Of a stretch of DNA of 64,000 bases, positions 1 to 64,000 are shown one piece after another. Both the position numbers and the translations under genes were made by a program. The DNA is taken from assembly GCA_965649825.1 (NCBI GenBank), contig OZ287710.1, positions 186,001 to 250,000 on the forward strand. Reading direction: 5' to 3'. The notes beneath the pieces are model-generated. The model was not told the DNA's origin and did not search any database. It worked only from the letters and a program-made list of their open reading frames with translations. Position 1 is the stretch's first letter. Each line of letters starts with the position of its first letter. The stretch is from Penicillus capitatus (Eukaryota; Plantae; Chlorophyta).

Positions 1-35
1 AGAGCTCTTAGCAATGGCCCCTGTTGGCTGCACAA

Positions 36-1677
36 ATGCAAGGACATGAATTGATGATGCGTTCTGTCTTAATGTCGTGCGTTATTTGCAGAGCGCCACA
101 GATTTTTACCTTTCCGTCGCGCATTGCTGCCGACAGAAGATGGATCCACACGAAAACGCGACGCAAAACGCCTTCTCGGGATCACTCATATCCACTCCTG
201 CATGCCAAAGACACAGAAACTCCTGCATCAACAGGTTGCCTCTCACTCTTTTCTTCTTCAAAATTTGTGTGATCTGAAGCTGTGGCCAAATTTGACGACC
301 AGAGAAAGGAACTCAAGTGGGTGGACACCGAAGATGCCACGAAATCTCACGGAATGCTCTTTGCTGCACTTCTCTTGGGCACTTTTCCCACCATCTACCG
401 ATTTCCGTTGAGCCAAGTGCCTTATTTCCTCGCCCTAGCTTCACTGTCTATCTACATCGGCTCACATCGCAGTCTCAATGCGACGCGTCTCGAACAGGTG
501 ACCTTCAAGCAGGTGAGGAGATTGCTCATCTGGCAAACAGATCTCAAACGCTGTGTATCTGCAGAGTCTGTTCGTTCCTCTTATCTCTTCGTGTTTTCTC
601 TTCGGATTCTATCTCTTGACAAAGTACTTTCCTGAATTCCGCATCCAGACCTTCATCGATATCCAGTTCGGTCTGATCGGTACCATCGCTGTCGGCCATC
701 TGATCTCGCCGTTTCTCAAACGCATTCCTCTCTTGCCATCTCGCGCGATCCCTCTGCCAGAATGGCTCGTGCAGAAAGAGGACACAGATCTAGTTCACAT
801 CACGACTGCTGATATCCTCGGTGCCGTTATTGGAGTGGCCTGTGTCCTCGTGGATGTCTCGACGGGACATCATTTGCATACGCTTAACAATCTCCTAGCC
901 TGCAGTCTTGCCATCGAAGTGATGCAGGTCGCCTCTCTTCTTAAGCGATGCCTGCTTAAGTATCGTTTTTATCAGGGTGTCAGCATCAAGAGCTTCAAGG
1001 CAGCTTCGACACTGCTCGTGGGTTTGCTCATCTACGATGTCTTCTGGGTGTTTTCAAGCCCAAGTGTCATCGGCGAGAATGTGATGCTGAAAGTGGCCAC
1101 TTCGAATTCGCTCGAGGGACCACTGAAACTCATACTGCCAAACGGAAATGCAAGTGGAGAGTTTCCTTTCTCGGTACTGGGCCTTGGAGATATCGCTGTC
1201 CCTGGTTTTCTGGCAGCACTCCTGCTCAGATTTGACATCTTCCGAGGCGGCGGCGGCCTATCAAGGGATGCATCCATCTCAGATTCGGCATCTCAGGATG
1301 ACAACACTAGAAGCTCTCAGACTGTGGAGTCCATGCCCTTGCATCTATCAGATGCGAAAGCATCGACTGTGGAGGAAGGAGATAGCGATTCAGCTGTTCC
1401 TGAGAGGGAGCGTTCCGATGGTGATGTGACTGCTGGCTCAAAGACATACTTCTTGCCCGTATTAGCTGCCTATCTGATCGGACTGCTGTCAGCATCAGGA
1501 GCCAATGCCATCACACATCAGGGCCAGCCAGCGCTGCTCTATATCGTTCCCTGTATGTTGTTGACAGCATCGAGCGTTGCCTTGATGCGTGGAGAATTCT
1601 GGAATCGACTTCTTGCTTACAACGATCCTACGTCGGACACTTTACAGGGAACTCAGTACAGAGACAACAGCAATTGA
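36..1677 (+). CDS. Signal peptide peptidase (SPP/SPPL, peptidase A22B), about 4 exons; start codon uncertain
   Basis: Catalytic YD (LLIYDVFWVF), GLGD (VLGLGDIAVPG) and QPALLY motifs; multiple TM segments. GT-AG introns at 513-564 and 928-975; a probable intron at 235-279 joins an upstream basic/Ser-rich extension in frame. Confidence 0.9.
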
Positions 1678-1794
1678 GGGTATTGTGGAACAATAGAACA
1701 ATGTATCTGTCGTAGATGCATTAGAGAAAGAATGCTAAATAGCCTTTACGTCGCAGATCACACTTTACCCACCACCACGAAATCAAATCTGACC

Positions 1795-4700
1795 TCACTC
1801 TAATTTCAGCGTTCCTAGCAAATGGCAAAGCTCCTTGCGGTGGGTAACCCAGTCTTCAAAAGATTCATCATGAGATTGTGTGCGGTAAGCTTGAAAAGCA
1901 ACAAGATAGAAGTATCGTTTTAGATAGTGCAGTCCCAGTTGTTTGGTTTGGGGATGAGTACCGATGGCGTACATGCAAGACAGAATATCTTCCCGTAGAC
2001 TGCCGATACGTACACAGTCATCGATGGCTTCGTCGACCTGTGCCTTGCAACGAAGGCCATTCGGTACAACACGACAGAGATGCATAATACTGCGGTACTC
2101 TCCCAGGGCAAATTTCGATTCGGGAGGCTCTGTAAAGGAGAGCGAACGACGGGGACTGTTTTCAGATATGGGAAACAGCGAGAGGAAAGCAGCAGCGTAG
2201 CGAGCACTGCTGCCGCTTGAAGATCGTGCCACAATAATGTGCACGGCGGCATCGGTTTCCGAGATGTTACCATCAAGCTGATCCAGATCCGATGCTTTGG
2301 GCGTTCTGGATCTGGACAGAGGCACACGGGCAAAGCGTAGCAGATAGCCCTCATCCACAAGATCCCTATAGATATCTTTGGGCGTACAGACCCCTCCTTT
2401 CACGTCTGCTTTCTTTGGTATAACAGAGGGTGTGCTTTCGATGTTACGGGTAATCGCATTGCGGTGATGATCGATGCCTTGGCTGCTGCTTTGGTTCTTG
2501 AGATGATCATCGACGGGGATCTCGTGATGTATGAGAACCGTACCGTCATGTATTTGTGCTTCCTGCAGGACATCTTCCTTAAGACCTTCCTCCATTCGTT
2601 CGAGATCTTCAGTAGCGACACCGGCGTGATAGAGCGACGAGACAGGTCTCTCCAGGTCGCGGCGGATATAGGGCAGGCCATTGATATAGACGACCAGTTC
2701 TTCACGGATGTCTCTGAGAAGGATTGTTTTTGGAGCAGTTGGATCGTTGCGAAAGTAATCCAGCAGTTTTCTGAGCGTTCTGACAGAGGGATTGCCAATG
2801 GTGTAGACGTGTTTGTGTCGGACGCATTTTACGTCTGGTATCCCGGATAGCATAGAAACTCGATGCCCTGAGTGACCTCCCTTGAGAATACTCCTGGCAT
2901 TGAGCACAGGAAACTGCCTCTCCTGCAACCAGCGTTGCTCTTCTTTGGCTGGCACTGCATCAACCTCATTGAGAGATTCATTGGTTAGTGGTCTGGGAAG
3001 GAGAAAGGACAGAGCAGCTGTCGGGTTATGGAAAATCATCCCAAGGGCTACGGTTATGTCGGGCCTAGACGATTCATCGATCAGAGACAGAATGTAGATA
3101 TGCCGGACACAGACCTGGAATCCATCCATTGCTGAAAACTGATGTTTCGCGTGCTGCGTGGACCGATGATGTAGCCACCCACGGCAATGAGGAAACAGAA
3201 GCGATGTAGGTATCCGATGCTTCGTGTATAGGCTGCGTGTTTGTGTGTTGTTGTTTCTGGCCGCCGGCGGCGATGGCCTTTGCGAAATTGGCTGATCTCT
3301 TTTCGAATGTTCACGAGCACGTCACAGCAATCGATGGACATTCGGACCATCCTCTTTGCTTCATGTCCATTGTCAAGGAGATGTGTCAAGCGGCGTACGG
3401 CTAGAAATTCACCTTCCTGCCATTCGACATTCTCCTCGCCACTCGATTCTGTCTCAGTCTCTGTTTCCGAACTCCCTATGCAGTACATAGATGACATTTC
3501 ATGAGGCAGTATTGACGTTCTACCATATCCGTCAACACGTGCATCCGTGTGGCGATCGATAACGGCAGGACGGATGTTGACAGACGCCGTTCTTCTTTCT
3601 TGAAAGTACGCGAGTGAAGCAATGGCCATTCCCATTGTTGTCCTGCCCACTCCATTCTGGCAGCTGAAGATCATGGCGGCCGGAGCCTTATTCTTGGACA
3701 TACCATCGAGAATCTGGTCCACATCCAGAACCTGCCATCGCCCTTACCCCTCGCCCGCAACGAACGGCACAGATGCTTACGTCTGGAGTCGTGCCATCTG
3801 TCAAAGGTAGCCGATGATAATCGACTGTATATCCTTCCCGTTGAAGCATGGCGTAGATGGATGCAGGTGTCTGTACAGACGATTCAGAATCGACGGTTTC
3901 CCATTTGTCCTCCAGTATTCCGACACCCTCTTTCTCCACAGGAGTCTCCAGTGCCACCAGAATGCATCCATTGTTTGCGGCGGCCTCGTTGAGGACATCC
4001 TGTTTGAGACGTTCTTCCATTTCCTCCAGACGATGGCCGTCAATGTTGGTGTACTCTTTAAGATTCTTGAACGGCCTCTTGTCCTCTCGAAGGACAAATG
4101 GACGGCCATTAATGTACACGAGTGGCTCTTCCCTCCAATTGAACCATGAAATGCAGGTGGTACTGGTGACCGAATCGGCAGCAATGTAGGTGAGGATCTT
4201 TCGTATGCCGTCCACTGTTGGCATACCGACTCCATAGACAGGCACACCAGACACTCCACGGAAATTGGGTGCGCCATCGATCAGCTGTGGAAGATGTTCG
4301 GATTGGATTCCTGGAAAATGGTCTTCTTTGAGAATTGTGTGCTGGCCAAGGACTTTTCCGTGACGTTCATGCGTCGACGAAAGATTCAATCCTGCTGTAA
4401 GGTGACATTCGTTGAAGATCCGTCTGTTTGCTCTCGTGCTTACCTCTGTCCATAGACTCCCTCCTGATGAATTGCCTGGTGTCTTCTGCTCCTATGTGTA
4501 ATCCCAGTGCAGACATCGGGTTTCGTCGCAACAGCCGTTGGAGCACACTGAAAACAGCACGTCACATCAGATGTATGATCTCTATCTCAGTGTTCACAGA
4601 ACCTCCTGAATTCTGGTCTGCGCGACATGAATGCCTCAAAGGTCACACAATTCGCAGACGTTGGATCGAATTGAGGGTGTGAGATGTAAGCTGCGAAGAC

Positions 4701-6076
4701 GATGAGGACACAGTATCGCTCCAAATACTCCTGCCATACCATCCATCCCATCTGTCACTCACGAATGCTTCCAGTCGAGAAACGGGTTACCAAGGCAACT
4801 CGTAAGAGGGTGTTTCGTTTGCGTTCATTCTGTTCGAGACATAGCTGTTCTCTGTATTTGTGGATTGCCTCTCTAAGATTCTGCATCTGACTGTTGGCAT
4901 TGATCACAGCATCGAGGACATGCTTAGCATCACGTCCATGTTCTAACGTCCTCAACAAGCTCCGCACGACACCATAGTATCCCTGTCTCGAATCGCTGCT
5001 CTCTTTCGCAGGCATCGCCGTCGAAGATAACCATTGTGGCCTCCATACCGATTCCGAACTCTGTGGAAAAGCGCCCAGTCGTCGCAGATGGAGCAAAGCG
5101 GCAATGATCATTCCAGTCGTTGTTCTGCCACGTCCCATCTGGCAGTTAAAAACAAGAGATGTGTCCTGGCCCGGTTTCCAGCAACGCTGAACGAGCAGAT
5201 CGCAGTCGACCTCTTTCGGCGCTTTCTCATCGGTGACTGGCACGCGTAAGTAATCGACGTGATAGCCCTCTTGCTCTGTCAATTGACAGAAGACCTCCTG
5301 CGGTGTCTGGATCTCTTTCTCCAGCACTTTGTCCCAATACAAAAACATTCCGGCCTCGACGCTTTCGTCGGCCAGCAGAACAGATCCTTCGTATTGGTGC
5401 ATTTCTTGAAGGACGTCTTGTTTTAGGCGCACTTCCATATCTTCGACACGTTTTCGATTGATTCCTGTATATTCCAGATTGGCAAAGGGCTTGTCTGCAT
5501 CTCGCACGACAAATGGATGTCCTTTAATGTACAATAACGGTTCCTCGCGCATGTTATGCCACAGAACCTTTTCTACGATATCTCACACAAATCAGACAAT
5601 AAAGTGTGATTATGATGTGACTTGATTTGGCTTCAAGAATGTCTAGAACGAGGTGCAGTCCAGCAACGGTCGGAATGGCGACGCCATAGATAGGCAGCTC
5701 TGGAACCTGATGGTTGCCAAGTCACACGAGGGACGTGATGTGACAGGTTGTAGGGTACTTGACGGAAATTGGGTGCGTCTTCGAAGCTTGGCAGCAGAGA
5801 TTTGTTTTGGCAACCTATTGGACATCATCCTGCCACAATGGCATCGGCGTGACATCCGTCTGATGGGAGCTGACCTGGAAAATGGTCCGCCTTCAAAATG
5901 GTGTCCTTAAGCAATACGTGCCCGGCTCGATTAGAGATAACGGTGTCCGCGAGCATCGAACGCACCGCACAGCACGAGATTTGACGGGCAGCGTCATCAA
6001 GGCCATCATCACTATCTCGACAATTGTGCTCCATTCCTTTCGGCGGCCGATTTCGCTTGACATCAGTTGCGGTCAT
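1795..6076 (-). CDS. Paladin-like protein with three PTP-like (inositol/phosphoinositide phosphatase-type) domains, multi-exon
   Basis: Repeated ILKxDHFPG, (D/G)APNFR and REEPL(L/V)YI motifs; CX5R loops FNCQMGRGRT and FSCQNGVGRT. Exons join in frame, e.g. intron 5573-5621 gives KSK|KVLWHNMREEP. Confidence 0.88.
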
Positions 6077-6599
6077 GACGAAGAAACGTCGAAACAATGG
6101 TCGCTCGAAGAAGGGACGCGGACATGTGGACAGTCTAAGTGATGTAAAGATGGGATCCGACGTGGCGTGTTTTGTAGGTGCGGCGTGTTCGGTGTGAGCA
6201 GTCGGGTGTGTTGGTGCCCAAAGACAAAGCCATTAAGCGTTTTATCGTGCGCAACATCGTCGATGCCTCTGCCATTCGGGACATCACACAATCCTGTGTC
6301 TATGAAGGTATGATGTCACTCTTCTGCCTGCAAGGAAATGATGTGACATGTGTGGCAAAGCGTATCAATTGCCCAAAATCTATCGCAAGGTTTACTACTG
6401 CGTTTCGGCCGCGATTCACTCGAAGATCGTGCGGGTGCGAAGTCGACGCGATCGTCGCATTCGAGAGCCGCCCAAGCGTCCAGGATTTGGACCCAGACCA
6501 CAGGGAGGCGGTGGAGGGCCACGCTAAAGATCGAGATGTGATGTGACAGCCACTTGGTGTAACAGAGGCTAGATCTGTTCCATAAACAAACGATCTCTC

Positions 6600-7145
6600 T
6601 CAGTCATCGTCCTCATCGTTCTCTGCGATGTTGAAGTACCTCAGCTCATAACAACTGCACCAAAAAAGACACCGTCACACAAAAAAGAGTGAGAAATGAT
6701 GTGACTTGTGATCGTTATTGGGTGCGATGACACGTAACCAATCTCGCACATTATGCTTCTTCAGATACTTCTTCGTCAGGTACTTTAGCGACCTAAGCAC
6801 AGTAAACGGACAGACGTTTGGCCAGGGCCTCGTTGCGAGGGACCTCTTCGAGAAAGCCACTTCTGTCGAGATGTAGATTTTCGTTTTGTCTCGTGTCACT
6901 TTCACCACTTCTCCCAAGTTTCCTAAACAGTCACACTTTTTCGCCGATCTCATTGTGTGAGACCACCGACCCGTTTTGCCATCCACTTTGATATGCTCTT
7001 GGAGAAACTTTTCAAAGCTGGTGATATCCATGACCTTATCGTTCACCGGTTTGCTGCAGTCGATCGAAAAGACTTTGGCTTTTTTCTTCGTGGCCCCTTT
7101 GATCGTCGCCTTTCCCGTCGATCCCTGTCTCTCGACCGTCGGCAT
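6600..7145 (-). CDS. RPL22: 60S ribosomal protein L22e (eL22), 4 exons
   Basis: [70 protein letters not shown]. Introns 6923-6970, 6793-6843, 6655-6705. Confidence 0.97.
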
Positions 7146-7242
7146 CGTGTTGGCGGCGACAACGACGAAATGTACGACACAATTACGGCGAATAGTGACA
7201 GAGGCATTAACAAGTATCCCCCTTCCCATTCCATTGTCTCAT

Positions 7243-9439
7243 TTATTCACTAATGACGCGTTTGCATTCGGGATCGTTGCATTTGCAATGAAGATCTCTG
7301 CCGATGCATTTGTTCCATCCATAATCATGACAGAGCTCGACATATTTGGGGATCTCTTTGATGGCAAAAAAGCCAACGTGATGAAAAATGCCATTGCAAC
7401 CTTCCTGTAGAACCATCTGGGCAGCAATATTGGCGCTCTTACGACAGGCGTGATTGAGAAAACGACCCACATTGCCTAAAGCCCTTCGTTCACGACGCCT
7501 AAAGCACAGGGATGCGAACATTACCGATGTTCTTAGCATCGATGACGAGGAAATGTCCATGAAATTTCTCTTCTTTGATCTCGTCGTCTGACAGAGGCAG
7601 CATCGGCATCTCCGTTTCGTCCACTTCTTCGTCTCCAAGTAACGCAGAGCGTTTCATAAGATAAAAATGATCGAGGGAGTATAGATAGGTCGAGTCCCGC
7701 ACGTGGACTCTCTTCTCCTACATACCATCCACGTCGTACAGGAGCAGAACAGCACATGACACACCGCCTCTTCATCTGTCAAAACTTCTCCTACGTATTC
7801 ACAGATAAAGGCACCAGATGGGATGTCGACCGAACATCGCACACCCCATCCCTTGTCTTCTGTTCGAAAAACTTCAAGGGGATAACGAACACCCATCGAA
7901 ACGACAGAATTGTTGCAGCCGGTACAAGAGAGAGGACATTCCTTGATGCCTTCGGGCACCGTGAAACGCAGACATCCATTCTCATCATAATTGGGCAGAT
8001 GCTTCTTCTTCTGACACCCGCTGTAGATGCCGATGTGATTGGCCTGATCGATCACACGCTGAGCTGCAGGTGTGATAGAGTCGAAATGCATGACATAACG
8101 GAAATTGGGTTCCGGGATCTCGTCACCCGTATCGTTGATCAAAGGAATCCGAACGTTATCTTTTCCATCAGAAATGTCCATGTTCAGTACATTGCCACGC
8201 CCTGTAACCACCAGATGTGAGACATCTGAATCGACCGCCGCCGTGAGGATCACCCACTCTTGAGAAAACGGGAACGTTCGATCTCGAGATTCAGCAGAAC
8301 TTTGCGTGGACTGTTGTGCCCGTACATCTGACCCGTGTCCTTCTTCTCACTCTTTTTTCGCGAGACCGGCTACAGCATCACACAACATTTTTATGGCAGC
8401 AATCCTCTCGCTGCGTGCTTGTTACAATTGCTCTGTGGCCATGGTAGAGTCCCGTAACTTCGACTGTACCAGAAACGCGATGCTGTCCAGGTATGCCTTG
8501 GAATTTGAAGATACACTCTTTGAAGTCTCCACTCTTTCGAGCTTCCAGTCGAGCCTCGATCACACGATACAGTCCATCGTAGACGTAGACTCTCCCTGTC
8601 TGGCCATCACCCCTGGATCAAATGCATGGACTCAGATACTCTTGCCAAGATGGGTTCTTCTCACTCGTGCAGGCATCGAATCACCCGGACTGGAACACTC
8701 ATGCTGTAGGAGAGCTGTAACGCTCTGTTTCCCTTTGTCCATTCCTGATCTCGTGCCTGTCACATCACCACCATGCCAGAACTGATGTCCGCTTTCGATC
8801 TTACGCGCTGGTTGCCCTGGAAGCCACCGTGTCCGGAGTAAGTAAAGATGGATCCTGTGTCTTGATCTCCTTCGTATCGCCCACTCATCACCACAGCATT
8901 GCATGGACCTCCCTCACTAGACAAGTGATATGGCAGTTTATATCCTCAGCACTTAGGCACGAGAACACTGACTCGTAATCGATGCCGCCCACTAGCTTTC
9001 GATGAATGCCACAGACGGCCAATTCAGCTCGATATCCAAAACGGTCACCCAGTTTGACACCGCGTGGATGGCGACCGATGTCTGTCTGGGCAACTCGGTT
9101 GTTCTGTCGAAATCGCTGATAGGCAATCATATCGAATTTGAAGCTCTATACGCCAAGCACTGTCGGTGAGAAAACCGCGGCAGGCGACGTTTATGACAAC
9201 GTTACACTTCTCTTTGTGCATCGCTTCGCGAAATTCTGCAAGCAGTTGGTCCTTCTGTCGTCTCTCCTCTTCTGCACCCGAACACGTCAGGATGCACAAG
9301 CGAACGGCGTGTCGTTGCCTGGAGACTTAGAAGTGCGTGGAGCGAAATGATCGTCGCGAATCGTCAGCGAAGGCGGTTCCACTGGAAGATCTTCCATATC
9401 GCTCGGGGTGCGTTCGGAATCGTCTTTTCCTTCCGTCAT
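7243..9439 (-). CDS. SUVH/KYP-like SRA-preSET-SET-postSET histone H3K9 methyltransferase, multi-exon
   Basis: SRA: GDRFGYRAELAVCGIH, VVMSGRYEGDQDTG, PVRVIR, YVYDGLYRV. SET: KGWGVRC, FICEYVGE, GNVGRFLNHAC, ELCHDYG. Post-SET: CKCNDPEC. Start codon inferred. Confidence 0.9.
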
Positions 9440-9559
9440 CGTACGATTAACGCGCAAAGCATGTCGGTCGCCATCAAATGTCTTATCGATTCACTCGCAG
9501 TCGCCATCGAAATACGCCATCACGATTCGATGTGAATCGGATCAAAATCGATCGTGTGT

Positions 9560-10103
9560 TTACAGCCCCAAGGCAGATCGAATAGCGCTTAAGATATCCT
9601 CAACGGAACGAGCCTCATCGGCCGCTTCTTCAGCACTCTCTTCTCCTGATGCCACCTTCTCTTCCGCTTCCGTTACTTCTTCCTCCACCGCCTGTCCACG
9701 TCACTCGCTCAGCGATCGATAACCAATTGGACAGGATCGACATCGATTTCAGCTTCGATGGCCTTGCGTTCGACTTCAGGAATGGCAGAGAGTTCTTCCT
9801 CAAGCTGAGGGATCTCCTCTTCTGCCTCGGTCACCAGATCCGGCGACGCCTCTTTTGCCAAACTAATACCTGTTAACACAACGAGCTCGCGCATCCACCA
9901 GGCACGACACGTGATGATCGACGTTTCGGCAGCAGCTGCGATGCGACAGCAACGCCCGACAAGGATATGAAACGACGCAGCGCCGCTCGACGTGAGACTG
10001 GAGACACCTGACGCGATGACGGAGACGAGGAGGCAGTACAGACGATGCGTCGTCGGTGCGTCAAGAGCGAAGGCGACGATGTCAAGAGCGTTCGGTACTC
10101 CAT
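9560..10103 (-). CDS. Small acidic protein with predicted bipartite chloroplast/thylakoid-lumen (twin-Arg-like) presequence, 3 exons
   Basis: MEYRTLLTSSPSLLTHRRRIVCTASSSPSSRQVSPVSRRAALRRFISLSGVAVASQ is followed, after GT-AG introns, by a Glu-rich region ending ILSAIRSALGL-TAA. Confidence 0.6.
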
Positions 10104-10150
10104 CGCGACAGATCGAAGATGTACGTTTATGCAACCATTAACACGTGATC

Positions 10151-12946
10151 TCAAAGTCCGACGGGGAAGTTCCGAACTTCGGCCATGTCTGAAATGCCTT
10201 GATCTCCAATTTTCCCCGCAATCTTCAATCGCATGGCCAAGGATTTCTACAACCATGACCACGTGTCTATCCTTTCGGCGTATCTCAGGAGAGGGCACAC
10301 CTGTCCGTGTTGGGAATTGGAGATCTCTATTTTCTGCGTGATGGGACTGCCGGATGTTAAGACATTTGAACTGGCAGGAGAGAGCTTGAGGGTCATGAAC
10401 TTGGGGACAGCGACTTGGACAGAGAATTCGGTGATGGCATTGGATGTTGTATTGCGATAGGTGGCTGTGATTTCTGTCTGCGACAGATCCGGCGAAGCTT
10501 TGTGAAAGGCAAAGGTCCCCTTGATGCCATAGTTCTCATAAACAGTGATCTCGGGAAACGACGTGGTCGATGGGGCCTCAGCTGCCTACAAACAGAAAAC
10601 CGATCTCATACACTCTTAGAAAAGTGTGAGAGAAAGGACAGGTGCATCTGTGGTGAGCATATCCAACAGGTCTGTCGTTGCGGGTGGTGATGTGGTCGTT
10701 GTTGGTGCCTCATTGCCATGAGAAGGACTCATCAGATCGTCCAGGATATCCAAAGCTGCTTTTGGCTGTACTGATGCTGGATCTGTGCCCAAAATGTCGT
10801 CCAATCCCAGCAAGTCCTACATCCACACATGGGCATGCACACTCTTTAAGAGAAGATGCAGCAGATGGACCTGGACTGGAGCTGTCGTTGTCGTTCCGTT
10901 CTCGGTCGTGCCGTTCTCGACTGGCAGTGTCCCATCCATGCCCAGATTCTCAGCGTACTGTTTTTCATCCAGAGGTGGCATCTTTTCGAACAGTTGTGGA
11001 TGGAGTTGGTCATAGTTAAGGATCTTGATGTATTCACAGCATCTCTGCTGCACTTCGGCCACCACATCCGATCTGTAACGCTCTAACAGAGATCGAATGC
11101 GCTGTGTCTCGGATCGAAGCTTCGGTGCAAGTTTCATCAGCGCTGTCAGACCATACTCCCTGGCTGTCACATCATAACTCATCAACTGCAATACTTTCTC
11201 CAAGAGATCCACAACATCTTGTTCGGTGACAGCAATTGCCATTTCGTCTTCCAGCAGCTGCTGTCCAGACAACAAGTATTCTCCATACTCGCCCATACAC
11301 CAGCAACTGATGGTGATGAGACTGGCATGGCCTAACTGAACATGGTCTCTCAGAGCAACGTACAGGGCACGGACAGTGTATGGCTGCAGAGCATTGGCAT
11401 TAGTGATGAGGACAACGAAACTGCGGCCGATTTCTGGCTTCACATAACGTCCAGCCTGGATCAAAATCTTAATCATGTTATCCACGTGCCATCTCTTGTC
11501 CGGCGAGAATCTCTGAATCAGCATACAGATCTTCGATGTCAGATCAGGTTTGAATTCTGCATCGCTGATAGAGAGATACTCCAGCAGTTCTTTTGTGAGT
11601 GTCTTGATGTTGTGCTCATTGACGAGGGAGTAGACCAACTCCAATGCGATTTTGCGAATGGACACATCGGCATCTTTAACGCACTCCACGATCGTCTCTC
11701 TGTGACGCTGAACGGCTTGGGCGTCGATGGTCACCACTTTGGACAATGTATTGAGTGCCACGTAACGTATGTTGTTGTCTTTGTTTGACAGAAAACGACC
11801 GAGAATGTTGATACCGAGCACACGCAACCCACCACTGCTCTCGATGTTCATGATGGTCTGGACACATTCGTACAGAATGCTGTTTCCGGTATTGCGCAGC
11901 GATTCTGTATTCGTTGCCACCTGGGCAAGTATATCCGACATCTGATCGCTTGCTCCCGAATCTTGGCATCCTATATCACAAGAGTGAATCGATATTTGAA
12001 AAAAGAGTGACGTATGGTGCCCAATATTCTGAGGAGTCGTAGAATCTGAACTTGGAGAAACGGATCGTTGATTCCACCACAGTCGTGCTCCGGAGAGAAA
12101 CCACTCACGATAAGGCTGCGCAGAATTCTGCAGAGCTGTGGAACGTGACGTCGATACTCTGTCAACATGCTCTTGTCCAACTGACAGATCTCCGAAATAA
12201 GGGTGACTGCTGTGAGCAGCACACCATGTTGACGATCGCTGAGCAACTGAACGGAGATCTCCCGATACGATTCCACCAATTCCGGCACCTTTTTCAAAAT
12301 CCTGTATCCATCCATATCTCACATCCTCTGTCGTTTTGTCTCACAGAAGGGACCTCACAGCACAGAGAGCTGCTTTCTTTTTAATGTATGGCGAGCCATT
12401 GTTGAGCAGATTCTCCACGTCAGGGGACAAATCTCGAGCCATTTCGGCAGAGCAGATATTGCCCATGGCCACCAATGCCAATCCCACGATACTCTGATTG
12501 CCATTGCTCAGATCATTCTTCAATGAATTGGTGACCAACATCAGTACTTCCTGTCTCTCATCCAGGAGAATCATCATTCCCAGATATCCAATTCTCTGCC
12601 GCAGTCATGCCTTTTCTCAGGCCCTAACAGTGTGCCCATACTTTCTCGGCAAATGATGGCGCAGCGATGAGTTTGAGACACTCCATTTGGCCAAAATGCG
12701 TCGCGTAGCCCAGCATATGGATATACATCAGTTTGGCAACATTGCGGTGTTGATAGGTGATGTCTTGTTTGTTGAAAGCATCTCGCAGAGCAGCGCTCTC
12801 TTTTGCGATGACCTTACGCTCTTCCGCCGCTGTCTTACATTGGCGCACCAGGCGAATCAATTCCCTAAAAAACAACGAACAGACCAACAGAGGCGGCTGA
12901 GGAAGGAGGTAGAAGGTCTATCGTGGCACCTGAGTTTGATAGACAT
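10151..12946 (-). CDS. AP1G: AP-1 adaptor complex gamma subunit, multi-exon
   Basis: [64 protein letters not shown]; C-terminal ear [14 protein letters not shown]...[12 protein letters not shown]. Confidence 0.97.
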
Positions 12947-13064
12947 CGGAAAATGCAGGAGCCACGAAATGAGACATTGTGCATGACGATGATGGGATAG
13001 ACGTCGTGCCGAAGACGTTCTTCGTGATGCGTCCCTCTCGCAACAGCTTCGTTCCGGATGATCG

Positions 13065-13918
13065 ATGCCTCGGAGGGTCACATCAGATCCATGCCGAAAT
13101 CTTGAATATGCAACGCCGAATTTGCGACGCCCATTCCAAAGTGAGAGATGCCGTCGCTGTCGGAAGAGTCAAAGAAGCAATGGAAACAATGATCTCATGC
13201 AGATCGACTCGGGAACTGGAGGACATTCATCCACATCACACGCGAAGAGATCCGAAAAAGTGTGAGAAATGAGTGAGAGAGAACGGGTAGCGAATCGAGT
13301 TCATGTAGAGAATACCATGGGAGATGCGCCCAGCAGAGAGATTAAGTATGAACAGGTCTGCCATGCGCCACGAAGAAAAGAGTGACATGTTGTCTCACAC
13401 AACAGGGCACGAAAACGGGAATCGACGGATCTGACGATGTGGAATCATTATAACAATCTCCACCATCTCCAACGACGCATCGATGCCCAATCGACCTACA
13501 CCGAACGCAAGAAGAACGTCTACGATCCGTCGATCTACCCAACGGTCATCCACCGAAGATCTGTGCGCACGCCGTTGCTGCCATACCGCTCGTCCTCCCG
13601 TTTAACATTGCCAGATTCGCGCAGTCCATCACGTACGCATCGACGAATCGGACTCTTGACTGGATACGGGTGTTACAGGAGGGCGATCAAGGTTGGCAAA
13701 GGCATTGACAGGAAGAGAGATCCAATTTGTGTGTCTGCAGTTCCGCTGTGTTTCGTCTGTACAGAGATTCGATTCTGAAGACGATCGCTTCAGAAAAGGA
13801 TCCGACAGAGCAGAGAGTGAAACAGATATTCCACACCTATCTGCTGGAAACGCCACAGGAACACCGACAGGAGCTCTTCAAAGTCATCGATTACATTTCT
13901 TCGCAACTAGACATATGA
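13065..13918 (+). CDS. Probable SPATA7-like ciliary protein, about 6 exons; last junction uncertain
   Basis: In-phase GT-AG introns 13141-13202, 13260-13308 and 13346-13405 link exons. TMWNHYNNLHHLQRRID and the C-terminal helical block YRDSILKTI...RVKQIFHTYL...ELFKVIDYISSQLDI resemble the two conserved SPATA7 blocks as I remember them. Confidence 0.5.
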
Positions 13919-13932
13919 AATGCCGATGTTCA

Positions 13933-16495
13933 TCATGCCGAACAGGGCTTCAGCATTTCGATCAAATTCAGCAATTTATCCAATTCTTCTCGCGATTGCA
14001 ATTCCTGTTCCACGTCTTTCTGCTGTGCACTGCCGCCGCATTCCACGTCCAGGTAGTCCGTCAATGTCGCCACCAGTTGCTTCAATTTGACAAGATAGTC
14101 GGAACGGCACTTGAGAATGTGCTGCTCAAAGTTATTGCTTTTCATTGCGGCTTCCATCTTTGCCGTCAGAATGCGGCGGCGTTCGGCAGACACTTCAGAT
14201 GGCTTTGTCGAATCGTGTCCACCTGTGCCGTACGGAAGCCAGCCCAATCTCTCCAGGCTTAACGTCGAGGTAATGAACTTTGCATACCTCAACGAATCGG
14301 CAATCACCTGACCCAGTTCTTTGACACACTTCACCTTTCTCAGTAGACTCTGATAGAGCACCTAACGAACAAACACCACATCTTCACCACCTGATAGCGT
14401 TAAGGAAGGTATTGGATGACCTTCTCGATGAAGCTCTGGTGGATATCGATGACGCCATCGACATCCTTTGCTCGAAACAGAGCAGCTTCCATCGCTAACC
14501 ATCTCGGTTCAACAGTGTGAACCGTCACATGACGCAGGTACTGTTGAACGGTGTGCTGCATCTGGTAGCACGTGGCCTGGGCAACTCTCAGCAAGCCATC
14601 AAATTTTCTGAACACATCGAAAACTGCATTCTCTGTAAGGAAGAGAAGGGACTGCACTTGTCTGCGATGTTTCTGGTGCACTGCAGTGCTTTCCATGCTT
14701 TGCTCAACTCATATTCCGTTCTCTTCAGTGTAAAGAGCTGCTTAAAGACCAGCTGATACATCTGCAGGAGCTTTGTCGGAATGATGAGCATCATTGGCCA
14801 TTCAATTCGGTAAAGGATCATAAAAATATCCCATCCTGTGATCTCTTCTGCCAAGTAAGACGCTCTCTGACTTCCTGCCGATTCACCACTCCGTACAGAA
14901 AACCCAATGCTCTGCCTTGAGCTGCGAATGGATGCCCTGACTGCTGCCTGAGGCTGACGGAGACAGACAGAGAGATCGACGAATGAACGGTGATCGAGTT
15001 CGACTTGAAGAGGCTCTGTGTTAATCTCTGCCGGCAGAGAGGAGGTCTTGACAGCCAACTCCAACAGAGACTGCATACGATTGACAGCGACTTGACTGGC
15101 GACCTTTTCCAGCTCTTCTTCAGCGATATCCATCAAATGGCCGATCATGTCTCCCTTGTCCATCAGGAAGAAATGTTTTAAACTTCTGAGCCATTCGATC
15201 AGTTTCATGTCTTTCATGAAGAGATCAAGAAAAGCTTGACTGGCAATTCTGTGTGCTTTCTGAATGAGACGAAGATAGGAACAGGAGACATCGAAGACCA
15301 GACGCTCGTTCAATGCAAACGGCCGTTCCACATGTCGTCCACATTCCCGTATCGCATTCAGATATTTGCCGCTCGTTAGGATGAGATTGGCGTGTTGTTT
15401 CAGGAAGCTCGGAACGCAGTGGACGGCCACGATATCATCATCCACAGAAAGGTATGTCTTTCGAATCTGATAGCGCTGCTGCCAGTAAGCAGACTGCAAA
15501 TTGGGCGTCGTCATGGTGGTCTCGATCGTTGGATCTTCTTCGATCATGAACTCGCCATACGGATCCTGAATGGCTCCATCGCACAACCACTTCTCCAGCA
15601 TTTCGAAGTAGGGGACAGATCCAGCTTCCAAGAGCTTCTGCAAGAGAGCCTGGGCGTTCTGCGATCCAGACATCTGCTGCATCTTGGCATGCAAGAGATT
15701 GAGCAGCTCTGTTCCTTGCAGCTCCTGAGCGGCTGTTTGTCGACAGATCTCGGCCAAGATGATCATGACTGCCATGGCAGGCTGAATGTAAAACCATAAG
15801 GTCTGCAGTGTGAGCTTGTTGCTGCGGAGTTGCGACTCCAGTTGTGTCACCAGCAGCATCCAATCATCCAGGATGCCTCGCATTGCAGCAGCCACGGCAT
15901 GACACACCGTTCCGTATTCAATTCCTGACCGCATCTCCACAAATCGCTGCACAACGAAGACAGCTTCGCACAGTGGCAGCATACGTTGCAGCAATGCCTG
16001 CGAGCTGCCATCCAAAATCGCATTCCATTCAAAACGCAGCTCCTGATGATGGTCTCGATGCTTTGTAAAGACAGGATGCAGAAACTGACCTCCAAATCCC
16101 ATAAAGACATACAACAGATCGTCCATCAACTCAGAGGCTTCGACAGGACGAGCAGGGGGTAACGGTGTCGGATTCTTCCATACATGCTGTCCTGTCAGAT
16201 AAGGCCGAGTGCGATTCCATTCTGGATAGGCTCCGATGGCGAAGGGCAGCTCAGGGAGTTGCGTTGAACGATCAAACAGATCACAGAGCGGTGTTGTTTC
16301 GTCTTCCTTGGCGAGTTTAAAGTCCGCAAAAGAGTGAGAAGCGGTGAGGTCATAGAATTTGATATGGACGCCGATGCCATTCTCGTCAAGGGTCGTTACC
16401 GTGGAGGCGCTGCGTTCGTTTAGCGATCCCGCGTGCTGGTTCGTTACGCCGATCGGTTTGGCTGGACAACTTCCGCGGCCTCGGAGTTTCTTCAT
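13933..16495 (-). CDS. GCP2: Gamma-tubulin complex component 2 (Spc97/GCP2)
   Basis: DDLLYVFMGFGG, LTLQTLWFYIQP, QDPYGEFMI, YWQQRY, SGKYLNAIRECG, LRSLKHFFLMDKGD; TGTAA about 40 nt after the stop. Confidence 0.92.
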
Positions 16496-16551
16496 TTCTT
16501 CAAGGAGAAGAGAAAAACGCGTGCATTTAAAAGTCGATCGCCAAAATCCGT

Positions 16552-18237
16552 TCAAATCAATTTCATGACGTCCCGCGCCGCTTTGATGGTGGCCTGAATG
16601 TCGTCATCTGTATGGGCCAGTGATGTAAATCCGGCCTCGTATTGACTGGGTGCCAAATAGATGCCGCGCTCCAGCATTCCTCGATGCCAACGGGCGAATT
16701 TCTCGGTGTCTGCCTGGGCAGAGGCATCTTGGAAACAGGTGATGGGTCCCTTGGCAAAGAAGAAACCGAACATGGCACCCACACATCCACCTGTCACATC
16801 ATGTCCTGCTGCTTTGCCGGCTTCAAGGATTCCGTCAAGAAGTGTCTGCGTCGTGCGGGTCAGTTGTTCATAAACGCCATCTCCATTCAGGATCTCTAAC
16901 GTCTTGATTCCAGCTACCATAGCTAATGGATTGCCAGATAGTGTTCCGGCCTGAAAGAGTGACCTCTCAATGAAGAGCAGTTGCTGAGAGAGTGTGTACT
17001 TGGTACATGGGACCTGCCGGAGACACAAGCTCCATGATCTCTCTTCGTCCTCCGTAGGCCCCGACGGGTAAACCTCCTCCAATCACTTTCCCCATGGTTG
17101 TGAGATCTGGAGTGACGTTGTAGTACTCCTGTGCACCTCCCTAGCATCTCACTTCTGTCTTATTCTTTTTGAAGTGCGTAGAGAAGGTGCTGGAGACCTT
17201 GGCCACTCGGAAACCTGTCATGACTTCGTCAAAGCAGAGCAACGCGCCTTCTTCTGTGCACAGTTTACGCAATCCCTGAGCCACACACTCGTAGGAATAC
17301 TCTCACACAAGCGACAGCATGTGGTGCACTTTGAGGAATTCGATGGACGGAGCAATGAATCCTGAATTCCCGACGACCGGTTCCAAGATTACACCGGCCA
17401 CCTCATCTTTATTCGCCTCGAATACAGCTCTCACAGAATCCAGATCATTAAACGTAGCGGTCAGTGTATTCTGCGTTGCTCCGGGAGGAACGCCTGGCGA
17501 ATCTGGCAGCCCCAATGTGGCAACACCCGATCCCGCCTGAACCAGAAACGAATCGGCATGTCCATGATAACACCCGACAAATTTGATGAGCTTGTTTCGT
17601 TGCGTAAAGGCACGCATCAATCTCAGAACGGAGAGACACGCCTCCGTTCCAGAATTGACCATCCGCACCATCTCCACCGAAGGAATGCGTTCGATGACCA
17701 TCTCGGCTAATGTGTTCTGTCATCCCACGGGGTCAGTACGGAAGGAGAGATGGCGATGGGACCTCGTGGATACAGGGTGCGCCAAAACTGGTCCCTTTTT
17801 CGATCTGCTCCTTCAGAGCGGCATTTACTTCGGGATGGGCATGACCCACAATGGCAGGACCCCATGTGCCCACGTAGTCAATAAAGGCATTGCCGTCGAC
17901 ATCGTACACGTGACTGCCATTCACTCGGTCGAAGACAATCGGCTCACCACCGACCGATTTGAAAGCACGGACGGGCGAATTCACGCCGCCCGGCATCAGA
18001 TCCTTCGCTCGAGAAAAGACCTGCAGGCGTGGGTGAGCGAAGGGAGAGCATTCAGCCACACCATGCCTCTTCTGATTTCTCGGTTTTGAGCGTCGTCTGC
18101 TGTGAACTGGCATGTAGACGCATTGGCCGTGACACTGCCGTGCGTCTCCTTGCCGAAAAGATATCGCTGGTCGTTTGCCGACAGCTATGGATCTTCATTT
18201 CGCACAACTTCGATACAACAGGATCCACAGTGCGCAT
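16552..18237 (-). CDS. GSA: Glutamate-1-semialdehyde 2,1-aminomutase, chloroplast (HemL)
   Basis: [39 protein letters not shown]-site [29 protein letters not shown]; N-terminal transit peptide. Start at 18237 or 18198. Confidence 0.97.
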
Positions 18238-18434
18238 TCCGATAGAGACGACGTTGATCCAGATCGCTAATGATCACCATCGAATACACAAAGATCCATT
18301 TCGTGTTGAACAGTACACAGTCGTCTATCCAATGTAATCATAATAGGAGAAATACATGGACCGCAGAATTCAACCTACAGGGATCCAAGGGGCATAACTT
18401 TAATACTGGAGTAGTTTTTTCTGTGTGACCATTT

Positions 18435-21384
18435 CTAAACAATTGGTGGTCGATTTGGAGTAGAACTTGCAGCAACAGGGATATTTGCGTCATTACTTCC
18501 GAATCCGTCGTGCAAGTATGCAACATTTCCTTCTTCCGTCTCTTCTTGTATTTCAGATGTCCCCTCAGCCATGGTCGTCTGTACAACAGCATAAACCGTT
18601 GTTGGTGTATTCGGGGGAGATCCATCTGGTGGTGTGACTGGTACTCTCTTTTGCTGACTTTCTCGGAGTCGAGCAACAATAACCGCAAAAGGATGTCGTT
18701 CTCCTGTGCTAGCATTTTCGAGAAAAGCATGCTGCATGAGCACGGTGGACATGAAAGATTTGTGCCCCAGATCGTTTTGCTGGAGTATAGGAAAGAGATT
18801 CCTATCTAATCGATTCAGACAAGCAATAGTGGTTATCAACACCCAGAAAAGGCGCATAAGGGCGAAGAAAACGCCAAGAACTAAATGAACAGCAGTGTAG
18901 ACAAGCAGAAAGAGAAGAAAACAGAGTTCGTGATAGATGTGATATTTCTGTACGAGAATGCCCTCGGCGATCACCATTTGAGCGAGTGGTCCATTCAGCA
19001 GCCATGTGATGAGGAAAGCAATGAGAAATGCCAGAAAAGGACGCAAGATGACGAACACACGATGTTCAAAAATACTGACGATGAGGGACAGCAAGAGAGA
19101 GACGAATCCACCGAAAAGGACGAGCTGAATGACAGCTGTGCTTACTAAAATGCCAAAAAAGAATACAGAAGCGCCCATGGGATAACGGACGATGAGTTTC
19201 TTCCAGTTCCTCTCCGTCACAATATCTTCAACGCGATGAATGTTTGCCTCGGTTTCATTCTGTGGCTTAATAACGAGGTCCTCTGGCAGGTCCAGATTCT
19301 CAAAGAACCCACTGCGAATCGCGAGGGAGATCCTCTTGTACTGGGCTAGGACAGAGAGCAGTGAGTACATGCCGACAACGATGCCAGCCATAAGACCGAC
19401 CCAAATCGACCATCGTAGATGACGCAGTAGCTGATCGACCACATAGATGCTTCGTCCAATTGCCTGATCGCGGAAGACATCCGTTGGTGTTTTGGTTTCG
19501 TTGAGTGACGCATTCATGCTTCGTTCCAGTCGATTGATCAACAGGAGCGTCATGCAGGAGTTATCCGAGTGAGTTTCTGATGAGCAGCGAAAGTAACGCG
19601 AATCATGGAGAAGTTCCGTTTCAGGCGTCTCCCTTTCTCCAGCTGTCGGTGGGTTCATGTCGGGGTCGGCTGTTTGATTTCCCGGTTGATCGAGTGGCTG
19701 TTGTGTACCGAATGTGGCGGTGATATCTTCGAAGATCGCTGCGTCAAAATCCGCTCCTATACTGGAAGTGTCCACAGAACATGCTGCGTTCGTCAGTTCA
19801 GTTTCATCGCGTGCATTGAAAGCTTGGCCTGCGTTTGATGAAGCCTCTGTGAATCCTGCCAGTCGGAAGACAAAATTGCCAAGCTCGCCGTTGTTTTCGA
19901 TCGTCCAGACGGCGCAGTTGCGTCGTGGTATGTACATTTCGTCGATGAATTTGGAGGTGTAGGAGGCTATACCTACTCCAAAGTACAGCAGAAGGACAAA
20001 GGCGGTGCACATGGCAGCCAGGACCCAAGAGGAATGATGGAACTTGTCGTCTTCGCGAATGCCGGCATAGAGTTCGTCCACACCAGCGCGGAACTTCTCA
20101 CCAAAGTCTCGCCAGTACTGAACAGTACCACGAAAAGACTGTGTCATTTGTTGCATGGTCCGTTCTTTCATGCCAGGGTCCTCTTCGTTTTCTGCAGCAT
20201 TCCGGCTATAATGCATATCTGTTCTCTTAGGTGGATTCCAGATACCCTGCATCACACAGAACATGGCGTCTGGCCTGAACAGAACAGAAAACGGACCCAT
20301 GTCAAATAGGATATCATTCGTTTCCAGGTCTGAAAGACACGAGATTGTTCTATGCTGTCAAATATGTCTAGGAAGGAATCAGAGATGTCTTCGGTGATCG
20401 TCTTTTGGGACGCCACGCCTTCTAGAAGATTGTCCAATAGCCAACGAAGGCCACAGACGATGGCATTTGTTCCGCTCGATGTTTTCTGCAACAGCCAAGT
20501 GAACATTGCCCGAATAGAGCTGGCAATCTGCAGATATGACAGAAAATATCACAAAGGCTTATAAAAAACAAGGCATACGCGCGATCGCATGGTTGGCTGC
20601 GACCCGGGCCCTCCGTTCGAACCTTCAGTGGGCGTCTTTTGAGCATTGGGTGCGAATTCTTTGCGAATGTTGGACCATATTCTCCGTCTCTTTTGCTTTT
20701 TCTCATTTTTTTCCTCATTTTCTATCAGTTTTTTGTAGCTGGTGTTGCATGCCTCCAGGAAAAAGAAATCCATGGCCACTGTTGATAGGAACAGGATGCT
20801 GAACAAAAGGTAATGTGAGAATCCACTCTCATACTTATCGTGCTCGTCGTCCCTGTCGTTATACTTTAGCTGTGATGTGACCATGATAATGACCACCAAG
20901 AAATTGGCGACAACGGCACTGATGAAAGAGAGTGTCAGCCACAGTCGGTGACGGTTTAGCTGCTCTTCATCAAATTTATAGACATTGATGCTTAACAGCA
21001 TGAAGCTGTATGCTCCTATAAAGAGACACAGCAAGAGAAGCACCAGTGCTCGCACAATCTGGCGTCCAGCAGCTGACAGTGAATGCAAAGCGACAGTTTG
21101 TTCCAAGAGGACCTCGTCATCTTTATCCGTCTCTAAGAATCCAACATCAAAGTAAACCGTGGCAATCTGTCGTCCGCTTCTCAGCAAGGGCACAGCACGG
21201 AGGAAGCATTACGCACCGTAAATGCCAGCGTCGTCAGCACAGTGAGTGTGTAGGCGCGCGACTCCCCATCAAGAGAAGCGAGTTTTTGCCAGCCACGTTC
21301 TCGAAGTGTCGGGGCAGTCCTAAGCTGCGAATCCGAGGGCTTGTGGTGCGAGGAAGATGTCGCTTCGCTGTCATTGGTAGGCAT
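18435..21384 (-). CDS. ~900-aa multi-pass membrane protein, STRA6/RBP-receptor-family-like
   Basis: Exons join in frame: LAFT|IATVY, TMRSR|IASSI, YLTW|GIWNP. The C-terminal TM bundle and LNRLDRNLFP...NDLGHKSF...HP are colinear with human STRA6 as I recall it. Confidence 0.7.
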
Positions 21385-21670
21385 TGTTATGAAATACGTG
21401 TATCAGTGTCGGCGTGTGCGTTTGTGCAGCTGAAGGGAGAAATGAAATTGACGAGCATCATGTCGCCGGCACTGTAGAAAAGTGGCGCGTTACAGCAGTA
21501 TCCTGCTCAACTACTAAATCTGCTCGCCGTTAACGCGGCTGGCGTCCAACGTTCGTTCGTTGAAAGCGCTCGTGCAGTTAACGGTTTCCTGGAAGCATCA
21601 CTGGTCGCGAACTACACTTGAGGTGAAGCGGAAGCTTCGCAGCGACGGTTAGTTGAGCTCGCGCCCTGGC

Positions 21671-21677
21671 TATATAA
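21671..21677 (+). promoter_or_regulatory. TATA box (TATATAA) in the divergent STRA6-like/kinase intergenic region
   Basis: Consensus TATA about 115 nt upstream of the kinase ATG, in GC-rich flanking sequence. Confidence 0.55.
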
Positions 21678-21791
21678 GCCCTTTCGCTGTTCTGTCGACA
21701 GGAAAAGCGAACTCCGGCATTTCAGCAGTGTAACGTGGAGTCGGCGAAGAAACGGCTATAGCGACGGACCCTTTGTAGCACTATCGACGAT

Positions 21792-23502
21792 ATGGGAATG
21801 TGCCACAGCCGATGTTTAAGCGGCACCGATGTGATGACCAGCGCCGGATTAGGTCTTCCCAAAGAGTTTACCGTCATACGGGAATTGGGCTACGGTCAGG
21901 AAGGGAAGACATATCTTGTACAAGAAAAAACGTCAAAGGGGTAAGCCCATCCATCGTACCCTAGCATCTTAACTCTTACGTTGCGGACATGGCAGAACGA
22001 TGAAATTTGCACTAAAAGCTATTCCGCGAGGCAATTTACTGCACCCAGAATTCGTTCTACGTGGACTCCGAAATCAAAGGTATGGGTCAGAGACGACAGC
22101 TGAACCATCAAGATGATGGAACATCTGTGCTGCAGCTGTCTGTGTTTTGTCCACGTGGTGAAATTTTTGGAAGTGCTGTTGACACCGTCACATCTGATCA
22201 TCAAATTTGAATACGTCGACGGCGGGAACTTGTTCCGTAAGCATCACCTCCAGTCAAAGAACACAACGCAGACATTTGTGTGTGCAGAATATGTATGCCG
22301 ACAACCCAGTGTCGGCAGACATCAATTAATGGATGAGGAACACGCACGCTTCCTCTTTATTCAGATAGTCTACGCGCTGCATCATTGTCATGAACACCGT
22401 GTTGCACATAGAGATATTAAATTCGCAAATATCCTGTGCACAAGATCGAGGAATCCAATCATCAAGGTACGCACACACACACATCTGATGAAACAGAGGC
22501 CATACGGGAGGCATGGTGCTTGGTGTCCGCAGATTTGTGACTTCGGATTATCGAAGGGATGGGTGAATCCTCAGGATGCTATTTCGTTCTCTTCAGTGGG
22601 TTCACTGATGTTTATGTCCCCTGAAGTAGTGAGCGCACGCCACGCTACTGGAAAGAGAAAGCCCTATGATTTGTGTAAATCGGATGTATGGGGACTGGGC
22701 ATCATCCTTTTCACGATGCTCTTTGGCCGCTTCCCCTTTCTGAACTCGGGCTCTGTTGAATCCCGTGTCTCACGAGCCCATTTGCTGACAGGAAGCACAT
22801 CGACATTCTCTTTCCTTCTCAGGAGAATGGAAGTGGCACACCGCTCCGATCCACTAAGATTGACGAATGAGATTAGCCAGTCCGATCTGTCACCTGCCGT
22901 CAAGAAATTGTTATTGTCGATGCTCAATATCGATGAAAAACATGTAAGAAGTTCGATGCTTTGGTCGAGAAGGCAACTCATAGACATGTGTGTTCGTTAG
23001 AGAATCGGACTCGATCAGTTGATTGAGAATCCGTGGGTCAAAATTGGCTTGAGTCGCCAGCGTGCACGTGTGATTGCCAAAGTCCGATGGCCAGAGTATC
23101 TCCCATCCCCTCTCCTCTGTCATATCCATATGTTCTCCGAACAGGGAGCCGTCAGCAAGGAGCACAACCTATACGCCTGATGAAATTATGCCACCCCGAA
23201 GGAGAGATTCCAGGGTAAAAACAGGCATCACGTACATGCACGGTGAACTCATTCGCGGATCGCCGGCCGACAACGAGCTCGAGGAAATCGTGCATCGTGC
23301 GGCGCATCTTGGTGATCCGGATGATGACCTGGTAAGATGGTTGCCGCCTGGTGTCCGGCTCAGACGTAAGATATCAGCTGAAGAAAAAGCAAGTCTGGAA
23401 GCACAAGGCATACGTCTCTGTACCAAATGTCAGGAGGATCCAGAGGACAAGTACCATAACGAGTTTGGGAGTATTCGAATCATGCCACCCCACCACTACT
23501 AG
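21792..23502 (+). CDS. SnRK2-like/CAMK-group Ser/Thr kinase with MGxC lipidation-type N-terminus, multi-exon
   Basis: MGMCHSRC; Gly-loop LGYGQEGKTYLV; FALK; VVKFLEVLLTPSHL; HRDIKFAN; ICDFGLSK; SPEV; SDVWGLG. Introns 21941-21995, 22080-22135, 22237-22287, 22467-22532. Confidence 0.9.
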
Positions 23503-25023
23503 CATGCAAACTCAGACTTGTTTTTTCTTTTGACCTCAGTATCTGGCGGGATCAGGGTCGAGGGTTTCTTTGACACATGATAAATAGAAGTATCTTCAGA
23601 ATGCTTTGCCATATCTTTCTCCGTGTACCTCCCTTTTCAATTCAAACAGTGGATTAACGTCCATTGCAGGAGACATGAGCTACGCCAACGATCATGTAGC
23701 TCATGGCCGATTTAGTCTCCTCAATGGCGGCCTTTGAATATGGTTCAGTCGAGACGAATCATGGCTAAGTGAATTGCGATACGTTGTCGTTATTTGAAGC
23801 TTTGACATTGTACTCGTCATTCGCTTAACATGTTGTTCGTTTTTATTTTTTTGTTGGGGCAGAGGAAGAGAAACATGTCTGATTTGAGTTTCTCTGGCGC
23901 TGTCATGCTGATGATGAATTTGAATGGATGTCAGATTGCATATCCTGTTCTTCCTTTGCCAATGTTGTCTGGAATCGCATGCGTTGCAGGCCAACGATGT
24001 CCTGTTGTGCCATGCCATTGCGGACACGCGCTCATGCATTGGATATGCAGTAGGGCGGTCTCTGTTGACAAGCCTTGGTTTTCACATTGTTTGTCTCGTC
24101 TTGTTTGCTTATCTTTGTCTTTCCACGATCTGCGAACCACTTTTGAAATTGAGTTTGTAGACAAACCGTGTTCCAAAAGCGTTCTGATACTCTGTAGACA
24201 TCTGTGATGCACACTCTCTTTCTCCAAATTAACTTCGACTCTGTCTCGCATACTGTGGGGGAGCTGACTAGTAAAGACTTAACCTGGCGATGCTGGCATC
24301 TTGATCTTGGCACGACCCTATACTCATGGGTTCCTACAGATATCGTACTTCTGAAGTGTCCTTCGGCACTCAGGGGTATCTGACCCAACAAGTTACTTTT
24401 TGTCAATTGGTTTTCCTTAAACTACATACCAAATGATCGTAGGTGGAGGTCTGATGTCTGACAACAACATTCCTCTTGTTAGTAACAGTTTTATTACTTT
24501 ACTACAGAATACACGTGTACCACTTTGACGTTGACTCCATTTCATGCGTTTTTTACTAGTTCCTTAAGCTTATGTGTTTTGTGTGAAAGAAGAAGGACTA
24601 ATAAGGAAGAGGCTGATACCTTAATGCGTTTCGTTCATGTTCAGACTGAGTGTGTGTGGTTTCGTGTAAAACAATGACGGACGAGTCTATGAAGCTGCAA
24701 GAGAGAAAGATATCATCAATGTCTTAATTCTGTTTCGTCAATGCCCTTGTTCACTATTCTGTGTACACATCCTCGATGGTCAGGATCATTGATGTTTCTC
24801 CTGTCGCCAAACTGTAGTGTCAGTTTTGACAGTGTGGGAGGGGCAATCAATCAAGCGCTAATATTATAGATTAGAAGTGGTCACGTGGTTACTCTACGGA
24901 AGGATCCAGTTATAGTGACTCAACGTCTTTACTCCATTTTACATTCATCTCAATCACTTATTCATTCGTACATCAGGGTGTGTCTCTGACAAGGGTATCA
25001 TCAAACCGTTCGTTCGTTCGTTC

Positions 25024-26470
25024 TCACAGGAAAGGTTGTTTATCGAGAGGTTTATAGTCCGTCGTTTCGACTAGTACTTTGCCATCTGAGAGCCGGGGAA
25101 GTCTATCTGCTATTGGCTGATAAAAAACGCTGACTCTGTCTTCATCATAAACGCCTCTGCAGAAAACACAAGAAAGGATTGTGTAATTGGAAGTCGAGAA
25201 AAGGAAGAAGCCTAACTCAAGGGCATCCAGAAACTGTTGTTCGGCATCAACGACCTCCAACCATTGTTCATCTGTCTCTGCCACGACGCGACATGTCTCT
25301 AAGAGATGCGACGCTTTCTGAATCACATCCATACGCACAGATCAATGTCCTGTTAGCTCTCCATAGGACATCATTGCCGAACCTGGCAGTAACCAACAGA
25401 CACACCGGCATCGCCTTTGCCATGGTGCACAGCAGCTGCCTGCTGGTAAGCTCGAATCTGTTGGAGAGAGCTGTTCAATGCAATGAAGCGTCTGAGCTTC
25501 TCGCTTAATGTGTTGAACTTTCCTGTGTTGTGTCTCAAAACCGATGAGGCTTCCTCGAACAGATCAACAGCGCCAGAATAGAGCGAGGCAATGACGGCAG
25601 GAGAGGCCTTCTTTTCCAATGCCCTGAAAGCCACGAGCGTCTGCGCTTCGCCCAAACAGATCTTCTCGAAACACATGCTCATGACGGGCACCATCTCTGC
25701 ATGACTACACAACGCAAGGCAGCATAGAGCCATCGTGTCAGTCGGCGTCACCTATGGCCCTCGACAGCAACACTGTCGGCTGTCTGCTCACTGAGAACCG
25801 CATGAATGTGCTTGAATACACCAGCTGCTGACTTGAGTGCCTTCACACATTCAACAGCTGCCGCAGATCGATCGCCCCTTATCTTCATCATCTCATCCAC
25901 ACTGCCGTGAACTTGCTGCCGCCGTGCACAACCGTAGAGAAACATGACCTATCCATCTCACTCTTATACATACAAACGTAAAGAGTGAGATCCATACCAT
26001 CAAATGTTCCGAATGGATCCCTTTGAGAAGCATGAAGTTTGTTCCGCCGGCCAATGGTGATGTCCAGTAAAAATTCAGCTGCTTCTCTGTCTTGCCTGTC
26101 CAGTAAGTCTCCGACTATACAGGCAGGCCTATCTCACGCAAACGGTATCTCATTGGATGTCACACTTTTGAGTGGAGGTCCATCAGATGAAAGAGATAAG
26201 TTTCCAGTCTGTAGGAGAACAGACAGCCATGTAAGGCATTTAATGTACTAGGGGTATGTCGAACTTGTCCACTGGATCGTCGAGTTTTCCTTCGTGGATG
26301 TCTCGATTTTCTAAGGCACTTGCGCGCATGGCATTAAAAACTCTCAGACTCTCGAGCTCTCCAAGCGAGTTATGTTGCATGACTCTCACAAAGTCAAATG
26401 GCTTCGTGCAACATCGCTGCCACACGTCATTGAATACCAAGAGAGGCACAATATCGGACCGGCCATCCAT
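25024..26470 (-). CDS. BRO1-domain protein (BROX-like, no V domain), multi-exon
   Basis: KALKSAAGVFKHI, LGEAQTLVAFRA, IASLYSGAVDLF, DEDRVSVFYQPI...VLVETTDY. Confidence 0.75.
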
Positions 26471-26540
26471 CCTCGTCGAATTAACTCACGCGACGCAGTT
26501 GGCCTCTAATTTAAAACATTTAGCGAAAAATGACGCACAG

Positions 26541-27269
26541 TCAGTGTCCATGTTTTTCGACATAAGCATCAATCTCTTCTGGACTCAGTCCCTTCAGAGA
26601 GCAAAGGAGATGAGAGGCCAGTGGTGGTCATGAAGGGAGAGGGTACTTCATAGGGATCCTCTGCCGATGCTCCTGTGGTTTCTTTGACGAAACGTTCGAT
26701 CTGTCGAGGCGTGAAGCCTTCGAAGACATCCACATCTGCTGCAGTGACGCTCTTGCCTGCCAACACAGCACGGGCCACCTCTCTCTTCTTTGCCTCCAGT
26801 TCTCTCTCGGCCTGCGCTCCATTGCTCAATGGGTTACAATGTGGATGCTGGATGGCGATGACCTTCTCATCTTTTGGTTTCTCAGTCGAGGATGGACCGC
26901 GGATCCAGCTGAAGAGAAGAAAGGTCAAGCCTCCGACGAAGATCCACCAATAGACTTTCTCCCACGTATGCAGAGGAACACGCTCCCCGTCCATCTGCCG
27001 CTTCTCCCACGGAAACATGAGCCAACTCGACACTGTCCACAATCTCCCTTACGCTGCTTATGTGCTCAAGAACAAAGCATACCCGCTTTGGCTGTCTCTG
27101 TCTGCTGTTGTGCTTTGTTGCTAGCATCGTCCGCTTTTCTGTCGTGCGGAGGATGGCTGTAATGGACGGAACGTTTGTGGCTGATGCTGAGTGCTTCGAT
27201 GCTGCTGAGTTTCCAGATGTCTCTCTTGGCAGAGGCGAAACTGCGCAACAGGGCTGGCAGCCGCATCAT
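26541..27269 (-). CDS. Small single-TM protein with predicted mitochondrial presequence, unknown function, 4 exons
   Basis: MRLPALLRSFASAKR presequence; LHTWEKVYWWIFVGGLTFLLFSW TM; ends EDPYE|GLSPEEIDAYVEKHGH. Intron 26812-26862. Confidence 0.7.
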
Positions 27270-27290
27270 GATAAGTCATTTGACGTAAGG

Positions 27291-29065
27291 ATGCAACTGT
27301 CGTCCGAAGCACGCTCGCAGTTAAAGGGAGAACTCGCCGACGTGCTGAAATGGGATGAGATAGTGGTCGAAGGCGTCGTCGAGGCGATCACTTCTGCCCA
27401 AGACGATAAAGAAGTCGAAGAAATCGTCTCTGTAAGTTCCACCCACATCTTTCGACAGACAGACGACAAAACACAATGGCGCTGCCTTGCAGAATTTCAT
27501 GACGGAGTCGGAAGAGGCACGCCGAATCGTAGCGACATACATGCGAGCGAACTCAACAAAGCCCACGTCCCCACATAGACTTCCGACCGGCTACCCAGAT
27601 GCACCGAATGCAGGTACACATCGCTCTCGGTGATTGTTGGGAGTCTATGGCGCGGTATAGGAGAGCCATGGCAGCGTTACTCTAAGGGACAGCTCTTTAA
27701 TCCAAAGAAATCGTCGCATGGCATTTCCGTAAATTACTTGAAATACACGATCTCTCTAAAGTTGGTGGTGGTGATGTGACAGCAGGCGTCATCAAAGAAC
27801 AACAATTCAAAGAAGAGCAAAGGGAAGATGAAGAATGAGATTGAGGAAAAGAGACATCGACAGCCAATGCGTATCAAGATACGTTCCGTAGTGAATTGCC
27901 TGGAATGCGGGAAGATCTACAAGGCACGGAAGCTGATAGATGACACGTACACGTTCACTGGTCTGTTCGTTCGTTGTGTACGTATCTATCTTCATATGAT
28001 GATTGTCTCCTAGAGTCCAGTCTTGTGTGCAGTTTCTGTGGAGCCGTTATCGATTTAACACTTGAAAATCGTCAAGTGCAGATTCCGCAGCATCTTGACG
28101 AGGATAAGCTATTGGAAGCTCACAAGAAAGAGAACGAATCGGAGAGAAAGGCGAGAGAGTTTAAGGACAGACTGGTGGAATACGATCGACATGCATCCGA
28201 GAGAACGACAGTCCTCGACGACCAGAGTGACTACTTTGAGATCGACAGCAACGTCTGGCTAGAAGAGAAAGCAAGATGATCATCCACCATCAGTCTAACA
28301 TGCAAACACGGTTTATGAGACAGGAAAGGAAGGAATTGAGAATTCGGCGAGATATGGAAGACGAAATGGAAAAGTCCCTGAGGAAAAAAGTTTGAGAAAT
28401 AGATGGCTTGACATGGCATCCATCATCCCTCATTGCCTAGGTGCATTACACGATCGATCTGGTTGGACGACGGGTGTTTGCAAGCGAAGATGCTGCTCCG
28501 TCAGAAGACGCCAAGAAAACTGCCGATGCTGCACAGTCCGCAGCCGAGTTCACTTCCGAAGAGATCCCACAGGTTCCTCCTCCTCTGCATAACAGGATCA
28601 TTTTTGAGGGAAGAGAGGGTTAACAGGGAGGTGGCACGGCAGCCCGTTTAGCTTCTGAAACAGCATCGCGGCTGAGAATGAATGGGACAGCGACGTCATT
28701 CCGTGTTCACCCAAATCCCAATCTCGAAATGAGTTCTCCCATTTTTCTTCCAAGCGATGAAGCGCTGGAACGCTCCAAGAGACAAAGGCAACCGCCAAAA
28801 TGGATTCAAGGAAGCAAGGGACGTCTTCAACACGACGGTAATGCTGCCTGTCGCCGTCGGCATCTCGTTATGCGCGTCTCCTCCAGACATCTTTGCTGAC
28901 TTTGATATGAGCATTGAACCAGACGTCATGTCATCAGACGTTTCAGACTACGCGCATCTCTTCGCTGATGATGACACCAACAATGTCTACGATCTCTGCC
29001 CGCAAACGAAGGATAAGGACACCCCAGTTTCCACTCCAGGGCTCAAGTGTGTATCACATGTCTGA
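27291..29065 (+). CDS. TRIP4: ASC-1/TRIP4 (Rqt4)-like zinc-finger protein; stop 29063-29065 lies inside a probable intron, see fusion finding
   Basis: VVNCLECGKI...CSFCG; KAREFKDRLVEYDR..RTTVLDDQSDYFEIDSNVWL; TIDLVGRRV; RVHPNP; RLQHD. Nine exons traced in phase. Confidence 0.85.
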
Positions 29066-29097
29066 AAGGAAGGCACAGAGACGGTCCTGTTGTGTAG

Positions 29098-30015
29098 AGC
29101 GCCGCCATCTGCTGCTTCAGCCCACGTCCGAATGTCAGAAAGGTTGTTGCCGGAGCAGTATTATCCTCACAATACGATTCAGAAAGGGCCAGATCCACCT
29201 CGGTTAGTCCCAGGAGACGCACTTCCAGACGGCGTTGTTCTTATGAAGAGCTGGCTTTCGTTCGAAGAACAGATGAGAATTGTCGAAACGATTCGGAACT
29301 TAGGTATGAAAGAGGGTGGATTCTACACTCCATTCCATGAAGGCAAACCTCAACTGAGATACAAAATGATGTGTTTGGGATGGGTAACTTTATTCGATAT
29401 GCTGTTGTCACTTCATAGCCTTGTACTGTTTTCCCAGCATTGGAATCCTGTCAACAAAGACTACGAGAAGATTCGATCGAATCACGATGGGGCACTTGTT
29501 CCTCCGCTTCCAGATTTCCTCAAGGATCTGACACTCCGTTGCCTCAGCAATGCAAATCGACTTTGCAAGCATCCCTTTGCGAAGACCGATCCCAACTCTG
29601 GCATCTGCAATTTCTACACCCATAGCAGTTACCTCGGTCTCCACCAGGTACTCACCCACTCAGAAGTCTCACTCCTCATTCTCCATCCTACTCTGTTGTG
29701 CAGGATAGAAGCGAGGGACAGCAGAGCCTCAGTCGACAGCTTCCTGTCGTCTCTTTCTCGATCGGTGCCACCGGAGAGTTCGTTATCAGTCAGAGTCGGT
29801 CGATGGAGACTGCCCAATCGATTCTGCTCGAATCAGGCGATGCCTTGATCTTTGGCGGTCCATCTCGCATGATCTTCCACGGCATTCGCCGAATCTTTCC
29901 GGAGTCCATGCCATCCGAGTTGACGGAGACCATGGGTATGCGAAACGGACGACTGAATGTGACGATCCGTGAATATATACCCGACGTTCCTTTGTCGCCA
30001 TCAGCAGCAATGTAA
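29098..30015 (+). CDS. AlkB-family Fe(II)/2OG dioxygenase (E. coli AlkB/ALKBH1-like); own ATG at 29132 or fused to TRIP4
   Basis: MMCLGW|HWNP, CNFY...LGLHQ|DRSE (HxD), PVVSFSIG, LESGDALIFGG..R.IFHGI, RLNVTIR (RxxxxxR). Introns 29384-29437, 29648-29703. Confidence 0.92.
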
Positions 30016-30066
30016 CATGTGCGTGTCGTACGTACCACGCACGGCGTATTCGAGACCGCGACGCGG

Positions 30067-33026
30067 ATGTCTCATGTGATGCGTTTGTTGTCGCCGCGTC
30101 ATGTTCGCGTGCTGAGTCCTGCCGTGCCGTCGTCGGCAGCGACGCGTGTCAACCGTTCTCTCTTATCGCTCGGAACGTACTGTCGTTGCGGAAAGCTTTC
30201 GGAAATCGGCCGCGTGCGGCGTTTCGCGTCTTTCCGATACGGCAAACCTGTGTGCGCGCACGTCTCGCGCGGAGTCGTTCCCAACGAGATGGATACGGCA
30301 GAGGTGGTACAGATCGGTGAACTGTCACAGAGCTCGGCGCATTGGGTGACCTGTGACGTTGTGGCATGGAGGAAACAACAGACGGATGCCAAGGGCATAC
30401 ATTATCGCTTCAAACTCCATAGCTCCTACGATGCTGCCTTAGTCGCCACCAAAGATGGCGTGCTCAATGCCGAAACATCCATGCCGCTCCATGTGCTCAA
30501 TCGAAAGGAGCAGTTTACACGATTGGCCAAATTTCCTCATCTCTTTGGCAGTACCTTGCTCCAGTTGGATGAACCAGATCTGTTGGATTATCCGAAGATG
30601 CTGAAGTCTCAGTTGTGGATGTCATGTGAGACGCCGGAAGGGAAGGTGGTTGATGTGACAGGTGTTCAACTGCCTGGCGTCGTGGATGAGGTCTTTACCT
30701 TCGATGGACCGCTTGGATACCAGTGCCATTCTGGCAATATCGACTGTGTAAGGATCTGGGCACCAACGGCACATTCTGTCGATGTTCTCTGCTGGGAGAC
30801 GACACAAAATGAAGACCCTGAGGTATTGTCCATGCAACCGGCAGCAGGAGGTGTATGGGAAGTGCCGATCCCAGCTGAATGGCTCTGGAGGTTCTACAAG
30901 TTTCGATTACATGTGTACTGTCCTTGGACTTTGAAGATGGAGACCTTTGAAGTGACAGATCCCTACTCTAGAGGGCTCTCCGCCAATGGAGAACGCAGTC
31001 AATTTGTCGATTTGGATCATTCGCTGACGAAGCCTGAGAACTGGGACGCGCATGAGATTCCAGATCTAGACAGTTTCTCAGATATCAGCGTTTACGAGCT
31101 CCATGTGCGCGATTTCAGCGTCACAGATGATACAGTCCCATCAAAATTGCAAGGAAAATTCAGCGCTTTTAATCCCGGCCTCATACAAGCGCAAACCGGC
31201 TCGGTGTCGAATGGACTGGATCATTTGATGAAGCTCAGGTCGTCAGGAATGACACATATACATCTTCTACCCGTGTATGACTTCGCTTCTGTCCCTGAGC
31301 GTGCTGAAGAACGGTTGGATGTCACACTCGATCTCACACATTTTAGCCCAGCGTCCGAAGAACAACAGAAGGCAGTCGTTGACATTGCAGATCGGGATGG
31401 ATTCAATTGGGGATATGATCCCGTGCACTTTGGTGTCCCAGACGGGAGCTATGCCACCGATCCAGACGGCATCGCACGGCTGAAAGAGTTCAGGGAAATG
31501 GTCATGGGGCTGCATCAAATGGGCTATCGCGTTGTCCTGGATGTCGTTTACAATCACACCTTTGAAGGACAATCCGAACGCTACTCCGTCTTCGACAAAG
31601 CTGTTCCTGGATACTATCACAGGTAGTGACTCCACACTGGCCTCGCTTTGTGTGACGATGCTGTGCCAGACGCGAAGAGAACGGGGCGCTTTGCACGAGT
31701 GGTTGTGGAGCTAATACAGCATCAGAGCATGTGATGTTTGAGAAGTTTGTCGTGGATGATATCATTCACTGGGCCACGCATTACAAGATCGATGGTTTTC
31801 GTTTTGATATCATGGGACATCTGATGCTCTCCACAATGGAAAAGATTCGCACCGCGCTGGATGACCTGACAGTCGAATCCGATGGAGTGGACGGAAAGAA
31901 GATTTACCTCTATGGTGAAGGATGGGACTTTGGAGAAATGGCGAACAATCAACGAGGCCGCAATGCCCAGCAGTTGAATCTTGGTGGCACCGGGATAGGA
32001 ACGTTTAACGATCGTTTCAGAGACAGTGCCATGGGAGGGAGTCCTTTCGGTCCACCTCGATTTCAAGGGTTCATCACAGGACTCGCTCTACAACCCAATC
32101 CAGCACTCGACCAAGGATCTCCGCGTGCACAGATGCGCCAACTCATGGATCTTTCTGATCTTCTCAGAGCCACAATGGCTGGGAATTTGGTGGACTATGA
32201 AGTCTGTTCTGCTAATGGTGAATGGACACAGGGCAAGAAATTCAAATTCCATGGCCGTATTGGCGCATACAGTACCTTGCCTTACGAAAACGTGGTGTTC
32301 TGTGGATGCCATGACAATGAGACGCTTTTTGATCACGCCATCCTCAAAGCAGCTCCAGATGTGGACATCGATCAGAGGTCCAGAATGTGCGAGATGGCAT
32401 TGGCACTCGTTCTGCTGTCACAGGGAGTCGCTTTCATTCATGCTGGAGATGACATGCTTCGCAGCAAGAGCCTCGACAGAGACAGTTATAATTCCGGCGA
32501 TTGGTTTAACAAGATCGATTGGACTATGCAGTCGAACAACTTCGGCGTGGGTTTGCCTCCTGCCACCAAGAACGCGACATGGTGGTCGATCTACAAGCCA
32601 TTGCTGGCGGATCCAGGTCTCCGACCACATCCAGCTCTGATTCAGCGTTGTGCACAGCATGTTCAGAGTTATCTCAGGATTCGATATTCCTCCCCTCTGT
32701 TCCGTATCGACTGTCCAGATTTTATCCGGAAACAGTTGGTCTTCTACAACGCTGGGCAAAGACAGGTACCAGGGGTATTGGTGATGGAGCTGAACAGCTC
32801 TTACAGTTTGGGAGATGAGGGTGTCTATGATCCGCAGTTCAAGAGATTGGTGGCGATTTTCAATGCCCGTCCAGATACAGCAACGATCAAGTTTCCCACG
32901 AGCGGACTGGAATTGCACCCAGAGCTTTGCCACTCCGGTGATTATATTTACTCGGAAGTGGAAATCGGTCAAGATGAAGTTAAAGTACCCAGGCGGACAT
33001 CAGTTGTCCTGGTCGAAGAGCGTTGA
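30067..33026 (+). CDS. PUL1: Chloroplast pullulanase/limit dextrinase (GH13), 2 exons
   Basis: FNWGYDP, DVVYNHT, catalytic DGFRFDIMGH (Asp), YGEGWDFGE (Glu), CHDNETLFD (Asp); Arg/Ser-rich transit peptide; intron from 31624. Confidence 0.96.
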
Positions 33027-34429
33027 GTCATGTGCACCTTTTCTGCTACTTCTTTGACATATGCATTGGTGGATGGGGGCGCCTTCACATTTCCATAGCA
33101 ATGGAATTCATTCCTTTCTTGCACGACCTGATGTATCTCGGCTAAAGAAGGCAGACGCAGACGGGACTGTTCGTTTCCTTCGTTTTTGTTTTCTTGTTTT
33201 GTCTAGAACGCAAAGAACGAACAATGGACAAACGATAAAGCATTCTTGACAATGATCGAGAAGCATTGTGCATAGAAAACGGTGTCGTCACTCAAAAAAC
33301 TTGACAAACATCTGCAATGAGATATTACATCACTGGTCGATCCATACGGTATTGCCACGCATTCATCGATATAACAGATAACAGGCACAGCACCATACTG
33401 CTAACCTTGATGCATCGGAAACATGATCAGGATTAGAGAGTACTGGCTTCTGTCAAGTTCAGAAGAGCAATCATTACTGTCCGCGTGCGGGGTAACGAAT
33501 TGAGCATCTGTCGATAGGTCGTCGTTTTTTGCCAGACTCTGGTCTGTTTCCTGGCTCGCGTAAAGATCTACGCGTCTTGACAGATTGAGCCATTGTGTTT
33601 CGACCTCAGAGAAATGAGTTCATTCAGGTCGTTATGTGACCTGAATACTTGAATGATGTCATTCCGCATGTAAACCGGCAAGAATCACAGACCCTTTCCT
33701 CCTTTCTGGCTGGATAGGGATTCAGATGAGAGATGACAGTATAGCCTTGTTTCTTGAATAAATGAAGTGTAAAGAACGAAAGTTTTCAACTGTCCGAATA
33801 AAACCTTCGTTGTTGTTCGATTGACAAGGAACTCATGAACAGAAGTGTTCGTTGCCATATGGATAATGACTGAATGGTGCATCACGCTTCTTCGTCATCG
33901 ATGCCCATAATCTTGTGGCAGATGCAATTCTTCAGTGGCCAGAAGAAGAGTCATGTGATTTTTACAGGAAGCAAGAACGGAACATTCCTATCGCGTTGCG
34001 TATTTTTGCCACGTTTACTGAACGGCTTCTGTATTACACAACTCTTCAAGCTGTGAAAAGACAGGTTTCCAAAGTTCAATGACATCCATGCGGCAACTCA
34101 GTGAGCAACATCACTGGAAACATCCCCATATGCGTCTTGAGCCTCGGCAAAAAATGGCACAGCACACTTGCGATGTCCTGAATGCGGAGAAAGCAGTTGC
34201 ATGGAAGAGTGTTTAACGCATGAACAGAGAGACCCACAGTAGTATGACTTTAACATTCGACATAACCACAGAATAGAAAAAACATCACCGGTCTAAATTT
34301 CAGAGGGCGGAAATCGGTTGGGTTGCTATCTGATTAACAGTTGTAGGTTAGCCTGTGGCAGAAGCCGAGCTCGATGTCGCGGATACCGAGCCCGATGCCG
34401 TGGCTTTTCCAATAACACCGCCTTCTGTG

Positions 34430-35040
34430 ACCTATGCAACGATTCTTAATATGTCCTGCTTAAACAGGAAGCTCCTCACTGTTGCAGGGGTTTGACACCC
34501 CTTTCCCTGGCTGGGCAAGTTGAACCTGACTATGTCTGCTCCGATCTCATAAGGAACTCCCAGATTAAGGAGAATACCCACAGCGAAGACTTCTTCCTTC
34601 TTGTAATCTGGTTCGGCGACGTGCTGCCTGAGCTGCTCCGGGGTCGATTTTGGGTCGATGCACAAGTTTCCGACATTTGAAGGATAAAGACAACCGGGGT
34701 TACCTAAAAGGCACTCAGTAATTTCGTGACGTTCTCCACAGAACGTTTACCTGGATTAGGGGAAGGGGAAGGAACTGCAGATTTGCTAGAGACAGGACCT
34801 CGAAGAGAAATACGAAGAGAGGAAGATCTTGGTGGGTTTCCTTTGAGCGTGAGATACCACGCATTCGCCCCATCCGTCAACAAGTGTCTTCCTGAAAACT
34901 CAACTTCCGATGCCTTTGCTCGGAGTGCATCTTTTCCCTCAGCACTTTTCGCGACGACGCGCGACGCTGCGCAAAACACAACACTTCTAACTGAAGTGCG
35001 ATTTTTGCAATACAAGGTTACCACTGCATGAAGCGACATA
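34430..35040 (-). mobile_element. Decayed Ty3/gypsy-type gag fragment
   Basis: VEFSGRHLLTDGANAWYLTLKGNPP resembles the retrotransposon gag core (fa..lL.g.A..W); reading frames broken downstream. Confidence 0.35.
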
Positions 35041-35949
35041 ATACACGACGATCTGCGACAGATAACATCGGGTTAGCAAAGATAGATCGCCCGACAAGCG
35101 CAACGTTTGGTGGGCCTTACAACGAAAAAGACATAGAGCTTTTCAACCAGAGTCCACATGATGAAAGGAGAGTGCTTTAGAAATCAACTTCGCGACTTGA
35201 TCTGCAAAAACAAAACTCTGCATATGGAATATTTTCGCCGCTTAAATACTCGAGCGCGGTGAACACATCTTCAACGCCGTTTCCTGGCCGTTCTCTCGTG
35301 CTGAGAAGTTCGCAGTGCTGTATGCGCCTAGCGTATCGCTGCTGGACAGCTGCATGTTTGCCGAGTTTGCGGATCCCGCGAGAACCACACGATGGATGAC
35401 GTGGCGCGACGCATGCAAAGCCCTTCGCTGAGGTGTCCCTTGATTGGCCCTGTTCGCTAACTTGCCCGTTGTTTCGCTTTTCTTTCCTGCTTTCCACATC
35501 TGAACTGTTGTCGACATCATGGCTAGGAAGACGCCGTTTTTGCATTCTGGATAAGGTCCTCGATCTTACTTGCAGTGACCGCGATGGAATGCATACAACG
35601 TCTGACAGTCGACACGAGGCAGCCGATCAGCTACTTACCTCGACTTCTAATTCAGTCTTGTGTACGCACAAGCATTCTAGTTTGAATTTCCGTAGAAAAC
35701 GCGAGCGACCGCGTCTTCGAACGACATGATCATGAACTAGACACGGGAAATGATTATGGCCTCACAAGGCAAGAGAGATGTCGAAAGCCCGTTTCAGAAG
35801 GTTATGTACGCTTGGATTATCTCCCTCCCCGTTCGACATCCACTTGGTTCACCGAGGTCACCCATCATCTTGATCATTCGAGTGATGTCTAGAGCTTGTA
35901 TTGGAGAGAAGGGGGGACTCTAGGCACCATTCCTACCTTTGTGTGGCAC

Positions 35950-37050
35950 AGTGACTCTCCAGTCTTGTGTTTCTCTTATCTACCTTCATATCCAAGGGAG
36001 AGTTCACCCGCACAGAGGCAGAACACTCCATTCACAGGACGTATTAAAGAGCTAGGATGCAATGTAAGTCTCGTCCAGCTATTTAACTGGACAACACTGT
36101 CTTGGATATGTTCACAGCTTGTGGAAGTTAGCAATTCAAACATATGGCAAGGAGGATCTCAGTCGAGATCTTGCATGATGACGTCAGCCGGCGGATGTCT
36201 TGTGAACAACAAGACAACGAACAAACAAACCGAAACAAGTGGAAGACAGTGCTCTAAGCGCCACTAATAGATCTCTCACCAAAGGGGTCGACAGAGAAGC
36301 GGACGGAGTCTGCGTCCACGATCCGAACTCTCTTTCAGGCTTCGACCGACCCGCGAACTTTGCTCCTCCGAACATGCGCGGCCAGTTCTGTCCGTCGCTT
36401 TTACAACGACCGTTTAGACAAGCACACACAACTCTCAGAACGAGGACGAAACACTTTGAGGATTCAAATGGAGACAATACCCTCTCCATGCAAACGTTTC
36501 CGTCAACTGCGCCGATGTGGTAACATCACAGAACTCCGCCAGAGAGGGTACACATGTGTGGTCAAGATAACGCAGACATGGTCTTGCTCGGCGACGAGCA
36601 TGGAAATTCGAGATACGTTTATCGCTGCTGGTTGATTTTGAAAGATACCTTTGAGATATCATGCGACATTCTACCGTATCATGGTAAACTCGGTCGGCAA
36701 CAAGGCGACTTCCTGACAAATGGACGGAAATTCCTCTCGCCAATCCTGACCACAAGCGGGAGTTCTTGACATGTTCGCTTGTCATTGCCTCTCAACTTCT
36801 CCACCATGCACGTTTCTTCTCCACTGACCCGAAGCTTCATCTGCAGCGAATGATAAAACGCTGAAATTTGTTTCGCATTCGCACAAGTTCGCTCGCTCTG
36901 TTCAGAGTCTCTTAACGAGAAAGGGCTTTGGAAAAATGCTCGAACTAAAAAGCCAAGAAACACATGGCAGTTCTTGTCGCCGTTGGCGTAAGTCCACTCC
37001 TGAGAGGCGAAGGAATAGATTGAGAGAGACGCTTTCCGCTGTGGAAGCAC
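35950..37050 (-). mobile_element. Decayed PIF/Harbinger (DDE_Tnp_4-type) transposase
   Basis: Ordered remnants with stops: FVRKSPCCR (cf. FGVSKSTVCR), TYLEFP, HIGAVDG (first catalytic Asp), VLRVVCA..GR, NWP. Confidence 0.5.
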
Positions 37051-37386
37051 ATGTGTGTCCCACGACAGCATTCCTTTCCTTTCTGCTTCTAACAGTCGCC
37101 CGAGCCACAGCGCCGTCCCAAGGAGAGATCTGGGCCTCTTTTGCGGATCCTCAAATCTCGGCAAGTGAGTCAACGAAACGTCACATCAGCAAACTGCTTT
37201 TTTGACAAATCTGCGTATCATTTCGCTGCGTTTACGCCGCAACGCTTTTTCGCTCCTTGGCTGAATTCACAGAAATGACGTGCGCGTTCTGTTAGAGGCT
37301 CGTGGCTTATCACAGAGAAGATCCCGCGGTCCTACCACAGAAGGTATAAAATGGCAAGCCATACCTTGAGACGGTCCTGACAGTGT

Positions 37387-40300
37387 ATGCGGACAGAATC
37401 GGGATGTCGGCTGACACGAGAGGAGATATCAGATCTGCTGGATGAAGAAACCAGGACATGGTTGGTCGACTCGAGAACACTGGCAGATGTGTCGGATGAC
37501 CTCGGTGTCGTTGTCAACTGCACACAGAAGAATGACATCATTCTTCTAAGCGTCGAAGACGAGATAAGAGCAGCAGCTCGAATCGTCGTGCCTTGGAACC
37601 TCACTCTGAGCTCAAATGTCACATCAACGAGATCCGCCAATGGCATTTTTCCAAAAGCAGACCGAAAAGTTCGGTTCAGATGTCCACCAAAAGACGGAAT
37701 CTTTCACATCAGGTAAGAGCAATGGGAGCACGCATTTTGTCCGTAACGTGACTGACCGTTAAATGTTTGCAGGTCGCATGGTGTGCTCCTCGCCAATCTG
37801 GTCTTTCGAGGATGTTCGTTGGACACGGCAGACGTGTCCATCATCCAGGTTGATGACTGTATTCCAGACAGTTCTTTGGCGAAGATCAGGTTGCATCATA
37901 TGGCATTCAGACAGAACGCGTTCAACGGATCCAGTGGCCTCTCCGTTTCCCACGCATCGTGTTCCTCTGTGGAAATGGTCGACGTTGTATTCGCAAATAA
38001 CACCTGTGGCGATCAGTGCTTTGCGAAACTGGCACAAGAAAATGATCTGAGAGATCTGAGGCTCCGGAGAAACAAAAGATTGTCTGAAGAAAGCACAGCG
38101 TCCTCGCTGATGACATCTCCAAAGGGATCCTCCACGTCGGTCAGCAATTTGATCGCGGGCTTGAATGAACTCTCTGTTATGCGCATCGTGGAAGGAAGCC
38201 TCGAAATGAGGAATGCCGAGATTGAAACCACAAGCGAGTCCGCTCTCTTACTGGATCACGCACAAGGAGTCGTCATCGCCAACAGCTCGTTCCGTAAAAA
38301 CTCGGCCAGACTCTTTGGAGCTGCGATCTTGTCCAACACTACTGAGAGCCTGTCAATATCCAACTGCAGCTTCACGTCGAACATTGCAGAGAACGGAGGC
38401 GCCATCGCCTCTTTCTACAGCAATCTGTCGATCGACGGCTCCTCTTTCCGAGATAATGTCGCCACAGTGGATGCCGGTTCCCTCCTCGTCTCCAATGGAA
38501 CACTGGAGCTACTCTCCTCCATTTTCCAGAACAACACAGCTTTAGTCAATGGAGGTGCCATCTTCCTCACAACCAGCATCTCATCGAGGTTGTCAGCCGT
38601 GCAATGTCACAACAACACAGCCCGTAATGGTGGCTGCCTGAAGACGTCTGCATCCAGAGATCTCGTTGTCCGTAAGTCCGTGCTGTCGAATAACAGTGCA
38701 GATAACGGAGGTGGCATTTACTACGAAGAAGTCTCGGAGAGCAAGATCGTGAACACAGTTTTCGAAGAGAATGTTGCACGCAGTGCAGGTGGAGGAGTGT
38801 TTCTCGTTGCATCTCCTCAGATGGAACTTCATAACTGCACTCTGAAGAACAACACCGCAACGACGGGTGGAGGCTTCGACTGTTGGGCCTCGGAACGTTT
38901 GGTTGTCCGCCGTTGTACACTCTCTGACAACAGAGTATCCTACAATGGAGGCGGGGCAAGGATTCTGGACAACAGCGGCGTTCGCCTAAAGGATGTTGTC
39001 TGGTTAGCGAACAAAGCCCAAGACGTAGGGGGAGGATTACTTGTCGAGAACTCCAGCTTCGAGTCTCAAAGCTGCCGCTATCTGGCAAACTCGGCCATCC
39101 ACGGAGCTGGTCTGGGTATTGCCGATGGAACGGCAGATGTGGATGGAGATACCTTCATTAGGAACGTGGCCAGAGAAGGTGGAGGAGGTCTGACAACAGT
39201 GCAGTCCATCACCACATTGAATAACTGTGTCACATCACAGAATGTCGCCAGTTATGGCGGCGGATTGCATGTACTGCTCAGTACTGCCACGATTCGTAAT
39301 ATGACCTCCACAGAGAACAGGGCCCAGCGAGATGTTGGAGGAGGATTAGCTTGCCATCAAAGCAAAGCCACGATCTTAGACTCGTCATTTTTGTCCAACA
39401 TTGCCGGTGCTGGAGGCGGCATGAATTTAAGAGCCTGCAACGCGACGGCTCGTAATCTAACTATTCGGAACAACGATGGAGGTCAATCAGGAGGAGGAAT
39501 CAGCTGTTCAGGAAAAACTCGGTTCAACCTGTCCGATTCAGTTTTGCAATCAAACACTGCCAGTGACAGTGGGGGCATTTCTGTTCTTGGCGAGACATCG
39601 GCGCGGTTATCGACTTGCATGATTCAGTCTAACAGTGCTGCAGATGGTGGAGCAATGGGGGTTTACAAAAACAGCACAACTGTTCTCGAGAATTCGATGG
39701 TATCGTCCAATCGTGCTGCGAGAATCGGAGGTGCCGTTCGCCTCCATGAAGGAGAACTGATTATTCATGGCGGATCAGTCGCAAACAATGAAGCGGCAGA
39801 GAAAGGCGGCTTTCTATATGGCACTGCATCCAGTATCTTCTCAGCAACAAATAGCTCTCTCCGCGACAACAGAGCTGGCACTGGAGGCTGTCTGTACATT
39901 CAAAGACAGTCACGAATGTCCTTTCATAACAGTGTCGTCAAGAACAATGAAGCAACGGAAGACGGAGGAGCTGCTTTCTTTGAGGATTCGGAGATGATTG
40001 CAAATGCCAGTATTTTTCGAGGAAACAAGGGCATTGTTGGAGGATCCGTTTCGATGAAGAATTCTAGTCTGCAACTGACAAAGTCCGATTTTGCAGATAA
40101 CAAGGCGACACTTGCTGGAGGATCGATAGCAGCGAAGACAAACAACTCGTTGATCATGTTGGACACATCCTTTTCAAACGACAAAGCAGAGAGTGGCGGG
40201 AGTATTTGGCTCTCTGGATCCAATCTCACGGCTGATGGACTCAGGATGACTGGATGCACAGCCAATGAAACGGGTGGAGGCATCCTGGCGAATGCTTCTT

Positions 40301-43183
40301 CCATCTTTCTGTGCTCCGGGTGCAATTTCAAGAAGAATGGCGCAGAAGAACACGGAGGAGCAATTGCTTTTGATTCCTCCGAGCCCCAGTCTTTGGCTCT
40401 GCAACTGAACAACTGTACCTTTGATAAAAACAGTGCCAGTTATGGAGGTGCGGCTCTGGTCTGACAAAGAGCAATTCTCGATGTTGTTGTTATAGGTGCG
40501 GTGCATGTTTCTACGCAACGCCAACCACAAGGGTGTACGCAATCGGATGCCTCTTGCACCTTTGTGGCGTCAACAGGCAACAGCTTCACAGAAAACCGAG
40601 CAAAGACAGCCGGAGGTGCTGTTTTTACAAGGGATCCCAACGTGCTTCGCTATTCTTGCTCGCCTAAGGACACAGCAGTCCCTCCAAAAGTGTACACAAC
40701 AGAGAGACTTGAGAAATTGGATTCGCTGGAATCTGCACAGGATACATGTCCAGAATGGCATGCAAACCAGGCTGATCTATACGGTCCAGACATTGCCTCT
40801 TATGCCAGATCCGTTAGGGGATTTGCCATCGGCGCTGGTCAGACCAATCGTGAAAGACCCATCATAAACAACGAGCTTGTTGCCAGACATCACCGCAGTG
40901 GCGACCCGCTTCCAGTGCTCCTTGTCGAAGTTCTGGACCAGTATGGACAAAGTCCTGCTCTCGGGGAAGGCTATGCATTTGTGCAGACGACCATGTATTC
41001 TCCAAACGATCTCTTTTCTGGAGAGGTGAACATGCCAGTGAACGAGACACGGAAGACCTTTCCGCCAATCGCGGGATTGCAACGTCCAGGTCGATACGAG
41101 CTCCGCATCGACTTCAGTGAATCTGGGCTGGAGTCACTCACCGTCGAGGTCGATGTTCGAGACTGTCAGCTTGGAGAATTTTCCCAAGAAGATGGGATGC
41201 TTTGTGTTCTCTGCAGTGGATCGCAGTACAACTTCGATCCAGATTCATCCACGTGTCGGTCTTGTCCAGAGAACGGGAACTGTACCACGCATGTCATCCA
41301 CCCAAACAGCGGCTACTGGCATCGAACCCCCTGTTCAGAACATGTGCAGCGATGTGTTTCGCGCGATGCGTGTGATTTCGGTGACCGAGAAGATGACTTG
41401 AACACATTGACGCGTGAAATGCACACCTGCAAGATTAGCGAGACGTTGGATAGGGACTATTCTGAAGCTCAGTGCAAAAAGGTGATCTTCTTTTAAACAC
41501 ATTAAATGCCAAGACTGTTGCTTCAGGGATATACGGGTTTGTTATGTGGTGCCTGTGATGCTGGGTATGGACGTTCTTGGTCGTTTGAATGCGTTGAATG
41601 CTACCATGGTTTAGCAACGACGATGCTTCTTGTGGCTTCTCTCTTTATGTTGTTTCTTCTCTCCAGCTTCACCATTCGAAGCAACCTGAATACGACGAAC
41701 TCGGACAGCAGACATGGCTCAACGAATCGAATCAGTCGAAGAAATCGACGCCTCGTCCCTTCGAAGAAAAGAATATCGAAAGACGTTCCAGGAGACTTCG
41801 AAATGATGGAGACGATGGATAGAGAGGACGTGCCAGAAGTTGCCCGTCCAGATCCGCCTGCATCTGCATCGAAGTCTGATCCGACCGTTGCAAAACAGAC
41901 GGTCGTCGAGATATTCAAGGCAAACCCTTTCTCTTGCATACCGTCCATTGCCAGACCTGTGCTGTGTAATAGATCAGCATCAATTTCCTTCAGGTCATCG
42001 CTGCGGCTGCAATCATCAATGTGAACTGGACGAGTTGGATGCGTTCTTTGCTCTTCACAGCAGGTGCTTTCGTGTCTCCTGAGTTTGTCGTGTTGACTGT
42101 ATCGTGTTGGCAGACTTTCTGAGTGGAGCTGCTGATGCAGGACTCGCAGTCTCTGTTGATTGCCTGTTTGATGCGCAGAACGATCCTCACAGATCCGTCA
42201 TGAGGTCTGTCATTCACATTCTCATTCCTTTGGGCGTGTTGGTCTGCTATATTATCTTTTGGATCTTCTTGACTCGGAAGTACGACGAGAACACATGGTA
42301 TTTTGCAAAAAGGCTGCTGCTCAGTTTCTTGGCCGTTGTTTACCTGACTTACGTATCCATCACCAAGACAGCTGTCAACTCGCTTCACTGTATTAAAGTC
42401 TACGATGCCACAGATTTGGACAATGATCATACGGATGCGTATTGGGCACTGGATACTTCCCTGAAATGTTATGAGGGTTCTCATGCTGTTCTTGCTTTGA
42501 CTGTCGGCTGGCCAGTCCTCATCATCTTTTCTTTCGGGCTACCGATCACTTTGGCATACGTCCTGATCAGGCAACGATCTCAGGAACCTGGTCAGAATCC
42601 ATGGCTCGTCGATGCCACTGGGTTCCTGTACCGTGCTTATAAGGAGCGCTTTATTTTCTGGGAATCTATTATCATGCTTAGAAAAGCAATCCTCACCGTC
42701 GTCGTTGCGTTTTCTTATCCGTTAGGAACCAACATACAAGGAATCTTGGCTATTTCTATTCTGGCATTCGCTATCTATATCCATGTTACCTGTCGGCCCT
42801 TTGATAAGCCCTTTGGCTTCTTGAATGCCTTTGAGTCAGCATCTTTGATCGTTTCGCAGCTGACCTTTACCTCTGGCTTGTTCTTTAATGATCATCGTAC
42901 CTCTGGTGCTGTCAAGATTCTCCTCACACTTTTGTTGTCTATGGCAATCTGCGGACTCTTTCTTGCTTTGTTCTATGCTTTCATTAAATTCGCAGATATC
43001 TATCTGAAAGCTGTCCTTGAAGACGAAGGAATGGAAAATGTTCAAGATTGGGGTACCCTCCGTGTTTTCAGGGTTTTTCTTTTGACGCGTATGATGCAGT
43101 GCTTTCGATGCTTGTATCGCGAACGGAAGGACAAGCCTTCGAATCAGCCGCATCATCCACCAGGTGCTTCTACCAGTGTGTGA
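37387..43183 (+). CDS. Large receptor-like protein: GGA(I/V)/FxxN parallel beta-helix (Pmp-like) repeats, Cys-rich region, about 7 TM C-terminus; 5' end uncertain
   Basis: 893-codon exon of NxAxxGG(A/G) repeats; CPENGNC..GYW and C..GYTGLLCGACDAGYG; hydrophobic helices in 41600-43000; GC-AG intron 41920-41972 gives EIFK|ISINFLQV. Confidence 0.85.
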
Positions 43184-44388
43184 ATCTTCCACATTCGCTT
43201 CAGTGACGAGATTTTTTTTTCACTGAACAAGCAGTGTGTATTTTTTCTTCTTTTTCTTAAACTGCAAATCAAAGAGGCGTCAACTGAATCGCCCATTGCA
43301 TGCTTCAGCCTACATCTTAATTTTTGAAACGTATCTCACGAGTGTCTCTTTTTGCTGTGTCGATGAGTCCTACCAATTTTTGACTCTTGTCGGAATGTCT
43401 AGACGGTTCGGTATTCACACTACCTTTTGAACATGCGGATGATTGAGAAAGAACACCAATTGAATGGCTTGCACAAACCATGTAGAGCTTTGAAACATGT
43501 TTTTACCCTTGCTGGGTATTCTCCCACATTTATCATCCTCCAAAAACGAACGATTGGTTTGAAGATAATCTCTTAACAACAGAGAGTATCTGCTGAAAAG
43601 CACAGTCGCTTTTGTGAATGGCATCGCCTTTTTGGAATGTGTTAGATCTTGTAGCTTCTGCTTTTTTCTATCATGCTTCCGAAGTCTCACGAGTTTCACA
43701 ACAGTTTGTGCGAATCAAGCAGTCTACTTGGTACTGATGAATGTCTTTTTGTCGCTGCAGTGGATGATGAAACATCCAGCTGTAATCAAGCCTTGATTTG
43801 ACGAATACGACGCGTCCCCCCGCCGACGTTCGATCAATCGCGGTCCTGATGCATTGAAGTGCACATTCGAATGCGTGGTTCAGTCATCGCAGCATTCTGG
43901 GTAAAGGAATACGGCTATAGACATTGAATGATCATTTGGACACTCTCTGAACAATGAATTTCCGAAATCAAGAAACGGTGTCCGTATCCAAAGATGAAAT
44001 CGTCTGCTCCGCGTAGCACTGGCTTTCTCATTCCTCCAAAGAGAATGCAGGTGGGATTTCAGATGAGATAATCAAAGGCTTTCACTTGATGATATTGAAA
44101 TAAGTATAATAACCGAAAAATCAAATACAGCGCAGACACTGTGCGTCACGCCACACGCCACTTCAAAAAGACACACTTGTATGTTACCTCACCAAGTGGA
44201 ACACTCTGAGCAGCAAAGAACTCCTGGAACTTCACTGCAACACGAGGAAAGACGGATGCAAACAAGTTAAATGGGCGAGAGGTGCAGCGGATGACACAAT
44301 GGACTGTCGATAAGAGCTTTTCTGCATCGTCGACGGGGAGATGAAGGAGGTTAGACGCATTGATATATCACCAGGCAAGGTTTAGAAT

Positions 44389-47300
44389 TTAAAAATTAAA
44401 TCTTTGGCTGTAAACAGCACCCAGTCCTCTGAACAAGGATACTTGTACATCTGGATCTAGCGCATTCATGGATTCGGGCGAAGAGCCAAAAAGCTGACGG
44501 GCCACCTCGACAGCAGCGATCTGAACAGACGAAGGCAAACTGTCATCGATCGTACACAGCACAGCTCTTGTGAATTCTTTCGCAGCCATCAACGTATCTT
44601 TGAACGTTCGATATCCTCCAGCAGGATACTCAAGATGTCGCTCTGCTTCAAAGATCGCCAGGATAAGCTCCAAGAGTGCAAGAGTGGTCTGATTGGTGGC
44701 AAGGGAGGTGAAGGAATACGAATTGCGCTCGTTATAGATCTTCATCGCACATGCATGCATCGCATTATAAATGTGCTGTTGGCCTGGAGAAGACACCCAG
44801 TCCTTGAAGAGCGTGAAATGTGGCGTGGCTCACCAAGGATGTCATGAAGGACACAGAGACCTGGTGTGAGGTTCATTGAAGAAGAGGAACGGAAAGTGTC
44901 GATGTCAATGCGCTCCAGGCATATTAAGAAATGCTCAAATACAACAGCAGACAGCTCCCAGAACTGATCTCCGTCAGCAAATCGCAGGTTTCTCCATATG
45001 GCATCGAGCAAGTAATCCCTGCAGAAGAGCGTGACTTCAATCATCGCCGTTTCTTTATCAGAGAGAGCATCGGCGTAGTGCAGCAGAGAATTAATCATTC
45101 GAATCGTGCTGATGGTGCATGTGTAGTTGCCAATAGGAGCCTCAATTGACGTCAGTTGAGAGTGCAGATAGTACCTGCTGTCCAAAGTGCATCGATTTAT
45201 CCACAAGCATAGATTGTTACCGATTGACGCGGCGTTCATCGTCCGGCTTGGCAAAGAGGCCAGTACACTTTAGGTTTCTCAGCAGAATCTCGGCAATGCC
45301 TGGACATCTAGCCAGTCCTGCGAGGGCCTCGCAGCATCCAGCCTGCCAAACAAATCATCACTCATTGGATGTGTGAGAATGCAGACTTTGAGTTCTGGAG
45401 GCACAGGTTTGCAGAATATGAACAGAATAATGTGCATCAGTTTTTCGTTTCGCAGAATGGCTCTGAATTCAACATCCACTTGACTGATCCTGTTTGCCAC
45501 CAGAGCAGGCGCTCCTTCTTGGAAGAGCTTGCCAAGTAGACGCATGTAGGCAGCAAAGCCTTCGAATTCGTCTGGACTGACACTATGACGGCTCGTGCCT
45601 GAGGATTTGATGAGGGCATCACAGAGACTCATGAGGCTGCCCAAGATAAAATCCCAGGAGATGTATTTGTAGCCATCTTTCGGGACAGAAAACTGATTCC
45701 TGGATCCGGCCACAAACTGATGGAAGATTCGTTCGACTCCTGCTTCGCCCGTTGCCAAGGAGTGAATCACCTTCAGAAACGTCCTCATCACCTAAGTGCA
45801 TCCCAATTCAACGGACAACACAAAAAAGCTGAACAGCTGGATTCACGTGGACAGAACGCTGAAGGAGTTGGGATTCTGGTATCCAAGCGAGGAACTCTGA
45901 AGCGTTTTCGGCGTGGGGCATGATGATCACATCGGGGCATCTCTGAAGCACTAGTGCCAGGCATTCCATCAACGAACAGTAGTCGTCTCCATTCTGCTCA
46001 GGCGATCCGTTTTCGATCAAATGGATCGTGTTTCGATGCAGCAGATGGTTTGACCGCAGCAACGCTCTAGAACAATACCCAGTCTGTCTGTGGTGACTGT
46101 GTGAAGGAATGGGCATACTTGGCTTCCATGTCGAAAAACATGATAAGCAGTCGACATAGGACTTCCAAACAAAGACCTTGGTCCTTTGTGCTGAAATTTT
46201 GGAGGAAGATTCGGTCCGTCAGGATTTGAGACAGGGCACGGAATACACCAACTTTGAGGCAGACTTCAAGCTTTCCTTTATACTCTTCTCTCCGTTCCCG
46301 GTTATAACGTATCTGAAGCAAGGCATAGCCAAACTGCAGCACCAATCTCATTGGATCCTTGATATCTGGCGTCCCTACAAGTGCAATGGCTATGAAAATG
46401 AAATAAGATCAGATACGTGCAGTGAAAGTAATCGGCCAACGCTGCAGATTGTGATAATCCTCGGGCCAATCGCTCCAAGAGAGACTCGTCTGTGTTCTCA
46501 TCCGCTCGGACATCCGATTCCTCTGGCAGGAATGCCTGCAAGGTGGCAAACATGGTGACCCGTGCACTTTCCCAGAATGCCTCCGATGCATCTCCTACGT
46601 ACACACGTTTCAGTTCTCTTGCATAACGGTCTCTTCTCAGGACGTGTTTTGATGAACGATGCAGCATCGAATACGGGAAGCAGATTCTCCATCGCCGTCA
46701 AGGAGATACGCGGTTTCAGTCGAAGGGCATAGAGCAAACACACGGAGAGGAGATATCGGTTGTCGGATCGCTGAAACACAGCAGGCATCGACAGCAAGGG
46801 CTGGAAGATGTCACACATCTCACAGTCGAGAATTGCATAAGCACATCGATACCTTGAGTTGTTGAACGAGCAGTCCGATCAGGCCCATCCCCTCCGGCGT
46901 CGAATACGTCAGAAGGCGTTGATTGATACGTCGACTCAGCGCTTTCCCTGGATGTTCCTCCGGTTGGCGCGCGTCTATTTCGAGAGTACTCCAGAGAAAG
47001 GAGAGGACTGACGCCTCGCCTTCGCCGAGATAAGGCACCTGAGAGTATCGTTTATTGGAAAGGATCTAGAATGTGCGACCAGACCTGCAGATCATTGGCG
47101 CGGAAGACGGCAGTGACGAAATTTCGAAGAGTGTCGTCGCCGGGCATGATGGCCAGCAAAAACGATCGCAACGACGTAATGCTTCAAGATTACATCAATG
47201 ATGCCGGGCTTAGGAAGTCTCTGTACAGACAGACACTGGCTGTGACAAATACTTCGCTTTTATGACGAGCGGCCAGCCTTTGCTGGTCCCGGAGGGAGTT
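44389..47300 (-). CDS. NUP205: Nucleoporin Nup205/Nup192-like, N-terminal half only (truncated or decaying); start uncertain
   Basis: HWTPDIKDPMRLVLQFG, FLKVIHSLATG, YISWDFIL, PVPPELK|AG..EALAGLA, IEAPIGNYTCTIS, DQFWELSAVVFEHF are colinear with Nup205; in-frame stops at 44389 and 44368. Confidence 0.7.
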
Positions 47301-47547
47301 TGGACACATTGATCACACGTAGATACAGGAATTCTGTGATCAACGAGAGGAAAAGAACACATTCATCCACACTACTTGACCAAACAGCTACACACCCCAC
47401 ATTCTTAAGTATCGAAGAAAAAACACAAGATTCTTAGAATTAAAGATGCACAAGAAATGACATACCCACACTAATCACAGTTCCTACTAACCCGTCCCTT
47501 CAGGAGGAAAGAGGTAATTATCCTTGGGGAACGTGTGTATGCTGACA

Positions 47548-48703
47548 CTAAACGTTATTTAGCATCTCTATCTCCTCTAGCTTGTCCTCGGTTGTGGCTA
47601 CTGGTCTGTACACATGTTTTTCATTATTCACATTGTCCGAAGGAAAGTTGATTCCAACAAAACCAACAAAGATAAGGGCCGATCCTAAGCAGATCAACAG
47701 CATAGCTAGAGGATTGGACATCCAGGTAGGTTGGGAGAAAACAGCGTCGATAATGAGCGCTATTGGCCATTGTAGTGAAAGACCTACGGTTGCGATCGTT
47801 GGTCCGATCAACAACACAGCTCGAATCCACAGCAGGTCAGAGAGAAGGTTGTCAAAAAATCCCTTAGCCAAAATCAGCAGAACCTGATAAAGACTTAGGT
47901 CAATCTGAATAATCTTGAAGCAGAGAAAGAATGCCCCGATGCACGAAAAAAGTAAAAGTTGCACAACGCCCACATACCCGAAAAACAAAAGCATGTCAGG
48001 TTTTGAACCTGCCGGTAGCCATTTCGACATCATAATAGAGTAACAAGCATATAGCATAGCAGACACGACGACGATACCATCGCCTACTAAAGGATGCTCA
48101 TTTGGGCTCTCTCCGTGAACGTCCGAAAGGGACACTAACACAGTTCCTAGACAGCACACACATCATTTAGGCATCTGTTCAAGAGAACAAGAGACGTTTA
48201 TTGCGTTACCTGCAAAGCACATTGCTAAGCTGACAACTTTGTACCAATAAAACGTTTCTTTAAGAAAAACTAAACTCAGAATGAAAGTGAAGATAGATCC
48301 AGTTGAACTCAGAATGGTATTCGATGAAACAGATGTCAAAGCTAACGACCAGTTAAACGTGCATTGTCCGGCCCACAAAAACGGTGCAACCTGAACACCA
48401 CAGAATGTAAGCATGACTGTCAATATGCTGTGTGGCGGCGGATACTGAGGCAGCGCTTGTGAAGATGTGCCAGTCTGAAAGGGTGGTCTTGGACTTTTCG
48501 TTCGGAGGAAAGAACCGTCGTCGGAGATATGAAAGCGGAAGGAGTAAAACAAACAGGGAATTTGCCAAGAGGGAGATAACGAATGGAGACACGGGCTTGT
48601 GCGTCTCGAGGTCCTGTACAACGAAAGACGACGTAATCCAGATAATTGCGACGCAGACGACAAGTCCGGTGCCAACCAAACGTTGCGAGACGCCGGTATC
48701 CAT
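47548..48703 (-). CDS. SLC35F/Thi74-like DMT-superfamily transporter, 3 exons
   Basis: VAIIWITSSFVVQ, FNWSLALTSVSSNTILSSTGSIFT, LVGDG, DNLLSDLLWIRAVLL...ATVGLSLQWP. Intron 48391-48445. Confidence 0.9.
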
Positions 48704-48999
48704 GCTTCGAGAAGGACGAAAAGACCAGAGGACAGATAGGGTTTACAAGACGGTGATGCGACATTAAAGACCAATGTGGCTGACGGAACGATTCTGAAAG
48801 CGCCACGAGGCACAAGGGGTTCGTTATCCGTCGTTCAAAGGCTGTGCGTAATGCTGTCTGAAAAATGGTAAGGATCTCGGAATGAAGACGACAACAATTT
48901 GGTCAGTGCGTTTTGCTAAATCTGTACGGCATTCTCTGTCCGGACAGTGGGAAGGGAGGGTTGGACGCTGACGATCCTAACACGTTTTCAATCCTTGCC

Positions 49000-51180
49000 T
49001 AGTCTGGATACATTATGTATAGCGTTGTGGGGATTAAATGCAAACGAAAAAGTTTTACTGCATTTCCTGATCGCATAAAGTAATAATACTGTTGCTTTCT
49101 AAGTGAGATCTCTGACAACTGTGGTATTCAACTGCGCTGTTTTCCGTGGTGGTCTTCTTTCGATTAATGATGCAGACGGCAACTGTATCCACTCCTCAAG
49201 ACTGCATGCAGTATTGTGTGGTGTAGAATTCATCAAACAAGGAGAGTCACTGCGTTCGTGCACTGTCCGGTTCGAAGTGACGAATCTGTAAAAACCGTTT
49301 TGAATTTTATGTTCAATTCCCTCTACCGAACTCTTGTAACAGTTTCTCGTCGGCCTTCTGACAGTCTGTCATAGAGCGATCTGTTGCTTTCTATGACAAA
49401 GGCCATTTGCAACATGCCGAGAAATAAGATTCTGCTGTTTAATGTGTGTGCTTAATGGAAGGAATGCTCGTGGTTACGTAAAGCGTATCGACCATTGTCG
49501 TCTGATTTTTAAGATGGTTTGTTGGAGTTACTTGTCTGTGACCAATGTTCAAAAACCGTTGGATAATCTTACAAGAACTTCATCTACCCTTTATTTGCAT
49601 TCACCTAATGTTTTACCGCCGTTTATTATTTCCAACGCTGGTGGATACGCTGTTTACATCCGACGCATGAGGTCAAACGTAGTCACCGTTCCGTTATCGA
49701 ACCGTAGAACCACTTTACGCTGCATAACATAATGCGCCTGTTCTCTAACAAGTCGTCAGTATCCGTTTGAACGCAAGGAGCTTTTATTTGAGGTAGAGAT
49801 GAACGAGAGAGTCTTCGTTTTTGAACTCCTAAACAGTTAGTTACTCAAGCGATTGATTTATCTGCTATACCTGTTTATTGCCTTTAGTTATTGTCGGCAA
49901 ACAGTAGGTCGATGGAAGTTCACACCTGTTTCGCTATTCGTGGCAATTGTTGCATGCAACGGTGAAATATCATCGGGCATATGTAGCAGGATGTCACTGT
50001 GGTCTTCGATTCATTTGGAAAATCTTCTAAACAAACCGAGACTTTCAATTATTCTCAAAGACGGCTGATCTTTGAGCGCATCCACGTCGACAGAACAATG
50101 CTGTTTTCTTCCGTACACGAACAAACATATCTATTCTTAAGGACATATGCCTGCAAGACCCGTCTTTGAAAGCAGGAAATGCCATGCTATGTGCCGGGCG
50201 AGTTCATCTTTGCATTGTTCTGCTAGCACCATCTTCCTTAACGTCAACCGCACTGGCTTTGAACGATCGTTTGTTATTATCAACACGATATAACTCTGCT
50301 GGATTTCTGTTCTCGAATCGATACCGTTAACTCGAACCCTTTTGATGTGCTTTCCACAAATAATCTGAGCTTAACAAAGCAACTGCTAACTTTCTCAAAA
50401 CACTCATAGCTAATATCTACTATGTCTAGCTCAATGTCCGGTGTCGCGGAGGCCTTTATAACAAAATAACGTCTACGAGAACTGTTTTGACAATGAAATT
50501 CTAGCTCGACAATCGATTGCCAATTCTTTTCTTCCATGAATTTGTAGCCAAGAATAAGAGCCAGTCTTTTTCTGGTAAGTACAAACGCGTCGATACGACG
50601 CCTCCCTTCGACGGTTGCTTTGAGGTTACCTCTTTCCCACATGAAGTGCAGATGTCCTGTTGCGAAGTGTGACAAATTCATCGACAAAGCTTCACATCCT
50701 TTTTTGACCCTAAAGCCTTAATTATCCTTAACTGTTTCATGGTCTGTTCTCAGGTTTTCGATCGCGATCGTTGTTTAACGATCGATCGCGTGCTCTTGAA
50801 CGCGCCAGAAGTACTCAACAGCTCCACCAAGTGCCTGGTGCATGAAGCCATTCGTCGCTCTTGTGTCTACAAGCGTAATTTAGGGTTCCGTCTTAGCTCG
50901 ACTATAAGATGCATGTTCACCTTCGACAGAGGATAAACACTCGAACAAAACAAAGGGCTCAACACTTTTTCGCGCGTTCATTATACCCCGATTCCTTCAA
51001 TAACCATGCACAGACCATCATGATCATCTGATGTATCGTCACGACGAGGTTTTTGTTGAGGGGACATCGGCATCGAACAAAAAATTCATCTGCGTCACTG
51101 CCAGAAGGTCCTCCTCCGCGATTGCCGTATGAGGTGGCCTTCTCCAAATTGCGATCTCTTTCGTTTAATGACACGAATCG
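49000..51180 (-). mobile_element. Highly decayed Ty3/gypsy LTR retrotransposon pol region (protease then RT)
   Basis: AFVLTRKRLALILGYKFMEEKNW resembles the gypsy protease F.V....DVILG..WL...N. Downstream TDDLLENRRI and LNIGHRQV resemble RT N-terminal motifs. Many stops and frameshifts; no LTRs identified. Confidence 0.45.
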
Positions 51181-52741
51181 TTCCGTTTCGCGGTAAAATC
51201 AAGGTTAACCTCTGAGATTCTTCCTAACGATCATAACGCCGTTTGCATTCGTGATGGCATCTCCAGGTACTTTCGTGTGACGTATACCCCATACTTCATA
51301 ATCGCCTCCTAGTAAAGCTTGCTCCGGATGATGCTGTAATCCCACGGTGGCGGGAGTTCCTTTTCTGGAAATCGAGAATGAAGTGACAAACGTGTTTGTA
51401 CAAGAATGTCTTATCTTTTTTGACTCTCGGTTATTTCATTCGTTCTTTCTACTCACATTTGATCGCGGCCATGACAAAGTCCTCCGCCGTATCTAACGTT
51501 ACATGTTGAACGGAGCGACAATCATCACGTTTTGTAACACATCTAGCGATTTACAAAAGAATATCTGCAGATGCTTTTCTTTCATAACGACGTCTTGTCT
51601 TAAAAACTCATCCGTGGAAGATGTTGTTGACAAAATAAGTTTTAACGCTATGTGCAAAAAGGTAACTCCGTAATCGAGATAAATATCAAACCTTCCCGTT
51701 TATGATGTCACTGAGACGTTTGCAAGACATGTCAAAAGCAGATCTAACAACACGCGAGGAAGAAAGGTACAGGAAATCACATACCCTCTAAAGAAAGCAT
51801 ACGGAACGTATTCCAAGCCTGGAAATACTGTAGATAATATGCCTCCGTTGACAGTATTCACGAGGTTACGCTCCGTCCATCAAGGCACAGAGGTTCCCTT
51901 TCTGCTTGGACCTTATTATTGAAACCACGGAAAGTGAATCAGCTTACCGTTGGTCTCGGAAGCACATGTCGACGTGATGAAGCACGCGATATGTGCCAAA
52001 TTACGATCGAGAAGAGAAAAGTACAAGTCTCGAACGTGTGCTTGATTACAGTAGTGTATGTACGACAAGCCAATCGAACGGCAAGAACAATTTCAACGAG
52101 GGAAAGGCTCGAAGTGTAATAATGTCACAGAATACATGTTACTTTTTTCTTCGCTGGTGCTGCTGTTCGCGGATCTCCGTTTTTCGATAACAACACGTCA
52201 CAGGATCGAAAAAAGGCAACACGATTTCTCGATCCAGCGCGAAAACACCGACATCGGCAGACGTTCGTTTTCGAGTTGCTAAACGTGTCATTAATGAATT
52301 TTAAGACCATAATGACGACGACGGTGACGACACCGAAGACGACGAGGACGGAGGCTCACCACTACCACCAAAACTCAAAACTGCACAGAGGATAAAGACT
52401 ACGGTGCATAAATGATGAACAACTTTCGCTTTTTGTGTTCCATGACTTGACAGATAGACATATCAACCACCCATCAGGTTGATCACTCCGGGATGGCCTT
52501 CGTCTAAACTATATCAAATCAAAACTGGATGATGATGATGCGATTAAGAATCATAGGACTTTAATCAAAGCTGTACAAAATTTCAGGTGGATGCAAGGAT
52601 CCAACACAGCAGAAATAGGAAAACAGCCTTGGAATATCGTGCAAACAATCTCACATAAAACTCCCCAAAATCACAACGCAGACAAGAGCGAACAGCAGCA
52701 GAAGTTTCATCTGTGTATGCGCGTGTTGGATACATTCGAAT

Positions 52742-53835
52742 CTATTTCTCAGCTTCTTCGTTCTTTGCGGCGGCAGCAGCCATTTGCTTTCTGGACTGCA
52801 ACAGCTCAGACTTAACAAGGCCCAAGATGCTTAACTCATCTCTCAATCTCACATTCTCCTCCTTCAGACGCATGCATTCCTCTTCTGCCGAAGTGCAGCG
52901 TCTTGTTAACTTCTCTCTGGATTCCAACCATTGCGTCTTTTCTTCCTGCAAACGGCCAATCTCTTCTTCTAATGTATGCAAGTGCTCTTGCTTCCTTTTT
53001 CGCGAACGTCTTGCTGACTCGCGATTCGACAGCATTCTGTGAGTGCAGTCAGCGATCGGTAATGGGTAAGAGATCGATCGCAAATTACCTTCTTGCTCGG
53101 CGTTGCTCAGATTTTTCGAGGAGTTCCATTTCGACTGTTTGAGGAATGAGTCCCGCACTTGTAAATTGAGAAAATTGTAGGGCAGCAGCCGCAGCTGCTG
53201 GATTCATCGTCAAAATCGCTGAATGAGGCGCGGGTGGTATGACACCTCCTTGAGGAAGCGCCGAGGCTAAGGACATTGGTATTTGGACGGTACTGCTGTT
53301 GACACTGTTGATGGAATTGGCATTGTTCAAAGAAGATGCATTCCCAAAACCTTCACTCACACCTAAAAGGCCCAAAACTCAGAACGATCTCACATGACCT
53401 CAAAGCTTGACCTTGCGCTTCAGGCCTTCTGGCCGAAAGCGACGGTGCATAGAGGGGATTAGTGGGCCCGAGAAACATCTTCAAGACCTCGAGCGACGGC
53501 ACGCGTGTGATTCCGCGGCTGAGCGCGTCAGGCGGCAGATGACAAGGCAGTTGACCAGCGGGCAGTGTTCCAGTGTCCGTCGTCGGTATAGACTGCATTG
53601 TTGGTCTCTCTTCTAACGTATGGAAAGGCGGTGGTGTCGTTTTTTCTTCGCTCGCGACCGTCGTCGACGTCGTCTCTCCTAATTGTGCGAGGTAACTGCT
53701 CACGCTTGGAAAACTGGACAGCTCCTTAAATATCTCGTGAAGTCCGAGTTCAGAGCCGTTTCGTCGAATATCCTGTTGTGCAGTCCCACTGTCAATGCAC
53801 CATTTTACATCTTCTGCACTGGTAACACGTTCCAT
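52742..53835 (-). CDS. bZIP transcription factor, 3 exons
   Basis: RRARR|MLSNRESARRSRKRKQEHLHTLEEEIGRL basic region plus leucine zipper; RVPSLE motif upstream. Confidence 0.93.
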
Positions 53836-54048
53836 TGTACTTCAGATAAAGGGAAAAATGCTTAACAAACAGTTTCACCGTCACGCTTGCGTAGCACTGT
53901 GGAAACCACGTCGACGCGGAATCGCATCATCTTCATTAAAACAACAGACGTCTTTTCAAAAATTTTCCACATCAGCATCGTCAGCGTCGTCAATACTGCC
54001 TGCCATCCATCAAAGGTCGTCGTTGTTGTCGTATGCAGATGACGCTTC

Positions 54049-56320
54049 CTATTCTGCTGGCTTGGCGTCGGGTGTCGGAGTCGGCGATGTGGGAGGGGCT
54101 ACAGGAGGGGGTAAAGCTTCGCTACTGGGGATCTCCGCTCTGTTAGGCTCGCTGATGGATTTCAGCAAAGACTGTGTGCTTTCGACTCCCACAACGCTGG
54201 TAAAGAAAGCACGCCAGTCACGTTGCTCCTGTCCTGAAATATGTGCTCGATAAGCACGAATCGCGTCTCCTACACGTTCAGATCCTTCGCGCCAGACATC
54301 GAGCAAAAGATAGTATGCTTCGTCCACAAACTGCTCCATGATTTCCTCACGCATCTCGTGCACAGCAAACTCTTCAAGAGTCCTCTTCGATTCTTCGTCC
54401 AGCAGCGGAACCGTCGGGCCACTGCGCGTCAGGGGACGAGGCTGAAAGTCAATAGATGTCACATCTGGAAAGTTCTGCATAAACGCGTAAGAGATAGGAT
54501 GGTAGACGTGGGGGAGAAGTCTCACCATGGCCTGTTGCATCTTGGACTGTCCCATTGCTTCAGCTTCCATTTCTGCGACCTCTCTATCATATCGCTCCTT
54601 GTCCTCTTTCGCTGCAACTTGGTAACCCTCTTTCTGTTCGTCCGACATTTCTCTCCACGTCTCGGAGATCTTTTTTGTCTTTTCCGTCGACGTCATTTCG
54701 GGTCCAAGCTTCGGTCTCAGTTCTTTAGAAAAAAGCATAAATGCTGTAAGGGGTTTCCTAGGCCAGTTTTTTTCCATTCTGGCACGTTTTGGTATTCGCT
54801 CCTCTACTGCAGCTTCGGGCGGTGTGTAGTCCTTCATGTCTTCGAGATACCTCAATCGATCGGCTTTGGACATCTCTTCGTATTCCTCTTTCGCTTCAGC
54901 ACTGAGCTTCGCCCAGTTTTCACCCACGAGTTTCATAATATGCTGCGGACGCATGTTTGGATTCTCGTCTTTTACTGATTTCCTATCTTTACCCATAAAG
55001 AAGACATAAGCTGTTCGTGGTTTCTTCGGAGCATTGGGGTCTTTGCGCTTAGTGCGACTACGTGTCTCTTTGCCTGCTAACACGTCGGTAACTTTCAACA
55101 GGAATGACTAGGGTGCCACGAACGTGTTTCTCTGCATGGGAGTGGGGGATGCGATACATGTGAAGACTGTTGAAAGATATCAGCTAGGGATGACACAGTT
55201 TGTCCAGCTGCGCCATTCATAATACTGTTAATATCTTTGTACTTGCGTCCATCGCTCTGTGACAGAAAAGACGGATGTGACAGGACCATGCCGAAGAGAG
55301 CGTTGAACCGTGATCTGCATGGAAGACGTGGCTGATACAAGTGAAGCGATGGCGCTGTGCAGGGTCACTTCGTCGATCAGTTCAAGTTCTTTTGGAGACG
55401 AAATCTGACAGGAGACGTCGCGGCACGTCACATCAGAAGAGACGTCAGTCACCTACCTCTCCGTCTTCCCAATCCTGTCCTGGTTTGACAACTTTCCACG
55501 TTCTGGACGTCTCATCAAACACTCGAGCGCGCCGCACACGACTCACCTGAACACACATACCATTGTGTTTCTCTAGACGTCTCTAAATGCTGGCGCCGCT
55601 TGCCGATACGGTTTCGGGTTCTGAATCGTGGAACGGAAAATTGATCTGCAGTCAAAAGTCAAGGTTGAGTGGAAGCGAACGAGAAGCTGCGGTACGGTGT
55701 ATTGGTCAGTCTCGACGTTGGAAATCTGAGCAAGCCATGCGGCGGGGTCCGATTCGCTGCCGTTAAACACTTCACAGAATTCTTTCTCCTGAACACACAG
55801 TCACGTTTGTGCCTCAAAGCATCACGATGTTCTTCGATGTCACCGCCAGAGGCGTGGTCTCTTCTCCGAAAGCAACGGGCGGATTGGCAGGCGAAACGTC
55901 TTCGCTCTCGACATCTTCGCGTTCCAGATTGTCATACTCGACGCGATATCCGCCATCGAAGCTATCGACGACCTTGGCTGGCCAATAGGCTCCGCTGAAA
56001 TCTGTGCGTTTCTTGTTCCGCGTCGGTGGCCACCACACGCGTACCTGAACGATATCTCGCTCTGTGTGATGCCCGACCATCACAAAACGTCTTGCTTTCT
56101 TTCCCACAGTGTAGAGTTTGGGTTTCGGTTTGTTCGGTTTCTTCTTCGCTGGCTTTTTCCGTGAAGGCGTCGGTGGTTTGGCCTTCGATTTTCCTTGTAC
56201 TCTGCTGCCCAAAAGAGCAGACACTGGATTTTGTTCTTTTCGCTTGGCAGACTGTGCTCTGGTTAAAGTGCGAGCCGACCTTGTCACCATTGGACGTGCT
56301 GTCGGCTTCGTCCGCGCCAT
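54049..56320 (-). CDS. Chromatin protein: H3-tail-like N-terminus, two Tudor/Agenet-like domains and two HMG boxes, single spliced gene
   Basis: MARTKPTAR; VWWPP..YWPAKVV...YRVEYDN; EFCEVFNG...AWLAQI...FPFHD...RRARVF; PNAPKKPRTAYVFF and WPRKPLTAFMLF HMG boxes. Exons join in phase, e.g. QSSH|SFLLKVTD; intron 54475-54525. Confidence 0.85.
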
Positions 56321-57401
56321 CGTGGCGCACTGTCATGTACGCACAACAAACAACGATCTCGACATATACGACGCATCGTGCGTACGTACCTCTTTCAATG
56401 GCAACGCCCTGAAAAGTAAACACGACGCAGAGGCGAATAGAAACAACAGACGCGTAGAGGTTGACTGTGACGTCACCAACATCGCTGATTCACATGATGA
56501 TGATGATCATATGGCACAACGACCACGAAACAAAACATGTCGCCATGCGCACGAGCAGCCCAGTCCATCGATTCTCGAGAGAGGCACACGCATTGAACCA
56601 CCTACTTGCGCAGACAAGAGCAGCAATGAGATACAGAGATAAAGATAGAGATCGAGTGAGAAGGCAGGGAACGTCATCACGCCGCCGTTTGCGCTCATTG
56701 TCTTCAGAAGCGCCTTTCTGACGTTCTCTGCCTTCCATACGGAAGGAGAGGCAACGACGGTGTTTCTCTCGCCGTCTGTGCTCTTGTTGAACCACGCACT
56801 GCCGCATGGCATTTCTCTGAACGACGGTCCCAGAAACGACAGTGCTCTTGAGTCTAGAACCGCCTCTCCAGAAACGGACGTCGAACAGCAAAAGATGGGG
56901 CAGCAGTGGAGTATAACGATGCGCGTGATGGCGTCGTATCGCATCTTCGAGTCTCGAGTACTGAATCAAATTACCTGATACTGCATTTCAATCACCGCAA
57001 TGCGCCGTTTTCGTCGTCTCCATGACACTGCTGGCGCATGGATGGCATGCGTTCTGTTCTTAAGTGAAAGACAGCCGAAAAAGAGAAAGCAATAGTGAGA
57101 AAAGGGGTCGAAACCGAAAAAATCCTCGAGCGATTCTTCGCAGACGGTTAGAATCCAATCCGCTCACCGCTCGTTGTTTTAAGACGTACGGATCTTTTCC
57201 AGCATTTCTCACAGCAATACTCAACCGTGACGCGTCTATTCCGAGAAGAAATTAGAAGTTAAGCAAGGTCGACGACAACGACAACGGCGCGAATGCGTCG
57301 GTTTTCGGTTGTAGTACTTAAGATGCGTCGCAAACAAACAATAACGTGAGTCTCGGCACAACAGATTTGAGAAGAAGGGTTCTTTCTCCACGCACTGCTC
57401 A

Positions 57402-60400
57402 TCACCATCGATCCCCATCGTTGCGAGGCGGATCGCGTCTCCTCTGCGGGGGAACGTAAGAGCTCGATGATCCTCCCGAGCGCTGTGGTTCATTGCTCCT
57501 CGGTCCGGGTGCGTATCCTCGCGGACGATCTCGCTGGCTATCTTCGCGACTGCTGCGCCAACTCTGCGGCTCGCGTCGGTAAAACGAGTCTGTGTGCGAG
57601 GAAGGCGGCGGTCTGGAATCTTGAAAACCTTCTCGCGCTTGTGGAGGGACATAGCCTGCGGACGTTCTCGGCGGACCGGCAATGGGAGAACGAGGTGGCT
57701 GTGTTGGTTCGTTCCATTGATCTCGGTAGTCTTTGCTCTGGACTGGAGGTCCGCGACGGGGAGACGACCGCGGTGGCGTGCGATTACGCGGTGGCGTGCG
57801 ATTTCGAGCCGGCGTGCGCGTCACGCGCTGCCATTTCTGCGGCGACTCTCTTCCAGAGCTCGCTGCCTGTGCTCGGACAGATGGCGGCGCATAGGCTTCT
57901 CTCGGTGCAGCCGCCGGCGGCGTCGATCGCGTCCATGTATCCTTTCGTCCCCACGAATCATCCTTGCCCTTACTCAGCAGCTCTTGCTTTTGTTGTTGCT
58001 ACAGAAACGTATGTCAACCATGCCTGCAGCACATTTCTTTACCCTCTTTGTTTCTGCCTCTTCTTCTTTCTTCTTTTGTATCTCAATTTGTCGTTGGAAC
58101 TCAAGTTCTCTGCGTTCTCGCTCCCGTTGCAGTCTTTCTTGCTCTCGTTCTCGCTCAAGCTGCACAGGAGTGGTTCTTTCGGCGGCGGGCTAGCGACGGC
58201 GCTTACCTCAAGGCGTTCTTCTTCTTCTTTTTTGACGGTCTCTATGAGCTCATCTTTGGATTCCTTGGCGAACTGATCTGTCAACTGTACCAATCGCTCC
58301 AAACGCCGTCGGTGTTTTCGATCGGCAATCTCCTTTTCACGGATACGCCTTCGAGCTTCAAATTCTTCGTGGCGTCGCGAACGGATGCTGTCGGCAAAGT
58401 CTTCCTTGTCGTCCAGCATCTTCAACAATCTCTGCTTCTCACCCCTATCGATCTCCCAAGCTTTCCGATGATTCTCTGCATTTCGTAAACTCTCCTACAA
58501 GGCATCCAACCCACTTGAGCACATATCTGCACAGAACTGGCAATAGGGAGCTCAGAAATAGGTATTGCATCAGATCTTTCGCGGCACTTCCAGGGGGTTC
58601 CCCTGTCAGAGACAGGACCTGGGCACCGCGAAGATAGTCCATCTCATTTCTTTCATCCTTGCCCCAAAACGGAGTGCGTATCTTTCTCCTCACTTGTTGG
58701 TGCAGCACGCGTTCCTCTTCAATTCTCTCTTGTTCTGCTTGGAGTAGAAGTGGAGTTTCCTCTTCTCTAAAGGCACGTTCCAAATGATCCAATCTCTTCG
58801 ACATTTTGTTGATCTGACGATCCAATTCCTGTTGCTCCTTTAATTGCTCCGTCAAAACCTCCTGCACGAGACAAGAACACATTCGGAAGAAGTCTAAGTG
58901 TGGCTTCAGGTATCAAAATGATCATCGCAGCTGGATATCAGCTTCAGAGATATGCTTATCAGGAGCATCACGAGCCTTATGTGACGGAGAACGATACCCA
59001 CCTGCATGATCTTCTGTTTGTCCAGTTTCTGCCCGGGTTTGAGTTTTTTGTTGCCCCGCTCTAACATTGCCTTTGCTTCTTCGATTTCTCTCTCCTCCTG
59101 TTCTCTCTGAATTCTTTCCTGTTCTCTCTTCTCCGCCTCTTGTTGGCGACGCAGGGCCTCGGCAGCCTGAGCCTGTTGTGTCTGTTCTCGCCGTTTGCGC
59201 TCTTCTGCGCGTTCCTTCTCCAAAAGAAATTGCTCCTGCTCTTCTTTGCGTTGTTCTATCAACTGTTTTCGAGCCAATGCAACTTCATGCTCTTCATGCA
59301 TCTTCTCGCGAGCTTCACTGAGCACGCTTACGATCTTCGTATTGCGTGAAGGCTCATGAATCATCATTTGAACAGTCCCGAAGCGCTCTGCAAGCTGTGA
59401 CAGGCGCTGAGTAAAATTCTCGGCATCCAAGTTATCTTCTCCAAAGTGCAGTGAGCCATCTTTGTGATTGATGCGTATCTGTGCAGCACACGATTTGGGT
59501 CTAACGACTTTGGATTGGCTGTCAAAATCAACGGACTTTGATGTGTCGATTCTTAACCGCGTTCACGATGATGGACTCAATTTCCCCAAAGGTCATACAC
59601 GGAACCAGCTGCACGAGGTGACTAGTTTTCATGTTGGAATAGACTTGGGCCAACTGCTGCAGCATTCTTAGCACGGCTACGAACTTAAGGGCTGGTGTAT
59701 GTCGCGATAGATCGACAGAAATATCGGGAAATGCTGACGATGTCGAACGAGAGATCTCTGAGAGTTGCTCCGTCAGTCGATCAACCGCTCTGCACATTCC
59801 CAGTGGATTGAATTCATGTTCAAGCAGGTGATAGAGCGCCTGAACTTGTTCAGGAACTTTGGAGAGGAACGCTTCGCTGGAAAGTTCCTTCAACAGCGCT
59901 TCACGGGAATAGACCTCCGCCGTTTCCGACTTCGACTCCAGACCAAAACGCAGAATATTCGACATGCGTCTCTGCCGTTCCGCCAGGGCTTCAGAACGCA
60001 CCTCTCTATGCAGGGCGTTCTCTCGGCTGTAGGGACAGATGCCGAGTGCTGCGAGCAGGACAGATGTGGACAGCATTTGCACATCGACTTCCGTCAGCTT
60101 CTTGTTGTAGGTGATGGCCAGATTATAGAGCTTGTACCATGAATAGGCACAGTAAAGACTGCTCTCGTCTGAGAAAGCAAAAATCTGGGTAAGTCGGGAA
60201 TAGTAGGTGGCCATCATGGAAGGCTGCACGATCGAAGGATTCATGACGACCAGGTTGATGATATCTTCGACGGAACGGAACGCTTCTTGCCACAGCTCCA
60301 ACTCACATGCCGCCTGTCACATCAAACCAAGATCAGACAACGAGTCAAACACCATCAGCACATCAGGTCAGTTGCGAAATATGTCATCATATCCAGCAGC

Positions 60401-61371
60401 AATGTATGACAGAATGGAGACACAGTGGCCAAAAGGGACAGCTCCTGTGCACTATGGATGTCACATCAATGATCTCGGCCCGTGTATTTGGAAGACCAAA
60501 GAGAACCTTTGGAAAGCTGCCTCATGAGAGACAGTCCATGCAATATTAACACAAGCCATCCAACCATCCTACCTTGAGTTGTTCAAATCGCGTTTCCACA
60601 TAGAGCTGCAGCGTTTCGACATTTGTGAGATCCGGTCGATCTTTTTGATCCTTTCCATAGAAAGCACGTCTCTGGATGTTCGTCAAATGGCTTCTCAGCA
60701 ATTCACACAATCTTCGAAATTCTGACGTCCTCTTGTAGGACACACAGAAATTAAACGCTTTCTTAATGCTGGATGCGTAGAGCGTCTGGAGTCTGGAATT
60801 GTGACGCAAGATATCCAAGAGATTGCGATAAGCCTCCCACAAAAACCGAAACCACGGAGTCACCATCGTTCGATCCGTTCGATCCTTCGATTTATCGCCG
60901 CTCACATAGCTCAACATGATATCCTCCGGTGTCGCATTAACATCCAAATCATCCATATCGAGTGCCGCCGCCTGTGTTATCAGGATTTCAACAGCTGCTT
61001 AGCAGGATGGACGATCCTACATCGGAAGCAGCGCGCGCCTCGTCTGCCTTTTCTTGGGCGCGCCGCATAAAGTGTGTGATGACCTCTTCCAACGATGAGA
61101 TGCTCACAGACTGACACATGTTACGGTATTGCTGAAGCGCTTCTTTGGCTTGCCGTCCTTTGCGCATTTCGCAGCAGAGGTCGAGGTGCCGCACGATGAT
61201 CGTTTCGTAAACGGTCGACCATGTTCGAAAACGTCGTCCCGTTCCCACAAAGGCCTGGTGCAATGTCTGCAATGCCGCCTGTTTTTGACCGACGTGCAGC
61301 AATTCTTCTGCGCGTTTGAGTGCGTTCTCAGGACGCGGGTAATTTTGTCCCCGACCCCACGGGCGCGACAT
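57402..61371 (-). CDS. EIF3A: Translation initiation factor eIF3 subunit A, multi-exon
   Basis: RPENALKRAEEL, TPWFRFLWEAYRNLLDILRHN, EFRRLCELLRSHL, ELWQEAFRSVEDI; PCI domain; charged and RD/RP-rich C-terminus. Confidence 0.97.
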
Positions 61372-61532
61372 GACGCCCAATGTCTCAATGCGACAAAATG
61401 ATGAACGTGAAGAATGGGTGGCATGATAGGACGGACACCACATCGACGAGATCTCCGTTTCATTGTGCGTTTTCTTCGTCCTCTGCCACGACAGTCGCTG
61501 CCCACTGTCCTCTTCGTTCTTAGTTTGTTGCC

Positions 61533-62373
61533 ATGGCGTCGTTTACGATGAAGTACTTCGTTTTTAAGACATGCGAAAATGGCGAAGAGGTTGACATGGG
61601 GTATGTTCGTGCAGATCTTCAGTGTGTGGAACGCCGCTGTCTCAGAGGACGACAACTAAGGCGGCAGTCTCGCGGTACATTACTCTTGTCACTTTGACGT
61701 CACGCGACCGACCCTCTGTGCAGAATGCCGACGGTGGTGCGGGCTTCATCTGAAGAGACTTCGCGTCGTGCGGTACGTTCTCGCTATTTACCACAAGGGA
61801 GATTGTCTCGAGCGTGTGCGTTTAGTTTCTCAGTGCCGTTGTCGGCGGTGCGGCTTTGCTCGCGAGTCGTGGTGCAGAAGCCATCGACATCAGTGATGAT
61901 CGAAAAGTGATCGACACCGGATACTATATCATCGATGAAGCTCGCGATTACTCTTTGCCCCAATCGACGCGCGATGGCCTTGATCAACTCCGCGGAGATC
62001 TGCCCGCAACGAAGAAGCGTCTGGCGGATGCCATCGCCAGTATCAAACAGGTTGTGCCAGTCAGTATCGAGAAGAATTACTGGGTGAAAGCACGGGAAGG
62101 GCTCCGTCTTCAGGCAGGCACCATGCGATTTGATCTGAACACCATCGCCTCGTCTCTGGGAGACAGAGCCTCGCAAAAGGCAGCACGCAAAAAAGCAGAC
62201 AACTTTTTCGTTATTGTATATAATCTTCAGTCTCACTCTTTTATAGAAGTGTGAGATTCGTGTGGGTATAGGTGGAGGAGCTGGACAATGCATTGCGCAA
62301 AAAGGATCAAGAAGCAGCTGTCGAGGCCTATCAGAAGACCGTGGCTGCGTTGGATACACTCAACCTTGGATGA
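61533..62373 (+). CDS. PSBQ: Oxygen-evolving enhancer protein 3 (PsbQ), 4 exons
   Basis: MASFTMK|SSVCG...TSRRA|FLSAVVGGAALLASRGAEA bipartite presequence; EARDYSLPQ, YWVKAREGLRLQAGTMRFDLNTIA, VEELDNALRKKD. Confidence 0.95.
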
Positions 62374-62430
62374 GGTTTTGACTCGTACCAGAGAGAGGAG
62401 AATTTTGAAACGCCCTTATCTCTCAACCCA

Positions 62431-62758
62431 TTACAATACGTTCCTTTGAGGTTTCTCCCATTGACGATTGTTTTGAGCCGTACTTTGTGTAAAGCGCGTC
62501 TGGGTTCGTGCAACACACTACGTACCTGATGACGGCCTGACGCAGCTCCAAGACAAGAAATGGCTCAAACTGTGCGAACTGCACATGCATCCAGAGAGAA
62601 CTTTATCGTCCGTCGGTCAGTCGGTGTCGACATGCAATTTGCAAGTCGTTCAAACGATGTGCCATTGGTTTCGGCAGATGAGCCTCTGCAGCAAGTTCAC
62701 ACAAAGTCTCGCGATCGACAGAAGCCATCATCATCGCCACAGACATACGGATTACCAT
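62431..62758 (-). CDS. Candidate small (about 75 aa) 3-exon protein, unknown function
   Basis: ATG 62758; probable GC-AG intron, then GTACGT..AG intron 62483-62525; ORF ends TAA within TGTAA. Confidence 0.35.
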
Positions 62759-62954
62759 CCTCCTAGAGTCGATCTCCGTGCGATTGACTGTCCATTACTC
62801 AAAAAAAAAAAAAAAAGAAAACACAAACTCTGAAGCATAGCACTTCGTTTTCTTGGAGGCCTTACATCTTTTACAGTTGTTGGTTGGCGTGGGAGAATAG
62901 CAATGATGAGCGAACGGAGTGGTGGTTGCATGCAGTGCGTCGTATTGATGGACG

Positions 62955-63584
62955 ATGATTGTGAAGCACCTCGATCACTTGACTCAGCGACGCATCGTTC
63001 TGGCCTCTCAGTCGCCTCGACGCGAACAGCTTTTATCTCTGATCGGCTTAAAGGCGCGAAAATACCCGTCGCGTTTTGAAGAGACGTTGCAGCCAAGGGA
63101 CTTTCCATCGCCTGCGCACTATGCCATCGAGACTGCAAAGCACAAGGCGATCGACGTCGCGGCCTCGCTTCCTGATCTGTATGATCTGATCATTGCCGCA
63201 GACACGGTCGTCGAAATCGAGGGCGACGTGCTGGAGAAGCCCCAAGACAATGCGGATGCTCTGCGGATGCTCATGCGTCTATCGGGCCGTCAGCATCGCG
63301 TCTACACCGGTGTCGTGCTCATGTTGCCTTCTTCGATCGAGCAGCCCGATCTCGAAACATTTTCTGCCGAAACGCAAGTCTGGTTTGACGATTTCGATCG
63401 CGAAGAGGCATTGGCATACATCCAAACAGGAGAGCCAATGGACAAGGCAGCGAGTTACGGGATTCAAGGCTACGGCAGTTTGCTGGTGAAAAAAATCGAT
63501 GGATGTTACTTCAATGTCATGGGTCTACCCCTACACTCCTTGGCACAACATCTCAAGAAACTCATCGAAGCGCAGCGGCTTTAA
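62955..63584 (+). CDS. Maf-family nucleoside triphosphate pyrophosphatase (YhdE-type dTTP/UTP signature), intronless
   Basis: IVLASQSPRR, IIAADTVV, LEKP, LSGRQHRVYTGV, YGIQG, GCYFNVMGLP; R/T/Q specificity residues of the YhdE type. Confidence 0.95.
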   Translation: MIVKHLDHLTQRRIVLASQSPRREQLLSLIGLKARKYPSRFEETLQPRDFPSPAHYAIETAKHKAIDVAASLPDLYDLIIAADTVVEIEGDVLEKPQDNADALRMLMRLSGRQHRVYTGVVLMLPSSIEQPDLETFSAETQVWFDDFDREEALAYIQTGEPMDKAASYGIQGYGSLLVKKIDGCYFNVMGLPLHSLAQHLKKLIEAQRL

Positions 63585-64000
63585 GGATGAGACATGTGTT
63601 GGCGGAGAAGGGGAAGGAGGTGTGGGGGGAAACTGTCCCAAGTGGCCCGACGGTTATCACATTCGGGATCGTAACATCGTTGCTGATACTTTAGATACTG
63701 AAGATCGACTAAGTAGTACACATGGTTGCTTTTGTGTGCACGTCCAATGCGAAGGCAGTAGTGTGATCCAGGTCCAACAACGTTGTACGAGACCATGCCG
63801 TCGTACCCCAGAAGCAGAACCTTCGTCACCTGTCACATCACAGAATGCTCCCGTGTCTTGAAGGAATTTGGGAAGTGCGTCACAGTGGCAGGTAATTGAG
63901 AGATGTGATGGATGAGGTTTTCGAGGACCGGAATGCAGGAGATGGCACGTTGTTCATAGTAACAGGGTCCGTGATCGACTTGAGACTTCTGCTGAAGCTC
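63581..64000 (-). CDS. PRIMPOL: PrimPol (CCDC111), C-terminal UL52-type zinc finger; 3' end only, gene continues past the window
   Basis: YCLRIGRAHKSNHVYYLVDL...QRCYDPEC (C-H-C-C); 54-nt intron ending at 63830. Confidence 0.88.

What the first reader, a model, noticed from the sequence alone, without database searches (positions are those of the whole stretch)
27291..30015. Probable spliced fusion of ASC-1/TRIP4 (Rqt4) with an AlkB demethylase
Seen: all TRIP4 exons stay in phase up to ...TPVSTPGLK. Its only stop (TGA 29063-29065) lies within a typical 51-nt GT..AG intron-like segment (29047-29097; 29049-29099 also keeps frame). Splicing it continues straight into the AlkB frame (K|APPSAASAHVRMSERLLPEQ) with intact HxD..H and RxxxxxR, giving about 715 aa. 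Established: the mammalian ASCC complex, which includes TRIP4, works with ALKBH3 in alkylation repair; TRIP4/Rqt4 acts in ribosome-collision rescue (RQT); animal TRIP4 ends in an ASCH domain. Inference: here AlkB replaces ASCH, a Rosetta-stone fusion coupling stalled-ribosome rescue to RNA/DNA dealkylation. Intron retention would give two separate proteins 66 nt apart.
Basis: partly seen in the sequence, partly recalled or inferred. Interest (0 to 1): 0.8.

Follow-up and report, generated by a model that had tools for sequence, protein, structure and literature searches.

The report
Spliced TRIP4–AlkB fusion gene
This green-alga locus is most likely one 12-exon gene joining a ribosome-rescue/helicase adaptor (TRIP4) to an AlkB nucleic-acid demethylase; the same fusion occurs across plants, algae and some other eukaryotes, so this copy is a new member of a little-discussed kind.

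Summary
The sequence observation is correct. The TRIP4 frame ends at TGA 29063-29065. That stop lies in a 51-nt GT..AG segment (29047-29097), and removing it joins ...TPGLK to APPSAASAHVRMSERLL... in frame.

That pattern alone is weak: 31-37% of random spacers allow it. Comparative evidence makes it convincing.
- Homology to an intron-free relative (L001) and to Caulerpa continues across the junction and breaks only over the proposed intron.
- A conspecific contig (99.3% identical) has a 4-nt insertion inside the proposed intron. It has a 3-nt, in-frame insertion just after the acceptor, upstream of the AlkB ATG.
- The FD[IL]C motif of the AlkB module lies on the TRIP4 side of the stop.
- All 11 introns are 47-61 nt.

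The model is 12 exons and 713 aa.

TRIP4+AlkB proteins also occur in Caulerpa, Prasinococcus, Tetraselmis, Volvox, Closterium, liverworts, a lycophyte, a fern and non-green protists, several from transcripts. The AlkB domain is of the rice OsALKBH1 / plant ALKBH1C-D type, not ALKBH3. Outside green plants AlkB follows ASCH rather than replacing it.

No RNA data exist for this organism, and the function is inferred only.

The parts
27291..30015 (+). Whole gene: ATG to TAA, 12 exons and 11 introns, CDS 2142 nt, 713 aa
   Evidence: Gene model built from frames and homology. There are 20 synonymous and 7 non-synonymous differences from a conspecific contig in this frame. No minus-strand ORF of 90 aa or more lies inside.
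27291..27431 (+). Exon 1 (TRIP4 N-terminal helix region)
   Evidence: The start aligns with the N-termini of chlorophyte TRIP4 proteins P0003, P0004 and P0009. Intron 1 is 27432-27492, 61 nt, GTAAGT..GCAG.
27493..27613 (+). Exon 2
   Evidence: The donor is GTACAC at 27614. A G>A change at 27610 in the conspecific contig removes the rival GC donor.
27661..27728 (+). Exon 3, a 68-nt micro-exon in a low-complexity linker; the least certain exon
   Evidence: It is the only canonical GT-AG path that keeps phase, with flanking introns of 47 nt (27614-27660) and 54 nt (27729-27782). An acceptor at 27663 is an equally possible alternative. There is no homology support.
27783..27960 (+). Exon 4 (first half of the zinc knuckle, NCLECG)
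   Evidence: Aligns with Caulerpa and L001.
28014..28270 (+). Exon 5 (CSFCG and the start of the TRIP4 third domain)
   Evidence: Intron 4 (27961-28013, 53 nt) gives the same spacing as Caulerpa: KLSEAIYKFIDSGGICDFCG against KLIDDTYTFTESSLVCSFCG.
28271..28323 (+). Intron 5, a GC-AG intron (aaa|GCAAGA..GACAG), 53 nt
   Evidence: Only this donor keeps the conserved WLEEK|ERKEL seen in L001 and Caulerpa. The conspecific contig has a 1-nt indel here.
28324..28389 (+). Exon 6
28441..28572 (+). Exon 7
   Evidence: SLRKK|VHYTIDL matches L001 SHRRQVHYTIDL.
28627..28837 (+). Exon 8 (ends in RLQHD)
   Evidence: EEIPQ|GGGTA and RLQHD|D match L001 and Caulerpa.
28887..29046 (+). Exon 9: linker carrying the YDLCP motif; the last exon before the junction intron
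   Evidence: Homologous to the same linker in L001 and Caulerpa. Standalone chlorophyte TRIP4 proteins stop just after RLQHDD and lack this segment.
29047..29097 (+). Intron 9, the junction intron: caa|GTGTGT...TGTGTAG|agc, 51 nt, phase 2. The alternative 29049-29099 uses a disfavoured GAG acceptor
   Evidence: Its length falls within the local range of 47-61 nt. Homology to L001 and Caulerpa is absent only here. The conspecific contig has a 4-nt insertion after 29081. The other ten acceptors are seven CAG and three TAG.
29063..29065 (+). In-frame TGA inside intron 9. If the intron is retained, the product is a 450-aa TRIP4-only protein ending ...GLKCVSHV
29098..29383 (+). Exon 10. Its first 34 nt (29098-29131, APPSAASAHVR) are coding sequence upstream of the AlkB ATG
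   Evidence: Aligns to L001 SAPVVSANTR and Caulerpa SAPVSANTR. The conspecific contig has a 3-nt in-frame insertion (extra Pro) and a synonymous change at 29125. The Met is Leu in Caulerpa.
29132..29134 (+). Internal ATG (Met457), which would start a 257-aa AlkB-only protein under the rival model
   Evidence: A product from this ATG would lack the conserved FD[IL]C motif.
29438..29647 (+). Exon 11
   Evidence: Intron 10 is 29384-29437 (54 nt). MMCLGW|HWNP matches AlkB homologues.
29704..30015 (+). Exon 12, ending in TAA 30013-30015
   Evidence: Intron 11 is 29648-29703 (56 nt) and splits HQ|D.
27894..28042 (+). Reduced zinc knuckle CxxC...CxxC, homologous to the second half of the TRIP4 C2HC5 finger, with an 11-residue insert
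   Evidence: Alignment with bird TRIP4 and the fused streptophyte proteins. BLASTP to bird TRIP4 gives 2e-18 from this point on. Pfam zf-C2HC5 is not matched.
28220..28479 (+). TRIP4 third domain (PF23134), residues 239-290
   Evidence: Pfam 3.6e-16. Human TRIP4 8ALZ matches at 3.1e-11. Coordinates.
28988..29002 (+). YDLCP: the FD[IL]C motif of the AlkB module, upstream of the stop and the intron
   Evidence: The motif occurs at a fixed distance before the catalytic domain in 77 of 117 homologues that have an N-terminal extension, including AlkB-only angiosperm proteins. In the AF2 model of P0002 it is an island of pLDDT 81 in a disordered linker.
29231..29970 (+). AlkB catalytic domain (PF13532, full length), residues 490-699, with HQD (29642-29706), His in FHGIRR (29875-29892) and RLNVTIR (29950-29970)
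   Evidence: Pfam 4.4e-38 over profile positions 1-194 of 194. Rice OsALKBH1 5XEG matches at 8e-48 with the motifs aligned. Coordinates.

Best explanation
Window 27291-30015 (+) is a single nuclear gene of a chlorophyte alga with tiny introns.

The segment 29047-29097 is an ordinary phase-2 spliceosomal intron. Removing it yields one 713-aa protein.
- The N-terminal part is a chlorophyte-type TRIP4/ASC-1/Rqt4 module: an N-terminal helix region, a reduced C4 zinc knuckle, the TRIP4 third domain and a lasso-like region ending in RLQHDD.
- A flexible linker carrying an FD[IL]C motif follows.
- The C-terminal part is an intact Fe(II)/2-oxoglutarate AlkB dioxygenase of the plant ALKBH1C/1D (OsALKBH1) type.

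Shown here: the gene structure, the domain content, the intact catalytic residues, purifying selection in the fused frame, and the conservation of this architecture in many other eukaryotes.

Inferred mechanism: human TRIP4 docks on the ASCC3 helicase through its zinc finger and places its C-terminal domain at the nucleic-acid exit of the helicase (PMC10076317). By analogy, the TRIP4 module here would tether the dioxygenase to the ASCC3/Slh1 helicase. Single-stranded RNA or DNA extruded by the helicase, for example mRNA from stalled or collided ribosomes, would then be oxidatively demethylated on the spot. The confidence value applies to the gene structure and fusion. The tethering mechanism is roughly even odds.
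For: 1. Fused relatives. P0001 (Caulerpa lentillifera, 655 aa), P0002/L001 (JGI contig) and P0013/P0037 (Prasinococcus, a complete MMETSP transcript ORF) carry PF23134 + PF13532. The L001 contig has one uninterrupted 574-codon ORF from the zinc finger to the AlkB stop. 27 of 188 fetched proteins carry both parts in the same order. They include Riccia, Calypogeia, Diphasiastrum, Psilotum, Closterium, Volvox and Tetraselmis.

2. Junction. The TRIP4 piece aligns to the L001 ORF up to residue 314, and the piece translated from 29066 starts aligning at residue 314 with its 13th residue. The residues encoded inside the proposed intron are the only unaligned ones.

3. Conspecific contig L003, 99.28% identical over 12.8 kb. 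Its only three indels are +1 nt in the GC-AG intron, +4 nt inside the proposed intron and +3 nt (one extra Pro) in 29098-29131. Exonic substitutions are 20 synonymous to 7 non-synonymous in the fused frame, including one synonymous change upstream of the ATG.

4. FD[IL]C motif. This motif belongs to the AlkB module in AlkB-only plant proteins (77 of 117). Here it lies in exon 9, upstream of the stop. It is predicted to be ordered.

5. Introns. All 11 introns are 47-61 nt, and the junction intron has a TAG acceptor like the others.

6. Start codon. The Met at 29132 is Leu in Caulerpa.

7. Domain assignment..
Against: - There are no RNA or protein data from this organism. One metagenome scan found no transcript of it, and neither protein search returned a transcript-derived match from this species.
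- The GT..AG pattern alone is expected by chance in about a third of spacers.
- The donor GTGTGT is the only one of the 11 with G at position +3.
- In Tetraselmis and in the GEMP01 transcriptome, transcripts that do not splice the equivalent junction exist. The fusion may therefore not be the only product.
- The zinc finger has lost half of its ligands, so ASCC3 docking is not assured.
- Human TRIP4 and ALKBH3 exclude each other on ASCC3 (PMC10076317), so the human complex is only a loose precedent.
Confidence: 0.85

Rival explanations
1. Dual-output locus. The junction intron is spliced only part of the time. Splicing gives TRIP4-AlkB. Retention, or intronic polyadenylation in other species, gives a 450-aa TRIP4-only protein ending ...GLKCVSHV. 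The cell would thereby choose whether TRIP4 carries a dealkylase. This extends the main explanation rather than excluding it.
For: - Tetraselmis: the transcript contig L005 and the MMETSP ORFs P0009, P0039 and P0041 run past ...SAAPA into GTAGGC..., stop after 5 codons, and have TGTAA 17 nt before the contig end. The JGI gene model P0040 continues into AlkB.
- GEMP01 transcriptome: P0197 (522 aa, TRIP4+ASCH only) has a tail starting with Val after ...DYQ. P0148 and P0198 are the fused forms of the same gene.
- Window: the in-frame stop lies 16 nt into the intron, and the donor is atypical.
Against: - Unspliced pre-mRNA is common in transcriptome assemblies, so these isoforms may be noise.
- In the window the intron is only 51 nt and has no TGTAA.
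- Retention with the two downstream introns spliced would probably make the mRNA a target of nonsense-mediated decay (inference).
- There are no expression data for this species.
Confidence: 0.3
2. Two separate genes. TRIP4 ends at TGA 29063-29065, and an independent AlkB gene starts at ATG 29132 with its own promoter. The GT..AG is a coincidence.
For: - The bare pattern arises by chance in 31-37% of simulated spacers.
- Trebouxiophyte TRIP4 genes are truly standalone. In Coccomyxa viridis the downstream neighbour is a Peptidase_C78 gene.
- AlkB-only proteins are the rule in angiosperms.
Against: - Exon 9 and 29098-29131 are homologous to the linker of the fused relatives.
- The FD[IL]C motif of the AlkB module lies upstream of the stop.
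- Upstream of the ATG there is an in-frame 3-nt indel and a synonymous change, against a 4-nt indel in the intron.
- 66 nt leaves no room for a 3' end and a promoter. The next intergenic gap, from the AlkB stop to the probable pullulanase ATG at about 30290 (my reading), is about 270 nt.
- Met457 is not conserved.
Confidence: 0.04
3. Bicistronic mRNA. One unspliced transcript carries both ORFs, and AlkB is translated by leaky scanning or reinitiation, as described for polycistronic loci in some green algae (from my own knowledge, not checked here).
For: The two ORFs are on the same strand only 66 nt apart.
Against: - The upstream ORF is about 1.35 kb and contains many AUGs, which makes leaky scanning implausible (inference).
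- All the evidence for coding continuity across the junction applies here too.
Confidence: 0.02
4. A decaying or mis-assembled locus. The stop would be a recent inactivating mutation or an assembly error in a formerly continuous ORF.
For: None specific.
Against: - The same TGA and the same GT/AG are present in an independent conspecific assembly.
- The ratio of 20 synonymous to 7 non-synonymous changes indicates purifying selection on both halves.
- The catalytic residues are intact.
Confidence: 0.02

Closest known systems
TRIP4-AlkB fusion proteins of other Viridiplantae, all uncharacterised database entries: Caulerpa lentillifera g543.t1, Prasinococcus capsulatus, Tetraselmis striata TSEL_044420, Riccia sorocarpa KAL3691554.1, Diphasiastrum complanatum KAJ7531020.1, Closterium GJP34498.1, Volvox reticuliferus GIL84063.1. 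Ginkgo GbALKBH1B is reported with a zf-C2HC5 domain in PMC13296198.
   Same: - The order of parts is the same: TRIP4 zinc finger, third domain, RLQHDD, linker with FD[IL]C, then the AlkB domain.
- The window's AlkB domain forms a clade with Caulerpa and L001 with support 100.
- Identity is 41% with Caulerpa and 56% with P0002 for the TRIP4 piece.
- Identity is 66% with P0002 over the AlkB domain.
   Different: - Streptophyte members keep the full C2HC5 finger. The window and other chlorophytes keep only CxxC...CxxC with an 11-residue insert, and the window has also lost the Cys of the YDCR motif.
- This copy is not in the protein collection searched.
Rice OsALKBH1 (PDB 5XEG/5XOI) and the angiosperm ALKBH1C/1D-like group, named 'DNA N6-methyladenine demethylase'
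   Same: - It is the best sequence match for the AlkB domain: 8e-48, with HxD, H and RxxxxxR aligned.
- It is the best structural match for the close relative P0002: TM 0.89-0.91, rmsd 2.0 Å.
- The FD[IL]C motif before the catalytic domain is shared.
- In the tree the AlkB-only angiosperm proteins nest among fused streptophyte proteins.
   Different: The angiosperm proteins lack the zinc finger and the TRIP4 third domain. The reported activity is 6mA removal from DNA, with ssDNA activity (as summarised in PMC8118384). Whether that applies to the fused algal protein is unknown.
Animal TRIP4/ASC-1 (human 8ALZ) and yeast Rqt4, subunits of the ASCC/RQT complex
   Same: The third domain and the second half of the zinc finger are homologous. 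The general layout of N-terminal region, zinc finger, third domain and extended peptide is also shared.
   Different: - There is no ASCH domain.
- The first CxC...H half of the finger is lost.
- A dioxygenase is attached at the C-terminus.
- In human, the ASCH domain sits at the nucleic-acid exit of ASCC3 and stimulates the helicase (PMC10076317). Here AlkB occupies the C-terminal position.
TRIP4 + ASCH + AlkB proteins of non-green eukaryotes: Digyalum oweni GHVL01024486, EukProt GEMP01014740, MMETSP Transcript_11133 and several metagenomic proteins
   Same: TRIP4 is N-terminal and an AlkB domain of the same family is C-terminal. There are alternative isoforms at the junction.
   Different: They retain TRI4_N, the full C2HC5 finger and an ASCH domain between the third domain and AlkB.
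Human ASCC-ALKBH3 alkylation-repair complex
   Same: The functional logic is the same: an AlkB-family dealkylase working on single strands produced by the ASCC3 helicase (PMC10076317).
   Different: - ALKBH3 is a separate protein that binds ASCC3 in competition with TRIP4 (PMC10076317).
- The window's AlkB is not ALKBH3-like. No ALKBH2/3 sequence hit appears even at E<=10, and the TM-score is 0.61-0.65 against 0.9 for OsALKBH1.

Membership tests
TRIP4 / ASC-1 / Rqt4 | TRIP4 third domain (Pfam PF23134) | tested here: met
   E = 3.6e-16, 59.7 bits against a cut-off of 27.7, profile positions 1-52 of 54. Human TRIP4 8ALZ residues 262-347 match at 3.1e-11.
TRIP4 / ASC-1 / Rqt4 | C2HC5 zinc finger (Pfam PF06221), the ASCC3-docking element in human | tested here: not met
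   There is no Pfam match at E<=0.1. The alignment shows only NCxxCG...CxFCG, four Cys, with an 11-residue insert. The CxC...H half is absent, as in all chlorophyte homologues, including those that NCBI/UniRef name 'Activating signal cointegrator 1'. The retained half is homologous to bird TRIP4. I therefore call this a chlorophyte-type TRIP4 homologue with a reduced finger, not a canonical family member.
TRIP4 / ASC-1 / Rqt4 | C-terminal ASCH domain (animal form) | tested here: not met
   There is no PF04266 match. The position is taken by a linker plus AlkB. ASCH is also absent from the other green-lineage homologues, fused or not.
TRIP4 / ASC-1 / Rqt4 | Binding to the ASCC3/Slh1 helicase and a role in ribosome-collision rescue | not testable with these tools
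   This needs co-purification or genetics.
AlkB Fe(II)/2OG dioxygenases (Pfam 2OG-FeII_Oxy_2) | Full-length domain match | tested here: met
   E = 4.4e-38, profile positions 1-194 of 194.
AlkB Fe(II)/2OG dioxygenases (Pfam 2OG-FeII_Oxy_2) | HxD...H iron triad and RxxxxxR 2-oxoglutarate site | tested here: met
   HQD (residues 609-611), His669 in FHGIRR and R693-x5-R699 align with the same motifs of rice OsALKBH1.
AlkB Fe(II)/2OG dioxygenases (Pfam 2OG-FeII_Oxy_2) | Oxidative demethylase activity and its substrate (m1A/m3C/6mA; RNA or DNA) | not testable with these tools
   This needs an enzyme assay.
Plant ALKBH1C/1D (OsALKBH1) subgroup | Closest to this subgroup rather than to other AlkB subfamilies; shared FD[IL]C motif before the domain | tested here: met
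   - 5XEG matches at 8e-48, against 1e-10 for mammalian ALKBH1 and 4e-9 for E. coli AlkB.
- The named hits are ALKBH1C/1D-like.
- The motif count is and the tree.
ALKBH3 (the ASCC-associated dealkylase of mammals) | Sequence or structural affinity to ALKBH3/ALKBH2 | tested here: not met
   No ALKBH2/3 chain is found even at E<=10. Foldseek TM is 0.61-0.65 for ALKBH3 against 0.89-0.91 for OsALKBH1 (relative P0002 used).
TRIP4-AlkB fusion architecture | Both modules in one ORF, TRIP4 N-terminal, supported by mature transcripts | tested here: inconclusive
   This is met in relatives: the L001 uninterrupted ORF, the Prasinococcus MMETSP transcript, Psilotum, and the GEMP01 and Digyalum transcriptome assemblies. 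For this organism there is only indirect evidence and no RNA.
Spliceosomal intron (29047-29097) | GT-AG ends, length typical for the genome, non-coding pattern of variation, gap in homology | tested here: met
   - The ends are GTGTGT..TAG, and its 51 nt fall within the local 47-61 nt range.
- A conspecific has a 4-nt indel inside it.
- It is the only stretch of the junction without homology.
Spliceosomal intron (29047-29097) | Removal from the mRNA | not testable with these tools
   No transcript data for this species were found.

The most novel reading that the evidence does not exclude
The junction intron is a conserved switch. From green algae to alveolate-related protists, one gene makes either plain TRIP4 or TRIP4 carrying an AlkB dealkylase, depending on whether the intron between the two modules is spliced. 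This would solve in cis the either/or choice that human cells make between TRIP4 and ALKBH3 on ASCC3. As a corollary, the plant 'ALKBH1' 6mA DNA demethylases (OsALKBH1, AtALKBH1C/D) would descend from this helicase-tethered enzyme. Their ancestral, and perhaps still main, substrate would then be damaged or modified RNA at stalled ribosomes rather than genomic 6mA.
Probability: 0.25. Interest if true: 0.7.

Novelty: new member of a known kind. Interest (0 to 1): 0.5.

Why it matters
A natural fusion is independent evidence that two proteins act together. In this case it links the TRIP4 subunit of the ASCC/RQT helicase complex to an AlkB dealkylase across plants, algae and some protists. In human cells TRIP4 and the dealkylase ALKBH3 exclude each other on ASCC3. 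The fusion therefore supports an old and widespread coupling of helicase-driven clearance of stalled ribosomes or transcription to direct reversal of base methylation.

The AlkB domain is of the OsALKBH1 / ALKBH1C-D type, which is currently interpreted as a DNA 6mA eraser in plants. Its fused ancestry prompts a re-examination of the real substrates of that group.

For genome annotation, the locus shows how a tiny intron holding an in-frame stop can split one gene into two predicted genes. On the conspecific contig, ORF-by-ORF gene calling did exactly that.

Tried and rejected
1. First model for the exon 2-3 junction: a 173-nt GC-AG intron (27610-27782). I rejected it because the conspecific contig has A instead of G at 27610. 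A path with two canonical introns of about 50 nt and a 68-nt micro-exon exists instead.

2. The alternative splice pair 29049-29099 also keeps the frame. It needs a GAG acceptor, whereas the other ten acceptors are CAG or TAG. I kept it only as a minor alternative.

3. Search for RNA of this species. The search for related loci on JGI metagenome contigs with the AlkB piece returned one distant locus, L004 at 39% identity, and nothing from this species. The two protein searches returned no transcript-derived match from this species.

4. Test of whether standalone chlorophyte TRIP4 genes simply have an unrecognised AlkB neighbour. In Coccomyxa viridis the downstream gene is a Peptidase_C78, so TRIP4-only is real there.

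5. Test of whether the bare GT..AG pattern is significant. It is not, at 31-37% by simulation.

6. Literature. Seven searches found no paper that discusses a TRIP4-AlkB fusion. The only trace is a passing note of a zf-C2HC5 domain in Ginkgo GbALKBH1B (PMC13296198). The Aravind-group review PMC4738411 discusses TRIP4/ASCH and AlkB fusions to SAD/SRA, but the passages I searched for TRIP4/ASCH do not mention this fusion.

7. tRNA, Rfam and tandem-repeat scans of the window found nothing relevant.

8. I did not feed any protein read through the stop to a search tool.

Full report
**What is in the sequence**

The window is eukaryotic, about 49% G+C, with densely packed genes and very short introns.
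- Between 27291 and 30015 on the + strand, the three frames hold a chain of open segments.
- Their products match the TRIP4 third domain (PF23134, 3.6e-16).
- Further on they match a full-length AlkB-type 2OG-Fe(II) oxygenase domain (PF13532, 4.4e-38).
The frame carrying ...TPVSTPGLK is closed by one stop, TGA 29063-29065.
- GT 29047 with AG 29097 delimits 51 nt. Removing it gives ...GLK|APPSAASAHVRMSERLL in frame.
- The pair 29049/29099 also works.
- The AlkB ATG lies at 29132, 66 nt after the stop.
- No ORF of 90 aa or more lies on the opposite strand.

**Gene model**

Using homologues as guides, I resolved 12 exons and 11 introns.
- Two features were not in the finding.
- Intron 5 (28271-28323) is GC-AG. 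Only that donor preserves the conserved WLEEK|ERKEL.
- Exons 2 and 4 can be joined in phase only through a 68-nt micro-exon (27661-27728) between introns of 47 and 54 nt.
- My first idea for that junction, a 173-nt GC-AG intron, is contradicted by a G>A change at the putative donor in a conspecific contig.
- The micro-exon has no homology support and is the least certain exon.
- The introns measure 61, 47, 54, 53, 53, 51, 54, 49, 51, 54 and 56 nt.
- The proposed junction intron is the ninth, is phase 2, and is 51 nt with a TAG acceptor.
- The other ten acceptors are seven CAG and three TAG. That favours 29047-29097 over 29049-29099, which would use GAG.
- The spliced CDS is 2142 nt and 713 aa.
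- If the intron is retained, the product is a 450-aa TRIP4-only protein.

**Is the pattern more than chance?**

By itself it is not.
- In a simulation with the window's base composition, 37% of random 66-nt spacers can be bridged by an in-frame GT..AG of 45-62 nt that removes the stop.
- For spacers of 30-120 nt the figure is 31%.
- The case rests on what follows.

**Evidence from relatives**

A search with the TRIP4 piece alone returned three proteins that also carry the AlkB domain.
- P0001 is from Caulerpa lentillifera.
- P0013/P0037 are from Prasinococcus capsulatus, a complete ORF from an MMETSP transcript.
- P0002 is from a 1767-nt JGI contig.
- That contig, L001, has one uninterrupted reading frame of 574 codons, from the zinc finger to the AlkB stop.
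- The window gene has ten introns over the same stretch, so L001 behaves like a cDNA.
- Scoring Caulerpa P0001 against 1.84 billion representatives and re-scoring the hits with the two window pieces showed 27 of 188 fetched proteins with both modules, TRIP4 first.
- The named ones come from Riccia, Calypogeia, Diphasiastrum, Psilotum (a transcript), Closterium, Volvox and Tetraselmis.
- Riccia, Diphasiastrum and Closterium have exactly zf-C2HC5 + TRIP4_3rd + 2OG-FeII_Oxy_2.
- Outside the green lineage, Digyalum oweni, the EukProt transcriptome GEMP01, an MMETSP transcript and several metagenomic proteins have TRI4_N + zf-C2HC5 + TRIP4_3rd + ASCH + AlkB.
- AlkB was therefore added behind a complete TRIP4, and the green lineage lacks the ASCH domain.
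- 'AlkB replaces ASCH' describes the present state in green plants but not the history.

**The junction itself**

I aligned the two window pieces separately to the L001 ORF.
- The TRIP4 piece ends at L001 residue 314.
- The piece translated from 29066 begins at residue 314 with its 13th residue.
- The residues that would be encoded inside the intron (CVSHV* and KEGTETVLLCR) are the only ones without a counterpart.
- The 34 nt between the acceptor and the ATG encode APPSAASAHVR. This aligns with SAPVVSANTR in L001 and SAPVSANTR in Caulerpa.
- The Met is Leu in Caulerpa.

**A second copy of the same species**

The best AlkB hit, P0138, led to a 493-kb ENA contig.
- It holds the same gene order: TRIP4, AlkB, pullulanase.
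- Its 12.8-kb stretch, L003, is 99.28% identical to window 23059-35848.
- It has only three indels, all in this gene:
  - +1 nt in the GC-AG intron;
  - +4 nt inside the proposed junction intron;
  - +3 nt (one more Pro) in the short coding stretch right after the acceptor.
- In L003 the two ORFs are therefore out of frame when unspliced and in frame when spliced.
- Exonic substitutions are 20 synonymous to 7 non-synonymous in the fused frame. One of them is a synonymous change (29125) upstream of the ATG.
- Each single event is weak, but together they match the exon/intron map.
- The ORF-by-ORF gene calls on that contig split the locus into fragments. This shows how such a gene gets mis-annotated.

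**A motif on the 'wrong' side of the stop**

A profile of the N-terminal halves of fused proteins also hits AlkB-only plant proteins, but only over its last third.
- The shared element is an FD[IL]C motif ('PFDIC').
- It sits at a fixed distance before the catalytic domain in 77 of 117 homologues that have an N-terminal extension, angiosperm proteins included.
- The fern Adiantum protein also keeps an RVQHDD relic.
- In the window the motif (YDLCP, 28988-29002) lies in exon 9, upstream of the stop.
- An AlkB protein started at Met457 would lack it.
- In an AlphaFold model of P0002 the motif is an island of pLDDT 81 in an otherwise disordered linker.
- The junction falls in the low-confidence part of that linker, as expected for a domain boundary.

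**What kind of AlkB**

- The closest solved structure by sequence is rice OsALKBH1 (5XEG, 8e-48). Mammalian ALKBH1 (about 1e-10) and E. coli AlkB (about 4e-9) follow.
- No ALKBH2, 3, 5 or FTO chain appears even at E<=10.
- Named database hits are angiosperm 'DNA N6-methyladenine demethylase ALKBH1C/1D-like' proteins.
- The P0002 model superposes on OsALKBH1 with TM 0.89-0.91, on E. coli AlkB with 0.86 and on ALKBH3 with 0.61-0.65.
- A quick FastTree tree of 104 AlkB domains puts the window with L001 and Caulerpa (support 100).
- In that tree the AlkB-only angiosperm proteins nest among fused streptophyte proteins.
- The fused state needs 7 changes on the tree, against about 29 in shuffles.
- This suggests that the plant ALKBH1C/D group lost the TRIP4 part. 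The tree is quick and its sampling is biased.

**What kind of TRIP4**

- The third domain is clear.
- BLASTP to a bird TRIP4 covers residues 142-290 (2e-18).
- The zinc finger is reduced in all chlorophytes to NCxxCG...CxFCG with an 11-residue insert. The window has also lost the Cys of YDCR.
- Pfam zf-C2HC5 and ASCH are not matched.
- I therefore treat the N-terminal half as a chlorophyte-type TRIP4 homologue, not a canonical member.

**How it probably works**

- Shown: one gene, an intact catalytic site, and selection on both halves.
- Inferred from PMC10076317: human TRIP4 docks on the C-terminal cassette of ASCC3 by its zinc finger. A lasso peptide then places the C-terminal ASCH domain at the nucleic-acid exit.
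- The same paper reports that TRIP4 and ALKBH3 bind ASCC3 mutually exclusively.
- In the fusion, the dioxygenase sits where ASCH sits in animals, or just behind ASCH in the non-green versions.
- The simplest mechanism is therefore that TRIP4 tethers the dealkylase to the helicase, which feeds it single-stranded RNA or DNA.
- Whether the reduced finger still binds the helicase is untested. So is the identity of the base that is removed.

**Alternative products**

- In Tetraselmis, several transcript ORFs and the contig L005 run past the junction into GTAGGC..., stop after five codons and show TGTAA 17 nt before the contig end. The JGI model continues into AlkB.
- In GEMP01, a 522-aa TRIP4+ASCH isoform and two fused isoforms come from one gene and diverge exactly at the junction.
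- The junction intron may thus be used as a switch, or these transcripts may simply be unspliced RNA.
- For the window nothing can be said without RNA. Retention there would probably expose the mRNA to nonsense-mediated decay (inference).

**Novelty**

- The architecture is visible in public protein sets, with Pfam domains already computed.
- A 2026 Ginkgo gene-family survey notes a zf-C2HC5 domain in GbALKBH1B in passing (PMC13296198).
- In seven full-text searches I found no paper that interprets it.
- This locus is therefore a new member of an existing but barely discussed kind.

**Limits**

- There is no RNA or protein evidence for this species.
Its affinity to Ulvophyceae/Bryopsidales rests only on the Caulerpa and L001 relationship.
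- Exon 3 is uncertain.
- The function is inferred.

Noticed in passing
window 28271-28323: A GC-AG intron (aaa|GCAAGA...GACAG, 53 nt) in the TRIP4 part. It is required to keep the conserved WLEEK|ERKEL. The conspecific contig has a 1-nt indel inside it.
   Followed up: yes
window 23059-35848 = L003 1-12798 (ENA ERZ25074695, contig ctg340356_47x_l): A second assembly of the same species is 99.28% identical. All three indels in the 12.8 kb fall inside the TRIP4-AlkB gene. The ORF-by-ORF gene calls on that contig split the gene into many fragments.
   Followed up: yes
L005 about 1483-1613 (JGI 3300017053, Tetraselmis transcript): A TRIP4-only transcript continues past the module junction into GTAGGC..., stops after 5 codons and has TGTAA 17 nt before the contig end. 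TGTAA is the usual green-algal poly(A) signal (from my own knowledge). This looks like intronic polyadenylation at the same junction where the JGI gene model P0040 splices to AlkB.
   Followed up: partly
P0148 / P0197 / P0198 (EukProt, TSA prefix GEMP01; organism not identified here): Three isoforms of one gene diverge exactly after ...KKRLPDYQ. One is TRIP4+ASCH only (522 aa) and two are fused to AlkB (737 and 764 aa).
   Followed up: partly
P0188/P0201 (Digyalum oweni), P0157, P0129, P0167, P0186, P0155: Outside the green lineage the fusion keeps the ASCH domain: TRI4_N + zf-C2HC5 + TRIP4_3rd + ASCH + AlkB. The fusion is therefore older or more widespread than Viridiplantae. Contamination of these transcriptomes was not excluded.
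   Followed up: partly
P0052 (Adiantum nelumboides), P0051 (Helianthus), P0249 and P0227 (Dendrobium), P0300 (Vicia): AlkB-only land-plant ALKBH1C/D-like proteins keep the linker motif PFDIC, and the fern keeps an RVQHDD relic of the TRIP4 C-terminus. In a quick tree they nest among fused streptophyte proteins. This suggests the plant '6mA demethylase ALKBH1' group descends from the fusion.
   Followed up: partly
window 29384-29437: Intron 10 (54 nt) is the only intron of 3n length in the gene without an in-frame stop. If retained it would insert 18 residues (VTLFDMLLSLHSLVLFSQ) into the AlkB domain without ending the frame.
   Followed up: no
window 27894-28042 and the homologues: All chlorophyte TRIP4 homologues, fused or not, have lost the first CxC...H half of the C2HC5 finger and gained an 11-residue insert. 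Streptophyte and non-green fused proteins keep the full finger.
   Followed up: partly
window 30019-33026: A pullulanase / limit-dextrinase gene (Pullulanase_N2, CBM_48) follows. Its probable ATG lies near 30290, about 270 nt after the AlkB stop. It has a 47-nt intron at about 31625-31671 (GTAGTG..GCCAG). The same neighbour is present in L003.
   Followed up: partly
window 37783-43183: A run of very long + strand ORFs encodes a protein rich in Chlamydia-PMP-type repeats. A Cys-rich segment and a multi-pass membrane region follow (my reading of the translations). The family was not identified.
   Followed up: no
window 18435-20300 (-): A 621-aa ORF with several hydrophobic stretches has no Pfam match at E<=1e-5.
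   Followed up: no
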